The position numbers and the translations under genes were made by a program. 64,000 nucleotides of DNA from an uncultured virus (IMG/VR IMGVR_UViG_3300025168_000066) (taxonomy: Duplodnaviria > Heunggongvirae > Uroviricota > Caudoviricetes), in IMG/VR virus record IMGVR_UViG_3300025168_000066. One strand, given 5' to 3'. This document shows positions 1 through 64,000 of this stretch, in pieces; position 1 is the stretch's first letter; every line of letters begins with the position of its first letter. The notes below the pieces were generated by a model. It did no database searches. It was not told where the DNA came from and saw only the letters and a program-made list of their open reading frames with translations.

Positions 1-1
1 T

Positions 2-193
2 ATTAAAGACTTTGATGTGCCTGTTAAAATAGTAATGACTGTACATGATCAAATTGACACTATATGTAAAAATGAATATATAGAATGGTGGTCAACGAAA
101 ATGAAAGAGTTAATGGAACAAGCTGCATTAGAAATAGTAACAAATGGCTTACTAAAAGCAGAAGTAACAGTGAGTAATTGCTGGGAAAAATAA
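2..193 (+). CDS. polA: DNA polymerase family A, C-terminal fragment (gene starts before window)
   Basis: Manual translation IKDFDVPVKIVMTVHDQIDTICK...MEQAALEIV...LKAEVTVSNCWEK*. This matches PolA motif C (VHDE, here VHDQ) and the typical final Trp; stop TAA at 191-193. Confidence 0.8.
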   Translation: MKDFDVPVKIVMTVHDQIDTICKNEYIEWWSTKMKELMEQAALEIVTNGLLKAEVTVSNCWEK

Positions 194-272
194 GTATGAG
201 TGAGGTCCTAATCTAAAGGGGTGCCTAAGAGACATCCAGTTTAATATTAAATGTTTACCTCACTCATATTTA
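191..272 (+). ncRNA. Putative structured intergenic RNA/hairpin element 1
   Basis: 16-bp inverted repeat TAAGTATGAGTGAGGT (191-206) / ACCTCACTCATATTTA (257-272, one G-U) enclosing an inner hairpin GGGTG..TAAGAG..CATCC. Confidence 0.45.
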
Positions 273-281
273 CACATGTAA

Positions 282-370
282 TTACAAAGGGACAGGCATA
301 AAAGATTATAACTACACAAAGTAGGGACTAATCTACAACCAGGTTAATACTCTTGTCTGTCCCTGCGTAA
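282..370 (+). ncRNA. Putative structured intergenic RNA/hairpin element 2
   Basis: Stem AGGGACAGGCA (288-298) / TGTCTGTCCCT (354-364), extended by TTAC/GTAA; inner pairings AGATTA/TAATCT and CTAC/GTAG. Confidence 0.4.
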
Positions 371-386
371 ACTAAAATAATAAATT

Positions 387-491
387 ATGAATAAAATAGA
401 GAATATAAAGATGTATATAGAAATGTTTGAGGACGGTAGTATATCCTCTTATGAATTAGTGTCTAAATTAAAAGAAATAATATATGAATAA
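387..491 (+). CDS. Small hypothetical protein (34 aa; not in ORF track)
   Basis: MNKIENIKMYIEMFEDGSISSYELVSKLKEIIYE*, preceded by an A-rich leader AACTAAAATAATAAATT; overlaps the next start. Confidence 0.5.
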   Translation: MNKIENIKMYIEMFEDGSISSYELVSKLKEIIYE

Positions 492-879
492 AGATACAGA
501 AGCTTTTATAGCAGATTATAAACAAAAGAAATATTTAGAAGATTTATATAATCAAAATACAATACCCTTTGATTCTTATTTTAAATACAGTGGTAAAATA
601 GAACATAACAATAGGTATCAACAAAAATTTGAAAGAGAAATAGAAAAAGAACCTTTATTTAATGGGATTGGATTTAATCCTTTATATTTTAATGATATGT
701 CTAAATATAAATTAAATCATAAGTCTAATACTGGTTACACTAAATATTTACAAACTAATAAGTATAAAAACATAAAACCAAATGAAAAAAATAAGACAGA
801 CTCAAGTAGAGTCTCTAAAGAAAATCTCAAATACCTTGGGATCAAAACGAAAGACAGTGTATCAAGTACTAATAAGTAA
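484..879 (+). CDS. Hypothetical protein
   Basis: ORF track; coupled to the upstream small ORF; the last 98 nt overlap the HTH gene in another frame. Confidence 0.5.
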   Translation: MNKDTEAFIADYKQKKYLEDLYNQNTIPFDSYFKYSGKIEHNNRYQQKFEREIEKEPLFNGIGFNPLYFNDMSKYKLNHKSNTGYTKYLQTNKYKNIKPNEKNKTDSSRVSKENLKYLGIKTKDSVSSTNK

Positions 880-1042
880 AGGTATGTGTACTAATCGTAT
901 GATTGCTAAGCATTTAGGATGGGACATTAATCGTGTAACTGGTAGAATAACTGAACTAGTAAATCTAGGGATGGTTACTACAAATGGTACATATAAAGAT
1001 CAAGAAACTAATAGAACAGTTACGTTATGGAAAGCACTATGA
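782..1042 (+). CDS. Winged helix-turn-helix DNA-binding protein
   Basis: TNRMIAKHLGWDINRVTGRITELVNLGMV is an HTH followed by a wing. Confidence 0.75.
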   Translation: MKKIRQTQVESLKKISNTLGSKRKTVYQVLISKGMCTNRMIAKHLGWDINRVTGRITELVNLGMVTTNGTYKDQETNRTVTLWKAL

Positions 1043-2187
1043 GTAAAATAAATGCAGTAAGAGATAAAGAACAAAAAGCTGCTTTAAATGCATGGGCAAA
1101 ACAAAACTTTATTGGTTCTATAATTGCAGGTACAGGTTTTGGTAAATCCAGATGTGGTGTGTTAGCAATAAAACATGCACTTAAAGATGGGGGTAACGCT
1201 TTATTGCTTGTTCCTACTGTACAACTACAAGATCAATTTGTAGAAGAATTTGAGAAATGGGATGTGTCTATGGAAAATGTAGAAGTTATTTGCTATCAAA
1301 GTGCATATAAATTAGAAAGCCAAAGCTATACTATAGTAGTATGTGACGAGATACATTTAGGTTTGTCTCCAGAATACCGTAAATTCTTTGAAAATAACAG
1401 TGCTAAACAGCTACTATGTATGACTGCAACTTTACCCGAAGAACTTGAATATAAAGAATTATTAAGTAAGATGGCACCAACAGCTTATAAAATTACACTA
1501 GATAGATGTGTAAAATTAGGATTTGTAAGCCCTTACAAAATTACTTGTATACCGGTTAAGCTCACTAAGCAAGAAAGAGAAGACTATAAAAAAGTAAATA
1601 ACTCTTTTGTTTATAATAAATATCAATTGGGACAGTTTGATGCTTTTAACGAAGCAAGTAGAATATTAAAAAGTAAAACTGCAAGTGGACCTGAAAAGAG
1701 AGCTGCAGTATTATTTTGGAAAGCTATCAGAGATCGTAAAGGTATTATAGACTATGCAGAAAACAAGATAAAAAAGTTTAAGAGTATTTATTATAAGAAT
1801 GTAGATAAGAAAATACTTGTATTTGGTGGTGCTAATGACTTTACAGATCAATTGTGTGATTCTATAGCTCCTTATGCAATGGCTTATCACTCTAAAAAAA
1901 CTAAAAAACAAAGAAATATAGCTCTTGAATTATTTAAAACAGGAGATATAAATGTGCTTTGCTCTACAAAAGCTCTTAACCAAGGTTTTGATGTTCCTAA
2001 TGCAAATATGGGTATAATTTGTGGTATTACAAGCAAAGGATTATCTATGATACAGCGTGTAGGACGTCTTGTGCGGTTTCAAGAAAATAAAATAGGACAA
2101 ATTATAATCTTGTATGTTGCTGATTCTCAGGAAGAAAAGTGGCTTAAAAGTGCTACAAAAACATTAAAGAATGTTGTGTGGAAATAA
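1039..2187 (+). CDS. Superfamily 2 DExH helicase (UvsW/ResIII-like)
   Basis: Motif I AGTGFGKS, Ia LVPT, II DEIH, III TAT, V GFDVP, VI QRVGRLVR. Start placed at the ATGA overlap (track start 1027). Confidence 0.9.
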   Translation: MSKINAVRDKEQKAALNAWAKQNFIGSIIAGTGFGKSRCGVLAIKHALKDGGNALLLVPTVQLQDQFVEEFEKWDVSMENVEVICYQSAYKLESQSYTIVVCDEIHLGLSPEYRKFFENNSAKQLLCMTATLPEELEYKELLSKMAPTAYKITLDRCVKLGFVSPYKITCIPVKLTKQEREDYKKVNNSFVYNKYQLGQFDAFNEASRILKSKTASGPEKRAAVLFWKAIRDRKGIIDYAENKIKKFKSIYYKNVDKKILVFGGANDFTDQLCDSIAPYAMAYHSKKTKKQRNIALELFKTGDINVLCSTKALNQGFDVPNANMGIICGITSKGLSMIQRVGRLVRFQENKIGQIIILYVADSQEEKWLKSATKTLKNVVWK

Positions 2188-2199
2188 GTATTTAAAATA

Positions 2200-2231
2200 T
2201 TTGTACATAATAACAGAATTTATTATATTTG
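2200..2231 (+). promoter_or_regulatory. Bacteroidota primary-sigma promoter (-33 TTTG / -7 TAnnTTTG)
   Basis: TTTG at 2200-2203, 20-nt spacer, TATATTTG at 2224-2231, in the intergenic gap before the initiator/DnaB genes. Confidence 0.7.
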
Positions 2232-2283
2232 CTTTAGATTTACAAATAAGTATAACAGAACTTTTTATAACCTTTACTGCCAT

Positions 2284-2835
2284 ATGAATGTTGATATAGA
2301 TTTTGAAGTGTTAGAACAGACAGGAATGTCTGCAGACGATTTTCTATATCTTTATATAATACATAAGGAAAGTTATACATATTTAAACAATCTTAATCTT
2401 AAACCAAATTTAGAAAAGTTACAAGAAGATGGATATATTAAGCTAGGCGAAGCACCTGATCAACATTTTATAAGACAAGAATTCATAGACTTGTTTTCAT
2501 CAAATTTTGATCAGATGTTTGCTGAGCTTGTAGGTACATATCCTATGAAAGTAATGTCTAAAGATAGAGGTGTGCGTGTATTACACTCTAAGGATCCAGA
2601 TAGTAAAAGTAATGAAAAAGCTAAAAGCCGGTATCAAAAGATTGTAGGAACTAAATTGTATAAACATCTGCATATAATGAAATGTTTAGATAAAGAGCTT
2701 ACAATTAACAGATTTAACTTGGCTTATATGCAAAACTTAGAAACATGGATTAATAACCATACTTGGGAAAAGTATGAAAACTTAGACGAAAATGACACAG
2801 AAAAAGACACCAATAGAATCACTAGATCCCTTTAA
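2284..2835 (+). CDS. Putative replication initiator / helicase loader
   Basis: N-terminal wHTH-like region; C-terminal YP...A...Y...LETWINNHTW pattern like phage replisome organisers; directly upstream of DnaB. Confidence 0.5.
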   Translation: MNVDIDFEVLEQTGMSADDFLYLYIIHKESYTYLNNLNLKPNLEKLQEDGYIKLGEAPDQHFIRQEFIDLFSSNFDQMFAELVGTYPMKVMSKDRGVRVLHSKDPDSKSNEKAKSRYQKIVGTKLYKHLHIMKCLDKELTINRFNLAYMQNLETWINNHTWEKYENLDENDTEKDTNRITRSL

Positions 2836-3736
2836 AGACAGAGGGTTTAAAAGTATTAGAAAAGCAATCAGCGCATCTCTACATCAAGTAGCAGATGGAA
2901 TGAATGGTAAGCGTAAAGTTTATCCTACCAAATGGAACAGACTAAATAAAAATTTATTAGGTGGTTTACAACCTGGTAAAATGTATGTAATTGCAGGTCG
3001 TCCAGGCGTAGGTAAATCAGCATTTAGTAATCAACTTATTTTTGATTTACTAGATAAAAATTTTGGTAAAAACTTATTAGTTTTATATTGGTCTTTCGAA
3101 ATGCCCGGGTATCAACAGATACTGCGTGCAGGTTCAAAAGGTGTAAATAAACAAGTAGGAGAATTATTATCAGTAGATAAAAGACTAGAAAATGATGCTT
3201 ATCAAGATTTTAAGAAAGAAGTTTTAAAATACGGGAACTATCCTGTATATTTTAACAACGTTCCAAGAGATATAGAATTTATTAAAGAAGCTAATGTAGA
3301 AGTAGCTAACAAACGTCCAGACTCAATAGTAGTAAATGTATTTGACCATTCTCGCTTGATATTAAGCAATAGAGATATGGAATTACAAAAACTAAATGAT
3401 GTCAGTAAAGGATGTATGTGGATGCAATCTCAATTAGGTTGTATTAATATACTATTGTCTCAACTTAACCGGAACATCGAGTCAGAGCATAGAGCTAAAG
3501 CTCAGTATCAACCACTACTAACAGATTTGTTTGGTGGCGATAGTATAGGTCAAGATGCACATGTAGTTATGATGCTTCAACGTCCTCATGATTTGTATGG
3601 TATTACAGCTAAATACTGTGATGAAGATCCAATAGGATTACTAGCTGTACATATAGAAAAAAATCGTGATGGTTTACTAGGTATGATACCTTACGAAGCA
3701 GAAATGTCAACATTTACAATTAAAGAAAGATTATGA
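2792..3736 (+). CDS. dnaB: DnaB-like replicative helicase
   Basis: Walker A GRPGVGKS, SFEM, LSQLNR, DL..GDSIGQDAHVV, KNRDG. Confidence 0.92.
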   Translation: MTQKKTPIESLDPFKDRGFKSIRKAISASLHQVADGMNGKRKVYPTKWNRLNKNLLGGLQPGKMYVIAGRPGVGKSAFSNQLIFDLLDKNFGKNLLVLYWSFEMPGYQQILRAGSKGVNKQVGELLSVDKRLENDAYQDFKKEVLKYGNYPVYFNNVPRDIEFIKEANVEVANKRPDSIVVNVFDHSRLILSNRDMELQKLNDVSKGCMWMQSQLGCINILLSQLNRNIESEHRAKAQYQPLLTDLFGGDSIGQDAHVVMMLQRPHDLYGITAKYCDEDPIGLLAVHIEKNRDGLLGMIPYEAEMSTFTIKERL

Positions 3737-3903
3737 TGTGGAGTAAATATTTATATAACTTATTTGAAAAAGAAAATACAGATAAAAAATTATTAAAAAA
3801 CATAGAAATTTATGAGCAAAAGAAACGGGAAAAACAAAGCCAGGGTAGCGATCTTAAACGAGATAAACTACACAGACAAAAGAATGAAAAGATTCAAAAA
3901 TAA
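3733..3903 (+). CDS. Small hypothetical protein (56 aa; not in ORF track)
   Basis: MMWSKYLYNLFEKENTDKKLLKNIEIYEQKK...; ATGA overlap with the dnaB stop. Confidence 0.4.
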   Translation: MMWSKYLYNLFEKENTDKKLLKNIEIYEQKKREKQSQGSDLKRDKLHRQKNEKIQK

Positions 3904-3970
3904 TGAAGAGGAACTTTCAAAATTACAATCTAAAAGAGACACTTTAAGGAGCAAATTAAAAACTAAATAA
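3812..3970 (+). CDS. Small basic coiled-coil protein (52 aa; not in ORF track)
   Basis: MSKRNGKNKARVAILNEINYTDKRMKRFKNNEEELSKLQSKRDTLRSKLKTK*; A-rich leader; fills the gap to the next gene. Confidence 0.5.
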   Translation: MSKRNGKNKARVAILNEINYTDKRMKRFKNNEEELSKLQSKRDTLRSKLKTK

Positions 3971-3974
3971 TATT

Positions 3975-4742
3975 ATGGGACCACAAAGTAAATATAACGT
4001 AGAAAAAATGCTTGAGAAGGCACACACACAAAAAGAAAATATTATGGAATTACCAAAAAAGAAGGTAAAGGCTAGCCGTAAATCGCCTAAGAATATGATA
4101 ATATATGGTGCACCTAAGATAGGTAAAACTACTGTATTATCACAACTAGATAATTGTTTAATCCTTGACCTAGAAGATGGTTCAGATATGATTGATGCTT
4201 TAAAAGTAAAAGCAAACAACTTAAAAGAACTACAAGCTATTGGAGCAGCAATTATGAAAGAAGGGAGACCTTATAAATATATAGCTGTAGATACTATATC
4301 TAAGCTAGAAGAATGGTGTGAAAGTTATGCTAAACAAATTTATATGAGAACTCCTATGGGTAAAAACTTTGAGAAAAATAATCCTGGAGCATCAGTTCTA
4401 TCACTGCCAAATGGCGCCGGCTACTTATACTTAAGAATGGCCTACAAAGAATGGATAGACAAACTGAATAAACTTGCGGATCACGTAATCCTAGTTGGAC
4501 ACCTAAAAGATAAGATGCTTGAAAAGAAAGGTAAAGAGGTTGCTGTAAAGGATCTTGATCTAACCGGTAAAATTAAGCAAATTACCTGCACTAACTCAGA
4601 TGCTATTGGTTACATTTATAGAGAAGGAACAGATACTATGATTTCTTTTGATTCTTTAGATGATATAGCTGCTGGTACTAGATGTGCGCACTTAAAGGGC
4701 AAGACCATGCCTTTAGAATGGTCAAAAATATTTATAGATTAA
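3975..4742 (+). CDS. AAA_24 / Sak4-like ATPase (single-strand annealing recombinase)
   Basis: IYGAPKIGKTT, LDLEDG, IAVDTIS, ILVGH; the true start may be the internal MELPKKK. Confidence 0.8.
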   Translation: MGPQSKYNVEKMLEKAHTQKENIMELPKKKVKASRKSPKNMIIYGAPKIGKTTVLSQLDNCLILDLEDGSDMIDALKVKANNLKELQAIGAAIMKEGRPYKYIAVDTISKLEEWCESYAKQIYMRTPMGKNFEKNNPGASVLSLPNGAGYLYLRMAYKEWIDKLNKLADHVILVGHLKDKMLEKKGKEVAVKDLDLTGKIKQITCTNSDAIGYIYREGTDTMISFDSLDDIAAGTRCAHLKGKTMPLEWSKIFID

Positions 4743-4762
4743 CTAATTAAACCAATTAAAAC

Positions 4763-5113
4763 ATGATTGATGCAAATGAACCAACTAATGCTACGGTTGT
4801 AAAACAAGAAACACCAGCACAAATTACTACTACTATGATTATAAACGATCTAGAGAATGGTATAGACAGATCTGCAATTCAGGCTAAATATAATTTAGAA
4901 GCTTGGGAAGTTAAGCAAATGTTTATGCACCCATCTCTAAAAGGTAAAAAAGCTAAGAAAATTAGAAAATTATCTTTTACGTTTGTAGACGACACAGTAG
5001 AACAAGTAAATCCTAATCAAACTAGTATTCCTGTAGAGACGCAAGAAAGTTTTGACAATGCAACAAGAATAGAAGAAGGATTAGATCACAAAGGAGAATT
5101 AACACAATTTTAA
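4763..5113 (+). CDS. Hypothetical protein
   Basis: ORF with AACCAATTAAAAC leader; located between Sak4 and SSB-like genes. Confidence 0.7.
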   Translation: MIDANEPTNATVVKQETPAQITTTMIINDLENGIDRSAIQAKYNLEAWEVKQMFMHPSLKGKKAKKIRKLSFTFVDDTVEQVNPNQTSIPVETQESFDNATRIEEGLDHKGELTQF

Positions 5114-5137
5114 TAACCAATAAATAAATAATTAATT

Positions 5138-5917
5138 ATGGCAATACAAAGTAATGCAAGTACAGAAGAAGTATCTGGGGGAGGAAGAGAATTCTACTCC
5201 GGTTTAACAAATGTAAATGTTGTAGCGGTTAACCCTACAATGGCAGAATTACATGCAATGGATATAAATGTAAAAACAGAACCTGCATATTCAGGAACTA
5301 GTAATGATCAAGCTTGGAATAAAGTAACGTTATGGCTATCAAATGAAGATGGTAAGTTTAAATTAGATTTATTTCTAAAAAATACTCATAAAGAATCTCA
5401 AACCGGTAAATTTCTATGGCTAAATAATGTAGGTCAATCTACATGGTCAACTGATGCACCAACTTATGACTGGTGGAAAGCAGAAGGTCAAAGAAAAGCT
5501 TATGATGGCGAGAGAGAATTGATTGAGTTTACTAAAGCTTGGGCTAATGTTGCTGCAGGAGGATCTGTATACTACGATACAATGGCAGATATTGCACAAG
5601 GTAATGTAACAGAAATTAAAAATCTTGCTGAAGCTCTTAAAAATAATCAACTTAGAGTACTAGTAGGTGTTAAAGATGATAAATATCAAGGCATCTATAC
5701 TGGATATTTTGGGAGAGTTAAACCTCAAAGAGATGACTTGTTTGTTAAAGCTCTTAATGATGAATATTCTCAGTTTAAAAATCACGACTTTAATGCAGAC
5801 CTTAAATGGGGTAAGCATGTATCAACAGCTAGTCTAGTTACACCAGACACTATTGAAGAGAGTGAAGATTGGACAGTGCCTGCAGATCCACAATATCCAG
5901 CAGACGCTCCATTCTAA
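5138..5917 (+). CDS. Probable single-stranded DNA-binding protein
   Basis: Acidic C-terminal tail ending ...PADAPF; position between the Sak4-like and primase genes. Confidence 0.6.
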   Translation: MAIQSNASTEEVSGGGREFYSGLTNVNVVAVNPTMAELHAMDINVKTEPAYSGTSNDQAWNKVTLWLSNEDGKFKLDLFLKNTHKESQTGKFLWLNNVGQSTWSTDAPTYDWWKAEGQRKAYDGERELIEFTKAWANVAAGGSVYYDTMADIAQGNVTEIKNLAEALKNNQLRVLVGVKDDKYQGIYTGYFGRVKPQRDDLFVKALNDEYSQFKNHDFNADLKWGKHVSTASLVTPDTIEESEDWTVPADPQYPADAPF

Positions 5918-6927
5918 TGGCTATTGATCGTAGAGACAGCAACGATCACCTACATACCGATGTCATACTTAGTAAAATTACTGAGTATGACATTTTTAGG
6001 TATTACTGCCCTAATTTTAAAATACTTGGTAAGAAATTTAAGAGTGATCTTCGACAAGATAATTCACCTACAGTTTCTATTATACCTTACAATAGTAAAT
6101 TACTATATAAAGATTTTGGTTCTAGCGAACATACTTTTGATTGCTTTAACTATGTAAAATTTAAATATAACTGTGATTTTTATTCTGCTCTAAACATTAT
6201 CGACACTGATTTTAATCTTAACCTTAGTTCTAAAAAAGATAGTATAAAGTTTACTATGGGTCTTATGGCATATAGGCAAAACAAAGTACCTTCTTATATT
6301 AAGTCTGAAGTTATTATTAGAAAAAAACGTCGGCAATGGATTAGAGATGATGCAAAGTTTTGGTCTCAATATTTGGTTAGTAAAAAAATATTAACTATGT
6401 TTGGGGTCGAACCTATAAGTCATTTTTGGGTAAATAGTACTAGATTTACTTGTAAATCAATTACTTATGCTTTTAGATTTAAGAATCGATATAAAATTTA
6501 TTCTCCTTATGAAGAAACAAATAAGTGGTTAAGCAATACAAAAAAAACAGATGTCCAAGGCTATAACCAACTCCCGTATAAAGGTGAGAGACTTATCATT
6601 ACATCATCTCTTAAAGATGTTATGTGTTTGCATGCAGCAGGTTATCATGCAATTGCACTACAGAGCGAGATGCAAATACCTTCAGAAAAACTAGTAAAAG
6701 ATTTAAAAGATAGATTTACTACAATAGACATTTTATACGACAATGATTTCGACAAAGTAACAAATCCAGGCCAGACAATGGCTAAGAAAATTTGTGATTT
6801 ATATGGTTTTAATAATATCTGTATACCAGACAGCTATAAATCTAAAGATCCATCAGATTTAGTGAAACATGTATGCAGTTTTAACGAACTTAAAAATATA
6901 TTAAATGCAAAGAGAAGAGATTATTGA
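5917..6927 (+). CDS. dnaG: DnaG-type (TOPRIM) DNA primase
   Basis: N-terminal S.LR.D..P...YKDFG domain, LIITSSLKDV, ILYDND, SKDPSD. Start at the TAATG overlap with the SSB stop (track start 5869). Confidence 0.8.
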   Translation: MAIDRRDSNDHLHTDVILSKITEYDIFRYYCPNFKILGKKFKSDLRQDNSPTVSIIPYNSKLLYKDFGSSEHTFDCFNYVKFKYNCDFYSALNIIDTDFNLNLSSKKDSIKFTMGLMAYRQNKVPSYIKSEVIIRKKRRQWIRDDAKFWSQYLVSKKILTMFGVEPISHFWVNSTRFTCKSITYAFRFKNRYKIYSPYEETNKWLSNTKKTDVQGYNQLPYKGERLIITSSLKDVMCLHAAGYHAIALQSEMQIPSEKLVKDLKDRFTTIDILYDNDFDKVTNPGQTMAKKICDLYGFNNICIPDSYKSKDPSDLVKHVCSFNELKNILNAKRRDY

Positions 6928-8074
6928 AAAACTCAGAAAACAGAAAGGATGGTTAAAAAAAGGAGCGCAGTGGTTAGCTGATAAATGGGAGACAGACATT
7001 GCTATTATTAGAGATTGTAAAAAACTTGTAGCTTCTGAAGAGTGGGTACAAGAACGTATGAACAATGATAATGGACATGAGCTTACTGAAAGTCAAGCTT
7101 TTACAAAACATTTATTAGATAATGGATTAACTATGGCAGACGTAAAGTCTGTAAAATTTTGGCAAAACTTTAATGGTGAGCAGAGATACAGTGTAGTAAC
7201 ACATAATCAATGGCATGAACAGCCACAGGTTAAAGATGATTTATTAGATTATATTAAATCTCAATCTCACGTAGTTAAAAAAATTAAATATACTAAGCCA
7301 AAAGACCCAGTATTATATGAAATATCTTTACCAGACATACATTTTGGTAAGATAACAGATGATGAGCCGGGAACTATAGAGAAACATTATATGCAAGCTA
7401 TAGTAGATCTGCATAGAAAAGCAGATGGTGTTGAAATAGAACGCTTCTTATTACCTGTAGGTAATGATGGTCTTAATTCAGAAGGATTTTCTAGAGCTAC
7501 AACTAAGGGCACGCCTCAGCAAGATCACATGATGTGGAGACAGTCTTTTAGAGGTTATTGGCATTTAGTTATGAAAGCTATAGATTATTTAGCACAGTTT
7601 GCTCCGGTAGATGTTATTGTTATACAAGGTAATCATGATTTTGAGCGCATGTTTTATGTGGGAGAAGTTTTAGATGCTATGTATCATAATAATAAAAATG
7701 TAACTATAGATAATGGTTTAAATACTCGTAAGTATTACGAATATGGGACTAATATGATTATGTTTACACACGGAGACAAAGAAAAACCTCAAGAATTACC
7801 ATTATTAATAGCTACAGAACAGCCGGAAATGTGGAGCAGGTGTACGGTTAGAGAAGTTCATTGTGGACATAAGCATAAAGAAATGCTTAATGAATACATG
7901 GGAACTAAAGTTAGATTTATACCATCTATATGTGGTAACGACGCTTGGCATAAAACTCAAGGGTATGTTGGTACATTAAGATGTGGACAAGCATTTATTT
8001 GGAATAAGAATAGAGGATTGGAAGGGTATCTTCAAACAAATATTATGAGTTATGGCTTGGAAACGAAGAAATAG
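6905..8074 (+). CDS. Calcineurin-like metallophosphoesterase (Mre11/SbcD-like fold)
   Basis: DIHFG, GND, GNHD, THGD and GHKH motifs in canonical order. Confidence 0.85.
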   Translation: MQREEIIEKLRKQKGWLKKGAQWLADKWETDIAIIRDCKKLVASEEWVQERMNNDNGHELTESQAFTKHLLDNGLTMADVKSVKFWQNFNGEQRYSVVTHNQWHEQPQVKDDLLDYIKSQSHVVKKIKYTKPKDPVLYEISLPDIHFGKITDDEPGTIEKHYMQAIVDLHRKADGVEIERFLLPVGNDGLNSEGFSRATTKGTPQQDHMMWRQSFRGYWHLVMKAIDYLAQFAPVDVIVIQGNHDFERMFYVGEVLDAMYHNNKNVTIDNGLNTRKYYEYGTNMIMFTHGDKEKPQELPLLIATEQPEMWSRCTVREVHCGHKHKEMLNEYMGTKVRFIPSICGNDAWHKTQGYVGTLRCGQAFIWNKNRGLEGYLQTNIMSYGLETKK

Positions 8075-8486
8075 ATCTAAAGTAAAGAACGCAAAGAAAA
8101 GTGAGTATGATGGCAAAAACTTTCAATCTAATTTAGAACTTTATTGTTATAAAGAACTTAAAAAGGCTGAAGTAGAAGTTGAATACGAAGAAACTACGTT
8201 CACAATCTTTGATGCATTAGTGTATCCTCAAGCATGTTATGAGGGAACAGCCAAAAAGCTTTACAATAAAGGAAGTAAGATTAGACCAATTACTTACACT
8301 CCTGACTTTGTAGATCCTAAAGGTAAATGGATTGTAGAAACAAAAGGCTATGCAAATGAGTCTTTTCCTTTAAGATGGAAATTATTTAAAAAACACCTTA
8401 AAGATAATGATCATCACTATGTTTTATTTATGCCTCGAAACAAGAAGCAGGTAGATGAAGTCGTAGAGCTAATCAAACAATTATAA
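8052..8486 (+). CDS. PD-(D/E)xK endonuclease, T7 endonuclease I / DUF1064-like
   Basis: FQSNLE, EYE, YTPDF, IVETKG. Confidence 0.8.
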   Translation: MAWKRRNRSKVKNAKKSEYDGKNFQSNLELYCYKELKKAEVEVEYEETTFTIFDALVYPQACYEGTAKKLYNKGSKIRPITYTPDFVDPKGKWIVETKGYANESFPLRWKLFKKHLKDNDHHYVLFMPRNKKQVDEVVELIKQL

Positions 8487-8487
8487 C

Positions 8488-8511
8488 AAGGGCCCTAACG
8501 GGCTCTTTTTT
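8488..8511 (+). terminator. Rho-independent terminator
   Basis: AAGGGCCC-TAAC-GGGCTCTT followed by a T run. Confidence 0.75.
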
Positions 8512-8532
8512 ATTAACTAAACATTTTAAATT

Positions 8533-8793
8533 ATGGGATACATGGTAAGTCCCTGCTGTGGGGAAAGTTACACAGATAATGATGACGGTACTAGCTATTG
8601 TTGTGATGCACCAATAGTAAATGGCATATGTCAAGATAGCAAATGCTTAGATCATGCAGAACCTTTAGAGGGATTTGTATGTGAGGCATGTGACGAATTC
8701 TTTGAAGAGTCTATTGAAGACTATGAGTACAAAAATCAAATGCTTGATGCTAAAGCAGAAGATAGGGCAGAAGCAGAGAGAGACGAAAGATAA
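8533..8793 (+). CDS. Small Cys-rich (zinc-binding) protein
   Basis: SPCC, SYCC, C..SKC..H and CEAC motifs; acidic tail. Confidence 0.65.
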   Translation: MGYMVSPCCGESYTDNDDGTSYCCDAPIVNGICQDSKCLDHAEPLEGFVCEACDEFFEESIEDYEYKNQMLDAKAEDRAEAERDER

Positions 8794-8823
8794 TAAAGTA
8801 TAAACCAATTAAACACAAATTTT

Positions 8824-11577
8824 ATGAGTATTAAAACAATTGACAAGCCAATATCGGGTGATGCCGGTATTGCTAAGCGCATCAATAAAGGCGCAGAAAA
8901 GATGGTATTTGACATTCTTCAATCTACACAGTATTCTATGCCAATTCAATCTACAATTAGAGAACTTGTTACCAATGCATGTGACTCTCAGCGTGAGAAA
9001 GAAATGGCACTAGAAATAGTAAGTGGTAAGAAGAAAGTTGAAGACTACTATATTGAGCGCCACGGTGATCAGTATGAAGATAGTAATTTTGATTCTAGTT
9101 ACTATCAGTTGTCTTCATTACAACATGGTAAAAACCATGTAGATTTATTATATACACAAAATGAAGGTGTTGGGTATTGTGACACATTTGCAGTAACTGA
9201 CTATGGTGTAGGTATAGGAGCAAGACGTTTAGAAGGTATATTAGAGCTGGGTTATTCTACGAAAAGAAATACCAGTGAGAACTTTGGTGCGTTTGGTCTT
9301 GGTGCAAAAGCTGCGCTATCAACCGGTGTAGATTTCTATACTATAGAGACTATATATAATGGTATGAGATTTAAATGTAACTGTTATAACTACAAGACTG
9401 ATTTTATTATACCAGCTTTTAATGTAAAAACAGGTATGCAGAATAAATTCATAACTTTTAGTGATGGTACTAAAGTATATTATGAGCATTCTGATCAAGT
9501 AAATCAAACTACTGTATCGTTTGGTGTAAAAAAACATAACAGAAATAAGTTTGAAGAAGCTATTGAAGAGCAGCTAATGTATTTTGATAACGTTAATTTT
9601 AAAATTAAAGATGAGTATAACGAAGAAAGAAATATTCCTTTTAAAGCAGAAGTTATTTATAATTCTGAAAATCTTATAGTTTCTGATTCTTATTATTTTA
9701 ATAAGCCTCATATTGTTCTTGTTAAAGACAAAGGATCATCAACCGGTATTAACTACGGCTATATTGATTTTCGTGAGTTAGAAATGGAACAAATGTATGG
9801 TTCTATTGCTTTTAAATGTCCTGCGCGTCAAGTTGTAGCTAATCCAGATGGCACAGAAACTATATTACAAGAGGGCGTAGATGTTACTCCATCTCGTGAG
9901 AAAGTTATATGGAACGAAGCAACTAAAAAATACATTAAAAGTGTAATAATGGCAGCAGCTCAAGAAGCTAGTGATATTATAGAACAAGAGTTGAAAGAAA
10001 CAGATTTTCTTAAATGGGTAGATGCTTGTAGATCTATTATTACTGGTAACAGTAGTGAAAATAGGATTCTTAATAAGCTAGCTCGTATTATTAATACTGA
10101 TGATATGAAACCTAAGTTTGGTCCTGACCCTAGAATTAAATATGGACCGGCTCTTAAATTATTTGAAGGTTTAACGCTTATGAAGCCTTATGAAGATAGA
10201 CATGGTGATGGTATAAAACGTGAAATAATTAAAGATTGGCAAGGTTTTAATGCTAAGCATTTTTATTCTAGAGAAGAAAAGTGGTCTAAGTATAAAGATT
10301 TATATCTTATGGAAGATAAAGAGTCTGGGCTGGGGTATCCCCATAAAGTTACTACTTATACTCTTGAAGATTTAGAAGATAAGTTTGATAATCTTTTACA
10401 AAAATGTGAGGGTAATATAGATGCTGTTCAAAAAGTAATGAAAGAAAAGAATAGAGTTACAGCTAAACGTACCGCTATACTTGCTCTTATTGAAAAATCT
10501 GAATGGTATAAATCTTACGATGATGTAGAAGTTCCTGAAGACTGGTTACAAGGACGTAAAGAGGAAGAAGAAGAAGAGGCAGAGAAATCTAAATTTTCTA
10601 ATCTAAGTGCTGCAGAGCGTAGAGACATAGAAAAGAGAATAGTTGCTTACACTTTTAGACATGATACAAAAAAAGATGATTATTTTACTTTAGATAAAAT
10701 AGAACCTAAAACTATTGATCTTATGAATAGTAAATATCGTACTTATTATTGTACTAAAGAAGATGAGGGTAAAATGAAACTAGCGGCTAAACTACTTAAA
10801 GCAACTCAGCCTAAACATAAAGATGTTTATCCTAACAGTTCTTGGAGTCATTGGGACGATAATGGAACAGGGTATAACAGTCCAATGTTTTGGTTTGATT
10901 GTCCTCCTGTTAGTTATACAAAATACGGATCTGACGAGTATGAACAGTGGGCTAAACCTGTACAAGGATGGTCTCATCCTCAGCTTATACGTGTTAGTGA
11001 AAGCAGAGTTAAGTTTATTACTAAAAACCCAAATGTTAAACACATTGACGAGCTATTTTTACAAACAAACGAGAAAAATGAATATATTATGGATAAGACA
11101 CTAATAAACTATTACACAGCTTATAAACTAGAAAAGATAAATGACTTTAAATTTATGCAAGGTTTAGGATGTATACATGAGGATTTACAAAAAGATTATT
11201 GTAAATTACAAGACATGAGAAATGAAAATTACAGTGAATTTGATAGGAGACATGTACATAATGTATCTCCAGCTATTACAAATCACATGGATAAATTATT
11301 TGAATTTCAAAAATTTTGTAATCAATCTGATGATGCAGATGCTATTAAAGCTAAGTCTAAACAATTATTTGTTTTATCTGACATTACTGATGCCAGGGCT
11401 GCAGATCTAGAACTTTTGGCAAAATATGACAATCTAGTAGAATTTGCAGAGGAAATTAAACCAATGTTAGATCAACTATCTTGCCTTGAAGAAAGAGATT
11501 GTAATATGTCTCCTGAACTTGAGAAAGAAGTTAGAATTTATTTACGAGCTAAAAGTCGAGAAACATGGGAAAGTTAA
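8824..11577 (+). CDS. rIIA: rIIA-like protein (N-terminal GHKL ATPase)
   Basis: IRELVTNACDS, DYGVG, STK, GAFGLGAK GHKL motifs; VTPSRE motif; paired with a downstream rIIB. Confidence 0.8.
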   Translation: MSIKTIDKPISGDAGIAKRINKGAEKMVFDILQSTQYSMPIQSTIRELVTNACDSQREKEMALEIVSGKKKVEDYYIERHGDQYEDSNFDSSYYQLSSLQHGKNHVDLLYTQNEGVGYCDTFAVTDYGVGIGARRLEGILELGYSTKRNTSENFGAFGLGAKAALSTGVDFYTIETIYNGMRFKCNCYNYKTDFIIPAFNVKTGMQNKFITFSDGTKVYYEHSDQVNQTTVSFGVKKHNRNKFEEAIEEQLMYFDNVNFKIKDEYNEERNIPFKAEVIYNSENLIVSDSYYFNKPHIVLVKDKGSSTGINYGYIDFRELEMEQMYGSIAFKCPARQVVANPDGTETILQEGVDVTPSREKVIWNEATKKYIKSVIMAAAQEASDIIEQELKETDFLKWVDACRSIITGNSSENRILNKLARIINTDDMKPKFGPDPRIKYGPALKLFEGLTLMKPYEDRHGDGIKREIIKDWQGFNAKHFYSREEKWSKYKDLYLMEDKESGLGYPHKVTTYTLEDLEDKFDNLLQKCEGNIDAVQKVMKEKNRVTAKRTAILALIEKSEWYKSYDDVEVPEDWLQGRKEEEEEEAEKSKFSNLSAAERRDIEKRIVAYTFRHDTKKDDYFTLDKIEPKTIDLMNSKYRTYYCTKEDEGKMKLAAKLLKATQPKHKDVYPNSSWSHWDDNGTGYNSPMFWFDCPPVSYTKYGSDEYEQWAKPVQGWSHPQLIRVSESRVKFITKNPNVKHIDELFLQTNEKNEYIMDKTLINYYTAYKLEKINDFKFMQGLGCIHEDLQKDYCKLQDMRNENYSEFDRRHVHNVSPAITNHMDKLFEFQKFCNQSDDADAIKAKSKQLFVLSDITDARAADLELLAKYDNLVEFAEEIKPMLDQLSCLEERDCNMSPELEKEVRIYLRAKSRETWES

Positions 11578-12428
11578 TAACTAAAGATATAAGGAAAACC
11601 TTTAAAATAAGGGCTTCTGGAAGATCTACTGATTTTATTTCTCCTAGTTTTGGTTATGGTTGTTTGTATAATTGTTCATACTGTTATATGAAACGCCATA
11701 AAGATAAAGGTTTGTCTGTAGCTACAAATACCGGTGATATATTGACTGAAGTTAATAATCATGCGTATTTTACACCTGTAGACAAACCTAATCAGACTCA
11801 CAAAACTTTTACAACTTATGATATTAGCTGCAACGAGGATTTTGCGTTGCATGCTAAGCATCATGAGTGGCAAAGGATTTTTGAATTTTTTCGTGATCAT
11901 CCTGTAGCTATGGGTAGTTTTGCAACTAAATATGTAAACCCTAACCTATGCAAGTTTGATCCTGAAGGAAAAATACGTATTAGATTTAGTCTAATGCCTC
12001 AACATAAATCAGATTTACACGAACCAGCAACAAGTAAAATCATCGATAGAATAAAAGCTATTGATGCGTTTATAGATGCAGGATATGATGTGCATGTAAA
12101 TTATAGTCCTATTATAGTATATGACGGGTGGTTAGAAGACTACAAGTATATATTTGATATGATGAATGATTATGTTAGTTACAAAGACCAAGTTTTATCA
12201 GAATGTATATTTTTAACTCATAATTTTAAGAAACATCTTGTAAACTTAGACAGACATCCAGAGACAGAAGTAGATCTGTGGGTTCTAGACAAGCAAGAAG
12301 TTAAACGTTCTCAATATGGGGGAGAAAATATAAGATACAAACTAGGAATGAAATCTGAATACATTAAACAATTCAGAAAATTACATGAAGCAACAATACC
12401 GTGGAATACAATACGGTATATTTTTTAA
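11565..12428 (+). CDS. splB: Spore photoproduct lyase-like radical SAM enzyme
   Basis: GCLYNCSYCY (CxxxCxxC with YCY), DISCNED, FATK, RIRFSL, RI.A....G.DV....SPII match the SPL family layout. Confidence 0.8.
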   Translation: MGKLITKDIRKTFKIRASGRSTDFISPSFGYGCLYNCSYCYMKRHKDKGLSVATNTGDILTEVNNHAYFTPVDKPNQTHKTFTTYDISCNEDFALHAKHHEWQRIFEFFRDHPVAMGSFATKYVNPNLCKFDPEGKIRIRFSLMPQHKSDLHEPATSKIIDRIKAIDAFIDAGYDVHVNYSPIIVYDGWLEDYKYIFDMMNDYVSYKDQVLSECIFLTHNFKKHLVNLDRHPETEVDLWVLDKQEVKRSQYGGENIRYKLGMKSEYIKQFRKLHEATIPWNTIRYIF

Positions 12429-12448
12429 CCAATTAAATTTTTTAAACT

Positions 12449-13615
12449 ATGATTACAATAAATGTAATAGACGACAAAATCTGTGGATCTTATGGGGATA
12501 CCCCATTCACAGTTGAGTATGAGAAAAACTTATACGATAGAATGCAACAGCTTAGCCATAAGGCTCAAGGTGTAAATACAGTAGAAGAATACAATGAAGT
12601 TATGGAGGAGTTTGCTCCCCTATGTGTTGTAGACTATACTAAAACCATTGAAACACAATGTGAGTACATTCATGTTAACAAGGCTACAGGAGAATTCTTC
12701 CTTAAGCATAACAGCGTAGTATCTAGTATACCTATGCCTCAAGCTTTAGTGGATAGAATATTTGACTCTTTAGATAAAGATCTAGACTTTATGCCTTTAA
12801 TTAAAATGTGGACTAGATGGTTGCGTAACCCAATCTTGTGGAGAAAAATGAAGCAAGGTCACGGGAACAATTTTTGTGAGAGATTCTTTAATTTTGTGAA
12901 TATGAAATATACTCACCCTAAAATGAAAGAAGATCTTATAGAGCAGGGTCTTACTGATGAAGCAGCTTCTAAAAGAGCAGAAATGTACCAAATGAAAATC
13001 ACCCATGAGGGATTACTAAATGGTTACAAAGTCTCTACAGAAGTGCTTCATAAGTATGACGCAGAAACTGGAGAAGAAGTTGATCGTTATAAAAGAACGT
13101 TTAACATTGATACCGGTGAGATAGAAGGTGGTGGATTACCAGAATTTGTAGAAGATAGGCTATTTCAACCCGCTATGATGGGAACAAGTGGAGATGCTTT
13201 CTTTTGTGAGGGGCCTAATGGCTTTGCTAATCCAGGACATTTTATTAAAGTTGGGTGTACTCATAGACTAGAATCATGGGACCAAATTAACGTGGATGAT
13301 AGACGTTCATGTGTTAAAGGTCTTCATATTGGTGGTCTAATGTACATTAATTGCTACAGTGGAGAAATTCACAATATTTTTGTAGATCCTATGCATATTG
13401 GCGCAGTGCCAGATGACTCAGACGGAGCTATAAGATGTAAGCAATATTTTGTTCATTCATCTTTATCAGGTGTGAATGGATCTATTTACCACAGCTCTAG
13501 CTATGCAGCTATGACAGACGCTGAATGGGATGACATGCGCTTAAAAGCAGTGCAAGAAAAGTCTGAACGTAAAGCTGAATGTGACAAGGAAGTTGCAGAG
13601 ATGAACGCTCTGTAG
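12449..13615 (+). CDS. rIIB: rIIB-like protein
   Basis: WLRNP, GLLNGYK, SCVKGLHIG, VDP..IGAVP.D....IRC typical of rIIB C-terminal domains; follows rIIA. Confidence 0.75.
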   Translation: MITINVIDDKICGSYGDTPFTVEYEKNLYDRMQQLSHKAQGVNTVEEYNEVMEEFAPLCVVDYTKTIETQCEYIHVNKATGEFFLKHNSVVSSIPMPQALVDRIFDSLDKDLDFMPLIKMWTRWLRNPILWRKMKQGHGNNFCERFFNFVNMKYTHPKMKEDLIEQGLTDEAASKRAEMYQMKITHEGLLNGYKVSTEVLHKYDAETGEEVDRYKRTFNIDTGEIEGGGLPEFVEDRLFQPAMMGTSGDAFFCEGPNGFANPGHFIKVGCTHRLESWDQINVDDRRSCVKGLHIGGLMYINCYSGEIHNIFVDPMHIGAVPDDSDGAIRCKQYFVHSSLSGVNGSIYHSSSYAAMTDAEWDDMRLKAVQEKSERKAECDKEVAEMNAL

Positions 13616-13633
13616 CTAGTGTTTAATTGGTAA

Positions 13634-13735
13634 GATATGAGGGGGTAGACGAACGGCGTTTTGCCAACCAACTTTAACCGGGAGTATAAGAGCTTCCTGT
13701 TTTTAATTAGATTTTATATCTACCCCCTTTATATC
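13634..13735 (+). ncRNA. Putative structured intergenic RNA element 3
   Basis: Stem GATATGAGGGGGTAGA (13634-13649) / TCTACCCCCTTTATATC (13719-13735) enclosing two hairpins (GGCG-TTT-TGCC; GGGAGT-ATAAGA-GCTTCC). Confidence 0.5.
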
Positions 13736-13756
13736 AATAACCCTAAATTTTAAAAT

Positions 13757-14509
13757 ATGAATAGAGATGAAAAAATAGCTTTAATAGATGGTGATAGTCT
13801 TATATACTATGAGATGAGTAAACCTACACTAGAAGAAGCTTTAGATGGCATAGACATGAGAATTACTCAAATGCTAAATATAACAGGATGTACACATTAC
13901 GCAGGTTTTCTAACACAAGGTAAATGCTTTAGATATAACATAGCAACTACAAAACCATATAAATACAACAGAAAACGAGGTAATAAACCAATTATATTTC
14001 CAGCAATTAAAGAATATTTAAAACAAAAATGGAATTTTACATACATTCCTGAATTAGAAGCAGATGACTTAGTTTCTGTATATCATGACCCTTTAAAGAC
14101 TGTAATATGCAGTCCAGATAAAGACGTGTTGTATCAAAATAAAGTATCTAATTATAATTATGGTAAAGCAGAATTTGCTACTGTAGATGAAAATGAATCC
14201 CTACGTTTCTTATGGAAACAAGTACTAATGGGAGACTCTACAGATGGTATTACTGGTATCCCTAAAGTAGGTCCTAAAACTGCAGATACATGGTTAGAAA
14301 ACATGCTACCTGTAGAAATGCCTACATTTGTATTAAATAAATATATAGAAAAGTTTGGAAATTCTGAAGGAATTCATAGATTTACAGAAACCTTTAAACT
14401 TATTTACATACTAAAAACTAAAAAAGATGTACTAAGAGAAACCGGTATAGAATTGCCAGAGCTTGAAGTACATAAAGTTGAACTTTTAAATCAAGAAGAA
14501 TTATGGTAA
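13757..14509 (+). CDS. 5'-3' exonuclease / flap endonuclease (T7 gp6, T4 RNase H-like)
   Basis: LIDGD, YKYNR, EADD, SPDKD, GDSTDGITGIPKVGPKTA (H3TH). Confidence 0.9.
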   Translation: MNRDEKIALIDGDSLIYYEMSKPTLEEALDGIDMRITQMLNITGCTHYAGFLTQGKCFRYNIATTKPYKYNRKRGNKPIIFPAIKEYLKQKWNFTYIPELEADDLVSVYHDPLKTVICSPDKDVLYQNKVSNYNYGKAEFATVDENESLRFLWKQVLMGDSTDGITGIPKVGPKTADTWLENMLPVEMPTFVLNKYIEKFGNSEGIHRFTETFKLIYILKTKKDVLRETGIELPELEVHKVELLNQEELW

Positions 14510-15279
14510 CACAATGCGATGAATTAGTATATACTCCTGTAAATGCATTAACATTTAAAATTACAGGTAATACTTTATGCTTAAAACCTGTGTATAATGA
14601 TAAAAAACACATAATTGCATTGAAAGGCCCTGAAGATATTCTTATTGATTTAGGTTTAACCGTATTAGTTAGAAAATTAAAATACAAAGTTAATATTATA
14701 GAGAGGATTCCTAACGAGATTCTCTCTATATCTAACAAAGTAGAATATCATATATCTATGGCTAAAAGAACTAAAGCTTCTACATTTCTTATGCCTATGC
14801 TTCCTGGAACTAAAAAACTTTATTTTTGGAATAAACTATTTATAAATTGTTTTATAGGAACAGATGAAGATACTAGATGTATTGCTTTACTTTTTAGATG
14901 GTCTTCAGATTTAAGATTTATTAAGTTTGAAAAATTACTTTCTACGTTTAAAATGTTTAAGAGAAGATATGATCCAAATCCACATCTTGTAATGTTTATA
15001 TTTGATATACCTAAAGGTTATGCAAAAGATTACAGAGCATTTATAGCGGGGAAGTATTCTAAGATGTCACGAGAATATAAAATAGATATTTTAGATTTTC
15101 ATGATGCTGATATACAAGACGAAATAGGACAAATAATATTTAAAAGCAGTAAACGTAAAGACTTGCTAGAAGAAAAGTTGGGAGCTGTACTACCAGAAGG
15201 ATCAGAATTACTAAGCATTTTAGATATTAAAAAAGAAACATATAATCCTAAAATTTATGAACTAAAAAAATTATTATGA
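14503..15279 (+). CDS. Hypothetical protein
   Basis: 258-aa ORF overlapping both neighbours. Confidence 0.7.
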   Translation: MVTQCDELVYTPVNALTFKITGNTLCLKPVYNDKKHIIALKGPEDILIDLGLTVLVRKLKYKVNIIERIPNEILSISNKVEYHISMAKRTKASTFLMPMLPGTKKLYFWNKLFINCFIGTDEDTRCIALLFRWSSDLRFIKFEKLLSTFKMFKRRYDPNPHLVMFIFDIPKGYAKDYRAFIAGKYSKMSREYKIDILDFHDADIQDEIGQIIFKSSKRKDLLEEKLGAVLPEGSELLSILDIKKETYNPKIYELKKLL

Positions 15280-15752
15280 AGATAAATATAAATGACATTG
15301 TAGTGTTAATGAAGCATGACCCAAGACATCATCGAGGAGTTATAGGTGGTAGGTATGTAGTTGTAGAAATTTTAAAAACAGAACTTAAACTGTGCTCTGA
15401 AGGCACGTTAGATCTTTGTTTTTATGCTGAGGCTGATAATGTAGAGCCGTTAGTGCAGTGTACAATACCTTCTTGGGTAAGAACAGATACGAACTCTGAT
15501 GATTTTGCAAATAATCTAGACAAAGTAACTAGTGAAATTGTAGAATTATTAAAAAGTAAAAACAAAGCCTATGGTAACACGGCGTTAGCTCCTGTTAAGA
15601 TATTTAGCAGGCTTGACGCAACAGAGGCTTTGTGTGCACGTATTGATGATAAAATTATGCGTATAAAAAACAAAGGTATAAATGATCAAACTGAAGATAC
15701 AGTTGATGATCTTATAGGTTATCTATTGTTGTTAAAAATGAGTATGCAATAA
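15276..15752 (+). CDS. DUF1599 / nucleotide-modification-associated (all-alpha NTP-PPase-like) domain protein
   Basis: C-terminal KNKAYG...RIDDKIMRIKN...EDTVDDLIGYLLL. Confidence 0.65.
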   Translation: MKININDIVVLMKHDPRHHRGVIGGRYVVVEILKTELKLCSEGTLDLCFYAEADNVEPLVQCTIPSWVRTDTNSDDFANNLDKVTSEIVELLKSKNKAYGNTALAPVKIFSRLDATEALCARIDDKIMRIKNKGINDQTEDTVDDLIGYLLLLKMSMQ

Positions 15753-15754
15753 CT

Positions 15755-15780
15755 AAAAGAGGGGGCAATGCCCCTTTTTT
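15755..15780. terminator. Bidirectional terminator between the convergent replication and virion modules
   Basis: AAAAGAGGGGGC-AAT-GCCCCTTTTTT: hairpin flanked by A and T runs at the strand switch. Confidence 0.8.
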
Positions 15781-15789
15781 ACAGCCCCC

Positions 15790-18700
15790 TTAATCTAATG
15801 TAGTAAACCACTTATATGCGTCTTGTGGATTCCTTGATTTTTGTAAACCTCTAAATATAGGGAATAAATCTTCAAAATCTTTTCTTATTTTACGATCTCC
15901 TTTTTGATATTTACCACTTTTTCTTTGGTAAAAAACTTCTTTTTTATCTCCTAATCCTATAGCGTAAGCACCTTCACTTAATAATTGCCCTAATAACTCA
16001 CCGCCTTTTAGTATTGGTCTAGCTGTTGCAGTAGGAGACTGTAATATTCTAAATGCCTCTTTAGTTCCTACTAGCGGCGTCCATTGCATAATCTCTGTTT
16101 CATATCTTTTAGCTTGATACAATGCAAAATTACTTAACCAGGTTTCGTCTTCATCATCAAGATCCGCTAAGAACCCTACTAGCAGCATAGCTCCCATTAA
16201 GGATGATAATTCTACTGCAGTTCTTTTAACATTTTGTTGTTCCATTTCAGTCATTCTACCATAAGCAAAAGATTTGTCTGATATACTCTCTGTTATAAGA
16301 TTCCAAAAAGATATGTACATACCTTGTGTAACTGCCCCTAACTCTTCATCCACATGTATAGTAGAGTTTCCTCCATGTCCGTATCTTCGTCTGATCCCTG
16401 GAGGCATCCAGTTACGGAAAAGCATAAATAATTTACCCCACCAACGTCTTTGTAACATGTTGGTATGCATTTTACTTTTTATCTGATTAGTTCTTCTACT
16501 TAATCCTTGTAGTTTCATTATAAAATCTAGCCTGCTAAAATTAGCTACTCTAGGATCTACAGACATTTTACCGTTATCATCTACTATAAGCATGTCATAT
16601 AAATTAGCTGGTTTGCCATCTTCATTCATAATAACATTACCGTCGCTGTCTTCTAGTTTACCTTCTAAGTTTTTCATTAGCGCTAACATTCTTGTAGCAG
16701 ATAATTCATGTTCAGCAGCTTGTTGTAAAAATAATAGATTACCACTTTTTGCAAGCTTTCTAGATTTACCCCCAACAATTTGATTACCTTCAGAATCTGT
16801 AAATTCTGTTAAAGCATCAAAAAATTCTACTGCTTTACCTATTTTACTTTTTGGGTCAAATCTACCTATGTCTGTAACAGCCATCCCTGAGCTCCAGTAT
16901 TCTCCTTTAGCCCATGCAAGATCTCCTTTATCCATAAATTGTCCTGCAATAGATTCTTGTAACATCATTAAATTATCTAAAATAGACTGATTAGCCCCTT
17001 GTAGTAAGTTAAATGATAAAGTACTTATTGCAGTAAATGAATTTATTGTACCTACTGCTTCATTTGCAGAAAATGTTTTACCAAATATTGTAAAATCTTG
17101 TTGTAAATTACTTTGTCCAAACATTACAGAATCAAGCCACTCTTGCACATGTTTATAGTTGTTACTTTCACCCTCTTTTAACTTAGGCATGTCTATACCC
17201 ATTTGTTTTGCAGCTTTTTGTATTAGCTGTATTCCTGCAGAATTAGTTTCTAAAGTTTTTCTATTCTTTAAAAGGTCTTGGAAAAACATAACCTGCCCAA
17301 CAATTTCACTTTTAGATTTAAAGTTATGCGCCATGTGTCTAAATCTATATAAACTACTAGCAACATCTCTAGAAACTTCTCCAGATGGAACCTTGTTAAC
17401 TGCATAGATTGGAATCTTCTTTTCTATATCTCTGTTATTTTCATTGTAGGTATAGTAATCATGATTAGTTTCTTGTATAGTAAACCCATCTTTTAATGTG
17501 TCTTGTATTGTATTATAAACACCTTTTTCTTTTAGCCTATCAATGTCTTCTTTTCTATAAGTTGGCATTAAATATGAGTATTTGTCCCATCCGTTTTTTT
17601 CCATCTGCTTAAGGCCAATCATTCTTTGCGCCGCTTGAAACTCTTGTATGATAAAATCATAATACTCTTTTAATCTAGGATCATTTTGTATTTTAGTATA
17701 CTTTTCATTAGCATACACAGAAGCTTTAGGTCTAAGAAAGTCTCCAGCAGGCTTTTCGTTTATATAATTTCTATTTCTAAATTTTTCTAGTTCATTTTTT
17801 CTAATACGTGCATTTGATAAAGCTTCTGATTTTCCTACACCCTCATTTTTTAAAGCATTAATAATATCAGCTTGTATTTTAATTTCTTTGTCTAACTTAG
17901 CAAGCTCTTGTTTGTAACCTGGAATAGCTTCTAAATTTTTATCTGTCCATTTAGATAGTTCTTTTCTGTATCTACCTCCTTTAGACTCGCTATTTCCCCA
18001 GCTGTCTAAATCTCTATTAAAACTTGCATAGTTAACATCTCCTTCAGAATTAGTATAATCTTGTTTTCTTGGTATCCCGTGTTTTTTCCCTAACCTATTT
18101 TTTTCTTCTGTAAGTTCTTTGTAGTATCTTTCAGAATCAATTGGATTAACTAGTGCTAATCTTTTCATTCCTCCTATAGTTATTTCTTCTAGTACAGGAT
18201 CATTTAATTCTTCTACATTTGATTCATTTTGACCAGCAGCAAATCTTTCATACATAGGAGCTAATTTAGATTTTAAATCTAGAGTCATATCATTCGACTC
18301 TAAATTTGCTTGCGTTACAGTTTTAACTAGTAACTGTATACCTCTGTCACTAGAATATATTATAGGATCAAAATAATAAGAATACCCACTCTTATCTTTG
18401 TGCGCAGTTGTTAGTTCAGAGACAAGATCTTTATAGTTTTTAAGTTGTTTTTGTTTTAATTGCTCAATATACAGTTTTGATTTTTTAAGTTTAAACTCTT
18501 GGTCTGTAAGCTCTCCTTTATTATATCTTCCTTTTAACTCAATATAAGCAAGATCTGACTCGTCTAAACCTTTAGATCTAGTAAACTTCTTTGCATTATC
18601 TATAAGTTTTTGTATGTCTGCTGGTAAATCTTTATTTGATAGTCCTATCATAGATTGTGCTAGCATAGGAATAACATCTTCTTTAAAATCCTGATCTAAA

Positions 18701-20238
18701 GATTCTGCTTGAGTTAAAATTGCATTTACTTTATCTTCTAAAGTAGTAAACGCTTCAAAAGATTCCATTTCATTCATAAAACTTGTATCTTTTTTAAAAG
18801 CATTTCTTTTTTTAGTAATTAATAAAGACTTTACACTTTGAAGCATTTCTAAACTATCTAGCTGTTTTTTTAGCTCCCACATTTTTCTTAAATTTTCTGA
18901 CGTACCTCTTTCATTTTCCGGTATAGCCATAATATTAGCATATGCTACCTCTGTTCTGTTTAACGCATCCCCCATTGCATCTACAAGATCAAATAAATCT
19001 TCTACTTTTGTTACTCTTTGTAGACTGTTTTCTAATCTTCTTAAGGTAGTTAACTGATCATCACTAACTTGATCTTCAGGTAATTTATTTATTTCATATA
19101 TTTCCTGCGTTATTCTAACTCTTGCATTATCAACTAATTCTTTTAATTTTACTTCTTCTTTGCTGGCTTGTACATAGGGACTTAAGCGATTAATCATACC
19201 TTCAGATCTTAATTTTCCTGCGAACATTTCTTCTGCAAGCACTGCAGCTGTATTAGGACTAACTCCAAATAATTTACCTATAGCTCTAAACAATTTATTA
19301 AATAATCTTTGTAGCTTGTTAGGATTTTTTCTAACAATTTTAGCTCCTTCTAGGCCTATTGCGGTAGCTAACACTTCTTTGTCTAGCATCTCTCCTTGTA
19401 ATTCAGGATACGCTTGCTCTACTTGGTTATACAATTCTGTGTCTCTTAGTTCTGCTATAGCTTGAGCAACAACCGGATCACTTACACCTAATAAATCTAT
19501 GTATATATGTCCAAACTCATGATATGTTGTATCTTTTTTAACTTTTTCTGGATTAATTCTTATAGTTGGTGTTCCGGTCTGAACGGGAGTTCCGTCATCT
19601 TCAAAAGCAACTTCATCAGCTTCTATTTGTACTTGCCCTATATTATCTATACTTGCATCAAATACAACGTTAACATTTATTCCTGCTTTAGCAAAAGATT
19701 CTTGTAACTCTCCTGCTACTCTATATGCATTTTTAAGTTCTTCCTCTTCTAAGTTAGAAAATTTACTGTTACTAGTATTTTCTCTTCTAGCTAAATCATC
19801 TAAAAAAGCATCATCTCTTTCAGCTGCAGGGGCTGCAAATCTTAAGTATTGATCAACATCTGTTTTATTATCACTTGTAATATCTGCATTGTTTGTTCCT
19901 TCAGCAGGTATTCTTTTTAAAAGATCTTCATTTATAGTTAGTACATGTAATTCTGCGGCTGGAGAATAAATTGTTTGTGGAGTCATTTTTACATACTCTG
20001 TAGAAATTAATCCTGGATACTTATTATTTATTCTTTTAATGTCTCTAAGTGCAGATCTAAAATTATTTTGTTGTACATAAATTGTATTTTTAAATTTCTT
20101 AGTAGCTATACTGTGATCTCTTAATATTTTATGTACTTTGTTTACATTCTTATTGTCTGGAGCAACAGTATCCATATACCCAAATAAATCCGTGTATAGT
20201 TTACTTTCTACTCCGTTTAAATAATATTTACATGCCAT
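15790..20238 (-). CDS. Giant virion ejection/cargo protein with zincin-like metallopeptidase domain
   Basis: HEFGH (HExxH) with downstream KEVLA; adjacent to vRNAP; C-terminal hydrophobic segment; single Cys at residue 3. Confidence 0.75.
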   Translation of the reverse strand: MACKYYLNGVESKLYTDLFGYMDTVAPDNKNVNKVHKILRDHSIATKKFKNTIYVQQNNFRSALRDIKRINNKYPGLISTEYVKMTPQTIYSPAAELHVLTINEDLLKRIPAEGTNNADITSDNKTDVDQYLRFAAPAAERDDAFLDDLARRENTSNSKFSNLEEEELKNAYRVAGELQESFAKAGINVNVVFDASIDNIGQVQIEADEVAFEDDGTPVQTGTPTIRINPEKVKKDTTYHEFGHIYIDLLGVSDPVVAQAIAELRDTELYNQVEQAYPELQGEMLDKEVLATAIGLEGAKIVRKNPNKLQRLFNKLFRAIGKLFGVSPNTAAVLAEEMFAGKLRSEGMINRLSPYVQASKEEVKLKELVDNARVRITQEIYEINKLPEDQVSDDQLTTLRRLENSLQRVTKVEDLFDLVDAMGDALNRTEVAYANIMAIPENERGTSENLRKMWELKKQLDSLEMLQSVKSLLITKKRNAFKKDTSFMNEMESFEAFTTLEDKVNAILTQAESLDQDFKEDVIPMLAQSMIGLSNKDLPADIQKLIDNAKKFTRSKGLDESDLAYIELKGRYNKGELTDQEFKLKKSKLYIEQLKQKQLKNYKDLVSELTTAHKDKSGYSYYFDPIIYSSDRGIQLLVKTVTQANLESNDMTLDLKSKLAPMYERFAAGQNESNVEELNDPVLEEITIGGMKRLALVNPIDSERYYKELTEEKNRLGKKHGIPRKQDYTNSEGDVNYASFNRDLDSWGNSESKGGRYRKELSKWTDKNLEAIPGYKQELAKLDKEIKIQADIINALKNEGVGKSEALSNARIRKNELEKFRNRNYINEKPAGDFLRPKASVYANEKYTKIQNDPRLKEYYDFIIQEFQAAQRMIGLKQMEKNGWDKYSYLMPTYRKEDIDRLKEKGVYNTIQDTLKDGFTIQETNHDYYTYNENNRDIEKKIPIYAVNKVPSGEVSRDVASSLYRFRHMAHNFKSKSEIVGQVMFFQDLLKNRKTLETNSAGIQLIQKAAKQMGIDMPKLKEGESNNYKHVQEWLDSVMFGQSNLQQDFTIFGKTFSANEAVGTINSFTAISTLSFNLLQGANQSILDNLMMLQESIAGQFMDKGDLAWAKGEYWSSGMAVTDIGRFDPKSKIGKAVEFFDALTEFTDSEGNQIVGGKSRKLAKSGNLLFLQQAAEHELSATRMLALMKNLEGKLEDSDGNVIMNEDGKPANLYDMLIVDDNGKMSVDPRVANFSRLDFIMKLQGLSRRTNQIKSKMHTNMLQRRWWGKLFMLFRNWMPPGIRRRYGHGGNSTIHVDEELGAVTQGMYISFWNLITESISDKSFAYGRMTEMEQQNVKRTAVELSSLMGAMLLVGFLADLDDEDETWLSNFALYQAKRYETEIMQWTPLVGTKEAFRILQSPTATARPILKGGELLGQLLSEGAYAIGLGDKKEVFYQRKSGKYQKGDRKIRKDFEDLFPIFRGLQKSRNPQDAYKWFTTLD

Positions 20239-20241
20239 AGT

Positions 20242-23200
20242 TTAACATTTTTTGTTTATTGTATCGTCTTCTTCTTTTATTTCTTTGTTTGTTTGTGTAA
20301 AATAAAAATCGTTTGGCATTCTTTCTGTATTTACAGCATTTAAATTAAAACTAAAGACGCTTTTCTTTTCTAAATTTGTTGTTCCTATCTCAAGTATTTT
20401 ATTAGGAACTCCTAAAGGAGATAATTGTTGGTATGTAGCATCTCCTGTAAATACATACATTGTACCTTCTTTTGTTCTAAAGTATTGCAAGTACCCTTTA
20501 TCCTCATTAAATACTTTAGGGTCTTCTGGAGTAAAACTGATTTCACCATCAACAATAGCACGTGCTCCTACTTTTATTGTGGGTAATAAAGGCTTTCCAT
20601 TAATCCTTCTATTACCATAATTTCTTATAAACTCGTGTGTAAAGTTACCAAAACTTAAGTAATTAGAAGTATCTAGTTGTTGAATTTCTTGCTCAAAAAA
20701 CTCTACAGGTGATCCTACTCCTGGATTTAGTATATCTGTTGTAAATACTTCTGAAGGTATTAGGTCTATATAACTACCATATGTAGGAGAAAATCCATTT
20801 GTTAAAAATTGATTTGCTACTAAAACTGTTCCAAAATTACGTATTTTATCTACTGGGCTAGTTAGCATCATAAACAATCCATTGCTAAGCTCATTCTTAT
20901 CAGCTGTAGATAAATCTGTTCCAGTATCTAATACTATTCGCGTTATACCTGTTTCTTTATTACTAGAATCTTCTTTTAACAGTCTATAAAATGGATTATT
21001 ATTTAATTCAGGATATTGTAATCCAATTTCTCTTAACCTAAGTACTATATTTCTAGAACTTTCTTTTGTATATAAGTTTTCTATTACTGATCTAGAAAGT
21101 ATATCAGATAAAGGACTGTGAGCTTGAGTCATAATAGATAAGTTTAGTGCTCTATCTATAAATTTATGTTGACCCGCACTAAGAATATCTAATTGTAAAA
21201 TGTTTTTAATATCTTCTTTACCTTGCTTAAATGCAGCGCTATTTTGTATAAATCCTAAACTACTCATGTTATTTAGTATAGTATCAAGAACTCCTCTATA
21301 TGCAATACCTGTATGATTCTGAGGACTAGATGTTCCTTGTTGATGTACTATATAATCTTTTGCTCCTTTGATTAAACTTTGATTACCTAAATAAAAAGCT
21401 TCGGTATCTAAATGATTATTTATAGCTGAGATTTCGTTAAGATTGTCTAAATTTCCAGGTGTAATTATTTTATTTACTCTTTGTAATTGCTTACCTGCCA
21501 TATAAAATTTTGCAAAATTTATTAAAAGTCTATCATTAGGAATACTTTTTGATGCTAAAGAATCAAAAGTCATATTAGCTATCTTTCCATCTTTCATATC
21601 TATAGAATCTAACAATTTATTTTCTGGAATACTTTTTATAGTTGCAGTTTCAATTAGTTTTACAATAGCAGGCTGTGTTAAAAATTCTACTACTGTTGTA
21701 ATTGGTATACCAGTCATTAGCATTAGTCCTGCTACAGGTATTGTATAAACATTATCATTTATATCTAATTGTATAGGTGATTTTGCAGCGTCTACAGCTG
21801 CAGACAAGTATTCAGAAATGTTTGCATCAGTATAGTTACCTTCTAAGTCTACAGTAGTAATTCTAGACATTTTTTGCCCATTAATTGTAGGGGCAAAGTC
21901 AGAATTTATATTTAAAACTTTTAATGTTTCTGCTACGTTTCTACCTGCAAGCATGTTTGACCATAATCCTCTACCTGCAATCCCTACTTTGTTTCTACTT
22001 TCCATCTGTAGTTCTGACAAAGGATTATTATAATTTATTTTTTTACTAGATATTGCTAACCGGTCTAGTGTAGCATTTGCTACTGGAGTCATAACTTCTT
22101 GTAAATGTTTTTTATCTAGTAATATACTTTTAAATACTTCGTATATAATATTATTTCTTTCTTGTTTGGCAGTAAGTTTGCCTGTTTCTTTAAATATAAG
22201 GTGTAGTTTATCTATATCAAAATCACTACCTTGTTGTATAGTTAGGGCCCCCGGAACCATAATAGCTTTAGAATAATTTTCAGGTAAAAAGTCAACAACT
22301 TTAAATACCATTGCAGAGCTCTTACCTTGTTGTGGTATACGATACCCTATAAACTCTAGTCTAGGATCGTCTTCAGCAATTTTACCTTCTATTTCTTCTG
22401 CTGTAAATCCAAGAGTACTAGCTTTTATTCTTACTTCTGCCCCTCCATTACTACCATTATACATTTGTAGTTCTCCACTAATGTTATGACCTCCTAGTTC
22501 TGCTATTTGTACTGCTTCTATACCTTTTAACTTTTGATTATAAATTTCTTTACGAAATATACCTGCAACCATTGTCTCAAATTTAGATGTAAAATTTGGA
22601 AAACTTAGTGGTATCCTAAATTTGTAGTCAAATGGTCCATTAGGTATAATATCTAAACCGTCTAAATAGTTTTGAGGTAACTCTTTATCTTTAATTTCCT
22701 GTTCTATTCTACCTCTAAGCAATTTTAAATGATTTAGTTTAGCATTTTTGTGCTCAATAGTTTCTTTATCTTTAATTTTAGCAACTTGACTTATTCCTAA
22801 CTCTCTTAATACTCTGCTAGTATCTTCTTCTATGTTTTCACTAATAGCCATCCCAAACATTTCCTGAAGCATAGCTCCTGGAATCTGTTGTCCTTCATAG
22901 ATATACATTTCATTAGGAAGTACATTAGTAATAAGGTTTTTTCTAATTTGTCTATTAAACACAACTTTTCCTTTTTCTTCTGTAGGAATCATTTGCGGAA
23001 ATCTTAATTTACTAGAGTCCATAACCATTGGAGTAGAAAGATCTAATACTCCTGTTCCTTGAAAATCTTGTACATTAACTCTTGCTCCTTTTGTAGCGCT
23101 CTCTGTGTGGACTACGTGTATACCTTTCTTAAATGCATCAATCATTGTTTGCAAATAGCTAAAGTCTCTTGCAAGCTGTGGAGTTACTACCATATATGAA

Positions 23201-26200
23201 TTCTTATCCATATGCATAGTACTAACACCATTTTTTACATTTGTTTGTTCATGATATGGCTTTAAAGGTACGGTAGGTCTATTGTAGTCCCCTCCAGCTA
23301 AATATTCTTTATATGCCTGCTCATCTAGATTGTTCCATTTACCCATACCTTGCATAATTCCTCGGTACATTTCTAAGCTAATAAAAGATTGCGCATCTGA
23401 TTTATTAGTAGTTCTATATAGTTCAGCTATTTCTTTTCTTAGTCCATTATTTATTAAACTTTCTACAACAGCATCTGACTTTTGTGTATCTGTATAATTA
23501 AAGTCTTTTATTACTAATGCATTATACTCAGGCATCATACCATACTGTGTATCATTTTGATCAAAGCCTTGTATAGCTAATTTACTTCCAGGCGTATTTA
23601 ATAATCCACTACGCTTGTAAAAATCTGCCTCATCTTTTGCAAAAGAATACCCACTTCTTAAAAATTTAGTTACTTCTGCTCTTCCTACAAACTCTTGGAA
23701 TATAAAATCTTTTATAAAATCTATTTGTAAATTGTTACTGCTTAAAGATGCATCAACATCTACAGGTAATCTAATGTCAAGATTTGGTAAAGTTCGTTGC
23801 ATTTCGTTTTCAAACTCCTTTAACATATTTTCAACGTAAATTACTTGTTGATCTAACAATTTATTAAATGTTCTTACATCTGTTTTGTCTGTTTTATTTA
23901 AAAAAGTTCCTAATAGTTTAGACATGTTAGTTCCTTCAGTTGTTTTTATGTCTTCTAATCCATAAATTTGTGTCATTGTAAATACAGAACCATCTCCGGC
24001 ATAAGGACTACTACCTTTTTTATAATGATACCCTTCCATTAATTTAGATGTGTTGTTTGTTACTCTAGCATTTTGTATTTCCCTGTTTGCTTGATCTATT
24101 CTAGCAAGGTCTTGTATAATAAGCCCTTCTATTATTTGCTTTCTGTTTAGTGTAATACCAAACTTTTTTAAACTATTTACTTTAGGTACTTGTATAAATC
24201 CTAAGTTTGGACGGTCCGCCTGTATGTGTAAAGCAGAATAAGCAAAATCACTATCTTTATTTATAAACCCTATCATTCTTTCTATTAAAGATGCTTTGTT
24301 ATTTTGTCCTTCATAATCTACAACAGTGTTTCCTGTTTTATATGAATCTAAAGTATAGTTTCTAAATGCTTTTCTTCCTTTAACAGTTTTTAATGCTTCT
24401 AGTAGTATTGAGTTGTATGTAGTGTCAGGACCAGGCTGGGGTACAAACAACGGATCTTTTTCTAACTCAGAAAAATAACGTTTTCTTTCTTCTGTTTGTT
24501 GCGGATCGTTAATTAATTCTATTAGTTCATCTACAGATGTTGGCTGATTAACAGGGTAATATGATTTATTTGTACCACTAATAAATGTACCAAAAGGTTG
24601 ACTGTCAAATAAAATAGACAACTGAGCAATTTTTTCAATAGTACTACCTTCTTTATTATGAAAATTTGTGCCCGGAGTATTTTCTAGTATTAATAAAAGT
24701 TTTTCAAAATTTTCATTAGGACTAAATGCAAACTCAGAAAAAAGATACCCTTTAGTAACACCTTGCTCATTACCTATTGCATAATACCTTTTTAAATTTT
24801 CTCTTGTAGATTCTAATGTAGGTCCGTAGTTCATTCCTAGTTCCCACAAATATGTTCCTAGCGCATCTATTTGCGCTTCACTCCACTCTGCTAGATCTCT
24901 ATTACTTTGTGCTGTTTTTACTACTTTCCATGCGTTTTGTATACGCTCTAACTTTTCCGGTTTAACTTCAAGTTTTCCGTTAACCTCTCTATAAGGAGAT
25001 CTTGGGTTTACTGTTATATATTCTACAGAATTATTTATAAAATCTTTTCGTGATCTTTTTGTAACACTGCTTTGATTAGAATTAATAATTAAATTTTTAG
25101 TTGTACCATCTGATTGATTTTCTTTTTTAAATAATAAAAATCTTTTATATGTATTTTTAAATGCTGCAAACATAGCAGCTTTTTGTCCCGGATTTAATCC
25201 TACTAGTCTTTCTGTAATTGCTTGTACTTCAGGTTTGTACTCTGAATAGTAATCTAATTTTGATACCATAGCATCAAAGGTTGGTTGACTAACTGCTGCT
25301 TCTGTTAGAATAGATACTACTCTAGCTAAAGGTAAAGTTTCTGGATACCCTAATATATTAGTCCCTACTTTAATATTTGTTAAAAGCGCTTTAGCTCTTT
25401 CGGATAATTTAGTTTTAGGGTCTTCTTGTATTCTAGACATATTATAGATTCGTATAAACTCTTCATCTATTTCTTCTATAAGAGAGCTTTTATCTAATAG
25501 TTTCATGTCTTGTGTAGACAAACTGTCTCTTAATAAATCAAATACTCCTACTGTTTGTATGTTTCCTAATGCATCATATTTACTGTCCCACTGGTCGTAA
25601 GCATTTATAAATACATCCCAGTTTTGTCCTAGCTCTATATTTCCTTCTTCTATCTTTTTTACAAAATTATCATATCCATTTTCACCAGATGTTAGAGTGT
25701 CATACAATTCTTTTGCTTTTTCTATAGTAATACTATTATTAAATGCTGCTTGTAAAGTTTTATCTTTTAAGGCACTAACTAGATTACCTCCCATTTTATA
25801 CCCTACTTTAATTTGTATATCATTTGCAAATCCTAGTAAAGTGTTTAACAAAGCAGATTGTATCTGCATGTTTTCTTTTTCAGATCTATTTAAATCAAGT
25901 ACTTTATTTTTTTGTTTATTAGATAAAGCTACAGGAAAACTTTCTGATTTATTATTTAAAAACTCATATATACCTATACCTTGAAAAAGTCTAGGCTCAT
26001 TGTTTTCATCTAAATTATTAAAATATTGTTCTATTTGATTTATATCTTGTTTTTCAAAATTAAATCCATAAAATTTTTTAAACTCTTCCCCATATATACT
26101 TTCGTATATAGTTTCTGCTTCTGCATTAGACCCTACAGCATCTCTTAAATCTTTTAAAAGTTTAGAGTCTTTACCATTAGGCAATACAGCTCTACCGTTT

Positions 26201-26217
26201 TCTATTCTACAACTCAT
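20242..26217 (-). CDS. crAss-like virion RNA polymerase (single-chain, two-barrel)
   Basis: 1991 aa; YRIPQQGKSS followed by GSDFDIDKL (the crAss-type DFDID catalytic motif); also DAQSF, LKP and AVDAAK motifs. Confidence 0.9.
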   Translation of the reverse strand: MSCRIENGRAVLPNGKDSKLLKDLRDAVGSNAEAETIYESIYGEEFKKFYGFNFEKQDINQIEQYFNNLDENNEPRLFQGIGIYEFLNNKSESFPVALSNKQKNKVLDLNRSEKENMQIQSALLNTLLGFANDIQIKVGYKMGGNLVSALKDKTLQAAFNNSITIEKAKELYDTLTSGENGYDNFVKKIEEGNIELGQNWDVFINAYDQWDSKYDALGNIQTVGVFDLLRDSLSTQDMKLLDKSSLIEEIDEEFIRIYNMSRIQEDPKTKLSERAKALLTNIKVGTNILGYPETLPLARVVSILTEAAVSQPTFDAMVSKLDYYSEYKPEVQAITERLVGLNPGQKAAMFAAFKNTYKRFLLFKKENQSDGTTKNLIINSNQSSVTKRSRKDFINNSVEYITVNPRSPYREVNGKLEVKPEKLERIQNAWKVVKTAQSNRDLAEWSEAQIDALGTYLWELGMNYGPTLESTRENLKRYYAIGNEQGVTKGYLFSEFAFSPNENFEKLLLILENTPGTNFHNKEGSTIEKIAQLSILFDSQPFGTFISGTNKSYYPVNQPTSVDELIELINDPQQTEERKRYFSELEKDPLFVPQPGPDTTYNSILLEALKTVKGRKAFRNYTLDSYKTGNTVVDYEGQNNKASLIERMIGFINKDSDFAYSALHIQADRPNLGFIQVPKVNSLKKFGITLNRKQIIEGLIIQDLARIDQANREIQNARVTNNTSKLMEGYHYKKGSSPYAGDGSVFTMTQIYGLEDIKTTEGTNMSKLLGTFLNKTDKTDVRTFNKLLDQQVIYVENMLKEFENEMQRTLPNLDIRLPVDVDASLSSNNLQIDFIKDFIFQEFVGRAEVTKFLRSGYSFAKDEADFYKRSGLLNTPGSKLAIQGFDQNDTQYGMMPEYNALVIKDFNYTDTQKSDAVVESLINNGLRKEIAELYRTTNKSDAQSFISLEMYRGIMQGMGKWNNLDEQAYKEYLAGGDYNRPTVPLKPYHEQTNVKNGVSTMHMDKNSYMVVTPQLARDFSYLQTMIDAFKKGIHVVHTESATKGARVNVQDFQGTGVLDLSTPMVMDSSKLRFPQMIPTEEKGKVVFNRQIRKNLITNVLPNEMYIYEGQQIPGAMLQEMFGMAISENIEEDTSRVLRELGISQVAKIKDKETIEHKNAKLNHLKLLRGRIEQEIKDKELPQNYLDGLDIIPNGPFDYKFRIPLSFPNFTSKFETMVAGIFRKEIYNQKLKGIEAVQIAELGGHNISGELQMYNGSNGGAEVRIKASTLGFTAEEIEGKIAEDDPRLEFIGYRIPQQGKSSAMVFKVVDFLPENYSKAIMVPGALTIQQGSDFDIDKLHLIFKETGKLTAKQERNNIIYEVFKSILLDKKHLQEVMTPVANATLDRLAISSKKINYNNPLSELQMESRNKVGIAGRGLWSNMLAGRNVAETLKVLNINSDFAPTINGQKMSRITTVDLEGNYTDANISEYLSAAVDAAKSPIQLDINDNVYTIPVAGLMLMTGIPITTVVEFLTQPAIVKLIETATIKSIPENKLLDSIDMKDGKIANMTFDSLASKSIPNDRLLINFAKFYMAGKQLQRVNKIITPGNLDNLNEISAINNHLDTEAFYLGNQSLIKGAKDYIVHQQGTSSPQNHTGIAYRGVLDTILNNMSSLGFIQNSAAFKQGKEDIKNILQLDILSAGQHKFIDRALNLSIMTQAHSPLSDILSRSVIENLYTKESSRNIVLRLREIGLQYPELNNNPFYRLLKEDSSNKETGITRIVLDTGTDLSTADKNELSNGLFMMLTSPVDKIRNFGTVLVANQFLTNGFSPTYGSYIDLIPSEVFTTDILNPGVGSPVEFFEQEIQQLDTSNYLSFGNFTHEFIRNYGNRRINGKPLLPTIKVGARAIVDGEISFTPEDPKVFNEDKGYLQYFRTKEGTMYVFTGDATYQQLSPLGVPNKILEIGTTNLEKKSVFSFNLNAVNTERMPNDFYFTQTNKEIKEEDDTINKKC

Positions 26218-29200
26218 TATTTACAATTCTTTTTATTAAATTTATCTTTAAAATTTTGAGGAACTACTGGAGCTTCTTTACTCATTTGTTGTTCTGCCTG
26301 CTCAAATATATCACTTTCAAAATATTCTTTAACAGAGTTTTCATTTTTAGTTAAAGTAGCAGCAATTGATGGATCTATTTGTACTATTTCTTTATAAAAA
26401 AGTAAATCATTTATATTAAATTGTAAATCATTTAAAATTCTATAAGCCAATGTTTCAGATTCTAATGCTTCTTCTGGTAAACCTTGATCTAGTAATTCAT
26501 TATAAGTTTTACCATAAAGCATTATACTTGCTAAATTCTTATCAGCTTTATTTGGTTTAATATCCTTTGATTGAGTTTTATCAACTCTTATATCTTTTAT
26601 AAGTTGAGAATTTTTTAAATCGGTTTTAGTAGCAAGTTTTCTTCTGTCAAATATTTCTTTTAATTTAGAAGAATATTGAGTTTTTTTAGCTGCTGGAGCT
26701 TCTGTAGATGGTTCTAGTTTAGACTCTTCAATAACCTCTTGTGCAGTTTTACCAAATAAATTTCCCCTTTCAAATGTCACCCTAGGATTATTAAATAAAC
26801 TTTCATTTATTCTTGTAGTATCTACACTCAATATAGAGTAATGTCCTTCTCCCTGTACCCTATTACCGGTTTCTGTACTAGAAAATAAATATTCTTGGTA
26901 ATCATTATAAGTTAATCCTGTAACAGGACTAACATATTGTTCTGTAGTGTTAGCAAAACCTTTATCTACATGATATTTTTTATTATTTAAAAAACTTTCA
27001 AAATCTTCTTTAAGATTAAACTTATCGCTTTCTGTATTTCTTTTTCCTCTAGAAATAAATGTTGAACCAGTACTATCTTCTACTAGTTCAACAATATTAT
27101 AAGAAGCCTTTTGAGTATTTAAAGCTTTAATCATTTCACTTTCAGTAATTCTTATTAGCTTTTCTAATCTTGGGCTGTAATACACTAAATATTGTTCTCC
27201 TCCTCTAAAAGTGTCAAACGTTAAAAAACTTGGGTTTTTATCTGCATTTTGTGGTTGCACACTTGCTGCTACTATTTGTGCAGCTAACCCGTAATTTTTA
27301 TTTTGTATAGCTTCAACAACTTTCTTTTTAGCAGCTTCAGATAAATTAGCAGTACTAGTTAATACAATCCTAGGCTTACCTCCAGGCACATTTTCCGGCC
27401 TTGCTACTACTGCTATCTGATCTATTCGACCACTAGTTTGTTCTGTTTGTACTGAAGCTTTTATTTTAGGTAAATCTTTTTGATTTTTATCAGGACTTAC
27501 ATCACTAACCTGCCATTGTACTATATCTGTTTCTCCAGGAACTCCAGATGTAAATGCTAGTAATACATTATTTCTACTGCCTCCTCCAATCTCTTCTTCT
27601 ATATTATAAAAATAACTTGTGTCTGTTGCTTCTGATAGTACAGCATTGTTATAGTTATTAGCTATAATTTCTGATATTTTTGTAGTTACTTTTTCACCAG
27701 CTTTTAATTTTTCTAGTATTGCTACTCTTTCTGCACCAAGGCCTGCAGGTAATGTCCCTATAAGCTCACCATCAAGTCTTATATATATAGGAGTTTGTTC
27801 AGCTTCAGTAGGTTTTCCTTTGTGATTTTGTGTAAAGAAATCATTTTCTATAATTTCAAAAGTTATTTCTCTCCCAACAGCATCTCCAAGTAATACACTT
27901 TGATTAATAACAATAGGTTTTCCATCAAGTGTATCTCCCTCTTGTAAATTAGGAATTCCGTTACCATCTACTCCCACTTTCTTTTTATTAGTTACCCATA
28001 AAGTAGGATTTTCTTTTAAACTAATGCTTAAGACTGGGGCATCTTCTGTTTCTTCCATTGGAAGCATGTCTTCAAGGCTTAGTTGTGCAGGATCTGATTT
28101 TGTTTTGATCTGCCTTTTAGGTGGAGCAGATTCTTCTTCTACTTGAATATCAGCTAAGTCTCCTACTGGTTCGTCTTCTTTCTCAACTTGTTTTTCTTTT
28201 TCAATTTGTTCTTTATTATTTACTTCATATTCTAATTCTTCAATTGCTTTTTTTAAACCTTCAAGCTCTGAGTCTGTAAGAGTAGTTTGATCTATTGCTT
28301 TAAGATTTAGTATTTGTTGCTCAATAGGAAGACCTTCGTAATAATCTAAATACTTTTTCTTTTCTTGTTGTTCTTGCGCTTTAAGTTCTTTTTCTTTTAT
28401 ATCAGCATCAACTTTTACTTCATCTTTTGCATCTTCTACATTTTCTTTAATGTCTTTTTCTGTTTTAGCATCTCTAATTTCTTTTTTATTTTTAAGATCT
28501 TTTGCTGCTTGTTTTGCCTGTTCTTCTCTTTTTACTCTTTCTTCTTCAAACAGTTCTTGACTGTACTCATTAGAGCTAAGTTTAATATGCGCTTCAACTG
28601 CAACTTGATTTTCTGCTAATAAGTCTAAATAATCTCCAGCTTCTTTACTAAATTCTTGTATTTTTAAAGGGTCTACATTATTTTTTATAAGTAATCCTAA
28701 TACTTCTTCAAGTCTTTTTTTAACGTTAGCTTGCTCTTCTTTAGCAGTATAGTCTTCTGCTTTAGTTCCACCAAACTCAGGAAGTGCTAAAATATCTTTC
28801 ATAATACTTCCGTTGTTCAAATTAACTGAACCGTCTAGTATTCCCTGCATTTTATCGTGTATGCTTTTTAATCTGCTATTTCTATCTTTAATCCCATACA
28901 TCCCTAATATAAGCTGAGCTCTTAGCCCTTCTCTTCTTTGATAAACAGTTTCTTCAGCTTTTCTTTCTGCCTCTGTCATTCTCATTCTAGGAAGACCCGT
29001 TTTTGGATCTTGAGAAGGGAATGCTTTATTTATAGAATCATATGTTTCTTTAAAAGACTTATATTTTTCTCTTAAGTTTTCAACTATTTCTTCTTTTGTT
29101 TTACCTGTTTGATCTTTAATAGATTCTTCAGTATTGTAGCCAAACGATTTAGCAAATTCTACATCAGATAAAGATGCAGCATCATTTAGTTTTTCCATAA

Positions 29201-30764
29201 ATACATCAAAGCCTCCATTTTGAATAGCTTCAAATGCATTGTACATAATAAGTTTATTTTGAGCGTCTTTAAATGCTTTTATATTTCCTTCTTGTTTACT
29301 TTGTTCCATTTGCGTTAAAGCAGCTGTCATCATCTTTGATGTCATTCCTTTATTAGCAGCATTTCTTAAATATCCACCATTTAATAAATCAGTTAAATAT
29401 TTAGCATTCTTTTTTCTTTGTGCGTAAGGCTTTTGCACTGCGCTAGTAACACCAGAAATACCTCCCCCTACTATGGCTCCAACTAACATAGACTCTAATC
29501 CTTCTTGTGTTCCAAACGTTTCATTAAGGCCTTTTAACATAGATTGACTCATATCTGCAGATCCTCCATTAAAATATTTATCTGTGTGATAGTCTATTGC
29601 TCCTACTTTAGATGCAAATTGCCATCCCTCTTGAAAAGCTTCAGTAAGAGCTCCTTCAGCAGTAGGCTTAAATCTTGATAACCCTGTTCTAAATAATCCT
29701 CTACCAGCTGTTTTGTCTATAACAGATTTAGTAGCGGCATCTAAAGCTACGTCTCTATTTATTTTAGATGCTGTTTTAAATCCTGCTAGTTGTTTACCAA
29801 ACATAAGTAAGTTAGTACCAGTTAATACTGGTAACTGCATTAAAAAATCTGCATTACCTGCAGAGTACGAAGCATTTAATATGTTTTCAAGAACTTTGTT
29901 TCCTAATTCAAACTCTTTTTCTAATCCTCTTTTTTCAAGTTCTAGATTTACTAGTCCTTCATATGCTTGTTTTTGAGCTTCTCTTGCTTCTACAGACGCT
30001 TCTGCTAAAGACATGTATAATCCCATTTCTAACATATTAGCAGATTTAAGTATTGCCTGACCTCTGTTTGTTTTAAAAGCTTTATCTGCTAGTTTAGTAC
30101 CGTTTGTAATAGCTTTAGAAACGTTATATATACTTTTAGATTTAGCTGCTTTAGATATAAGATTTGTTCCTCTCATTATTGCTCCTGTACCTCCTGTTAA
30201 AAACATAGTAGCAATAGATCCTAAACTATACCCAGCACCATTTGCTACAGTATCTGCCCAAAAGTTAGCAGTTCCTAGTTTTTGACCTGTAGTCATATCT
30301 ATTTCTGCTTGAGTTCTGTAATTAGGCATAGCTTCACGCATCCAATCGTTAGCCTTATCTACACTTTGCCCTATAAAATTATCATAGTAATATCCTGAAC
30401 CTAAAAATAATTCTCCAATCCCTGCTACTACTCCTAATGTGTTTTCTGCAACAGCTCCTACAGTTGTAACTAATGCTTTACTTATACCGTTAAGCCATTT
30501 TTCTCCTGTGCCTTGATTCTTAGCTCTTTCATCGTCCCAATTAAAATGCCTAGTAGTAGGTACGTCATATTTTTTATATTTACTTAAATCATCAGTGTAA
30601 ATATTTGTAAAGTTTATAGTATCAAACGGATCTATTCTAGAAATTCTATCTAAAGATTTTTTATCTATCTCTGGATTATATACTATTGGCATACCTTTGC
30701 TAGGCGTTTTAGGCGTAACATCAGGTAAATTAGTTTGACTGCTTATTGTTATAGGTATTCCCAT
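26217..30764 (-). CDS. Giant virion ejection/cargo protein (membrane-interacting N-terminal half)
   Basis: 1515 aa; Gly/Ala-rich hydrophobic segments, E..QEGWQF motif, long charged coiled coil; upstream of vRNAP. Confidence 0.7.
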   Translation of the reverse strand: MGIPITISSQTNLPDVTPKTPSKGMPIVYNPEIDKKSLDRISRIDPFDTINFTNIYTDDLSKYKKYDVPTTRHFNWDDERAKNQGTGEKWLNGISKALVTTVGAVAENTLGVVAGIGELFLGSGYYYDNFIGQSVDKANDWMREAMPNYRTQAEIDMTTGQKLGTANFWADTVANGAGYSLGSIATMFLTGGTGAIMRGTNLISKAAKSKSIYNVSKAITNGTKLADKAFKTNRGQAILKSANMLEMGLYMSLAEASVEAREAQKQAYEGLVNLELEKRGLEKEFELGNKVLENILNASYSAGNADFLMQLPVLTGTNLLMFGKQLAGFKTASKINRDVALDAATKSVIDKTAGRGLFRTGLSRFKPTAEGALTEAFQEGWQFASKVGAIDYHTDKYFNGGSADMSQSMLKGLNETFGTQEGLESMLVGAIVGGGISGVTSAVQKPYAQRKKNAKYLTDLLNGGYLRNAANKGMTSKMMTAALTQMEQSKQEGNIKAFKDAQNKLIMYNAFEAIQNGGFDVFMEKLNDAASLSDVEFAKSFGYNTEESIKDQTGKTKEEIVENLREKYKSFKETYDSINKAFPSQDPKTGLPRMRMTEAERKAEETVYQRREGLRAQLILGMYGIKDRNSRLKSIHDKMQGILDGSVNLNNGSIMKDILALPEFGGTKAEDYTAKEEQANVKKRLEEVLGLLIKNNVDPLKIQEFSKEAGDYLDLLAENQVAVEAHIKLSSNEYSQELFEEERVKREEQAKQAAKDLKNKKEIRDAKTEKDIKENVEDAKDEVKVDADIKEKELKAQEQQEKKKYLDYYEGLPIEQQILNLKAIDQTTLTDSELEGLKKAIEELEYEVNNKEQIEKEKQVEKEDEPVGDLADIQVEEESAPPKRQIKTKSDPAQLSLEDMLPMEETEDAPVLSISLKENPTLWVTNKKKVGVDGNGIPNLQEGDTLDGKPIVINQSVLLGDAVGREITFEIIENDFFTQNHKGKPTEAEQTPIYIRLDGELIGTLPAGLGAERVAILEKLKAGEKVTTKISEIIANNYNNAVLSEATDTSYFYNIEEEIGGGSRNNVLLAFTSGVPGETDIVQWQVSDVSPDKNQKDLPKIKASVQTEQTSGRIDQIAVVARPENVPGGKPRIVLTSTANLSEAAKKKVVEAIQNKNYGLAAQIVAASVQPQNADKNPSFLTFDTFRGGEQYLVYYSPRLEKLIRITESEMIKALNTQKASYNIVELVEDSTGSTFISRGKRNTESDKFNLKEDFESFLNNKKYHVDKGFANTTEQYVSPVTGLTYNDYQEYLFSSTETGNRVQGEGHYSILSVDTTRINESLFNNPRVTFERGNLFGKTAQEVIEESKLEPSTEAPAAKKTQYSSKLKEIFDRRKLATKTDLKNSQLIKDIRVDKTQSKDIKPNKADKNLASIMLYGKTYNELLDQGLPEEALESETLAYRILNDLQFNINDLLFYKEIVQIDPSIAATLTKNENSVKEYFESDIFEQAEQQMSKEAPVVPQNFKDKFNKKNCK

Positions 30765-33286
30765 TAGTAAATATAATCTTCTGTTCCGTTTTCTTTTACA
30801 TACTTTTCAATGTATTCTAAGCCTACTTTTTCTGACATAGGTTTATAACTACCATCTGCTTGTCTTACATGTATAGGGTAATCTGGGTCACTCTTATACT
30901 TAAACACTACACCATTAACTTCTTGTGTTCCTTTTGTTGGATCATTTTCATCTACTTGTACTTCATGTCTAAATAACTTAGGCTCCCATTCATCTACATT
31001 TGCCCACTGTCCTCTAGCATAAAGTGATCTTACTCTATATCCTGTTGAATTTGTATAAGTGTCTACTGAAGGCATATTAAATTGACTTGCTTTAATATGA
31101 AAAGTTTTAATTTTACCTTCACTTTTTACAGCTATAACCATAAGAGGAGTACCATCTACCATAGATATATTAGATAATCCTGACTGTTCTGGAATTATTT
31201 TAAATTCTTTATCACCATAAGTTTCTTCCATTACTTTATCCCATGGTTGAGGTTCATTACTAACATCACTGTACGTTGCAAAAGCTCCTGGAATACCTTC
31301 TTTTATAGTATCTCTTATTTCTTTTCTAGTATCTTTAGTGTTATCACCAAAACTTGTAGCTATAGTGTCATCAAATTTAATTTGTTGAGTATTTAAATGT
31401 TTTTCTATTCCTTTTTCAAATCTACTTACTTCTTTATCATAATTACTAGCAAACTTTAAATAGTTCATTGCTAAACCAGCATATATTTCTTTTCTACCTA
31501 GCTTATTTACAGCAGCATTTGGATAACCTAAAGGAACTATTCCAGAGTTTTCTATGTCATTTGGATCAAGATTTTGTTCTCCTAATACTCTTAATAATTC
31601 TGTTTGAAATGCATGTCCTTGTAAAAGCTTATTATTTGGACTAGAAGCAAAAGCGTTATTATCTCTCATCCAATCCATTGCGTCTTTAACTGTTGCATCA
31701 GCTGGTAATTGAGGACCTGTTCTTTTACCTCCTTCTTCATCTTCTGTTTCAAAAGTTGGAGATTGTAGTGCTTTAAGTAACATTTCTCCTGTAACTTGAA
31801 ATCCTCCTCCATAAGAATCTGAATCTGTTGCATATTTATTACTAAGCTCTTGATCATAAACTTCTTTAGTTTTACCTCCTGTTGCATTAAGAATAGCATC
31901 TTCTATTTGAAGTTCCATTAAATCTACATTGTCTTGATTTCTTTTAACTAATTTGGATTCACTTTTTATATCTTGTGCTACAAGATTATACTTTAAAGCC
32001 ATTGCTTCTACATCTTCATCTGTATTAACATTTAACATATCAGAAGTAAAATCTTCTCCAAATTTTGTATTTCTAGAATCTAGTAAATTTTGAGACTCGT
32101 TTTGAAAAGCTCTTTTATCTTTTAATGTTTTACCTCCTAATACATCTGCAGTTAAAGCCCCACTAACTTCTCCTTGTATAATTACTTGACTATCATTTGG
32201 CGTTAAACTTCCAATACCGTCTTCATCTAGTACTGTAATATCTTCTGATCTAGCTTGATTACTATAAACATATTTATTTTGTGCGTCTTGTAAATATTGT
32301 TTATTTAAATCATCATGAGTTATACTAAGTAGAGTACTTTGCGCTCCATTTTTATCAGAATTTTCTATAATTTTTTCTTTATATTCTTCAAATTCTTCTA
32401 TTCTTTCTGCTTTTTTATCGTCTGTTAAGTCTTCATCAGATATTGTATCATCTATTCTACTATCTATTATAGATAAAGCTTCATTTAGTTTTTCTTGTGA
32501 TTCTTCTTCAGTAAACATATAAGTACTAAGATCTGCTTCTTGTCTAAGATAAGAGGATACATCGTCTCTTTTTAACACTGCCCCAGTTACGTTATAAACT
32601 AAATCAGAGTCTACTTCTCCTAGTATTTGGTCTCCTTTTTTAATTAGCCATACAGGAGCTCCTGCATCTTCACCTGGTTTTAGTTTTCCATAGCTATCTA
32701 AAACTATTTCAAAATTACCGTCACGAAGTTCATATCCTTCTATTTTTGTTTGTCTTGCTACAACATCTTTCATTGCTTTAGCAAACTCATCATTTACATC
32801 TACATAGTTAGCAACACCTGCCCCAGAAAAATAAGAGTCTTGGTCTACAGTTCCTGAAGGAGTATACTGAATACCTTTATATCTAGATTTAGATTGTGCT
32901 ATTTTTCTTTGTTTTATAGAATCTGTTATATCTCCTTTAGATACTTTTTCATTTAACATAGTTTCATACGCAGTGTATAGATCTTTACTCCTTTTGATAG
33001 GAGTATAATCTTTAACAAACCCCATAGCATCTCTATGTATAGTCATGCCTAAATTTTCATAATCTGTTCTTTGAGCTCTTTCATCAATACCAGCATTATA
33101 TTTATCAGCCAAAGTATATAATGTTTCATTATCTTCTTCTAAAGCTTCCATATTCATAATAGACGTAGACAATGCATTATCTGCTTGCATGTTAGCCATG
33201 TACTCTTGCCTTTTTAACTGGTTAACTTGTACTGACCCAGTGTCTTTGTACATTGATTGGTATTGTGGTAGTTCGTATTTTGCCAT
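30764..33286 (-). CDS. Virion cargo/ejection protein
   Basis: 840-aa acidic, Cys-free ORF inside the cargo gene cluster. Confidence 0.6.
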   Translation of the reverse strand: MAKYELPQYQSMYKDTGSVQVNQLKRQEYMANMQADNALSTSIMNMEALEEDNETLYTLADKYNAGIDERAQRTDYENLGMTIHRDAMGFVKDYTPIKRSKDLYTAYETMLNEKVSKGDITDSIKQRKIAQSKSRYKGIQYTPSGTVDQDSYFSGAGVANYVDVNDEFAKAMKDVVARQTKIEGYELRDGNFEIVLDSYGKLKPGEDAGAPVWLIKKGDQILGEVDSDLVYNVTGAVLKRDDVSSYLRQEADLSTYMFTEEESQEKLNEALSIIDSRIDDTISDEDLTDDKKAERIEEFEEYKEKIIENSDKNGAQSTLLSITHDDLNKQYLQDAQNKYVYSNQARSEDITVLDEDGIGSLTPNDSQVIIQGEVSGALTADVLGGKTLKDKRAFQNESQNLLDSRNTKFGEDFTSDMLNVNTDEDVEAMALKYNLVAQDIKSESKLVKRNQDNVDLMELQIEDAILNATGGKTKEVYDQELSNKYATDSDSYGGGFQVTGEMLLKALQSPTFETEDEEGGKRTGPQLPADATVKDAMDWMRDNNAFASSPNNKLLQGHAFQTELLRVLGEQNLDPNDIENSGIVPLGYPNAAVNKLGRKEIYAGLAMNYLKFASNYDKEVSRFEKGIEKHLNTQQIKFDDTIATSFGDNTKDTRKEIRDTIKEGIPGAFATYSDVSNEPQPWDKVMEETYGDKEFKIIPEQSGLSNISMVDGTPLMVIAVKSEGKIKTFHIKASQFNMPSVDTYTNSTGYRVRSLYARGQWANVDEWEPKLFRHEVQVDENDPTKGTQEVNGVVFKYKSDPDYPIHVRQADGSYKPMSEKVGLEYIEKYVKENGTEDYIY

Positions 33287-33289
33287 AAT

Positions 33290-36200
33290 TTATGATTTTA
33301 GTCCTGATGCCATAAGAGCAATGTCTTGATCTGTGTAGGCGTTTCCAGTTGCTGGATTTATTTTTCCTGAATACAATGATTTAAGTCTATCTCTTTCATA
33401 TATACCATATAAACCTTGTGCTTTTGCTACTCTTTCATCTGCTTTATATTGCATAGAATCTCCCATTACCCCTGCTATACCTTGAGAGAAATTATTTAAA
33501 ATATTCATTCTATTTGTAACTTTTTCATTTTGCTGTGCATTTCTTAAATTTGTATTAGCATTTTCAACAGCTGCAAATCTGTCTGCTTCTCTTTGAGCCA
33601 TTTGAGCGTTTGTTGTAGAAGCTGCTAATGCATTTTGTGCGTTTCTAGCATCTGCTTGCTCTTTACTTTTCTTAGTTAAGTTTTCAGCTGTTATTTGATC
33701 TTTAGATTCTTGTGCTCCTAATGTTCCTTCAGCTGCTAATTTTTTAGCAAATAAAGCTTGTCTATTAGATAGTCCAGCTGCACCTGCTCCAGACGTGTCT
33801 AAAAATCTTTGTTGTCCTGTATAAGCACTAGCTAATCTAGCTCTTGCTTCATTTTGATTAGGTGCATCATATACTTGACCTTTAACTCTTTCTGCTATAA
33901 TTGGGTTTTCAAATCCAGAATTATATTTAAACTCTTCTAGATCTTTTTGTTTTGTAAGCATTGCTCCAATAGCTGGTAAAAATTGTGCGGCTGCTCCTAT
34001 CTTAGCCTCTAAAGGCATGCCAGGATTTAATTGTCTATTTATTTTTCTTGCAATTTTTCTTTGTTGTCTGTTGTATTTTTTCTCAGATAATATTCCTCCT
34101 TCTGGAATTTCTCCTGACATTTGTGTTCTAGCTAAATAAGCGTCATAAGTATTATCAATACCTTTAGCTAAATCTACTTCTTCTTGTGACATACCTACAA
34201 CACCTGCATCATTTAAAGCTGAAGGTTCAGAAGGCTCAAAGTAATCAGGATTTTTTATGTAATCCATTCTTCCTGGTCCTGCAGAAATAAATTTAGGTAT
34301 TCCTTCATTAATATCAGTACTCTGCGCTAGTTCCGGTTCAGGCATTTCATTAGGTATCTGCTGCATTTCTACAGTCTTTATAGCCAAAGGTCCGTCATTA
34401 AGATTTCTATCGTTAGATAATATATTATACTCTTCTTGTTGTTCTGGAGTAAGTTCTCTTCCTTGATCTACAAACAATTGTAAGTTTCTTAGCTTTCTTC
34501 TTTTTTGTTCTACTATAGGAGGTCTTCTATCTTCTCTTCTTTGAAGTCTTTCCATATTTTTATTAAATTGGTCTTCACCTACAATTTGATTATCTCTTCT
34601 TTCAGCTTGCATTCTTTCTACATATTCATCAAAAGTTTCTCCTAATATTCCTCCTTGCTCATATTTCATAACACCCCCTAGTTTAGCTACTTGCTTAGGA
34701 TCTCTATTAGCAGCTTTTTCTTGCATTTTTGCTAGCATATTAATTTGTTCTTGTCCTCCTCCATTTTGTAATATATTTTTATGTTGTTGTGCGTATGACA
34801 TTCCCCCCTTCTTTAAATGATCAGAAAAGAAATAGTCTTTTGGACCTCCTTTACTCATTACTACTTTATCCATAGTTTCTCCTTCTAAAGGAGTTCCGTC
34901 AGGAGCAAATCCTCCTCCCTCAACTTCTGTTTGTTCATCTACACCAATACCACCTTGATCATGAGTTGCTCCTTTAAATACTACAGCATCACTCCCTGGT
35001 ATAGGTTCCATAGTTCCACCCGGTAAATTAACTCCTCCTTCATTATACATTTTTCGCATTCCTCCATCTTCTAAACTATTAAACATATTATTAGTTTGTT
35101 CTCCTGTAAATCTATTTATTCCGTTTTCATCAGTAACAGTAGAACCTTGACCTAGGTCTCCTGATCCTAACAGCATACTTGGAAGAGTTAAAGATTTAGC
35201 TCCTCTACCTAAAGCTCCTGCTACTCTAGGTATTGCTTTAAGTGCTTTAAGTCCAAAAGACGCTGCTTTATTAAAGTATCCTCCATCATTATACTCTCTC
35301 ATTCCTCCGTCTTCAAAATTAAGTCCAATACCTGCTTTAATTCCTTTATTTTGCATATCATATCCTACATTACCTCTTAAAGCCCCGTAACTTCCATACA
35401 ATCCTACATCTTTTAAATTTTTATTCATTACATCATAGTTACCATATGCTCCTGCTTCAAACCCTGCTCTGCCTCTAGACCAATCATGAGCACCATTTAA
35501 ATTTTTTCTTTTAAATCCTACCTGACCATAAGCATCTAAATTTGTACCAAATGTAGGATTAGCTCCTGTTAAGCCTTGTATGCCAGCATTTCCTCTTAGT
35601 CCTCCAGCAATAATAGGTGCTCCAGATCTAGTGTCTCCACGGCCAAGGGAAGCTTGTAACCCAGCACCTAATTCTGCACTTGTAGTTCCAGTTCCTGTAT
35701 TATAATTAAATCCTAAATCACTTTGTAATGTTAAAGGAGATTCTGTATCTCCACATTGAGTAACTCCAGGACCACAATTATAAGAGTTTGTTTTTTTAAG
35801 ACTAAGGTCCATTCCACCATCTTCATATTGTCTAGTTCCTCCATCTTGAAGATTAAAATTTAATCCTGCAGTAGGCATTTTAGTTTTAAAATTATAACCC
35901 ATATTACCTTCTATTCCTAAACCTCTAAATAATCCTCGTTTTGTAAGGCCATTTCTTTTTGCTGTTACTCCAAGGTATCCTCCTGCGTTTGGAGCATTTT
36001 CAGTTCCATAAGAACCTTTTATACCAAACTGTGTTTTTTTATCAAAACTATTTTGGTATAAAGATAAATCAGCATTTCCATAAACACCAGTATTTGGTTG
36101 TCCATTTATAGACCCACCTCCAATACCTGCTCCTATTGTAGATTCAAAAGAAGCGTCTGAATTATTTATATTTTTATTTAAGTAAGCTTCTAATCCTCCT

Positions 36201-36439
36201 GCTGCATAGTCTTCATTTTTACTAAATCTATTTTGATTTACAAGTCTTAAACCGGCTCCACTAGGAATAGCGTATTGTCCTTTTGTTCCTTCTAATAAAG
36301 GAACGCTCATTTTAGTAGTTAACGCTGGGGTATTGTTTGAGTTTAAACTTGAGCCTACTGATAAATAAGGATCAAGAGATCCCATAGTTTGATTTATTTT
36401 ATACTTACCTGTTAATTTTTTTAATATGTTATTTTTCAT
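33290..36439 (-). CDS. Modular virion cargo protein (beta-rich modules, GG linkers, THxxGG/EVEGG domain, coiled-coil tail)
   Basis: GATHDQGGI...EVEGG...GET...FFSDHL domain of the kind seen in crAss-like virion proteins; four xxGG...YxxGG linkers. Confidence 0.6.
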   Translation of the reverse strand: MKNNILKKLTGKYKINQTMGSLDPYLSVGSSLNSNNTPALTTKMSVPLLEGTKGQYAIPSGAGLRLVNQNRFSKNEDYAAGGLEAYLNKNINNSDASFESTIGAGIGGGSINGQPNTGVYGNADLSLYQNSFDKKTQFGIKGSYGTENAPNAGGYLGVTAKRNGLTKRGLFRGLGIEGNMGYNFKTKMPTAGLNFNLQDGGTRQYEDGGMDLSLKKTNSYNCGPGVTQCGDTESPLTLQSDLGFNYNTGTGTTSAELGAGLQASLGRGDTRSGAPIIAGGLRGNAGIQGLTGANPTFGTNLDAYGQVGFKRKNLNGAHDWSRGRAGFEAGAYGNYDVMNKNLKDVGLYGSYGALRGNVGYDMQNKGIKAGIGLNFEDGGMREYNDGGYFNKAASFGLKALKAIPRVAGALGRGAKSLTLPSMLLGSGDLGQGSTVTDENGINRFTGEQTNNMFNSLEDGGMRKMYNEGGVNLPGGTMEPIPGSDAVVFKGATHDQGGIGVDEQTEVEGGGFAPDGTPLEGETMDKVVMSKGGPKDYFFSDHLKKGGMSYAQQHKNILQNGGGQEQINMLAKMQEKAANRDPKQVAKLGGVMKYEQGGILGETFDEYVERMQAERRDNQIVGEDQFNKNMERLQRREDRRPPIVEQKRRKLRNLQLFVDQGRELTPEQQEEYNILSNDRNLNDGPLAIKTVEMQQIPNEMPEPELAQSTDINEGIPKFISAGPGRMDYIKNPDYFEPSEPSALNDAGVVGMSQEEVDLAKGIDNTYDAYLARTQMSGEIPEGGILSEKKYNRQQRKIARKINRQLNPGMPLEAKIGAAAQFLPAIGAMLTKQKDLEEFKYNSGFENPIIAERVKGQVYDAPNQNEARARLASAYTGQQRFLDTSGAGAAGLSNRQALFAKKLAAEGTLGAQESKDQITAENLTKKSKEQADARNAQNALAASTTNAQMAQREADRFAAVENANTNLRNAQQNEKVTNRMNILNNFSQGIAGVMGDSMQYKADERVAKAQGLYGIYERDRLKSLYSGKINPATGNAYTDQDIALMASGLKS

Positions 36440-36451
36440 TCTTTTATATTT

Positions 36452-37528
36452 TTAGTTACCGTATCTTGGAATTCCCATTCTTAATCCTCCAAGCATTGCG
36501 GTTGTATTTCTCCCTAAATCATATCCGGAAAAAGTTTTACTTTTTAATTGAGCAGCTCTAACACCTGCTTGTGAAGTTAAAAGAGTTGATTTTTGTTCAG
36601 TATTAAACTTATTTATTTCTCGTTTTCTTTTATTTTCTATTTGTCTTTTTTCTCTTCTAGCTTTACCTCTTTGTACAAGACCTTTACCCAAACCATATAT
36701 AGCTCCAAGGGTACCACCAACAAGAGTTCCTACTGGACCTAATGTAGATCCTGCTAGCATTGCGGTAGTAGCTGCAGCTCCAATTCCTGTTCCAATTCCT
36801 GATAAAGTAGCGCCTGCTCCTTCACCAAATTTCATTGTAGTAGCGTCTCCATCGTCAGCTAATTTACTAACTCCTGCTCCTGCCAGACTTGCTATAGTTC
36901 CAATGCCCGCTCCTGATGTAGCAAAGCTTTTTAAACCTGCTCCTATAGAACTCCCTTGTTTAACTATGTTTCCTGCAGCATTAGTTACTATTGTTTTACC
37001 AGTTTCAGCAGAAGACATTACTGATCCTCCTGCTTTCTGTGCTAGGCTTGCTGCTTTGCTAGCTGCTTTAGCATTAGTTATAGCATTTACACCTGTTGAT
37101 GCATTAAACGTAGTAGCTTTTGCTGCTAAGTTACTAGCTTTAGTAATTCTACCTGCACTTACTGCGGATGCAAAAGGATTAGAAGTTTTGCTTCTGTTTT
37201 CAGGTTTTATAAATTTGTCTGCTATTTGTGTAAGACCACTTACTCCTGCGTCTAACCCGGCTGTTGCATTTGCTCCAGCAGCTTCAATTTTTTGATCATC
37301 AAATTGTTTATCTTGTTCTATTTGATCAGAAACTTTTGATGCCTGTTCTTGTAAAAGTGTAGTATCTCGTGTTAATTTTTCTTCTTGGGCTCTTAGAACT
37401 TGTGGATCACTTTCTTCTTGTACAATATTAGTCGTAGAAAGTGCAGCAGGTATAGTATTACTAGAATACATTCCTCCAGGTTTATAAAGTTTTCTATCTT
37501 TTCTTTTTTTAAGTTTTTTTAATGCCAT
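36452..37528 (-). CDS. Glycine-zipper membrane-inserting cargo protein
   Basis: Ala/Gly-rich hydrophobic helices (GIGTGIGAAATTAMLAGSTLGPVGTLVGGTLGAIYGL) followed by a basic coiled coil; Cys-free. Confidence 0.6.
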   Translation of the reverse strand: MALKKLKKRKDRKLYKPGGMYSSNTIPAALSTTNIVQEESDPQVLRAQEEKLTRDTTLLQEQASKVSDQIEQDKQFDDQKIEAAGANATAGLDAGVSGLTQIADKFIKPENRSKTSNPFASAVSAGRITKASNLAAKATTFNASTGVNAITNAKAASKAASLAQKAGGSVMSSAETGKTIVTNAAGNIVKQGSSIGAGLKSFATSGAGIGTIASLAGAGVSKLADDGDATTMKFGEGAGATLSGIGTGIGAAATTAMLAGSTLGPVGTLVGGTLGAIYGLGKGLVQRGKARREKRQIENKRKREINKFNTEQKSTLLTSQAGVRAAQLKSKTFSGYDLGRNTTAMLGGLRMGIPRYGN

Positions 37529-37529
37529 A

Positions 37530-40500
37530 TTATCTGTGTACTTTCCGTGCCCCTACAGATGTAGAGTACAAATTTAGTAAATTATTTTGTTTATTGTCAT
37601 ATATTAGACGTATTCCTAACCACTTGTCCATAAATTTTCTTTGTTTATCCCATGTTTTAGCCATATTTAAGTATGCTCCATTTGGAGTTTCTACCATACC
37701 TGCTACATCAAACATACTATTTGTAGAAGAAGTTGTTTCAGTACCTGTATTAGTTCCTCCTAGTATATTAATGTTAGGAGACATATAATAAGGAGTAGTA
37801 TTAGTAGTTAATGCTGCCATATCTCTAAACTGATTAATAGTCCAGCTATTGCCAACTCTTCTAGTATTTATTAAATATTCTATTTCAGTAGTTCCTGATG
37901 CTTGTAATGTATTGTATAAAAAGAAGTCAGTAAATCCATGTTCTAATATATTAACATTAGCCTGATTAAATGTTTCTGCTACATAACTTATATTAGAAGT
38001 TAATGTGTCTATACTTTTATTTTCATTATGTATAAACTCTACTTCAAAATTTACATATAAAGTAGCAGCAAGTCCTGTTCCTCCATCTTGATATAGTATA
38101 CCTCTATTTGTTTCTGAGTTATGTTTCCATATACCAGCATTACCAAACGTTGTATTAGTCAATGAAGAGTTTACAGGTCTTTCGTACTGATCTGTTAAAG
38201 AGTAAAAATCTGTAGAAGTATTAAAATATATATGTGGTATATAATCATGGAAACTAGTCCAAGTATTTGCTTCCGGTGAATATGATATAGTCCATCCTCC
38301 TGGATCAAAATACTGTCGATTTGACCATTCTATCCTAGCTCCAGTAGAAGTAATTTTAAATAAATTTCCAACAGGATCAAAACTAATGTCTGAGCTATTT
38401 AAAATAAATTGTGGTGTAGGTGTGTATTCTCTTTTAGTAAGAATAATTCTTCTATTTTTAGGGTCCCATATAGATGTAAATCCAAATCCAAATATAGGAT
38501 TGTCATAAATATTTATAAATCCATACAACTCTAAAACAAACGGAAGGTTTTCTTTAAACCAAGATTCCATACCAATTGCACTTATTTCTTGCAGGTTTTC
38601 TCCCATTAAAAATACTTTTCTTGACTTAGCATCTACAAAGAAATATCCATGTCTTGTAGTTATAGCTGCCCATTGAGAACTAGTACCCCCATATCCTCCT
38701 TTTGTTTGAATTATTTCATTTGGCTCTTGTGCAAATATATCTCCGCTTCCTACAAAAGCGTCACTACCATCTTTCATAGACATTGTTTGTTTACCTTGCG
38801 CAGCAAATAAACTTTCTTGCATGTGAAAATAAAGAAGATTATTAAATGAAGACAACTTCCATAAATCTCCTCTGTTTTTAGGTAAGTCTTTAAATTGGTT
38901 TGCTAAAAATATTCTATAATTATCTATTAAACTAGTAGCATCTGCTTTTGTACTTCTTACTGTTCGTGTAGGAAAATCATCTTGCAGTACTTGCTTTAAA
39001 GGTAATGGAAATGCAGTTCTTATATTATTAAGCTCTGAATAATTATCATTATATCTAGAATTTTCTTTGCTAGTAAAATCTTTAACTCCTACATATTCTA
39101 ATATTTTTGAAGCAGGAGTACCTGGAAAATACGAACTATTAGAATCTTGTGTGTGTCTAAAATTTACATTATCTGTGCTTTCAACAATATGATAATAAAC
39201 AGCTCTTTCTGGATTTGAATCAACGTCTGGATTACTAGGTTTTAAAGCAGTGCTAACTCCATATCTACAAATATATGTATCTCCTCCAAATATACCTTCA
39301 TGCACTTCTCCGTTAACTGTTGTTAAAGAATCTGTTTTAAAATGTGCGCTACTATGCCCTAGTTTAAAATAATCTAAATCGTCTCCTAATACTTCAAATC
39401 CTGTCCATATTAAATCTTGACTGTCTATAGATTTATACACATCTGTTTTAAACGCTTTAAGATTTATAATAAGATCTTGACTTTTTGAATTACCTCCAGT
39501 TCCGGCCCACGGCAATGGATTTGTTAATAAAGGTTCTCCTGTTCCAATTACTCCATACTGACCTGCATTAGGAAAACTATTACTACCAGTCCATCCTGCA
39601 GTCGTATAAGGTCTATTACGAGCTAAACTTACAGGTATTTCGTGATTATCTTTTAATGCAAATAGTATAGAACTTTCTCCAAACTCATTAAACAATTTAC
39701 CTCCAAATCCTAAAGCTTCTCCTTCAAATATTGAATCTCCTGGTAAATATGTTTTAGCTTTTTGATTTAATACTCTTGGTTGCATTGTATTAAAAACACT
39801 GTTATATATATTACCTATTAAAATACAAGATTTAATATCTTGTGGGTAACAATTAAATTCTGTGTCCCATCCCCACTTTTCCTCAAGTTTGTTTGGAGTA
39901 GTAGTTGTATCTAACACAGTAACCATCTTTTTTTCTTGCTCTATTTTAGGGCCTTGCCAAGCAAAGTTTCTAGTTTTATATTGAACATCAATATGTGTAG
40001 CAGAAGCTAAACTATTATGACTTCTTAATAAACTAAAATCATGAAAACTAAATACTTTATATCCAAAATCATTACTAATAGAAGTAGTAGCGTTTAATTG
40101 CATTTGAGGATATGTTCCATATTCTGTAATACTTTTACCAAAAGCTTCTATGTTCCAAAAGTTTTCTTTTTCATTTTTTAAAGTTTGCAATATTGCTAAT
40201 GAATTCTCAACATTATTACTTGCTAAAGCTTCTCTACAAACTCCCATTTGAGATACTTTAGGAGTAGCAGGAATTCCCATAGATTGTCCTAAAATTGTTT
40301 TATCAGAATGATCTCTATTTGCATAATATATTCTAAACCCTTGAACTTTGTCTTGAATTTCTGGTGGTATTCTTAAATCATTTAACTCAAACCCTAGTAT
40401 ATCAACATCATGAGAAATTTTTGCATCATTATAATCTCCTTGTGGTATACTGGCTGCAGTACTGTTTATTCTAAAAGTTATAAAACTTTTACAAATCATG

Positions 40501-42830
40501 TATTCCATTGATCCTCCTAAACTTCCATTTCCACAATCCCATTGTGGATCATAATATTTATTAACATTTGGAAAACACCCTCCAAGCAACCCATCATTTA
40601 CTTGCTCAGGCATATTAGATTGAACACAATCATCGTTTCCACCTCCTGTGTTTGTTATTACACTTTCCAACCAAATGCTTTCTCCATTCTCTAAAACAAC
40701 AGACATATTTCTTTCTTTGTTATAGTCATCTCTTGATCCAGCACAACTTCCTGTTCCAAAGCTACTAATTGTATCATCACCTAATGTATGATTACCAGGA
40801 CCTAAACTGCTAGCATTAGTTCTACATCGTGTATGTACATTTTTAATACTAGCAACTAAACCAACTAGATTTTGATGAAACCAAACATTAAACATAATAT
40901 CTACTGTCATTTGTTGATCAGCTGTAAATGTATCATTACTAGTAAAAAGATTAGCAGCTGCTTGTTGATGGACTGAACTTATAATATTATTTCCACTCCA
41001 ATAACCTGTACTAAAACTAGGAGGAGGATAGCTAGGTATATTATATCTATATCTAGTGTAATTACCATTATGAGTAAGCTCTCGTTCATCATAGTTGTCT
41101 TCATCCCACTGCCAAACTAATTCTATATTATTGTAAAGTAATGGTTGACCAGGAGTTGTCATCGATCCTTTTGTTTCACAATTGTCTGAAACAATACTTT
41201 TACGAGCACTATTTTTATTAGATGGAAAATGATGATGCCTAACTCTTTTACCTTTTAAATCGCTTCCAGTATATCCTGTATTATCCCATATTTCATAGTC
41301 ATCTGTATTAGGATATAGTTCAGTAGCATTTTGCCAAAAATTCATTTGTCTATGATTGCTCCATGAAGCACCTGGATGTAAAGCTGTTCTATCTAAAAAA
41401 TGAAAATTCTTTGCGTATTTTCTATTTAATTTATAAAGATCTGACCATAGCTGCCCACTTAAACCTCCTCCTGCAGTTCTTATTTCTTCTGTTAATCCTG
41501 GTCTTCCTGGTATATGATATGCATAAGACATACTACCATCATTTAATATAAATGCAATATAAAAAGCATATATTTCATCTCTCATATATCCTTTAAACTT
41601 AAATATATTAGGTTGGTATCTATATGATTTTGTATTGTCTACAGATTGTTCCGCCCCATTATACTCATCTACTCTAGTATTATTAAACCCTGTATTTAAA
41701 CCATCAATTGTAGCATAGTACTCATCAAAATTTTCTATAGTTTTAGTTACAGAATGTAGCTTTATATCATTAGCATATTTTTGATAGCCTAAATCTTGAT
41801 TACTAGTTAAATTTCCTAAATATAAAACATTATCTAGTTGTTGAATTGTTTTAGCTGTGTCATAAGAAACTGTGTCAATAATAACTTCTTCTACTGATGC
41901 AGGACTAGAGCCTTCTATACCACTAAAAGTTACATCTATAGTTGATCCAAATATTTCTACATCATTTAATCTAAATCCTTCTGTAGCATCTCCCATTTTT
42001 CTAATAACTACAGGCTTTAAATATTTATAATCTGTATTAAGATTATTAATTTTCCATTTAATTGCTTTAGTTGTTTGACTAGATTCTTTAGCCCCATCTT
42101 TTTTAGTAGTAGGCCTAGTAAAATCAAACTCATCTACAATAGATATAGGGTTAGATACAGTTACAAAATTAGTAGCTACAAAATCATCATCTACATATGC
42201 TAAAGCTAAATAATAAACAGCTGTTAATAATCCCCCACCTTCAAGAACAGAAGATTGATGTGTAATTAAAGAGTCTAATTCTATATGCGGTACAGCTCCA
42301 GAATGTGGAAATAAATTTAAAAGCTTTATATCAGCTCCTATAGTACCATATAATCTACTTACAAGTGTTCCGCTTTCTCGTATCTGTCTATCTACATTAA
42401 ATGCTCTAGGCGGATTTAAATCATCTGTAAAGTACACAACAAGATCTCCTTTAGAATCTATTTTAAATGTTCCTTCTATTGGATTGCTTTCTTGAAAATT
42501 TAAATCTGTAGTTAAATTAGGATTAAATAATAGTGTATAAACATCATTTTCCCAAATACCTATTTCACTTCTACCAGGAATGTTTACAACATCTTTTACA
42601 AAAAGGATTACTCGATTATCATTAACTTCTATCTTCCCAATAACTTTATCATTCTGTGCACCTGTAATAGGATTATTTCCTAAATGCCCAGCAATCTCAT
42701 TACCTCCTTCGTTAGAAATAGATCCTTTCTTGTTATTAGTAATAGCATTTTTAGCATACCTCCATGAGCCTTCTGGCTGATCGATGTGTGCTGTATCTTT
42801 AAATAATCCTTTTATAAATCGTTTATCCAT
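37530..42830 (-). CDS. Tail stabilisation / muzzle protein (P22 gp10-like)
   Basis: N-terminus FIKGLFKD...P...W.YA.N, VYFTDDLNPPR, FGGDTYI, W.SFHDY.P; canonical position after the IHF-like and tail tubular genes. Confidence 0.8.
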   Translation of the reverse strand: MDKRFIKGLFKDTAHIDQPEGSWRYAKNAITNNKKGSISNEGGNEIAGHLGNNPITGAQNDKVIGKIEVNDNRVILFVKDVVNIPGRSEIGIWENDVYTLLFNPNLTTDLNFQESNPIEGTFKIDSKGDLVVYFTDDLNPPRAFNVDRQIRESGTLVSRLYGTIGADIKLLNLFPHSGAVPHIELDSLITHQSSVLEGGGLLTAVYYLALAYVDDDFVATNFVTVSNPISIVDEFDFTRPTTKKDGAKESSQTTKAIKWKINNLNTDYKYLKPVVIRKMGDATEGFRLNDVEIFGSTIDVTFSGIEGSSPASVEEVIIDTVSYDTAKTIQQLDNVLYLGNLTSNQDLGYQKYANDIKLHSVTKTIENFDEYYATIDGLNTGFNNTRVDEYNGAEQSVDNTKSYRYQPNIFKFKGYMRDEIYAFYIAFILNDGSMSYAYHIPGRPGLTEEIRTAGGGLSGQLWSDLYKLNRKYAKNFHFLDRTALHPGASWSNHRQMNFWQNATELYPNTDDYEIWDNTGYTGSDLKGKRVRHHHFPSNKNSARKSIVSDNCETKGSMTTPGQPLLYNNIELVWQWDEDNYDERELTHNGNYTRYRYNIPSYPPPSFSTGYWSGNNIISSVHQQAAANLFTSNDTFTADQQMTVDIMFNVWFHQNLVGLVASIKNVHTRCRTNASSLGPGNHTLGDDTISSFGTGSCAGSRDDYNKERNMSVVLENGESIWLESVITNTGGGNDDCVQSNMPEQVNDGLLGGCFPNVNKYYDPQWDCGNGSLGGSMEYMICKSFITFRINSTAASIPQGDYNDAKISHDVDILGFELNDLRIPPEIQDKVQGFRIYYANRDHSDKTILGQSMGIPATPKVSQMGVCREALASNNVENSLAILQTLKNEKENFWNIEAFGKSITEYGTYPQMQLNATTSISNDFGYKVFSFHDFSLLRSHNSLASATHIDVQYKTRNFAWQGPKIEQEKKMVTVLDTTTTPNKLEEKWGWDTEFNCYPQDIKSCILIGNIYNSVFNTMQPRVLNQKAKTYLPGDSIFEGEALGFGGKLFNEFGESSILFALKDNHEIPVSLARNRPYTTAGWTGSNSFPNAGQYGVIGTGEPLLTNPLPWAGTGGNSKSQDLIINLKAFKTDVYKSIDSQDLIWTGFEVLGDDLDYFKLGHSSAHFKTDSLTTVNGEVHEGIFGGDTYICRYGVSTALKPSNPDVDSNPERAVYYHIVESTDNVNFRHTQDSNSSYFPGTPASKILEYVGVKDFTSKENSRYNDNYSELNNIRTAFPLPLKQVLQDDFPTRTVRSTKADATSLIDNYRIFLANQFKDLPKNRGDLWKLSSFNNLLYFHMQESLFAAQGKQTMSMKDGSDAFVGSGDIFAQEPNEIIQTKGGYGGTSSQWAAITTRHGYFFVDAKSRKVFLMGENLQEISAIGMESWFKENLPFVLELYGFINIYDNPIFGFGFTSIWDPKNRRIILTKREYTPTPQFILNSSDISFDPVGNLFKITSTGARIEWSNRQYFDPGGWTISYSPEANTWTSFHDYIPHIYFNTSTDFYSLTDQYERPVNSSLTNTTFGNAGIWKHNSETNRGILYQDGGTGLAATLYVNFEVEFIHNENKSIDTLTSNISYVAETFNQANVNILEHGFTDFFLYNTLQASGTTEIEYLINTRRVGNSWTINQFRDMAALTTNTTPYYMSPNINILGGTNTGTETTSSTNSMFDVAGMVETPNGAYLNMAKTWDKQRKFMDKWLGIRLIYDNKQNNLLNLYSTSVGARKVHR

Positions 42831-43714
42831 TAGTTTCTATATAAGTCCTCTCTAGTATTTAATTGTTCAAACCCTACATCATGCCTATTTATATTAGGAA
42901 TGAGTCTTACCCACTGATTCATAAATGATTCATATTTATCTATGTCTGGGAAATTAGCTGCATTTCTAGCTTGAGTACAATAGTACTTCCACTGCTGTTC
43001 TGCAAACGAATAGTTAATACCATTCTTTTTAAACTCAGGTCTAGATAATAAAATCTTTTTATATATGTACCAAAACAATGCTTCAGAATAGCTTATATCA
43101 TCTGGAACTAGTGGATAACAATCTTCGTCTGTTGGAAATGCCATGTAACTTAAACATATTTTACCTGTATGAAAAGATGTTTTTATGTAGTCATTATCTA
43201 CTATATACGTATCTTCATAGGCAACGTTTTCATTTACACAATTTTCACAATGCATACTTCTATGAAAATTACTTGCTCCATATTGTAAAGGTTGTAGTGT
43301 GTTTTGATTTTTAAAATAGACATTTTCTAATACTACTATTCTACTGTTAATTTCATTTAAAACTGATGTTGTACTTGAATACTCTATTCCATTTGCTTGT
43401 GCATCTATTATTTGATCTTGCAGTTCTTTTACTTTACCTATTAAAGAATCTAATTCTTTTTCAGAAACTGGAGATACTGCATCATTTATAGCTACTTGAT
43501 TAATATAATATAAATCTGTAGGTAATAATACTTTATGATCTTTTATATTTAATACACATTGTTTTTGTAATAATTGAGAAGCAGCACCTATATGCTCTAA
43601 AGCTTCTCCTACCCATTCAATAGCATCATCAATCCAATTATCATCTTGAGGTTTTAAATCTCTAAAGATTTTTCTTATTATTGTCTTACTAGATTTTGTT
43701 TTATATACTGCCAT
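42830..43714 (-). CDS. Tail tubular / ring protein
   Basis: IEWVGEAL..IG, LP.DL, Y.AFPTDE...PL.PDD; synteny with the crAss-like IHF-Ttub-Tstab block. Confidence 0.7.
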   Translation of the reverse strand: MAVYKTKSSKTIIRKIFRDLKPQDDNWIDDAIEWVGEALEHIGAASQLLQKQCVLNIKDHKVLLPTDLYYINQVAINDAVSPVSEKELDSLIGKVKELQDQIIDAQANGIEYSSTTSVLNEINSRIVVLENVYFKNQNTLQPLQYGASNFHRSMHCENCVNENVAYEDTYIVDNDYIKTSFHTGKICLSYMAFPTDEDCYPLVPDDISYSEALFWYIYKKILLSRPEFKKNGINYSFAEQQWKYYCTQARNAANFPDIDKYESFMNQWVRLIPNINRHDVGFEQLNTREDLYRN

Positions 43715-43715
43715 G

Positions 43716-44192
43716 TTAGTGCTTTTTAAATTTTAAATAAGCTAGATCATCTTGTTTTAAAAGATTAATTAGCTTTTCTTTATTTCCTTTTACGCCTCGA
43801 GTAGTGTCAAATCTATACACTGATTTATTTGGTATCTTGCATTTACCTTTCCTCCAATAGTATTTGCAATAAAATTCATCAGTGTGATAGATGTGCCACT
43901 TAACTCCTTTACTCGTTTCCGAGTTGTATAACAATTGACCGTCTTCTAGGAGTTCTTTTTTATATTTATTACTTTCTCCCCAATCTAATCTTGGCGATCT
44001 AGGATCTCTATCTCTTCTAATAATAGACAACGTAGAAAGATTATTCCCCATATTGAATTCTTTCCCGTCTAAGATATAGTCCATGATCATAATATTAAAC
44101 TCTTGTATTATATCTGTATACAAGACTTTGTTTATATCTTCATTATACTCTTCTTTGTAGTTTATATATATATCTTTAAGAGTATAATGCAT
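43716..44192 (-). CDS. IHF/HU-like protein (crAss-like conserved)
   Basis: Helical N-terminus, ILDGKEFNM..NL.TLSI beta-arm, basic; synteny. Confidence 0.55.
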   Translation of the reverse strand: MHYTLKDIYINYKEEYNEDINKVLYTDIIQEFNIMIMDYILDGKEFNMGNNLSTLSIIRRDRDPRSPRLDWGESNKYKKELLEDGQLLYNSETSKGVKWHIYHTDEFYCKYYWRKGKCKIPNKSVYRFDTTRGVKGNKEKLINLLKQDDLAYLKFKKH

Positions 44193-44193
44193 T

Positions 44194-44601
44194 TTACAAA
44201 TCGTCTAAGTTTGGTGTTTTAGGCTCTAAAAATCCTCCAGACTTATACATCATTTTACCTCCCATACCTTTTTTATCTTTCATTGCTGTACCTCCATACA
44301 TTTTTTTCTTTTTCTTAACTCCGCCTTTCTTTGCTATAGTACCGTTTTCTTTTTTCTTTAAGAAAATGTCTGCTTGTGTAGTTTTTCCATCACCATTCAT
44401 ATCAGGAAATCCTCCTTTCTTTTTTAATTTCATTGTTTTATTTTTTAGTCCTCCCATTTTATTTTCACTGTTAATTTTATCTTCTTGTTCTAACATTTCA
44501 CTAGTAGGTTTTTTACCACTACCTCTATTTGCTCTAATGTTATCCCAAAGCCCTCGTTTTGAATAAGAGCCATCTGCTCTTTTTATTAATTTTTGTCCCA
44601 T
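44194..44601 (-). CDS. Small Lys-rich protein with repeated xxGG motifs
   Basis: RGLWDNIRANR, FPDMNGDGKTTQADI (DxNxDG loop), six K/M/Y-x-GG motifs. Confidence 0.65.
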   Translation of the reverse strand: MGQKLIKRADGSYSKRGLWDNIRANRGSGKKPTSEMLEQEDKINSENKMGGLKNKTMKLKKKGGFPDMNGDGKTTQADIFLKKKENGTIAKKGGVKKKKKMYGGTAMKDKKGMGGKMMYKSGGFLEPKTPNLDDL

Positions 44602-44603
44602 TT

Positions 44604-45296
44604 TTATTTACTTTTAGTTTGTGGTTGTGTAACATCTTGCATACGATCATTAGTTGTATCACTTTTTGTGCTAGACAAAAGTGCTAATTCTCCTGCTAAT
44701 ATACCTTGATTAATTTGACTTAACATATCCATAGGAATTGGATAATCTGTAGCGCTATCGTCGTAACATTTTTGACCGTCACAATCTCCAAACTGTGATA
44801 CTACAGCAGGGTCTTCAAATACTCCCCTAACATTAATGTATTCTAATCCTTCTGCGTTGTAAATATACAAATAATTTTCAATCATGTAAGCTTTCATTTT
44901 TTTCTTTGTATACTTATCATGAGGCAACCATTGTATAGTGTTAGATTGTACTATTGGTATTGTGCCTGTTCCTGTTACATCTCCTACATATGTAATAGCT
45001 TCTTCAAAATTGTATCTAATTGTTTTAGGTATAGCATCCATTCCTTGAGACACAATACATTCAGAAGGTAAACTACAACATTTAGTTGCATCTACTCTTT
45101 GTAGTTTAATACACCCAAGATCTTGTTCAACATGTCTACTAACAAAACCATTTTTAGTATAGTCTCTTCTTATAAACATTGCTCTATAATGTTTAATGTT
45201 AAATTTAATTTGGTCTAAAGATATATTCTCATCATTATGAGATCTACCTCCTCTAACAAGGTTTAATAAATTGTATGCTATTTCATTTAATGTCAT
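44604..45296 (-). CDS. Tail ring / structural protein (crAss-like conserved)
   Basis: MTLNEIAY...Q.LGCI.L.....CC, Y.YIYN, V.GVFEDP, YPIP; position in the tail block. Confidence 0.6.
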   Translation of the reverse strand: MTLNEIAYNLLNLVRGGRSHNDENISLDQIKFNIKHYRAMFIRRDYTKNGFVSRHVEQDLGCIKLQRVDATKCCSLPSECIVSQGMDAIPKTIRYNFEEAITYVGDVTGTGTIPIVQSNTIQWLPHDKYTKKKMKAYMIENYLYIYNAEGLEYINVRGVFEDPAVVSQFGDCDGQKCYDDSATDYPIPMDMLSQINQGILAGELALLSSTKSDTTNDRMQDVTQPQTKSK

Positions 45297-45300
45297 GGTA

Positions 45301-45693
45301 TTATTTTTTTACTTTTTCTAGTGATCTACCACCAAAGTATGCTCCAATAACTGTTATTAAAACTAACTGTAATAAATCTACCCATGAAGATTTAACTTCA
45401 AAAGAAATAACTCCAGCATCTATAAATACTAATAATACTGTTGATACTACTAAGAATATTAAAACTAATGGTCTTATATTTTTTGATAACCAAGAGTCAG
45501 ATTGCATGTCCATCTTCCATCTTTCAGTGACTTGCTTTTGCATTTCTGCTTCGTACCCCATGATCATATCTTTTATTTTTTTCTCTGCTTCAAGCTTTTC
45601 TTCTTTTGATGTGTGTAAATTATCTACAACTCCACCTATTCCTTTAATTAATTCTGTAGCTCCGCTACTAAATATTTTTGTTATTATACTCAT
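45301..45693 (-). CDS. Holin (3TM GTA-holin-like)
   Basis: RW.MDM.SDSWLSKNIRP followed by two TM helices and YFGGRS.EK. Confidence 0.8.
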   Translation of the reverse strand: MSIITKIFSSGATELIKGIGGVVDNLHTSKEEKLEAEKKIKDMIMGYEAEMQKQVTERWKMDMQSDSWLSKNIRPLVLIFLVVSTVLLVFIDAGVISFEVKSSWVDLLQLVLITVIGAYFGGRSLEKVKK

Positions 45694-46106
45694 ATCATTT
45701 TATTATTATTTTCTTGTACATAATTTACTATTACATCAACTGCACTACTTGACCCATTTAATTGTAACATTAAATCAAACTCTTGTGCATTGTAATCAAT
45801 TTCCCTAGGTTCTAAGACTAATGTATTATTAGCAGTAATTTCTATATCTTTCATTATATATAAAGTAGTAACAGTATCTGGAATTGTATCCCAGTTTCCA
45901 TCTGTTCCTGGTATATGGTAACTATACTTTGTTTTTTTTAAATATAAATCTACATACGTAGAATCTTGTGCATGAGTATTACATATTGTAAGTCCTGTAA
46001 TAAAAATGTCGTGCTCTTTATTTGCATAAATTAATGGGCATTCAGCAGTTCCTGTTAAATTTTTATGTACGTATCTTTTTGTATTAGTTATTTCATTTGA
46101 CATCAT
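45690..46106 (-). CDS. Small beta-rich virion/tail-associated protein
   Basis: ORF coupled to its neighbours; L.ICN...VDL pattern. Confidence 0.55.
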   Translation of the reverse strand: MMSNEITNTKRYVHKNLTGTAECPLIYANKEHDIFITGLTICNTHAQDSTYVDLYLKKTKYSYHIPGTDGNWDTIPDTVTTLYIMKDIEITANNTLVLEPREIDYNAQEFDLMLQLNGSSSAVDVIVNYVQENNNKMI

Positions 46107-46795
46107 TATCCAGTTTTGTCGTTTATTGCAGCTATACTACTTGCTGCTACTTCAATTACTTTACCTATACTACCTGTTGCTAATCCAGCTACTGCATGAG
46201 CATAACCACTAGCAGCGTCTGTATATACTAAGTTTATAGCACTACCAAAAGCTATGCTATTACTTACATCACCACTTGACTCTAACATATCTTCTTCTTC
46301 AGCAGCAGCATCATGAGATAAAAGCAATGCTACATTAAAATTAGATTCGTTTATAATTTGAGTAGCAGCCGCAGTATTTAAACTAAAAGTTACAGTACCA
46401 CTACTACCAAAACTTGTTGCTGAAGAATATGGTGTGTTACGATCTATATTGTTAAAGTCAGCGTTTGCAAGCTCATCACCATTACTACTACCTGCAGTAT
46501 GTTTTAGTGCTGTTGTATTAGAAAGTGAAGATGGACTACCGTTTGCACCAACCGAAGTTAACTGAAGCTGAAAGTTAGAACCACCTGATATACCAGAGGT
46601 GTCAAAGTGTATAAAAGTACGTATAAATCTAAAAGTACCACCACCTCTACCTGTATTTTTAAAATATTGTATTGCTGTTGTATTGCCGGTTTGACTATCA
46701 CCAGCTGTACCAGTTGTAGCATTAAGTGCATCTGAATAGCTACTAGAGCTTGCTCCCGTTATAGTTCCTTTTCTATTTGATGCTAATGTACCCAT
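46106..46795 (-). CDS. Ser/Thr/Gly-rich tail-associated protein
   Basis: R.FI.FDTSGI beta-sandwich-like region; located in the tail fibre cassette. Confidence 0.55.
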   Translation of the reverse strand: MGTLASNRKGTITGASSSSYSDALNATTGTAGDSQTGNTTAIQYFKNTGRGGGTFRFIRTFIHFDTSGISGGSNFQLQLTSVGANGSPSSLSNTTALKHTAGSSNGDELANADFNNIDRNTPYSSATSFGSSGTVTFSLNTAAATQIINESNFNVALLLSHDAAAEEEDMLESSGDVSNSIAFGSAINLVYTDAASGYAHAVAGLATGSIGKVIEVAASSIAAINDKTG

Positions 46796-47362
46796 TTAAA
46801 ACTGTTTTTTAGGTAAATAATAAGTGGTATAATTAAAGTAACAATTGCTAGGAGGATTTACTGTTATAGCTTCATAAGTAACATTATCAATACTATAATA
46901 ATTATTTTCACTACTAACGCTATTCCACCAAGTAACTTTAGATCCTGACTTTGTTAGCTCGGTTAAAGAATCTTTAAACTTATCCATACTGTCATCACAA
47001 AATGTATCATAAAATATACCATCATAAGTAGACAAAGAGTCTTTAACAGCATACCAATCTCCTTCTACAATTGTTACATTAGATTTTCCACTAGCCCAAG
47101 CTTTTGCTTTTTCTATTATTTGTGGGTGATTTTCAACTATAGTATGAGAAGTTATTGAATTTGCTTGTATATAATTAGCAGCTATTCCCATTCCAAATCC
47201 TATTTCTAATATATCTCCGTTACCCTCACAAACATAATCAGCTGATTTTTTCATAACACTGTCTTCCCAACTCATCATTACTTCCATTTTTATAGTGTCG
47301 TTAGCATCATTATAGTAAATCTCATCAGACTCAAATGTTAATATTTTATCTTTATAACTCAT
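46796..47362 (-). CDS. Class I SAM-dependent methyltransferase, Rmt2/guanidinoacetate-MT-like
   Basis: VMMSWE..MK..A, ILEIGFGMGI, HTIVENHP, V.IVEGDW, YDGIFYDTF. Confidence 0.8.
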   Translation of the reverse strand: MSYKDKILTFESDEIYYNDANDTIKMEVMMSWEDSVMKKSADYVCEGNGDILEIGFGMGIAANYIQANSITSHTIVENHPQIIEKAKAWASGKSNVTIVEGDWYAVKDSLSTYDGIFYDTFCDDSMDKFKDSLTELTKSGSKVTWWNSVSSENNYYSIDNVTYEAITVNPPSNCYFNYTTYYLPKKQF

Positions 47363-49845
47363 TATGCTACTTCAAGGTATGTACTATCTGGATTAAAAAA
47401 TATATTCCCATGAGTTCCTCCTAGTAAATATCCTACAAGTCTAACTATGTGTCCAGAAGTACTAGGAACTGTAATAGATAATAAACCATCAGTAGCACTT
47501 ACATATAATGGATTACCATTTGAACCTGGATCATAATCTAAAGTGTATGTGCCTTTTAATAACATACCGTGCGTAGTAGAATTCGTACCTATAGCTATAC
47601 CTAACATACCATTAGCATCAAGTTTTGTATCAGCATTACTTATTGTCCACGTACCATTTTTATAACAATACATTTTACCTCTAACTGTAGTATCATTACC
47701 ATTTCTTATTATATCCCCATAAAAATCATAATGAGTACTGTTTGCTGAAGCTACATATTCTCTAGCTTTAATACTTACAGGCTCGTAGTGAACATTTGGA
47801 CTTGAAAGTGATATTGTGTTTTCTATTTTTACACCCATTCTGTTGTGAGAACTACTTTGACCTATACCAAAAGAATCATCTTCAGCATCATAAGATAAAA
47901 ATCCAGCACCTACTTGACTACCACCATCATCTAAGCCAGCCATTTTTAATTTTATAGGATTACCAGCAGACGTCCCTAGCATTTTTAGACTTACATTACC
48001 TTCGTCACCAGCTCCTTGACCTGTAAGAGTCATAAGAGCAGAGTTACTTTTATTATCTTCTACAATTGAAGCAACATCTGTTGCTAGCTTACCAGCTGTT
48101 AATGTTTCTGTACCTGGATTATAGTTCCAAGCAGAGTGCGCTTTTAAAGCTCTAGCACCTGTTGAACCATCAACAAATACTGGAAAATGTGTTGCAGAAC
48201 CAGTGTCACTAGCTATAGTTGATGTTGCAGCTAACGTAGCAGTTGCAGCATTACCTGTACACGAACCTGATGATCCAGAAGCATTTCCTGTTACATTTCC
48301 TGTCAAGGCGCCAGCAAAGCCAGTAGCCGTTAGTACTCCTGAACTAGAATTAAATGTTAGGTTAGTACCAGACTTAGGTCCTAAATTTCCTGTTGCTGCA
48401 GTAGCAAATAAAACGTTACAAGAAGTATCACTAGACTCATCTGCTACTGTAACAGTAGTTGCAATAGCTGCTGTACCACTAGTGTTTTGATTACCTGCAG
48501 TATTTACACCTGGCAAATTTATTGCAGCTGTACCATTAAAACTTACACCACCTATATCTCTAGCTGTAGCCAAAGCGGTTGCTGTAGCGGCAAGTCCTGT
48601 ACAAGAACCAGAGCTACCAGTTGTGTTAGCGTTAATAACAGCAAACCTATCGTTAATACCTGCTGACGTCATAATATGAGCATCATCATCATCAAATTCA
48701 CCACTGTCATTAACACCAGTAATAGTGTTACCGTCAAATATTATGTTACCATTAGCTTCTATATGCGAGCTAAACAATACTGAACCATCATCTTCAATTG
48801 CTATTGCATCTGTATCAGAAGCAGAACCTATAGTTCCACTGTCAGGAATTACTATTGAATTAGTTGCTGTTATAGTAGTACCAGATATAGTACCTGCAAA
48901 AGTTGCGTTTCCAGTGTTAAATGTATAAGTACCACCAGTACTAAATGTTAATGCAGTACTACTTTTCTCTATAGAATAACTATTACTTACACCATTATCA
49001 AAATGTATTTTACTTCCTGATGTAAGATATAAGTTACCAGTTACACCCGCACCAGCATCGTAAGTTTCTAGCTTAACTGAATCATTGTAGTATAATTTTA
49101 CACCTGCGTTTACGGTTGCTAAAATAGCGTTTTCAGTACCAGTTGTTAAAGTTACTGTTGTTGAGCTAGGCATTTTCAAGTCGTAACCAGAAACACCTAA
49201 GTTAACACCGTAACCTTGATCTAAAGTTATACCACCACTATTTACATCTAAATTACCTGTTATTTCAACTCCAGCGCTTACAGTTCTGAACTTTTGTGCA
49301 CCATTATAGTAAAGATTTACTGAACCATCTGAGCTAGCAATAATCATATTTTCACTATCTGCAGCATTGTTTACTACAAATGCGCTAGCTAATAAAGTTA
49401 AATTACCAGTACCTTGGTCACTTATAAAACTATGACTACCATCGTGGTATATTTGTAAATCTCCACCAGATGCTGAACCTATTTCTAACTTAACATTATC
49501 ACCAAGTATTAAATCACCTGTCATGGTACCACCAGCTTTTGGTAACATTGTATCAACATAAGTTTTGTTTGCTGCATCAGTTCCTGCGCTTACAGTGTCA
49601 ATACCTGTTATTCTACCTGTACCAGTTAAAGCAACTGTATTGGTAAATGTTTTAGCACCCGTAAACGTTTGTGTTGTGGTTAAATGTGCTGTGTCAGAGT
49701 CTAAATAAGCAGATGCAATTACATCACCTTTATAAGCGCAACCAGTTAGATCGCCTGATATATCAGCAGCACCATTGATGTCCAGCGAGGTACCTTGTAC
49801 CTCACCGTCGACATCTAGGTTTGCTTTTATTGCATGTGTAGCCAT
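47362..49845 (-). CDS. Tail fibre protein
   Basis: DAANKTYVD, K.GGTMTG.L, DLQIYHDG, V.LYYN repeats, GSSGSCTG repeats; C-terminal G.LYVS...G...VR.VGY domain. Confidence 0.8.
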   Translation of the reverse strand: MATHAIKANLDVDGEVQGTSLDINGAADISGDLTGCAYKGDVIASAYLDSDTAHLTTTQTFTGAKTFTNTVALTGTGRITGIDTVSAGTDAANKTYVDTMLPKAGGTMTGDLILGDNVKLEIGSASGGDLQIYHDGSHSFISDQGTGNLTLLASAFVVNNAADSENMIIASSDGSVNLYYNGAQKFRTVSAGVEITGNLDVNSGGITLDQGYGVNLGVSGYDLKMPSSTTVTLTTGTENAILATVNAGVKLYYNDSVKLETYDAGAGVTGNLYLTSGSKIHFDNGVSNSYSIEKSSTALTFSTGGTYTFNTGNATFAGTISGTTITATNSIVIPDSGTIGSASDTDAIAIEDDGSVLFSSHIEANGNIIFDGNTITGVNDSGEFDDDDAHIMTSAGINDRFAVINANTTGSSGSCTGLAATATALATARDIGGVSFNGTAAINLPGVNTAGNQNTSGTAAIATTVTVADESSDTSCNVLFATAATGNLGPKSGTNLTFNSSSGVLTATGFAGALTGNVTGNASGSSGSCTGNAATATLAATSTIASDTGSATHFPVFVDGSTGARALKAHSAWNYNPGTETLTAGKLATDVASIVEDNKSNSALMTLTGQGAGDEGNVSLKMLGTSAGNPIKLKMAGLDDGGSQVGAGFLSYDAEDDSFGIGQSSSHNRMGVKIENTISLSSPNVHYEPVSIKAREYVASANSTHYDFYGDIIRNGNDTTVRGKMYCYKNGTWTISNADTKLDANGMLGIAIGTNSTTHGMLLKGTYTLDYDPGSNGNPLYVSATDGLLSITVPSTSGHIVRLVGYLLGGTHGNIFFNPDSTYLEVA

Positions 49846-49866
49846 TTAATTTTTATTTAGTTAAAC

Positions 49867-52338
49867 TTAGTCTACTTTAGTTATTAATACTATAACATCA
49901 TTAGATGCAATAGCTGTATTAGTGTCAATTGTAACATTGTTTGCATCTGTTCTAACTACTTGTGCATAAACAGTTTCATAAGAACTTGCATCATAACATT
50001 GTACAATAACATCTCTTGTTCCTAAATTGTGAGTAATAGTTATATCTAAATCACTACCATCACCAATTGTAGCTTTATGACTTCTTGCAGCTAAACCTAA
50101 AGGTGATACATATCTAGAATCGTCAGTACCAGCTAAAGCTTCAGCAGGTGTAGCTCTTTCAACTTTACCAGCAGCTGTTCTACTTGCAGCATCTACAATA
50201 GCTGTTGCATTACCAGTATCTAGTGTACCTACAGTTGTAATTGCTAAACCGTCAATATCAGATTTACTTTGATCTGCAGTTGCACCGTTTTCTACGTTAA
50301 TCATTGTACGTAAAGAACTTGCAGATATTTCTTCTACAATACCAGCGCCTGAAGAGTCTCTACCTAATACAACGTTTGTAGCTGATACATTTTGCATTTT
50401 AGCATATGTCACCGCGTCAGCAGCAATTGTTAAAGCTCCACCAGCAGCAACAGTTGCGTCAGTACTAATGTTTCCAAATATATCATCTTCTAAGTTAGAA
50501 TATGTAATTTTCTTTACAGCACTTGCACTAGTGTCGTGTACCATAAATATATCATCTTGAGCAAGAGCAGTTAACGCTGCTTGTCCAGATATAATATCAT
50601 CATTAAGCATTGCATGATGTACTGCACCTGAAGCTATAGTTGTAGCTCTGTTAGAAGATGTTATATCTCCAGTAAGATTACCAATAGATGTTACAGTAGC
50701 AGCAGCACCCGTACAAGATCCTGAACTACCACTAGCGTTACCTGTTACATTACCAACAAAACCATCAGCTGCAGTAATTTTACCTGCTGATATATCTGCT
50801 AAGTCATAACCAGTACCACCAGTATTTACAGTTGTACCGGGCTCAGCTTGATTACCATCAAAGAAAGTAAATGGATTACCGTCTGCACTTACATCTCTAA
50901 ATAAACCAGCATACTTTGTTGTTGAACTTTCTACATACTTGTTATAAAAACCAGTATCTACAGAGTCAGCAGAGTTACCGCTAGCTAATTTTATTAAAGG
51001 ATCTTCTACACTTAATGTAGCAGTGTTAACTGTAACAGTATCACCTGATACAAGTAAATCTCCAGTTACTGTTAAGTCATTACCTATTGTTACTACATCA
51101 TTACTATCTCCAATTGTAACTGCGTTAGACCCAAACCCACCAGCTAAAGCTGTTTTTAGATTTGCTACAGACACATCAGCATCTGTATTAGTTGTAAATG
51201 TTAAAGATGACTGTAAAAACGTTGTTAATCTACTAGCGTCCATACGTTTAACAGTACCAGAATCACTAACATCACTAACTAAAAATTCATCAGTAGAAGC
51301 AAGGTTGGCACCTAAATCACCTTGTCCAGAAATAATATCATCGTGTAACATAGCGTGATGAACAGCTGCAGAAGCAATTGTTGTGGCTCTATTACTAGAG
51401 GTTACATCACCAGTTAAATTACCAATACTAGTTACTGTTCCAGAAGATCCTGACACAGTAGTTTGGTCACCGGTGTTGTTACCTGATATAGAAGCATTTG
51501 ATAAAGCGGCACTTAACTGAGCTACAGTAAAAGAACCTAAAACTGCTGCATTACCTGAAGAAGTAATATGTCCTGTAAGGTTAGCATTTGTAGTTACTGT
51601 ATCAGCATTACCAGTTAAATCACCAGTTACATCTCCTGTTAAAGCACCTGCAAAAGCAGTTGCTGTTATTTTTCCTGATGAAGGATTGTAGTGAGTTGTA
51701 CCATCTGTTTCTAATCCTAAATTACCACCATCTAAATCACCCCCAGCAACGAATACAATTGGATTATTCTCATCAGTACTTTCGTTATCTGTAATTGTTA
51801 CTGTTGTTGCTACAGCTGCTACGGATGCAGTATCTGCATTACCCTCTAATGCTCCATCAAATTTTGTAGCTTCAATTTCACCTGAAGCTTTAAACGTAAC
51901 ACCATTACCAGCTCCAACTCTAAACACCATTGTATTGTCTGTACCAAAATTTATTTGGTTATCAGCATCTCTACCTACAACTAAAGCAGTGTTTAATATT
52001 GAATTTGGCACTGTAAGAGCCGTGGGAAGAGTAATTGCATTGGCACTAACACTAATTGCTCCTGTTGTACCAACAACGTTTAAAGTAACAGCACCTGAGC
52101 TACCACCACCAGTTAAACCATCACCAGCAGTAACTGCAGTAATGTCACCAGCTGCTGATGAAAGAGATACCCAGTTGTCTGAGCCTGTGTGAAATTTTAT
52201 TATATTAGAGTTGCTATCATAATATATCTGTCCTTCACCAGCTAAACCAGAAGGATCGGATGTTAAATTTTGAAGTTTAACGTTTGTAAGCTGATTATTA
52301 CTTAAGTTAATATCCGCTATAAATTTTACTTCTGCCAT
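49867..52338 (-). CDS. Tail fibre protein
   Basis: DITAVTAGDGLTGGG, L.V.GDL.V.G...VN...L.VED..I.L, internal repeats, C-terminal ITHNLGTRDV domain. Confidence 0.8.
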   Translation of the reverse strand: MAEVKFIADINLSNNQLTNVKLQNLTSDPSGLAGEGQIYYDSNSNIIKFHTGSDNWVSLSSAAGDITAVTAGDGLTGGGSSGAVTLNVVGTTGAISVSANAITLPTALTVPNSILNTALVVGRDADNQINFGTDNTMVFRVGAGNGVTFKASGEIEATKFDGALEGNADTASVAAVATTVTITDNESTDENNPIVFVAGGDLDGGNLGLETDGTTHYNPSSGKITATAFAGALTGDVTGDLTGNADTVTTNANLTGHITSSGNAAVLGSFTVAQLSAALSNASISGNNTGDQTTVSGSSGTVTSIGNLTGDVTSSNRATTIASAAVHHAMLHDDIISGQGDLGANLASTDEFLVSDVSDSGTVKRMDASRLTTFLQSSLTFTTNTDADVSVANLKTALAGGFGSNAVTIGDSNDVVTIGNDLTVTGDLLVSGDTVTVNTATLSVEDPLIKLASGNSADSVDTGFYNKYVESSTTKYAGLFRDVSADGNPFTFFDGNQAEPGTTVNTGGTGYDLADISAGKITAADGFVGNVTGNASGSSGSCTGAAATVTSIGNLTGDITSSNRATTIASGAVHHAMLNDDIISGQAALTALAQDDIFMVHDTSASAVKKITYSNLEDDIFGNISTDATVAAGGALTIAADAVTYAKMQNVSATNVVLGRDSSGAGIVEEISASSLRTMINVENGATADQSKSDIDGLAITTVGTLDTGNATAIVDAASRTAAGKVERATPAEALAGTDDSRYVSPLGLAARSHKATIGDGSDLDITITHNLGTRDVIVQCYDASSYETVYAQVVRTDANNVTIDTNTAIASNDVIVLITKVD
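50581..51438 (-). repeat. Two-copy ~39-aa internal repeat in the tail fibre (about 50581-50697 and 51322-51438)
   Basis: TVTSIGNLTGD(V/I)TSSNRATTIAS(A/G)AVHHAML(H/N)DDIISGQ occurs twice. Confidence 0.85.
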
Positions 52339-52369
52339 TTTTTTATTTTTTTATGTTTATTATTATTTT

Positions 52370-52615
52370 TTAATTAAAGTATGCCTTCCCTGAGAAAGAG
52401 CCTTGAAAGTCTAATGTAACCTGGTTAACACTATTATACGTTACCTGGCCTATTACGACTTGGTCTGCAGAGTCAACAACTGTTACTGAGGTTTTTTTAC
52501 CTAAATTATGAGTAATAACCCATTGAGAAGCAGGTACACCTTGTGAGTGTACATGATTTGCATCTGTTGTGTAAACATTGTTAGTTAACTTTTGTTGTTT
52601 TATCCACTTTGCCAT
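52370..52615 (-). CDS. Small tail-fibre-associated protein (HNLG domain)
   Basis: QWVITHNLGK...V.VVDS; paralogous to the C-terminus of the adjacent fibre. Confidence 0.65.
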   Translation of the reverse strand: MAKWIKQQKLTNNVYTTDANHVHSQGVPASQWVITHNLGKKTSVTVVDSADQVVIGQVTYNSVNQVTLDFQGSFSGKAYFN

Positions 52616-52616
52616 A

Positions 52617-53078
52617 TTAATCTAAATCTATATATTGTATTGTTACCCCTTCATTTTTTACTGCTTCTGCTATAAGCGGGTAAACTCTCTTATATGCATT
52701 ACTTGAATTTCCTATAAAACCATTTTTATTTACTTGGTTATTTTCTTGACTATCACCCAAAAGTAAACAGCCTGCAGTGTGCTCATCAGTATTGCCAACA
52801 TGAATGAGAATCCACTTAAAATTAGGTACATCAATAATATGCAACATACCCCTATGGATATTAGGATACTTTTTGCTGTACTTTTCATGAAATCCTCCTT
52901 CATTTCTTAGTTTTATATTATACGTTCCTGCAGGTATTCTAGTTTCTGTTCTAATTTTTTCATCTCTATGTTCATCTTCTAAAGTATATGCTAAAAACTT
53001 TATACCATCTGTAGCATCTAGTAATAATCCATTAGTAGAGTCAGACTCACTACTGAATCTTAATACTTGTAATTTCAT
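52617..53078 (-). CDS. DUF5675 family protein, probable endolysin
   Basis: YTLED, IPAGTY, ILIHVGN...TAGCLLLG. Start at MKLQVLR (track start 53117). Confidence 0.75.
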   Translation of the reverse strand: MKLQVLRFSSESDSTNGLLLDATDGIKFLAYTLEDEHRDEKIRTETRIPAGTYNIKLRNEGGFHEKYSKKYPNIHRGMLHIIDVPNFKWILIHVGNTDEHTAGCLLLGDSQENNQVNKNGFIGNSSNAYKRVYPLIAEAVKNEGVTIQYIDLD

Positions 53079-53080
53079 AT

Positions 53081-53443
53081 TTATGCTTTTTTCCAGTACG
53101 CGTATTCTACTGCACAAGTATTAGTATCTGCTCTAGCTTCTAATCCTGCCCCATCGTTTACAGCGAAGAAAGTAAATTCTCCAGGACCTACTCTAGCGTA
53201 TTGAACACTAGCTGTAGTTTGAAGAATAACAAAATTTGTTGGGTCTAAATTTTTAAAGTAAAAATAGAATACTCCACTTGTCCCTTCGTCTACTAATTCT
53301 TGGTTATCAGATGTTGTTATAGCTACTCTAGATAATCCTACACTAGGAGTAGTTGTTGATACAGTATTTGTTACAGTAACATTTAAAGAATCGCTTGAAA
53401 TATTGCTACTAGATAATGTTAATTTTGCTGTTAATGTTGCCAT
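53081..53443 (-). CDS. Small beta-rich structural protein
   Basis: YFKNLD...PGEF.FF...A...VEY pattern; Ser/Thr-rich N-terminus. Confidence 0.55.
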   Translation of the reverse strand: MATLTAKLTLSSSNISSDSLNVTVTNTVSTTTPSVGLSRVAITTSDNQELVDEGTSGVFYFYFKNLDPTNFVILQTTASVQYARVGPGEFTFFAVNDGAGLEARADTNTCAVEYAYWKKA

Positions 53444-53448
53444 GTTTT

Positions 53449-55812
53449 TTAATTTTTTATTATTATTTTTCTATTTACGCTTCCATCATTATATATATAA
53501 AATAGAAGCTGATTTTTAATTTTAGTTACAGGTCTACCTAATAAATCTGTAACTTGTATTAAATTTTTATCTGTCCTTTTAGGTAAAGGTCCTGACCAAT
53601 TATCACCGCAATGATTATATGTTAGTTGGCATATTTCATCCCACTCGTTTTCACAACAATAATTATCTACTTCTATTACCCAAGCATAACATTCATCATT
53701 TAAGAAAAAAGGATTACCAGATCCATTTATACACCAATCTGCTGCGTATAAACAACCTAATGAATCATGTCCTAAAATTACGTTAGCAAACGGATTATAG
53801 TTAAAAGCATCTGCATCCATGCATCCAACAATCGCTTCAATACATGAGCCATTATCTGTGTTAGCGAGTGAATCAAAATTAATAGCCAAAGGATCAGTGC
53901 ACCCATAAATATAAGGAATACAACTAAAATCTTCAGTATTAGCCATTGGATTATAGTTGATACTATTAGGATTAGTACAACCATATATAAAAGGAATACA
54001 AGATCCATTATCAACATTAGCTAAAGAATTAAAATTAAACATTGTACTGTCTGTACATCCATATAGTATTTCTATACAGCTACCATCATTTGTGTTGCAT
54101 GTGTCACAATAGTTAAATTGTGTAGGATTTATACACCCATATATTACAGGTACGCAAGAATTATCATCTACATTAGCATTAGGATTCCAATTAAAAGCTA
54201 ATGTATCAGTACATCCATACACTACCCCTATACAACTACCATCATCTATATTTGCTAATGAATCGTAATTAAGAGCTAATTGGCTCATACATCCATAAAC
54301 TATAGCAATACATGTATCTGCAGTGTTAGCATTTGGATTATAATTAAATGCTAAAGGCTGCATACATCCAGTTACAATTGCTATACAAGAACCATTAAGT
54401 TCAGTGTTTGCTAATGGATTGTAATTAAAAGCTAAACTGTCCATACATCCTAATACTACTAAAGTGCTGCATGATCCGTCGTCATAGTCATAATTACTAT
54501 TATATTCTAAATATACAGGGTTAGTACACCCTGGATTATAATAACAACTAACATCATCTGTATTAGCTAAGCTATCATAATTAATTGCTGTTGGATATGT
54601 ACACCCATAAACTATTTCTATACATTCATTACCACAATTTGTTATTAAAGGGTACATTAAACTTGGTGTAATAAAAGGAGGCATAATACTAATTAAAGTA
54701 TCTCCGTCTGGATTAATCATAGTAAATCCACATTCTATTGTTGTAAATTGTGCTAAAGGATCTATATTAAATACAAAAGCTATTGGATCTGGTGCTGTTA
54801 TACCTACTTGATATTGATCAACAAATCCACCAGTGTGTGTAAAATCATAAAATGTGTCAGGTAACAATAATCTTAAATTAGATCCTACCCAACCATTACC
54901 CATAAGATCATGTAGTATAAGAGTAAACTCACAAGTATCTACCATGTCCATTGTATTAGCTAATGGATCAAAGTTATACATTGTTGTATCTGTACATCCA
55001 AATACTTTTAGTGTAACACAACTACTATCATCAACAGTAGCCCAATAGTTAAATTCTAAATAATCATTATCTGTACACCCTAATATAGGTGGGCATGAGT
55101 CAGAAACAAAAGAGTGTGTACTATCAAGCCCAAAAGCTGGGTCTGTACCATATATTAGTGTATCATTACATTGCTTTACAAAATAAGAGCCATCGTTACC
55201 TTGCCACAAAGAGCCTTGTAATCCGTCTCCATATATATCATTAATTGTAAAAAATAAAGGTCCTTTAGGTATCCAAACTGTTTCTTCTATAGTAGAATAA
55301 ATAGGTTGTGTGCCATATCCTGATCCTGATGCGTGTACAGTACCATTTGAATCTGATATATTCCAAGAAGTTTCTGAAGGATATTGATCTAAGTTAATTA
55401 TAACTTTAGCAGATACTAATTGTGGTGGTGCTGGTGGTGGACATGGATATATTGTTACAGTAGTATCTCTTTGAAAAAATGAACCTACTACAGGATTCCA
55501 ATCTATTATAAGCCCTTGACATGTATTACCCATTCTAAAAGAAGCTGGTTGAGATGACATCCATCCGTCTCCAAAACTATCTCTTAAACTTATAGTATAA
55601 CTACCACTATTAATAGCTAGAATAGTATCTAAGTATTCATACTGAGTAGTTGGTTGAAAAAACATAGAAGTATCTCCATAAGCATTAGACACCATAAAAA
55701 AGTTAGACTCTGTTGGTGCATAGAAATCAAATTGCACTTCAAATCTAACCCAAGAATCTTGACTAAGTAATACCGTTGGTAATAATAATAATACTAATAA
55801 TAACTTTTTCAT
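53449..55812 (-). CDS. Exported Cys-repeat protein with T9SS-like C-terminal sorting domain
   Basis: Signal peptide MKKLLLVLLLLPTVLLS|Q; three D..G(D/N)G(W/L) beta-domains; 13 GC(T/M/I)...N(Y/F).P.AN.DDGSC-type repeats; C-terminus LIQVTDLLGRP...LFYIYNDGSVNRKII. Confidence 0.75.
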   Translation of the reverse strand: MKKLLLVLLLLPTVLLSQDSWVRFEVQFDFYAPTESNFFMVSNAYGDTSMFFQPTTQYEYLDTILAINSGSYTISLRDSFGDGWMSSQPASFRMGNTCQGLIIDWNPVVGSFFQRDTTVTIYPCPPPAPPQLVSAKVIINLDQYPSETSWNISDSNGTVHASGSGYGTQPIYSTIEETVWIPKGPLFFTINDIYGDGLQGSLWQGNDGSYFVKQCNDTLIYGTDPAFGLDSTHSFVSDSCPPILGCTDNDYLEFNYWATVDDSSCVTLKVFGCTDTTMYNFDPLANTMDMVDTCEFTLILHDLMGNGWVGSNLRLLLPDTFYDFTHTGGFVDQYQVGITAPDPIAFVFNIDPLAQFTTIECGFTMINPDGDTLISIMPPFITPSLMYPLITNCGNECIEIVYGCTYPTAINYDSLANTDDVSCYYNPGCTNPVYLEYNSNYDYDDGSCSTLVVLGCMDSLAFNYNPLANTELNGSCIAIVTGCMQPLAFNYNPNANTADTCIAIVYGCMSQLALNYDSLANIDDGSCIGVVYGCTDTLAFNWNPNANVDDNSCVPVIYGCINPTQFNYCDTCNTNDGSCIEILYGCTDSTMFNFNSLANVDNGSCIPFIYGCTNPNSINYNPMANTEDFSCIPYIYGCTDPLAINFDSLANTDNGSCIEAIVGCMDADAFNYNPFANVILGHDSLGCLYAADWCINGSGNPFFLNDECYAWVIEVDNYCCENEWDEICQLTYNHCGDNWSGPLPKRTDKNLIQVTDLLGRPVTKIKNQLLFYIYNDGSVNRKIIIKN

Positions 55813-55949
55813 TTAATTTTAAATTTATTGTCTACCCAACATTTATAATAATACAATCCCATTATTAAACCAACAGCTATTGCGCCATCAATCCAATTAG
55901 CTAATTCTTTATAGCCTTGTTTTTGCCATATGTCTCCTAATACTTCCAT
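55809..55949 (-). CDS. Small membrane protein (46 aa; not in ORF track)
   Basis: MEVLGDIWQKQGYKELANWIDGAIAVGLIMGLYYYKCWVDNKFKIK*; TAATG and ATGA overlaps on both sides; one TM helix. Confidence 0.65.
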   Translation of the reverse strand: MEVLGDIWQKQGYKELANWIDGAIAVGLIMGLYYYKCWVDNKFKIK

Positions 55950-56308
55950 TAAAAATCTGACATTATTTCTTCATTAATAATATTTTGTAGCTCTTTTCTA
56001 GTTGCAAGCATTTTAAAACTAAGATCTGCTTGAAATCTTTTTATTTCTTCTCCGTCTTTAAAAATAATAATAGTAGGTACTATAACTATTTTATGTTTTT
56101 GTTGCAGTTTTATTTCTTTTGTTATATCAACTTTTGCAATGTCACAATCAGATAATTTTACTAGCCATTCAACTTGATTTGCATTATTCCATTCTGCATT
56201 AAATTCTGTAACAACTATTTGTGAACTTACTGTACCCGCCCACATTACAAAAAGTACTATAAGCAAATAAATACTAAATACTTTCCAAGTTGTTTCTGTG
56301 TTTTCCAT
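55949..56308 (-). CDS. Exported thioredoxin-fold protein lacking CxxC
   Basis: Signal/TM ending VSS|Q; VVTEFNAEWNNAN in place of F.A.WC..C; KVDI, VPTIIIFKDGEE (cis-Pro loop). Confidence 0.7.
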   Translation of the reverse strand: MENTETTWKVFSIYLLIVLFVMWAGTVSSQIVVTEFNAEWNNANQVEWLVKLSDCDIAKVDITKEIKLQQKHKIVIVPTIIIFKDGEEIKRFQADLSFKMLATRKELQNIINEEIMSDF

Positions 56309-56589
56309 TATCTGTTATATAATTTGTCTTCTATTTTTTCTATTGCTTTTAATATTTCTTCTACATCTTTCTGTGTAGTCATAATTGTATTACGAATCAT
56401 TTGATCTTTCATATCAAACTCCATTCTTGTTACATCAGGTGGTGGAGGTTGAGGAAGTTTTTTTGCTTCGTTTATATCTGCTTGCAATGTAAACCACATA
56501 CCAACTAAGGTAGCTATTAAGAAGGCTACTCCTCCTAATGTCTTTAGGCTTAATTGTACTGCTGTATTTTCGCTTAATTCCTTTGCCAT
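56308..56589 (-). CDS. Single-TM coiled-coil protein
   Basis: TM helix LGGVAFLIATLVGMWF, Pro-rich linker PQPPPP, C-terminal heptads. Confidence 0.65.
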   Translation of the reverse strand: MAKELSENTAVQLSLKTLGGVAFLIATLVGMWFTLQADINEAKKLPQPPPPDVTRMEFDMKDQMIRNTIMTTQKDVEEILKAIEKIEDKLYNR

Positions 56590-56759
56590 TATAATTCAAA
56601 TCCTAAATTACAAACCATTAGTCTAAATCTTTTTGCTGTACAGTTGTCATCACAAAATAAACATGCTTTTACTTCTAATATAGTAAAAGTACCAAGCCTA
56701 ATATTTAATTCATATTTTTGTTTTTTATTCCCTGCTGAAAATCCATTTATCCAATTCAT
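56589..56759 (-). CDS. Small Cys-containing protein (56 aa; not in ORF track)
   Basis: MNWINGFSAGNKKQKYELNIRLGTFTILEVKACLFCDDNCTAKRFRLMVCNLGFEL*; overlaps both neighbours by 1-4 nt. Confidence 0.6.
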   Translation of the reverse strand: MNWINGFSAGNKKQKYELNIRLGTFTILEVKACLFCDDNCTAKRFRLMVCNLGFEL

Positions 56760-56848
56760 TTTATTTCTGTTTTTAGTGTTTTACTTGAATGAGAACCATC
56801 ACAGTTTCCATCTTTGTCTTTTGTTTTACCACATGCACATTTATTCAT
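56756..56848 (-). CDS. Minimal CDGSH iron-sulfur (NEET-type) peptide (30 aa; not in ORF track)
   Basis: MNKCACGKTKDKDGNCDGSHSSKTLKTEIK*: C-x-C-x2-T...C-D-G-S-H; A-rich leader; ATGA overlap with the next ORF. Confidence 0.75.
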   Translation of the reverse strand: MNKCACGKTKDKDGNCDGSHSSKTLKTEIK

Positions 56849-56858
56849 TTTTTTGTTT

Positions 56859-57911
56859 TTAAAATATTATATAATTAATTCCAAATTTAAAGTCGTACCA
56901 TTCTCTGTTCCAATACTTATTATATTTACCTTCTATAAAAGCACCTAAACTTTTAGTGTATTTATATCCAAAAATTAATCCTCCACTATAATCTAACCAT
57001 TGACCATTATTATACTCGTGATATGAAAAATCATTTTTTAAATCTAAATGATAAGGCATTAAATTTGTCCATGTATGTACCCAAAAATTCTTTTTATAAT
57101 AATAATAATCAAGCCCTACTACAACTGAGTGTTGTATTGTTTTATCTAATTCGTCTCTTTTTCTTTCTGAATAATTAGCTAATATTTGTGGAATTACTAC
57201 TTCTTCCCATACTTCTTTACTTGTTGCAACTACATTTCCATTAGGATCATTATATATATTTTCAAATACATCTACATTATATCCTTCTGTTATAGCTAAA
57301 TACGTATAATGTAAACTACCATTACTTAACATCCATTCTTCTAAAGGATCATATCCATAAGGTTCAGATAATCTTTGAGCTAATCCTGCATTAAAAGAAA
57401 ACTTTCTATTTACTTTATATCTATATCTTTCTGATGTTTCAAAGTATTTAATATCAGCAAATCCATCTTCTAAGTATTCACCTTTTAATATATAGTTATT
57501 ATCTACATATCTAATAAAATGATGTTGATCTAAATATTCAATACCTTGTTGTCTTTTATAATCTACTTCAAATAAAAATTCTAACCCTTGTACTTTACCT
57601 ATATTAGCTCCATCTGACCAACTAGTTTCTGTACCGTCATAAAATGTTTGTGCTTTATTTTCATAACCAAATCTAGCTATTTTTCTTATACCTAAAGCTA
57701 AATTATAATCATAAGGAGTTTTAACTGTTACAGTTTCTAAACCATTAGCAACAGAAAACACATCTACATCTGATATAGAATTACCACCATTAGCAGCAAC
57801 ATAAAATGTAGAAAACTTTAATATTTTTTTAAAGTCAATTTGAGCACAACATTTTTTAGGTGTTACACACCCTACTAATGTAATCAATATTATAACTAAT
57901 ACTTTTTTCAT
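56859..57911 (-). CDS. Putative outer-membrane beta-barrel protein
   Basis: Signal peptide from MKKVLVIILITLVGC...CCA|Q (track start 57947); alternating aromatic beta-strands; C-terminal beta-signal YDFKFGINYIIF. Confidence 0.7.
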   Translation of the reverse strand: MKKVLVIILITLVGCVTPKKCCAQIDFKKILKFSTFYVAANGGNSISDVDVFSVANGLETVTVKTPYDYNLALGIRKIARFGYENKAQTFYDGTETSWSDGANIGKVQGLEFLFEVDYKRQQGIEYLDQHHFIRYVDNNYILKGEYLEDGFADIKYFETSERYRYKVNRKFSFNAGLAQRLSEPYGYDPLEEWMLSNGSLHYTYLAITEGYNVDVFENIYNDPNGNVVATSKEVWEEVVIPQILANYSERKRDELDKTIQHSVVVGLDYYYYKKNFWVHTWTNLMPYHLDLKNDFSYHEYNNGQWLDYSGGLIFGYKYTKSLGAFIEGKYNKYWNREWYDFKFGINYIIF

Positions 57912-57927
57912 TTCTATTATTTTAAAC

Positions 57928-58752
57928 TTACCAAGGTGCATCATCACTAGTATCTAAATTAACGTTTCCATTTTTAGTTGTATCAAATGCAATACTACTT
58001 GCAAAATCTGCTCCTGAAGCATCTTTATGTCCATTTGCATCTACCATTGGATACCAAGCTACAACTGCATTACTATTAGTATAACTAGTAGTATCAAAAT
58101 TAGGATCTCTAGCAGCATTACCACCAGCATATAAATAACTTACTTCATCTGAAGATAATGTATTTTTCCAAAGTACTGCTTGCATCATTTTACCATCAAA
58201 GTCAAAATCATTATCATCCATTCTACCAAGTTTAAAAGTAGCTGCAGTGTTTGTCATGTTTCCCCCACCATTACCAGCACTTGTTTGTAGTGTTCCTACA
58301 TTACTTCCATTTAAATATATAATTATACCAGAATCAGGAGCACCATTATATGTTATAACCCAATGTTGCCAAGCCGTTGTACTAACATTTCCTGCACTAT
58401 GTCTACTAAATGTAGTTGAATTACCTTGATGTATATCAACAATCGCAGAAGCAGCTGTAAAATAAAATCTATATTCCGCAGGACTTGATCCTGCTCCAGC
58501 GCTAGCTTTAGCCATTACACATTCATTTACTTCGTTATCATCTCTTTTAACCCATACAGCAAAACTAAAACGTTCGTCTACAGTACTGCCTGCAAAATGA
58601 TTATCAAAAGAAAATTCATCATGATCTGCTGCTTCAAGAAAATCTCCCGTACCATCAAATACGTACCCCCTAGTATTCTGAGGGTTCGCAGGCTTATTGT
58701 CAGGTAAAAACCTTGACGGAGGCCTAGTTATTGATGATCCTAATCCTAACAT
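57928..58752 (-). CDS. LamG / concanavalin A-like lectin domain tail-associated protein
   Basis: MLGLGSS start, FDGTGD, FSFAVWVK, WQHWVITY, IYLNG, FDG.M...W...LS..EV..LY. Confidence 0.8.
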   Translation of the reverse strand: MLGLGSSITRPPSRFLPDNKPANPQNTRGYVFDGTGDFLEAADHDEFSFDNHFAGSTVDERFSFAVWVKRDDNEVNECVMAKASAGAGSSPAEYRFYFTAASAIVDIHQGNSTTFSRHSAGNVSTTAWQHWVITYNGAPDSGIIIYLNGSNVGTLQTSAGNGGGNMTNTAATFKLGRMDDNDFDFDGKMMQAVLWKNTLSSDEVSYLYAGGNAARDPNFDTTSYTNSNAVVAWYPMVDANGHKDASGADFASSIAFDTTKNGNVNLDTSDDAPW

Positions 58753-58753
58753 A

Positions 58754-59035
58754 TTATAATTTGTATGCTATTATTGACCCACTTCCTAAAGAAAGTACGT
58801 TAAACTGCCCATAAATTGTAACCCCTTTAGGAATTGTAAAATCTACTGCATCTTCTATATTCATTTCACAGCTTGACACATCTAGCTCAGCATCTACTAA
58901 AGCAGTTATTGCAAAGTATGGTCCTGTGTGATCTGCAGTATCATCTATTAATATAGATCCAGCTGTACCTAAAGGTAATGATGTATTATTTTTTACATCG
59001 TTTAATAGTGCGTCTTGTTCTGTTCTTATTGCCAT
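58754..59035 (-). CDS. Small structural protein
   Basis: AI.AL.D...IPKG.TIYG.F....L.SG..IAY pattern; directly precedes the LamG gene. Confidence 0.6.
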   Translation of the reverse strand: MAIRTEQDALLNDVKNNTSLPLGTAGSILIDDTADHTGPYFAITALVDAELDVSSCEMNIEDAVDFTIPKGVTIYGQFNVLSLGSGSIIAYKL

Positions 59036-59045
59036 TATTTTATAT

Positions 59046-59456
59046 TTAATTAAGTAGTGTTAATCCTAATATCTGTTTAGCATTAATAACTTCAGGATAC
59101 ATATCTTCTGTTATTGGTACTATTTCAATTTCAATTTCTTCTGCTAATAATAAATTAACATTGTCTATTTGTTTTTGTCTAGCTGAAATAACATCTTTGT
59201 ATTCTGTTTCTAGTTTTTTTAATGCTCCTACAGATTTTTTATCTTTTTTACCTTCGTATACTTTTACTTTTTCAGATAATTCTACAAACTCTGGAGTAGC
59301 TGATAATACGCCTTCTAAATGAGTTAAGTTTTCTCTAAGAATAGCTATATTTTTAGATATTGCTAATGCGAAAGTTTTACTTGGTACTTCTGTTAATGTT
59401 GGTAAATGGTTTGATAAATTTACCCATTCTCCGTTTTTTGCTTTAATTGTTTTCAT
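59046..59456 (-). CDS. Hypothetical protein, possible tail fibre chaperone
   Basis: Helical, charged; follows a tail fibre gene. Confidence 0.5.
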   Translation of the reverse strand: MKTIKAKNGEWVNLSNHLPTLTEVPSKTFALAISKNIAILRENLTHLEGVLSATPEFVELSEKVKVYEGKKDKKSVGALKKLETEYKDVISARQKQIDNVNLLLAEEIEIEIVPITEDMYPEVINAKQILGLTLLN

Positions 59457-59482
59457 CGTCTATTATGATTTTTATTAATAAT

Positions 59483-60928
59483 TTAGTTAATCACTAAAAA
59501 GTGAATTTTGCTGGCTGTTGTTGATGTTGATCCAGTAGCCGCTGGATTATGTATTGATATTTTAAAACTACCATCTACTATTGTATGTGTACATGCAGTT
59601 AGTTGTGCGTTATTAGTTGTATTTTCATCTTGTACTGTTAGCATAATTAGTGAATAAGTATATACAGTATTATTTGTTACAGTAAATTCAACATTAGTTG
59701 CTGCTGATAAAGCTACAGCTGCTAATGTTATGCATCCAGCAGTTGCATGAAGTGTAACTCCTGTTGTATGATTTGTTGCTTGAGTAACTGTTCCTTTGCC
59801 TGTATGTACAATTCCTTTTAGTGCTTGAGTAATAACTAAATTTCCTGAGTTTACTGTTACATCTTGACCTTCTCTTCCAACAGTTAATCCAGTTATTTCG
59901 TTTGATCCACTATAAGTTTTTAATTGTACTGTACCATCAGCGCTTCCCGAAGTGTCTCTACCTGCAGATATTACTACATCTCCTCCTGCTCCATTTCCTG
60001 ATGCTGTACCTCCTTTTAAATATAAATGCCCAGAAGCTGCTCCTGCACTACTTCCTCCTTCAATTGTTACTGATTGTCCAGCCGTACTAGATGTAGTAGC
60101 TGTAGGTTTTATTGTAGGTGCATCTGTATTAGTAAATCTAATACCTCCTTTAATATTTAATGTATCATCAAAAGCTGCAGTAGGAGTACTTTGTCCTATA
60201 AATACTTTACCAGCATTATCTACTGTTAATCCTTCTGCTGACCCATCTCCAGAAACAAATGCTGTTCCTCCAACTAAGTCTATATTATAAACAGCATTAT
60301 CAGCTGCATTACGCATATCTATATTTGATTCTGCATTCGTTATTGCTGCTGCTATTGCAATTGCTCCTGCAGTATTAGTTATTGTTATACCTGCTCCTGC
60401 AGTTAATGTTGCTACTGATGGGTATCCATTAGTTGCGTTACCTATTAATAATTGTCCGTTTGTAGACATAGCTGTTGTAGCTGCAATTGAGTCTGTTGCA
60501 CTAGCGTATAACATTGCTCCTTTAGGAATTGTAGATAACCCAGTTCCTCCATTTGTTACAGCATTTACTCCTGTAACAGTACCTGTAAAATCTACTCCTG
60601 TCATAAATCCAGCTGTAGCGTTATTACATAAACTAAGATCTATACCTGCTTCTAAAACTGTTAATACAAGATTACTAGAAGTAGTACCTACTGTTAATAA
60701 CCCTGTGTCTCCACTTTTTATTCCTTTAAAAACTATTTGATTTTTATTTGTAAGTGTTGCACTATTATATAATGTTTCACTACCAGTTCCTGCAGTTGCT
60801 ACTGCTGGAAACATACTTTCTACTGTTAATTTTTTTGACTGACCTGAAGCACTATTTGTAACAAGTAAAAAATCTGTACTTGCTGCACTAGTTTTTGCTA
60901 AAGTTGATAAGTCTGTTACCTTTGCCAT
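59483..60928 (-). CDS. Tail fibre / spike protein
   Basis: MAKVTDL start, V.NGGTGL, GQLLIG...TLTAG.GITITN.AG.I, Gly-rich GG.V.I.(A/G)G repeats. Confidence 0.75.
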   Translation of the reverse strand: MAKVTDLSTLAKTSAASTDFLLVTNSASGQSKKLTVESMFPAVATAGTGSETLYNSATLTNKNQIVFKGIKSGDTGLLTVGTTSSNLVLTVLEAGIDLSLCNNATAGFMTGVDFTGTVTGVNAVTNGGTGLSTIPKGAMLYASATDSIAATTAMSTNGQLLIGNATNGYPSVATLTAGAGITITNTAGAIAIAAAITNAESNIDMRNAADNAVYNIDLVGGTAFVSGDGSAEGLTVDNAGKVFIGQSTPTAAFDDTLNIKGGIRFTNTDAPTIKPTATTSSTAGQSVTIEGGSSAGAASGHLYLKGGTASGNGAGGDVVISAGRDTSGSADGTVQLKTYSGSNEITGLTVGREGQDVTVNSGNLVITQALKGIVHTGKGTVTQATNHTTGVTLHATAGCITLAAVALSAATNVEFTVTNNTVYTYSLIMLTVQDENTTNNAQLTACTHTIVDGSFKISIHNPAATGSTSTTASKIHFLVIN

Positions 60929-60945
60929 ATTATATTTTTTTTATT

Positions 60946-63900
60946 TTATATTTCTAATCCGTTAATTCCATCTATTGGTAATCCTCCTCTTTTAGTTTTA
61001 TTTTGATTAACAGCTCTAGAAGTTTGGATTACATCGTCATTTACAATATTACAATCTACACAAAAGCTAGTTACAAATGTATTAAATTTATCTAAATAAT
61101 TGATATTATTATGAAACGAAGTTATTTGAGCGTTTGATACACACTGTTGCCAATGTCCAGATTTTGCTCCTTGTGATGTTTCTGGATTCCAACATCCATT
61201 TGTACAAGAAACAGGAGCTGGTGTTACTTCATAAATTAATCCACTTGGCATTTTAATTACATCTCCTGAAAATAATATTGTTGATGGTACAAAAAATAAA
61301 GCTGGATTTGTTATTGTAGTTCCTTGACCTGTTGTTATACTAGATCCTGGAGCACCTTGATCGTTTAATCCTGTTGAAGGTCCTCCTGTTACCCAGTTAG
61401 TATTACAAGTAGGAAGATTACTTGCTGTTGAGTTTGTTCCACTATCAGCACAATTGTAAATACAACTACTTCCTCTTTTACTTACAAGATATTCTATTAA
61501 TAATACTTTCCAAGAATTTAATACAGAACAGTCATCTGCTTGCCCTGTAACTAGTTTATTGTAATATCTAAATCCATTTTTAGCTACACAAGCTTGTAAT
61601 AAATCTATTAAATCATTTGTGTTAGCAGGAATACAAGGATTTGCTATAACTGGGTATACACATGATCCATCATCTGTAGATGCGTTTGGATTAAAATTTA
61701 ATGCGTTTGGATCTGTACAACCTGGATATAAACAAGACCCATCATCTAATACTGCAGTTGGATCAAAGTTTGTTGCATTAGGATCTGTACAACCACAATT
61801 TGCAGCATTACTTCCTATTGAAAAATTTACTGTCTCTTCACACCCGTAGTTATCTGTAATTGTAAAGTAATAAACTCCTGGTAAAAACAATGAGTATGTA
61901 TATGTGTTAAAATGATTAGGAGAATTAGCATTACTATGTACTGTTGGGTCTGCATATATTAATACTCCTGCATTAGTGTAATATGAAATAGTTTTACTTT
62001 GACCTGCCATTATTCCTTGTTGGAAAAATGTAGTAACTGTTATACTTCCATCAGGATTTGATCCTCCACAATTACCTGTAGCATCTGTAGTTACAAAAGT
62101 ACTTGGAGTTCCTTGATTTTGTTGACTACATGGATAAAAACAACATCCATCATCTATTGTTGCTACTACTGTTTGATTTGCACAATTTTTATTGTAGTTA
62201 TGTGCAGTAGGATCAGTACAACCTAAAACTCCATATATACATGAACCATCGTCTATAGTAGCTGCAGGATTATAATTTGAAGCAGTTGGGTCAGTACATC
62301 CATAAATTGGAGCAGTACATGAACCATCATCACAAGTAGCTAATGGATTATAGTTAGTAGCTAAAGGATCCATACATCCGTAAATACAAAATATACAAGA
62401 ACCGTCATCACAAGTTGCAGCAGGATTATAGTTTAAAGCTAAAGAATCTGTACAGCCATAAATTGCACTAGTAATAGTAATAATAGCACTAGTTACTGTA
62501 CAAGTACCTGCACCAATATAATCTGATGTTAATGTTACTCTGTAGTTTCCATCATCGATAAAACTAGTTGGATTAATAAAAGAAGATTGTGTGTAAGTGT
62601 GCGTATGAGTTGGTGATGTTGGAGTTAAACTGTTTGTGTTTATTACTACCCAATTAGTACCATCAAAATATTCTAAATCCCATCTTATAAAAGCAGGTTG
62701 TGGAGTACAGTTAATGCTTGTTACTATCTGATTAATATTACATAATCCTGCATTTGGATTTGTTAAAACAGGGGGATCACAACAAAAATTATTTATTACT
62801 GAACAAAGAGATGGATTTGGATGCCATAATCTAGGATCTGTAATAACTAATGTACCAGGAGGATTATTTGTATCTGTAACAGCTGTTGCAAAATTACCAC
62901 TTTGATCTACACATACTTCAATTGGTATTATAAAATAAAATACTTGGAAACAATCTTCTACTTCTACTACAGCATCTGGATCACTAACTGCAACTTGTAC
63001 AGCAAAATATCCATAGTTTAAATTTGCTCCAGTAGTAGTTGTATTAAATGTAGTTGTCCATCCTAAATTATTATTATTAAGAGCTGCAGCATGTGCTGTA
63101 AAATTAGTTAAATCATTTGGAATAAGACTACTTTGAGCATTATCCCAATCAATCATACTATTTGCTTCAAAAAGTCTTAAAGTAAAATCTACATTAACAA
63201 CTCCACTAGAATTAACAATATCATTTACATAATTTTGAAAATTTAAAGTTGGGGATACATTTTGTATTAGTACAGATCCATCATTAGAATTTGTTCTTTG
63301 TGTAGGTGTTGCAACAAATGAATTTACCCCAGCTACTGCTATATCTCCAGCAGTAGGAATAACATTACCACTAGAATCAATTAAAGTTCCATTAGATGCA
63401 TGACAATATTCACATGAACCATCATCTATAACTGCATTTGCATTATAATTTAAAGCTACTCCACCATTTGTATTTGCAGTATTATCTGTACATCCTATAG
63501 CTCCTACTCCATCTTGAACACAAACATCTATTGAATCAAAACAAGGTGTTGTTGTTCCTGATGCATTTGCACTTTCATCATACACATATATTCTATAACA
63601 TCCTGCTACTAATCCAGTACTAAACGCTCCATTAACTGTACTTGCAGGAACTAATATATTTGTATTACCTCCAACTGTTACATTTAAAGCATTACTACCA
63701 GCAAATGCTGTATTTTGAGGAGTTGTTACATTGTCTTGAGCTAAATTAATTCCAAACCCATATGTAAAAGTTCCTCCTCCTGCCCCAGTATTACTTCCTC
63801 CTGGAAGACCACTTACACCACAAACTACAGTTCCTGAGCCTAAACCTCCAATAGTTTGACCATTTAAAGCTTGAATAACATATGTGTATTTTGCATTTCC

Positions 63901-63999
63901 TGTAAGATTTCCAAGACTATCATATAAAGTAACTTGTATTGATCCATCAGTTCCTCCTAAAGTACTTGCGTGATTAACAAAATCTAAACTTAAAGTTAA
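60946..63999 (-). CDS. Large virion-module protein with SprB-like and Cys-rich GCTD repeats (5' end beyond window)
   Basis: The frame stays open from the track's GTG (63585) to the window end (…HASTLGGTDGSIQV…GLVAGCYRIYVYD); DGSITV…PGVYYFTITDNYGC; seven GC(T/M)D..A.N(Y/F).P.A..DDGSC-type repeats. Confidence 0.75.
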   Translation of the reverse strand, partial: LTLSLDFVNHASTLGGTDGSIQVTLYDSLGNLTGNAKYTYVIQALNGQTIGGLGSGTVVCGVSGLPGGSNTGAGGGTFTYGFGINLAQDNVTTPQNTAFAGSNALNVTVGGNTNILVPASTVNGAFSTGLVAGCYRIYVYDESANASGTTTPCFDSIDVCVQDGVGAIGCTDNTANTNGGVALNYNANAVIDDGSCEYCHASNGTLIDSSGNVIPTAGDIAVAGVNSFVATPTQRTNSNDGSVLIQNVSPTLNFQNYVNDIVNSSGVVNVDFTLRLFEANSMIDWDNAQSSLIPNDLTNFTAHAAALNNNNLGWTTTFNTTTTGANLNYGYFAVQVAVSDPDAVVEVEDCFQVFYFIIPIEVCVDQSGNFATAVTDTNNPPGTLVITDPRLWHPNPSLCSVINNFCCDPPVLTNPNAGLCNINQIVTSINCTPQPAFIRWDLEYFDGTNWVVINTNSLTPTSPTHTHTYTQSSFINPTSFIDDGNYRVTLTSDYIGAGTCTVTSAIITITSAIYGCTDSLALNYNPAATCDDGSCIFCIYGCMDPLATNYNPLATCDDGSCTAPIYGCTDPTASNYNPAATIDDGSCIYGVLGCTDPTAHNYNKNCANQTVVATIDDGCCFYPCSQQNQGTPSTFVTTDATGNCGGSNPDGSITVTTFFQQGIMAGQSKTISYYTNAGVLIYADPTVHSNANSPNHFNTYTYSLFLPGVYYFTITDNYGCEETVNFSIGSNAANCGCTDPNATNFDPTAVLDDGSCLYPGCTDPNALNFNPNASTDDGSCVYPVIANPCIPANTNDLIDLLQACVAKNGFRYYNKLVTGQADDCSVLNSWKVLLIEYLVSKRGSSCIYNCADSGTNSTASNLPTCNTNWVTGGPSTGLNDQGAPGSSITTGQGTTITNPALFFVPSTILFSGDVIKMPSGLIYEVTPAPVSCTNGCWNPETSQGAKSGHWQQCVSNAQITSFHNNINYLDKFNTFVTSFCVDCNIVNDDVIQTSRAVNQNKTKRGGLPIDGINGLEI

Positions 64000-64000
64000 A

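Follow-up and report, generated by a model that had tools for sequence, protein, structure and literature searches.

Three adjacent minus-strand ORFs of a crAss-like phage, A (26217-30764), B (20242-26217) and C (15790-20238), were found to hold only four cysteines in 4988 residues (A1514, B3, B1991 and C3 in the ORF translations), each at a protein end that faces the next member of the trio. The window, that is, the whole 64,000-nt stretch of DNA analysed, is one instance of a pattern that recurs across crassviruses wherever these genes are split. We infer docking, disulfide formation, threading and release from sequence comparisons, and head-to-tail disulfide tethering (A-S-S-B-S-S-C) is the best reading of them and probably correct. 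The genes and motifs of the locus are as follows.

26217..30764, minus strand: gene A, 1515-aa cargo protein (phmmer class A; sole cysteine at residue 1514)
20242..26217, minus strand: gene B, 1991-aa virion RNA polymerase (vRNAP; phmmer to PDB 6VR4, E 5e-27; cysteines at residues 3 and 1991 only)
22210..22224, minus strand: vRNAP catalytic motif DFDID at B residues 1332-1336 (aligned with 6VR4)
15790..20238, minus strand: gene C, 1482-aa zincin protein (phmmer; sole cysteine at residue 3)
19507..19521, minus strand: HEFGH zincin motif, C residues 240-244 (HExxH in the alignment)
30764..37528, minus strand: upstream cargo-type genes of 358, 1049 and 840 aa (0, 2 and 0 cysteines, respectively; outside the Cys-tipped chain)
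37530..42830, minus strand: crassvirus muzzle protein gene (PF25731 crAss_MUZ, E 1e-50), which fixes the place of the module in the genome

The gene order is that of crassviruses, with the muzzle followed by three Cys-poor ORFs (the two cysteines of the 1049-aa protein are at 222 and 229) and then by A, B and C. PDB 6VR4 is gp66 of phi14:2, and a gp66 homologue with DFDxD, a zincin HExxH and the muzzle-side position together identify a Crassvirales vRNAP cargo module of the phi14:2 gp67-gp66-gp65 type. Gene A is homologous to phi14:2 gp67 and crAss001 gp47 (phmmer), and its only family match in Pfam and PHROG was PHROG 32390 (function unknown, E 2e-19). With no hydrophobic segment seen in A either, the label 'channel protein' given in the first-pass annotation found no support; against PDB sequences A gave just two matches, at E ~0.7. 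Gene B matched nothing in Pfam or PHROG, nor, by megablast, in the phage collection. Gene C is homologous to phi14:2 gp65, assigned as a zincin in a preprint (10.1101/2020.03.07.982082), and to crAss001 gp49; it gave a weak SHOCT match below the Pfam cut-off and none in PHROG or among PDB sequences. Both homologous trios were found in virions by mass spectrometry (crAss001 in extracts of PMC10172136; phi14:2 in 10.1101/2020.03.07.982082). A, B and C are most likely packed and injected as cargo, with the RNA polymerase in the middle.

The four cysteine codons lie at the two gene junctions:

26223..26225, minus strand: TGT codon of A Cys1514, the penultimate residue (kept in 5/5 close relatives)
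26209..26211, minus strand: TGT codon of B Cys3, in MSCRIENG (translation)
20245..20247, minus strand: codon of B Cys1991 (translation)
20230..20232, minus strand: TGT codon of C Cys3, in MACKYYLNG (invariant in the alignment of C N-termini)

Protein A ends in FNKKNCK, B runs from MSC to INKKC, and C starts with MAC, while the outer ends (the N-terminus of A and the C-terminus of C) are without cysteine; the translations thus bear out the first-pass report of four cysteines in 1515+1991+1482 aa, all at facing ends. The window's remaining 39 ORFs contain 203 cysteines in 15103 residues (1.34%), a content at which about 67 would be expected in the 4988 residues (probability of four or fewer, 5e-24); that four cysteines should land singly in the four 3-residue stretches at these ends has a probability of ~3e-12. 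Cysteine depletion as in N4 gp50-type ejection proteins was found over the three proteins taken together, and the rule that N4-type vRNAPs are Cys-free, which the first-pass annotation had cited, is stated in passages of PMC11445570. Across 115 pieces, internal cysteines made up 0.062% of residues. In several gut lineages there are 1-21 additional internal cysteines.

The conservation of the pattern was surveyed in 80 loci out of 519 relatives, reduced to 57 lineages with 58 split junctions; an upstream end was scored as Cys-tipped when a cysteine lay <=12 residues from the C-terminus, and a downstream end when one lay in the first 10 residues. Upstream ends were Cys-tipped at 57/58 junctions, and so were downstream ends (57/58). 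Control ORFs of the same loci had a terminal cysteine in 2/49 cases at the C-terminus and 2/49 at the N-terminus (Fisher p ~1e-26), and the outer ends of the modules in 0/24 and 0/50. The cysteine lies 0-9 residues from the C-terminus or at residues 3-6 from the N-terminus, the exceptions outside the scoring windows being a cysteine 23 residues from the end of A in L081 and one at residue 20 of C in L083 (start as called). The pattern was found in 5/5 complete close relatives (58-73% identity), and was kept at 21-38% identity with variable flanks. Counting cysteine positions in orthologous trios (phi14:2, crAss001 and environmental genomes), as had been proposed from the window alone, showed the terminal residues to be conserved on both sides of the junctions.

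The two characterised trios, homologous to that of the window, follow the same terminal-Cys rule. In phi14:2, cysteines are found at position 1797 of 1797 in gp67, at 3 and 2179 of 2180 in gp66, and at 3 in gp65; in crAss001, they are at 2339 of 2341 in gp47, at 5 and 2404 of 2412 in gp50 (plus Cys1334), and at 5 in gp49. The A homologue of crAss001, gp47, is encoded on the opposite strand, yet its C-terminus is Cys-tipped, so that the earlier suggestion of a chain that follows gene order holds in the window but not as a rule. Neither cysteine nor disulfide is mentioned in the text of the phi14:2 preprint (10.1101/2020.03.07.982082), nor, for gp47, gp49 and gp50, in the extracts of the main text of the crAss001 atlas (PMC10172136), and a literature search on cysteine or disulfide with crAss/Crassvirales and polymerase found no paper describing the terminal cysteines. 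Nor do the two texts, as far as searched, speak of a link joining the three proteins.

The cysteines follow the state of the genes. Where B and C are fused, no cysteine was present at that junction in 10/10 lineages, and eight of these proteins were wholly Cys-free; in six lineages (L020, L022, L026, L027, L029 and L032) the giant ORF is complete, 5329-5639 aa long, and has not a single cysteine. A+B fusions (for example, L024, L031, L055 and L088) retain the B|C pair alone, and the B+C fusion of L082 the A|B pair alone. Nine A+B-fused lineages have internal cysteines, at positions that may or may not coincide with the junction, and the labels 'AB' and 'ABC' are partly length-based where A homology was undetected (L026, L027, L031, L084, L085, L088 and L089). 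By parsimony on the core tree, the A|B junction changed state at least 8 times and the B|C junction at least 4 times, which makes at least 12 changes between split and fused forms. The split sites vary: B 49-130 of L015 maps to 1976-2057 of the fused L032 protein, and B 59-130 of L072 maps ~1100-1300 aa farther than L015 B on commonly matched fused proteins (for example, L024, 1553 versus 2872). In L039, C is cut into more pieces by two GIY-YIG endonuclease genes, with a cysteine at every new end. Fossil Cys-Cys pairs were looked for at fused junctions, and the close internal pairs inspected, those of L069 and L070, did not resemble junctions. By these comparisons, the best explanation appears to be that A, B and C are three pieces of the single Cys-free polyprotein of ~5300-5600 aa that other crassviruses encode.

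The sequences around the cysteines form a domain on the downstream side and a variable tail on the upstream side:

25918..26217, minus strand: N-terminal add-on ('cap') domain of B, ~residues 1-100, motif PNGxxSxLxxxL (homologous to B and C N-termini of other lineages)
19879..20238, minus strand: N-terminal domain of C, ~residues 1-120 (alignment)
20245..20379, minus strand: C-terminal tail of B, variable and ~45 residues long, with Cys1991 as its last residue (alignment)

The N-terminal motif common to B and C, first noticed in the window, proved real and general across lineages. The resemblance noticed between the C-termini, NKK(N)C, is shared by this phage and its closest relative only, B of other relatives ending in KVCK, KVCP or KVCRKK. 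In the alignment of B tails, the cysteine is invariant in 10/10 rows and the rest is poorly conserved; beside the terminal cysteines the alignments show no conserved His, Cys, Asp or Glu. The add-on domain of B is predicted by AF2 with pLDDT 81-85 over residues 11-80, and no counterpart of the Cys-tipped add-on was detected in fused relatives. The PNG...L module is preceded by a cysteine only if N-terminal, internal copies (L056-type C pieces, L038) being without it; as judged from these copies, the terminal cysteine is positional. A profile of 17 N-terminal domains gave only a chance match against PDB sequences (E 3.3), a Foldseek search with the AF2 model of B residues 1-200 recovered 6VR4 alone (E 8e-4), without any chain of A4, and Pfam found nothing in two 160-aa N-terminal segments. 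A complex prediction for the N-terminal 400 aa of C with the C-terminal 150 aa of B, run without controls, gave a median score of 0.25 against a mark of 0.32, which weighs neither for nor against a contact. From the proposal of paired terminal docking ends locked by disulfides, the survey strongly supports the head-to-tail pairing (present at split junctions, missing at fused junctions and outer ends) and supports the N-terminal add-on domain, with a disulfide as the putative link in crassviruses.

At each gene break, the upstream piece finishes in a tail that is short, variable and basic and bears one terminal cysteine, and the downstream piece opens with an N-terminal add-on domain likewise tipped with one. 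The tail would probably dock on the add-on domain, and oxidising surroundings of the particle would let the thiols join in an interchain disulfide, so that A-S-S-B-S-S-C would once more make up a single linear chain. With its links at the extreme ends, this chain could still be threaded singly through the narrow tail, its order fixed and its ratio 1:1:1, and the reducing cytoplasm could then part the pieces. In fused relatives reductive release has no part to play, so that it cannot be essential to the module. In favour of disulfide tethering, the tail of crAss001 virions holds structural disulfides (passages of PMC10172136). Further points count against it. The habitat of gut crassviruses is anoxic, which raises the matter of the oxidant source. 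Polyprotein cleavage is suggested in the phi14:2 preprint (10.1101/2020.03.07.982082), and if cleavage preceded packaging, covalent continuity of the cargo would be unnecessary.

Among the alternatives to tethering, it is unlikely, though the likeliest of them, that the facing ends pair while their cysteines serve in joint metal binding or as non-covalent contact residues. Co-variation demands pairing and no particular chemistry, maturation of gut phages takes place without oxygen, and the ferritin-like gene between the partners in three lineages might point to chemistry involving metal or redox. Two thiols make a poor metal site, however, with no conserved His, Cys, Asp or Glu adjacent, the floating cysteine position (0-9 C-terminal, 3-6 N-terminal) is more in keeping with a flexible tether than with a fixed contact, and the identical pattern in cyanopodophage A4 is a disulfide (extracts of PMC12002296). 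The ferritin-like ORF itself lies exactly between the partner genes in L030, L072 and L077.

It is quite improbable that each terminal cysteine acts alone, in homodimers (A-A, C-C), in cyclisation of B (Cys3-Cys1991) or as an anchor to a third virion component. Sequence cannot tell which thiol meets which, and B has cysteines at both ends; against this, the outer ends are without cysteine (0/24 and 0/50), both members of a pair are lost together upon fusion, the A4 link is heterotypic (PMC12002296, in part), and A+B|C and A|B+C forms keep one upstream and one downstream cysteine, so that cyclisation of B cannot be general. Very little credence can be given to the cysteine codons as a by-product of a nucleotide signal at the junctions (translational coupling or start context): the junctions of the window are indeed tight (a TAATG overlap, and a stop, 3 nt and ATG), with TGT near stop and start, but partner genes lie anywhere from -8 to 507 nt apart, the codon may be TGT or TGC (49/8 upstream, 47/10 downstream), GC-richer lineages (L035 and L043, for example) have wholly different contexts, crAss001 gp47 is Cys-tipped although encoded on the opposite strand, and terminal cysteines occur in only 2/49 of the remaining genes at these loci. 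Chance, or shared ancestry without function, is hardly credible, since it has nothing beyond the small number of residues in its favour and has against it the terminal-window probability (~3e-12) from the window alone, the persistence of the pattern at 21-38% identity with variable flanks, and at least 12 independent architecture changes with matching gain or loss of cysteine.

Head-to-tail tethering, if correct, allows a broader and distinctly tentative idea, that the Cys-tipped tail and add-on domain form a portable kit by which the crassvirus polyprotein gene might be broken anywhere with chain continuity kept. Beside introns and inteins this would be a third healing route, a reversible disulfide staple that would form in the particle, come apart in the cytoplasm of the host, and set the order and 1:1:1 ratio of the injected cargo. 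The breaks could come from homing endonuclease genes (L039), inserted ferritin-like ORFs (L030, L072 and L077) and rearrangement (crAss001 gp47). Crassviruses are the most abundant human gut phages, and an end-to-end tie rule bears on how nearly 700 kDa of RNA polymerase cargo is stored and injected via a narrow tail. Such a rule would predict ejection order and explain the free fusion, splitting and relocation of these genes in evolution. Passages of the crAss001 atlas (PMC10172136) name only packing and mutual interactions as the factors by which the order 'is likely to be controlled'.

Among known systems, the fused crassvirus RNAP polyproteins (~5300-5600 aa) are like the window in their collinear homology to B, C and partly A and in being Cys-free, and unlike it in having a peptide bond at the site of the window's Cys pair and no detected N-terminal add-on. 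N4 gp50 and DEV gp71 (Schitoviridae) belong to a different polymerase family from the crassvirus vRNAP. Like B, they are giant ejected vRNAPs with cysteine suppressed (extracts of PMC11445570), but each is one polypeptide and so has no junctions and no terminal cysteines. Inteins and split inteins resemble the proposed staple in restoring the continuity of a protein from an interrupted gene, with a cysteine at the junction, but make a peptide bond rather than a reversible disulfide. A split intein or trans-splicing found no support in the window: Pfam found no Hint domain in A, B or C, and cysteines 0-9 residues from the end and at 3-6 (in the window, 0-1 from the end and at 3) leave no space for intein halves; a true intein (Hint and LAGLIDADG) was found in the same protein family, in L072 B, so the method detects inteins.

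The closest parallel is cyanopodophage A4 (Anabaena phage A-4L), in whose pre-ejectosome cryo-EM revealed a Cys1715-Cys5 disulfide between gp27 and gp26, locking a C-terminal helix docked in its partner (extracts of PMC12002296). In the A4 sequences, gp27 has a single cysteine, at 1715 of 1717, and gp26 a single one, at 5, and the window likewise pairs a sole cysteine near a C-terminus with a cysteine near the N-terminus of the next protein. It differs in its three-piece chain (one pair in A4) and its RNA polymerase, and in the comparison of split and fused forms, which is absent for A4. The crassvirus pieces gave no phmmer match to gp27 or gp26 at E<=0.01 and no significant cap-HMM match, so that by these sequence and Foldseek tests the window would work like A4, yet is not a relative of it. 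Taken with A4, the pattern suggests terminal disulfide tethers as a general device of podophage ejection proteins.

A gene for a crassvirus muzzle protein identifies the window as part of a crassvirus. After it, also on the minus strand, come three Cys-poor ORFs and, beyond these, the genes of the three giant cargo proteins, here called A, B and C:

37530-42830, minus strand: crassvirus muzzle protein, 1766 aa (PF25731, E 1e-50)
26217-30764, minus strand: A, 1515 aa, matching only a PHROG of unknown function
20242-26217, minus strand: B, 1991 aa, homologue of the phi14:2 virion RNA polymerase (vRNAP) gp66 (PDB 6VR4, E 5e-27), DFDID motif aligned
15790-20238, minus strand: C, 1482 aa, the zincin protein, HEFGH present

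The only cysteines among the 4988 residues of A, B and C are A1514, B3, B1991 and C3, so that the translations bear out the first-pass annotation, which had counted exactly four, all on facing ends of the trio. Given a Cys content of 1.34% across the window's remaining 39 ORFs, approximately 67 would be expected (P for four or fewer, 5e-24), and the terminal placement of the four by itself has a probability of about 3e-12. The junction DNA reads TGT AAA TAATG AGT TGT at A|B and TGT TAA ACT ATG GCA TGT at B|C. C lies in the reading frame of B, with TAA and one codon in between (TGT TAA ACT ATG, 20236-20247); no sign of readthrough between the two was found, and the corresponding gap in relatives is 0-11 nt. 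A 1049-aa cargo-type protein (33290-36439, minus strand) has two Cys only (222 and 229, 7 residues apart), as has crAss001 gp45 (390 and 398, 8 apart), and the corresponding ORF is Cys-free in three close relatives (L001, L003 and L005). In sharp contrast to the Cys-free cargo block, two minus-strand ORFs, at 53449-55812 (787 aa, 41 Cys) and 60946-63156 (736 aa, 40 Cys), consist of more than 5% Cys; neither has a Pfam match.

The terminal cysteines are conserved in orthologous trios from phi14:2, crAss001 and environmental genomes, as their positions show. Five complete relatives (58-73% identity) have the four-Cys pattern and no further Cys, with a variable end to the B tail (KKC, KVCK, KVCP or KVCRKK). 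In phi14:2 the cysteines are Cys1797 of 1797 in gp67, Cys3 and Cys2179 (of 2180) in gp66, and Cys3 in gp65; in crAss001, where gp47 is encoded on the opposite strand, they are Cys2339 of 2341 in gp47, Cys5, Cys1334 and Cys2404 (of 2412) in gp50, and Cys5 in gp49. In addition to the terminal Cys, gp50 and its clade (for example, L007:9109-16347) retain an internal one or a pair (1334; 1331 and 1404).

A profile scan of IMG/VR gave 519 relatives, of which the best 80 loci were examined; clustering of the polymerase core at 80% identity placed these in 57 lineages, including the window. Both pieces were in view at 58 split junctions (16 A|B and 42 B|C) in the 57 lineages drawn from these best 80 of 519 loci. 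The upstream piece carried a Cys within 12 residues of its C-terminus at 57 of the 58 (the exception, L081 A, has it 23 residues from the end), and the downstream piece had one within its first 10 residues, likewise at 57. The downstream exception, L083 C, has Cys at residue 20 in a stretch resembling the start of crAss001 gp49, so its start codon as called probably lies too far upstream. Junctions with a short, partial or unclassified piece (L012 A|B, L036, L082 A|BC, L086 and L088) were excluded from this count and also showed the Cys pair. At the outer ends in the same lineages, Cys was present in none of 24 A N-termini and none of 50 C C-termini, the single flag (L012_1665) being a B piece; other ORFs of these loci, taken as a control, had a terminal Cys in 2/49 and 2/49 cases. 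In 14 of the 80 loci (L041, L047, L049, L056, L063, L066, L067, L069, L070, L071, L073, L085, L087 and L089), TAG had to be read as Gln to obtain the long ORFs, and each complete (untruncated) giant protein then contains 19-72 TAG codons in frame.

Where the pieces are fused, the pair is missing. Six complete giant fused ORFs (5329-5639 aa) among the best 80 of 519 loci are Cys-free, and the junction lacks Cys in 10/10 B-C fused lineages, eight of which have Cys-free proteins; of the others, L044 has two Cys, both distant from the junction, and L082 has an N-terminal Cys only, keeping the A|B pair as its sole pair. A+B fusions retain the B|C pair alone. On a FastTree phylogeny of 678 core columns (support of at least 0.9 at 72% of nodes), parsimony required at least eight changes of state at A|B and at least four at B|C. 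That the terminal Cys codons merely reflect a nucleotide signal at the junctions is contradicted by the data, since partner genes are spaced by -8 to 507 nt, both TGT and TGC are used, the Cys floats (0-9 residues from the C-terminus, positions 3-6 at the N-terminus), and the DNA flanking the codons is entirely different in GC-richer lineages.

The upstream Cys closes a poorly conserved, often basic tail of approximately 45 residues, and behind the downstream Cys lies a conserved N-terminal domain. When the opening 160 residues were compared across lineages, 12 B-type and 13 C-type pieces formed one similarity cluster. Two modules, CPNx(5)WKxL...G.E..AY..W and PNGxxSxL[FY]xxLL...F..WFG.W, are shared among these pieces, singly or together; the second, found at the start of both B and C in the window, accounts for the motif previously noted as common to them. 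An AlphaFold2 model from 17 aligned N-termini predicts a small alpha/beta domain (pLDDT 81-85 over residues 11-80) with Cys3 just ahead, its sole structural match being gp66. An HMM of this add-on domain matched 36 N-termini and two internal sites, and had no match in fused polyproteins; nor did 21 C pieces match 12 fused proteins significantly over their first 130 aa. L015 B aligns with fused relatives from residue 49 (E 4e-26), its first 48 residues remaining unaligned, and L072 B aligns from residue 59, at a point displaced by some 1100-1300 aa towards the C-terminus in the fused proteins matched by both, which means that the polyprotein has been cut at different sites and given a Cys-tipped cap each time. 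No Cys stands in front of the internal PNG modules (L056-type C, L038); selection on the Cys is for its terminal position.

In L039 (7356-9949), the region after B is cut up by two GIY-YIG endonuclease genes (PF01541), and the new ends are all Cys-tipped (MANC...KKCS, 92 aa; MSC...DRVC, 345 aa; and further pieces). By contrast, L072 B (9809-15013) contains a true intein at residues 376-669 (Hom_end_hint, E 5e-22), which includes a LAGLIDADG endonuclease. All four internal Cys of this protein (376, 579, 585 and 615) may be spliced out, as they fall between residue 376, where Hint begins, and residue 615. In L062 (6848-15723), the polymerase gene is broken by an ORF of 255 aa that contains four Cys; the halves are without Cys tips there, so the insert may be an intron carrying its endonuclease. 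In three lineages a ferritin-like ORF lies exactly between Cys-tipped partner genes (one A|B, two B|C), where a redox or iron role is conceivable:

L030, 14294-14782: ferritin-like ORF (PF00210, E 4e-15)
L072, 9325-9795: ferritin-like ORF (PF00210, E 3e-12)
L077, 8017-8517: ferritin-like ORF (PF00210, E 4e-19)

On the simplest reading, the Cys pair takes the place that a peptide bond has in fused forms. The upstream tail would dock onto the downstream add-on domain, and a disulfide would lock A, B and C into a single linear chain, which could be threaded in order and packed with its three members at 1:1:1. The head-to-tail chain originally proposed is supported as regards the pairing, with Cys at facing ends and none at fused B-C junctions or outer ends; its naming of A as a channel protein is unsupported, as A matches only the PHROG of unknown function and a Kyte-Doolittle scan found no hydrophobic segment in it. 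Disulfide formation, threading and release by reduction are inferred; release cannot be essential, as the fused forms do without it.

According to the available text of the crAss001 atlas (PMC10172136), gp47, gp49 and gp50 were detected in virions, placed in the capsid cargo zone and must partly unfold; that text lists many disulfides in the tail and makes no mention of the terminal Cys of these proteins. The phi14:2 preprint (10.1101/2020.03.07.982082) reports that the three proteins are fused in some phages and contains neither 'cysteine' nor 'disulfide', and a literature search found no publication on the terminal-Cys pattern in crassviruses. N4 gp50 and DEV gp71 lack Cys, which PMC11445570 ties to passage through the periplasm. 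A precedent for Cys-tipped ends joined by a disulfide is offered by the unrelated podophage A4, in which, according to the cryo-EM report (PMC12002296), Cys1715 of gp27 is bonded to Cys5 of gp26. The A4 proteins have no detectable homology to the crassvirus proteins. Their sequence record has the same arrangement: the sole Cys is near the C-terminus of gp27 (1715 of 1717 aa) and near the N-terminus of gp26 (residue 5 of 1114 aa).

Follow-up and report, generated by a model that had tools for sequence, protein, structure and literature searches.

The window analysed here, 64,000 nt in length, belongs to a marine crAss-like phage and carries on its minus strand, from position 57911 to 53449, seven consecutive ORFs (Table 1). 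All of them are real, as are the junctions between them, which measure +10, -4, -1, -1, -1 and -4 nt in 5' to 3' order; the recomputed coordinates and junctions agree with the first-pass annotation, which described seven genes joined by overlaps of 1-4 nt or a 10-nt gap. As the mark of a separate cassette, this tight coupling stands only in part: short gaps are common in the late region, where 20 of the 33 other junctions are also at most 10 nt, but overlaps are denser inside the cassette (5/6 junctions vs. 6/33 elsewhere in the late region). No excess of promoters or terminators was found at the cassette boundaries. The small ORFs look coding, judging from the dominance of third-position changes: the third codon position holds 26 of 40 differences between the Cys peptide and its counterpart in L259, and 11 of 19 between the micro ORF and that of L010, the share being less clear for the CDGSH-like peptide (6/13, compared with a close relative).

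Table 1. Cassette ORFs, in 5' to 3' order on the minus strand, and neighbouring lysis genes
Feature	Coordinates	Strand	Length (aa)	Status	Evidence or occurrence
Predicted 12-strand outer-membrane beta-barrel, viral family without a name	56859..57911	-	350	core	AF2, Foldseek
CDGSH-like peptide (CxCxxTx6CDGSH), no leader	56756..56848	-	30	accessory	13/211 groups
Cys peptide (NWIN...NLGFEL), no leader	56589..56759	-	56	accessory	62/211 groups
TMCC, predicted single-pass membrane helix protein	56308..56589	-	93	core	alignment, AF2
Exported thioredoxin-fold protein, WNxxN for WCxxC, conserved terminal Phe	55949..56308	-	119	core	Pfam, PDB profiles
Micro membrane protein, closest relatives only	55809..55949	-	46	accessory	3/211 groups, window included
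Exported Cys-rich cargo, short T9SS-type C-terminal tag	53449..55812	-	787	core, variable	sequence, orthologs
DUF5675 protein, probable endolysin	52617..53078	-		neighbour	Pfam 1.1e-26
3TM-type holin	45301..45693	-		neighbour	PHROG 3427 holin 1.5e-31; Pfam GTA_holin_3TM 6e-4

Comparison of related loci (86 well-flanked loci; 211 locus groups overall) reveals a core of four genes, encoding the barrel, TMCC, the exported thioredoxin and the T9SS-tagged cargo, and three accessory peptides. The "trio" of barrel, TMCC and thioredoxin is present in 83 and the tagged cargo in 81 of the 86 loci. The Cys peptide, the CDGSH-like peptide and the micro membrane protein occur in 26, 5 and 1 of them, so the seven genes do not form one system, as had been supposed; four travel together. 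The module is viral, not chromosomal: synteny is conserved in marine viral contigs, and Flavobacteriales chromosomes show no such system, in line with the earlier idea of a dedicated phage system. IMG/VR contains 477 barrel stretches and about 630 thioredoxin-pattern stretches, and 3705 barrel clusters were counted; tblastn searches with the barrel or the thioredoxin in 50,697 deposited phage records gave no match, and we found no publication on this module. Gene order is permuted among loci, unrelated genes are inserted freely, and five contigs place barrel and cargo apart from the thioredoxin; the distances of barrels and thioredoxins correlate weakly within a close clade (Spearman 0.31, 60 rows; 0.74 over all 92). 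These features would suit two loosely linked pairs, i.e. a lysis accessory (TMCC and thioredoxin) and an unrelated barrel-cargo pair, sharing a late-gene insertion hot spot. We regard such an arrangement as quite improbable, because every well-flanked barrel locus has a thioredoxin on its contig (the 3 without a nearby trio have it elsewhere, and all five split contigs keep it) even though the barrels are only 32-37% identical, and because the thioredoxin has lost its tail where the barrel is missing (G011, see below).

The first-pass annotation regarded the proteins as targeted to the envelope, and the predicted leaders, barrel fold and membrane helix bear this out. The barrel is predicted to be a closed antiparallel outer-membrane barrel with an export leader. 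Its AF2 model (pLDDT 71.8) comprises 12 long strands and one hairpin, with a large helical loop at about residues 183-257; the segment formed by residues 78-108 is conserved but modelled poorly, and strand counting puts it on the periplasmic side. Sequence searches in Pfam, PHROG, NCBIfam and PDB found no match. Foldseek matched the model to NanC/KdgM/FapF/EspP (prob 1.0 to NanC and KdgM), the VIA comparison gave Z of 10-11 and rmsd of 4-5 to TamA, Tsx, OmpG and NanC, and the sole close structural match is a viral protein, A0A516LKJ4; the beta-barrel fold proposed earlier thus holds in the predicted model. The C-terminal Phe, previously taken for the BAM signal, fares worse. The C-terminal beta-signal of outer-membrane proteins is G-x-x-aromatic-x-hydrophobic, and the last strand fits it with G344 and N346 invariant and Y347 conserved in at least 90% of 92 rows, whereas the last Phe varies. 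The claim that Gln follows each leader is supported by at least 90% conservation of Q24 and Q30, but in the window barrel CCA/Q shares the leader with a preceding lipobox (LVG/C), which makes its processing ambiguous from the sequence; among 191 barrel leaders, 68 have a lipobox and CCxQ and 116 have neither.

Of the exported thioredoxin, both the fold and the absence of CxxC, noted earlier, hold. It matches thioredoxin in Pfam (7.6e-7, 29.5 bits vs. the cut-off of 23.5) and in PDB profiles (3.3e-9), and its active-site stretch reads WNNAN. NxxN is found in 185 of 206 thioredoxins of the module type and CxxC in 3; a single Cys is usually kept (142/206), and 16 have none. The protein is thus probably non-redox. 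Phe is last or next to last in 205 of the 206, the exception being the protein from G011, a near-complete genome without the barrel.

These data bear on the suggestion of iron or redox handling with the CDGSH-like peptide and the thioredoxin as active parts. The CDGSH consensus is CxCxx(S/T)xxxPxCDG(S/A/T)H, with three Cys and one His as ligands. The ligand set is present in the 30-aa peptide, but its spacer is one residue longer than the consensus and lacks the Pro; against a Pfam cut-off of 29.5 bits two relatives reach 11-12 bits and the window peptide gives no match. The 3Cys-1His motif, the single Cys that most thioredoxins retain, and a need for oxidative folding of the 41 cargo Cys would all favour a redox function, which is nevertheless highly improbable given the rarity of CxxC, the thioredoxins devoid of Cys, and the rare, leaderless CDGSH-like peptide. 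Family searches gave no match for the Cys peptide, which recurs in this late region without a fixed place.

The window cargo contains 41 Cys, three DxxGDG-type segments and ten matches to a GCxDxxAxNY...C repeat pattern. The same Cys repeat occurs in a non-exported protein encoded by a 1514-aa gene upstream. The leader (LLS/Q) is a predicted Sec leader with Gln at +1, and a loose pattern of a small residue followed by Q, used without a shuffled control, fits 60/62, 21/23 and 72/72 of the cargo sequences. Its earlier assignment as a T9SS substrate is partly supported by this leader and by orthologs, 8 of 11 chosen ones having TIGR04183 above the cut-off at the same position, but the window tag itself is a short variant that both TIGR04183 and Pfam PF18962 miss. 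The short tag matched 8 places in one Flavobacteriales MAG, with cellular-looking neighbours in 4 of 4 inspected, and one host-like protein matched in this way likewise has no Pfam match. The trio stays constant, but the cargo takes different forms (a large repeat protein, a 150-270-aa Cys domain protein or a Cys-rich lipoprotein), and barrel and cargo remain adjacent where the operon splits.

Variable cargo, a constant trio and persistent barrel-cargo adjacency are what one would expect if the module remodelled the cell surface independently of lysis, the barrel anchoring or shuttling the cargo and TMCC and thioredoxin serving to tether or assemble it; the infected cell would then adhere to particles or new hosts, have its receptors masked or keep other phages out. 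The cargo tag (81/86) is also linked more tightly than lysis genes (60/86 within 6 kb), and for the variable T9SS cargo of Cryophage a role in competition or superinfection is proposed in the account of PMC7468147. We consider this reading rather unlikely. The core genes sit in the late structural region, and the barrel is not specifically PorV-like, chain 6h3i_F, compared as a representative of the T9SS barrels (PorV, PorP/SprF), ranking 17th, below unrelated barrels (Z 8.9, rmsd 5.2, 180 aligned). Receptor masking or superinfection exclusion, as suggested in the first-pass annotation, is a possible function, but it leaves unexplained the near-complete genomes in which TMCC, with or without thioredoxin, sits in lysis clusters devoid of barrel and cargo, as well as a cargo-less run of trio, holin and endolysin.

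TMCC has, according to the alignment, a short N-terminus, one membrane helix, a Pro linker and a long amphipathic helix, and its AF2 model (pLDDT 67) has helices at 15-44 and 55-91. It forms at least 8000 clusters and lies within 30 nt of the thioredoxin in 182 of 188 cases. Searches of Pfam, PDB profiles and viral folds gave no match to T4 T, RI or any holin, and the one PHROG match is weak (0.0013), to a family of unknown function. In one subfamily a MshEN-like c-di-GMP motif is fused to the N-terminus (PilF 1.9e-7, MshE 0.009), although the leading Arg of RLG is absent and the Pfam search is empty; such a fusion suits regulation better than mechanical fusion of membranes.

Lysis genes are often close neighbours of the core: in 25 of the 86 loci the distance from one of them to a core gene is at most 60 nt, and in 59 at most 3 kb. 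The DUF5675 gene of the window corresponds in position to the L,D-carboxypeptidase annotated in cr56_1, with which we presume it to be equivalent. Phages retrieved via their lysis genes form a nested series, with natural versions of one, two, three and four genes. TMCC alone directly precedes holin and endolysin in G016 (99% complete) and G017 (95%), which have no thioredoxin, barrel or lipobox ORF; G011 (98%) has TMCC and thioredoxin but no barrel or cargo, and none of its ORFs except the thioredoxin has a predicted export leader; in G012 (62%) barrel, TMCC, thioredoxin and holin abut and are followed by the endolysin, and cargo was not found; the fourth version adds the cargo. The barrel-less genomes weaken the earlier idea of an unusual outer-membrane lysis step. 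In its specific form, TMCC would be an i-spanin, and thioredoxin and barrel would replace the o-spanin lipoprotein in fusing inner and outer membrane. TMCC does have the N-terminal anchor and helical periplasmic domain of an i-spanin, two helices with a Pro linker, a layout that is itself generic; it comes after the endolysin in G006 and G007, where the M15 endolysin overlaps its start, and the periplasmic parts of spanins are 62 to 300 residues long (PMC6139136). A heuristic search, limited to code table 11 and never calibrated on a known spanin, yielded nothing beyond the module that would pass as a lipobox ORF in the complete G006, G007 and G010, and nothing else in their late regions that would pass as an i-spanin-like ORF; the barrel was the only lipobox ORF of the 74-kb contig, and G011, G016 and G017 had none. 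The barrel leaders with lipobox and CCxQ would also suit an o-spanin. We nevertheless judge a spanin substitute improbable: G011, G016 and G017 have TMCC and no outer-membrane partner, the module-less phi14:2 and Fpv3 likewise have no o-spanin near their lysis genes (the same heuristic found one lipoprotein in Fpv3), so that missing spanins are not specific, most barrel leaders have neither motif, and fusion needs neither cargo nor a c-di-GMP-like motif.

The nested series and the loss of Phe in the barrel-less G011 lead us to favour over these alternatives, tentatively and at somewhat less than even chances, a model in which the four core genes form one envelope-spanning chain that controls lysis in the manner of T4 holin/antiholin and reaches the surface, with predicted layers in the inner membrane, periplasm, outer membrane and surface. 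TMCC would be a one-helix lysis protein (a holin partner or second holin), because in small phages it is found by itself immediately ahead of holin and endolysin. The thioredoxin would be its non-catalytic periplasmic ligand, in the role of T4 RI, and its terminal Phe would dock on the conserved periplasmic segment of the barrel; the cargo would exit via the host T9SS and be held or sensed by the outer loop of the barrel, so that an outside cue (a further phage, surface or substrate) might shift lysis time. The Phe docking and the cargo sensing are the weakest parts. The chain is consistent with the co-occurrence of trio and cargo, the TMCC-thioredoxin spacing, the thioredoxin kept on split contigs, the closeness of lysis genes, and a predicted topology that parallels T4 T and RI (PMC11413866). 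Against it, in 27 of the 86 loci none of the modelled lysis genes lies closer than 3 kb, five contigs split the module, late expression alone may cluster envelope genes with lysis genes, and the barrel occurs in only 20 of 160 loci retrieved by holin or endolysin (many of them short), which makes the module dispensable for lysis. Moreover, the Phe argument comes from one genome, the barrel-thioredoxin correlation in the close clade is weak, neither sequence nor fold links TMCC to T4 T or another holin, and the MshEN-like motif is incomplete.

The module turns up often in viral contigs from the ocean, and its protein families are without annotation. Environment-dependent lysis timing is known from a small number of phages that infect enteric bacteria or Vibrio. 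If the chain is real, surface-wired lysis timing in marine Bacteroidota phages bears on burst size and carbon release, and the natural one- to four-gene versions make the mechanism dissectable gene by gene. The boldest form of the proposal appears unlikely: a four-layer signalling chain, common to unrelated groups of ocean Bacteroidota phages and built stepwise from the inside out, in which a swappable T9SS-exported sensor, a phage-only barrel, a dead thioredoxin and a membrane protein on the side of the holin would let the infected cell time its burst by surface contact, with c-di-GMP input in one lineage. Under the rival readings, too, the module would represent a new phage use of the type IX system or a new way of opening the outer membrane.

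Among known systems, T4 T/RI (PMC11413866, PMC8385771) combines, as described there, a single-pass inner-membrane protein with a small cytoplasmic N-terminus and periplasmic C-terminus, and a periplasmic partner with a cleavable leader, in a lysis context; by predicted topology, coupled genes of the module likewise encode a single-pass protein and an exported partner. We found no sequence or fold similarity, however; the periplasmic part of TMCC is a helix of ~58 aa, its partner is a dead thioredoxin, and the module phages add a separate holin, an outer-membrane barrel and surface cargo. The lambda Rz/Rz1 two-component spanins resemble TMCC in the anchor, two helices with a linker and proximity to the endolysin (PMC6139136), but the module has no o-spanin lipoprotein, contains extra thioredoxin, barrel and cargo, and TMCC is partnerless in near-complete genomes. 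Mycobacteriophage LysF1b (PMC13056207), an example of the one-helix lysis regulators that accompany a two-helix holin, resembles TMCC by description: it is small, crosses the membrane with a single helix, has a second holin-like gene beside its own and is required for the timing of lysis. It is, however, predicted to be N-out/C-in, in a host without such an envelope, whereas TMCC is likely N-in/C-out. The barrel shares the 12-strand fold with NanC/KdgM, Tsx, FapF and autotransporter domains, at ~10% identity and a TM-score of 0.3, with no outstanding match and with a unique large helical loop; crAss-like Cellulophaga phages also encode an outer-membrane protein, as with the OmpA-domain protein of phi14:2. 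In Cryophage (Bellas et al. 2020, PMC7468147), variable phage genes for type A cargo similarly carry host T9SS sorting domains; their products are glycanases and one PA14 protein, and the accessible part of that account mentions no barrel, thioredoxin or membrane partner such as those of the module.

Analysis of the domain distribution among relatives of the window's envelope genes reveals a conserved quartet with a variable retinue. The 260 loci that we collected, mostly with the barrel or the thioredoxin as query, formed 211 groups together with the window's region, of which 125 were excluded for flanks shorter than 4 kb. In the remaining 86 the barrel is always present, accompanied by TMCC (the protein with a membrane helix and a long helix) in 83, by the thioredoxin in 83 and by a tagged cargo in 81. 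Thus, of the co-occurrence expected from the first-pass annotation, the four core genes do travel together, but the three peptides are accessory. The seven-gene unit is ruled out, as the Cys peptide is found in only 26 groups, the CDGSH-like peptide in five, and the micro membrane protein in one, the window itself. Four of the five groups lacking the tag belong to a lipoprotein clade and the fifth has a cut-off ortholog; in the three groups without a TMCC-thioredoxin pair, as in two further split contigs, the thioredoxin is found elsewhere on the contig. A holin or endolysin lies within 6 kb in 60 of the 86 groups. The gene order within the module is permuted among loci, and its carriers include crAss-like genomes as well as genomes without the window's ring protein. 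A search anchored on a neighbouring 136-aa gene returned six loci only. One locus has barrel genes on either side of a single module, possibly an intermediate of order permutation. A leaderless thermonuclease-like gene is a frequent insert within the module, and in many loci relatives of the 120-aa beta-rich gene follow the cargo, with one to four paralogs in tandem. The architecture of four genes with three accessory peptides is well supported as real and widespread, and it is apparently undescribed.

Coordinates of features in the window and in related loci (L numbers)
Feature	Sequence	Coordinates	Remarks
rIIA-like, radical SAM and rIIB-like genes	window	8824-13615	radical SAM gene is spore-photoproduct-lyase-like
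Beta-rich gene	window	53081-53443	120 aa
Repeat-bearing upstream gene	window	60946-64000	1514 aa; genome 60946-65490
TMCC with MshEN-like motif	L089	8099-8776	tandem motif, N-terminal
TMCC with MshEN-like motif	L094	9948-10634	tandem motif, N-terminal
Second small barrel-like ORF	L089	10366-10926	
Two-helix membrane protein	L167	8559-8795	70-80 aa, FKDNNDWNEK
Two-helix membrane protein	L120	9793-10005	70-80 aa, FKDNNDWNEK
Thermonuclease-like gene	L001	9053-9412	
Thermonuclease-like gene	L245	7345-7713	
Thermonuclease-like gene	L259	11569-11922	
Flanking barrel genes	L046	8001-9101; 13735-14811	
Module-less lysis cluster	L294	9221-9882	
Module-less lysis cluster	L316	9343-10004	
Module-less lysis cluster	L346	1939-2483	
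gp087 of phi14:2	L282	18812-19390	192 aa

The window belongs to a 74,007-base viral contig, and its phage is, judged by the ring and muzzle proteins, crAss-like. On one side of the module, which lies in the minus-strand late region, is a LamG-domain gene; on the other is a probable endolysin (DUF5675), and a further 7.8 kb on comes a holin of the 3TM type. On re-reading the sequence we found the seven ORFs and their junctions as originally described, and substitution patterns against relatives back the coding status of the Cys and micro peptides. Overlaps are indeed denser within the stretch, but tight junctions are a general property of the late region (20 of 33 others are 10 nt or less), and promoter- or terminator-like sites bounding the module occur only at chance-level frequency. 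Parts of the region are covered by short contigs from four of the RNA runs listed, belonging to two studies; one such contig, 270 nt long, crosses the TMCC-thioredoxin junction without differences, although contigs cannot establish transcription. Elsewhere in the window, the radical SAM gene is located between rIIA-like and rIIB-like genes.

The synteny is viral rather than Flavobacteriales chromosomal: all eight loci from the bacterial collection are MAG contigs. A chromosomal system of Flavobacteriales was rejected, since these eight were the only loci among 185,579 species genomes, seven of them viral-looking by ORF reading and the eighth matching over 40 residues where its contig ends. The thioredoxin profile matched two of 301 Flavobacteriales genomes, once in the phage contig already found and once at a contig start. 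Five barrel-bearing phage-like contigs (L081, L082, L083, L086, L087) have been assigned to MAGs whose taxa are unrelated to one another (Parvibaculum, Nitrosopelagicus, Rickettsiales, Maricaulis), likely through binning errors. Deposited phages gave no barrel or thioredoxin match, and searches of open-access text found no account of the module, although supplementary genome tables could hold these genes.

Among 5846 candidates, 3705 clusters belong to the barrel family, which has 393 representatives when clustered at 50%; a search of IMG/VR with its pattern returned 477 stretches of a total of 477. The AF2 model (78-row alignment, pLDDT 71.8) has 12 strands. The barrels returned by fold searches (NanC, KdgM, Tsx, FapF, TamA, autotransporters) share about 10% identity with it and none stands out, the single close match being an unnamed viral protein; no named family was found in Pfam, PHROG, NCBIfam, PDB or Atlas, and absence of a fold match does not exclude kinship. 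Residues 74-111, within the most conserved stretch, are largely disordered in the model and are assigned to the periplasm by strand counting; they represent a putative partner-binding site. The window's barrel leader carries both a lipobox and CCA/Q, a combination found in 68 of 191 distinct leaders (116 have neither motif, seven have one). As one thioredoxin and three of the cargo proteins have this leader too, and the Gln after it is conserved across the alignment, cleavage before Gln is likely, though the protein may be lipidated.

The alignment and model of TMCC predict a single membrane helix joined through a Pro linker to a long helix; family and profile searches found no named relative and the fold search was empty. 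The thioredoxin has a leader and an invariant W-N-x-x-N (92-row alignment), with CxxC in only three of 206 sequences and Phe as the last or next-to-last residue in 205. The two genes lie within 30 nt of each other in 182 of 188 cases. A two-helix membrane protein, present in 54 of 211 groups and absent from the window's contig, is frequently directly 5' of TMCC or the holin.

The 787-aa cargo carries a leader and contains 41 Cys, and the pattern of a disulfide-type repeat matches it ten times; PDB gave no match for it and Atlas no clear one. Its C-terminal tag has no TIGR04183 hit, but the same position passes the cut-off in eight of 11 chosen orthologs; the short tag also has eight matching places in a low-GC Flavobacteriales MAG, with cellular-looking neighbours at all four inspected. 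We regard it as a T9SS tag of a short type and as a clue to which group the host belongs to. The cargo slot is occupied in a distant clade by a 150-270-aa Cys-domain protein with a different short tag, and in a third by a Cys-rich lipoprotein (L089, L094). The cargo's repeat recurs five times in the non-exported upstream gene (no leader, 54 Cys, common GCTD repeat), whose product is probably part of the virion, as a fibre or a decoration protein; a 2842-codon frame in the related phage genome G011 also contains the GCTD repeat.

Because the barrel-side counts are biased by the query, we also used the endolysin and holin of the window as queries, which retrieved 160 loci. Many are short, and 20 contain the barrel. 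In two 33-kb genomes, G016 (99% complete) and G017 (95% complete), TMCC lies immediately 5' of the holin and endolysin, with thioredoxin, barrel, tag and lipobox ORF all absent. G011 (84.5 kb, 98% complete) has TMCC and thioredoxin ahead of the endolysin and holin, with neither barrel nor cargo; its thioredoxin is the only one of the 206 without the Phe tail. In G012 (62% complete) barrel, TMCC, thioredoxin and holin abut, followed by the endolysin, and no cargo was found. In these few genomes, whose completeness is estimated, the dependence within the module runs from inside to outside. Some module-less clusters contain two or three other small genes encoding a membrane helix and a coiled coil, placed either 5' of the endolysin or 3' of the holin.

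TMCC behaves as an independent lysis-cluster gene, no thioredoxin without TMCC was seen in well-flanked loci, and no barrel without a thioredoxin on its contig. From this nested series we infer that the proteins may form a physical chain across the envelope, rooted at the holin side. Two observations argue against such a chain, namely that in 27 of the 86 loci the nearest 3 kb are free of modelled lysis genes, and that the cargo is linked to the module more tightly than lysis genes are. The main rival is remodelling of the infected cell's surface, as initially proposed; a phage T9SS cargo has been published for Cryophage, according to PMC7468147.

A role as spanin would agree with the layout of TMCC and with three complete carrier genomes that lack o-spanins, but TMCC also exists with no outer-membrane partner, and the module-less phages phi14:2 and Fpv3 likewise show no o-spanin beside their lysis genes (for spanins and the mycobacteriophage lysis protein LysF1b, see PMC6139136 and PMC13056207, respectively). 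An argument by exclusion that the module replaces spanins is unsupported, as phi14:2 and Fpv3 have neither, and most of the 160 lysis-anchored loci show neither; the comparison phage cr56_1 was uninformative as a control, its TAG=Q genome having been scanned with table 11. Directly 3' of the phi14:2 endolysin, gp087, which has a membrane helix at the N-terminus and is beta-rich at its end (GGSIKF), is possibly a one-gene spanin of reversed topology.

The MshEN-like motif attached to TMCC in one clade suggests that the module may have a regulatory function. Its carriers (in L090-L093 judged by length) are large phages with a barrel leader lacking Gln, a Cys-rich lipoprotein as cargo and an MscS beta-domain gene upstream. 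For the chain rooted at the holin side, a counterpart in topology is provided by T4, where, according to PMC11413866, holin T and antiholin RI are arranged as TMCC and the thioredoxin would be, without homology between the two pairs.
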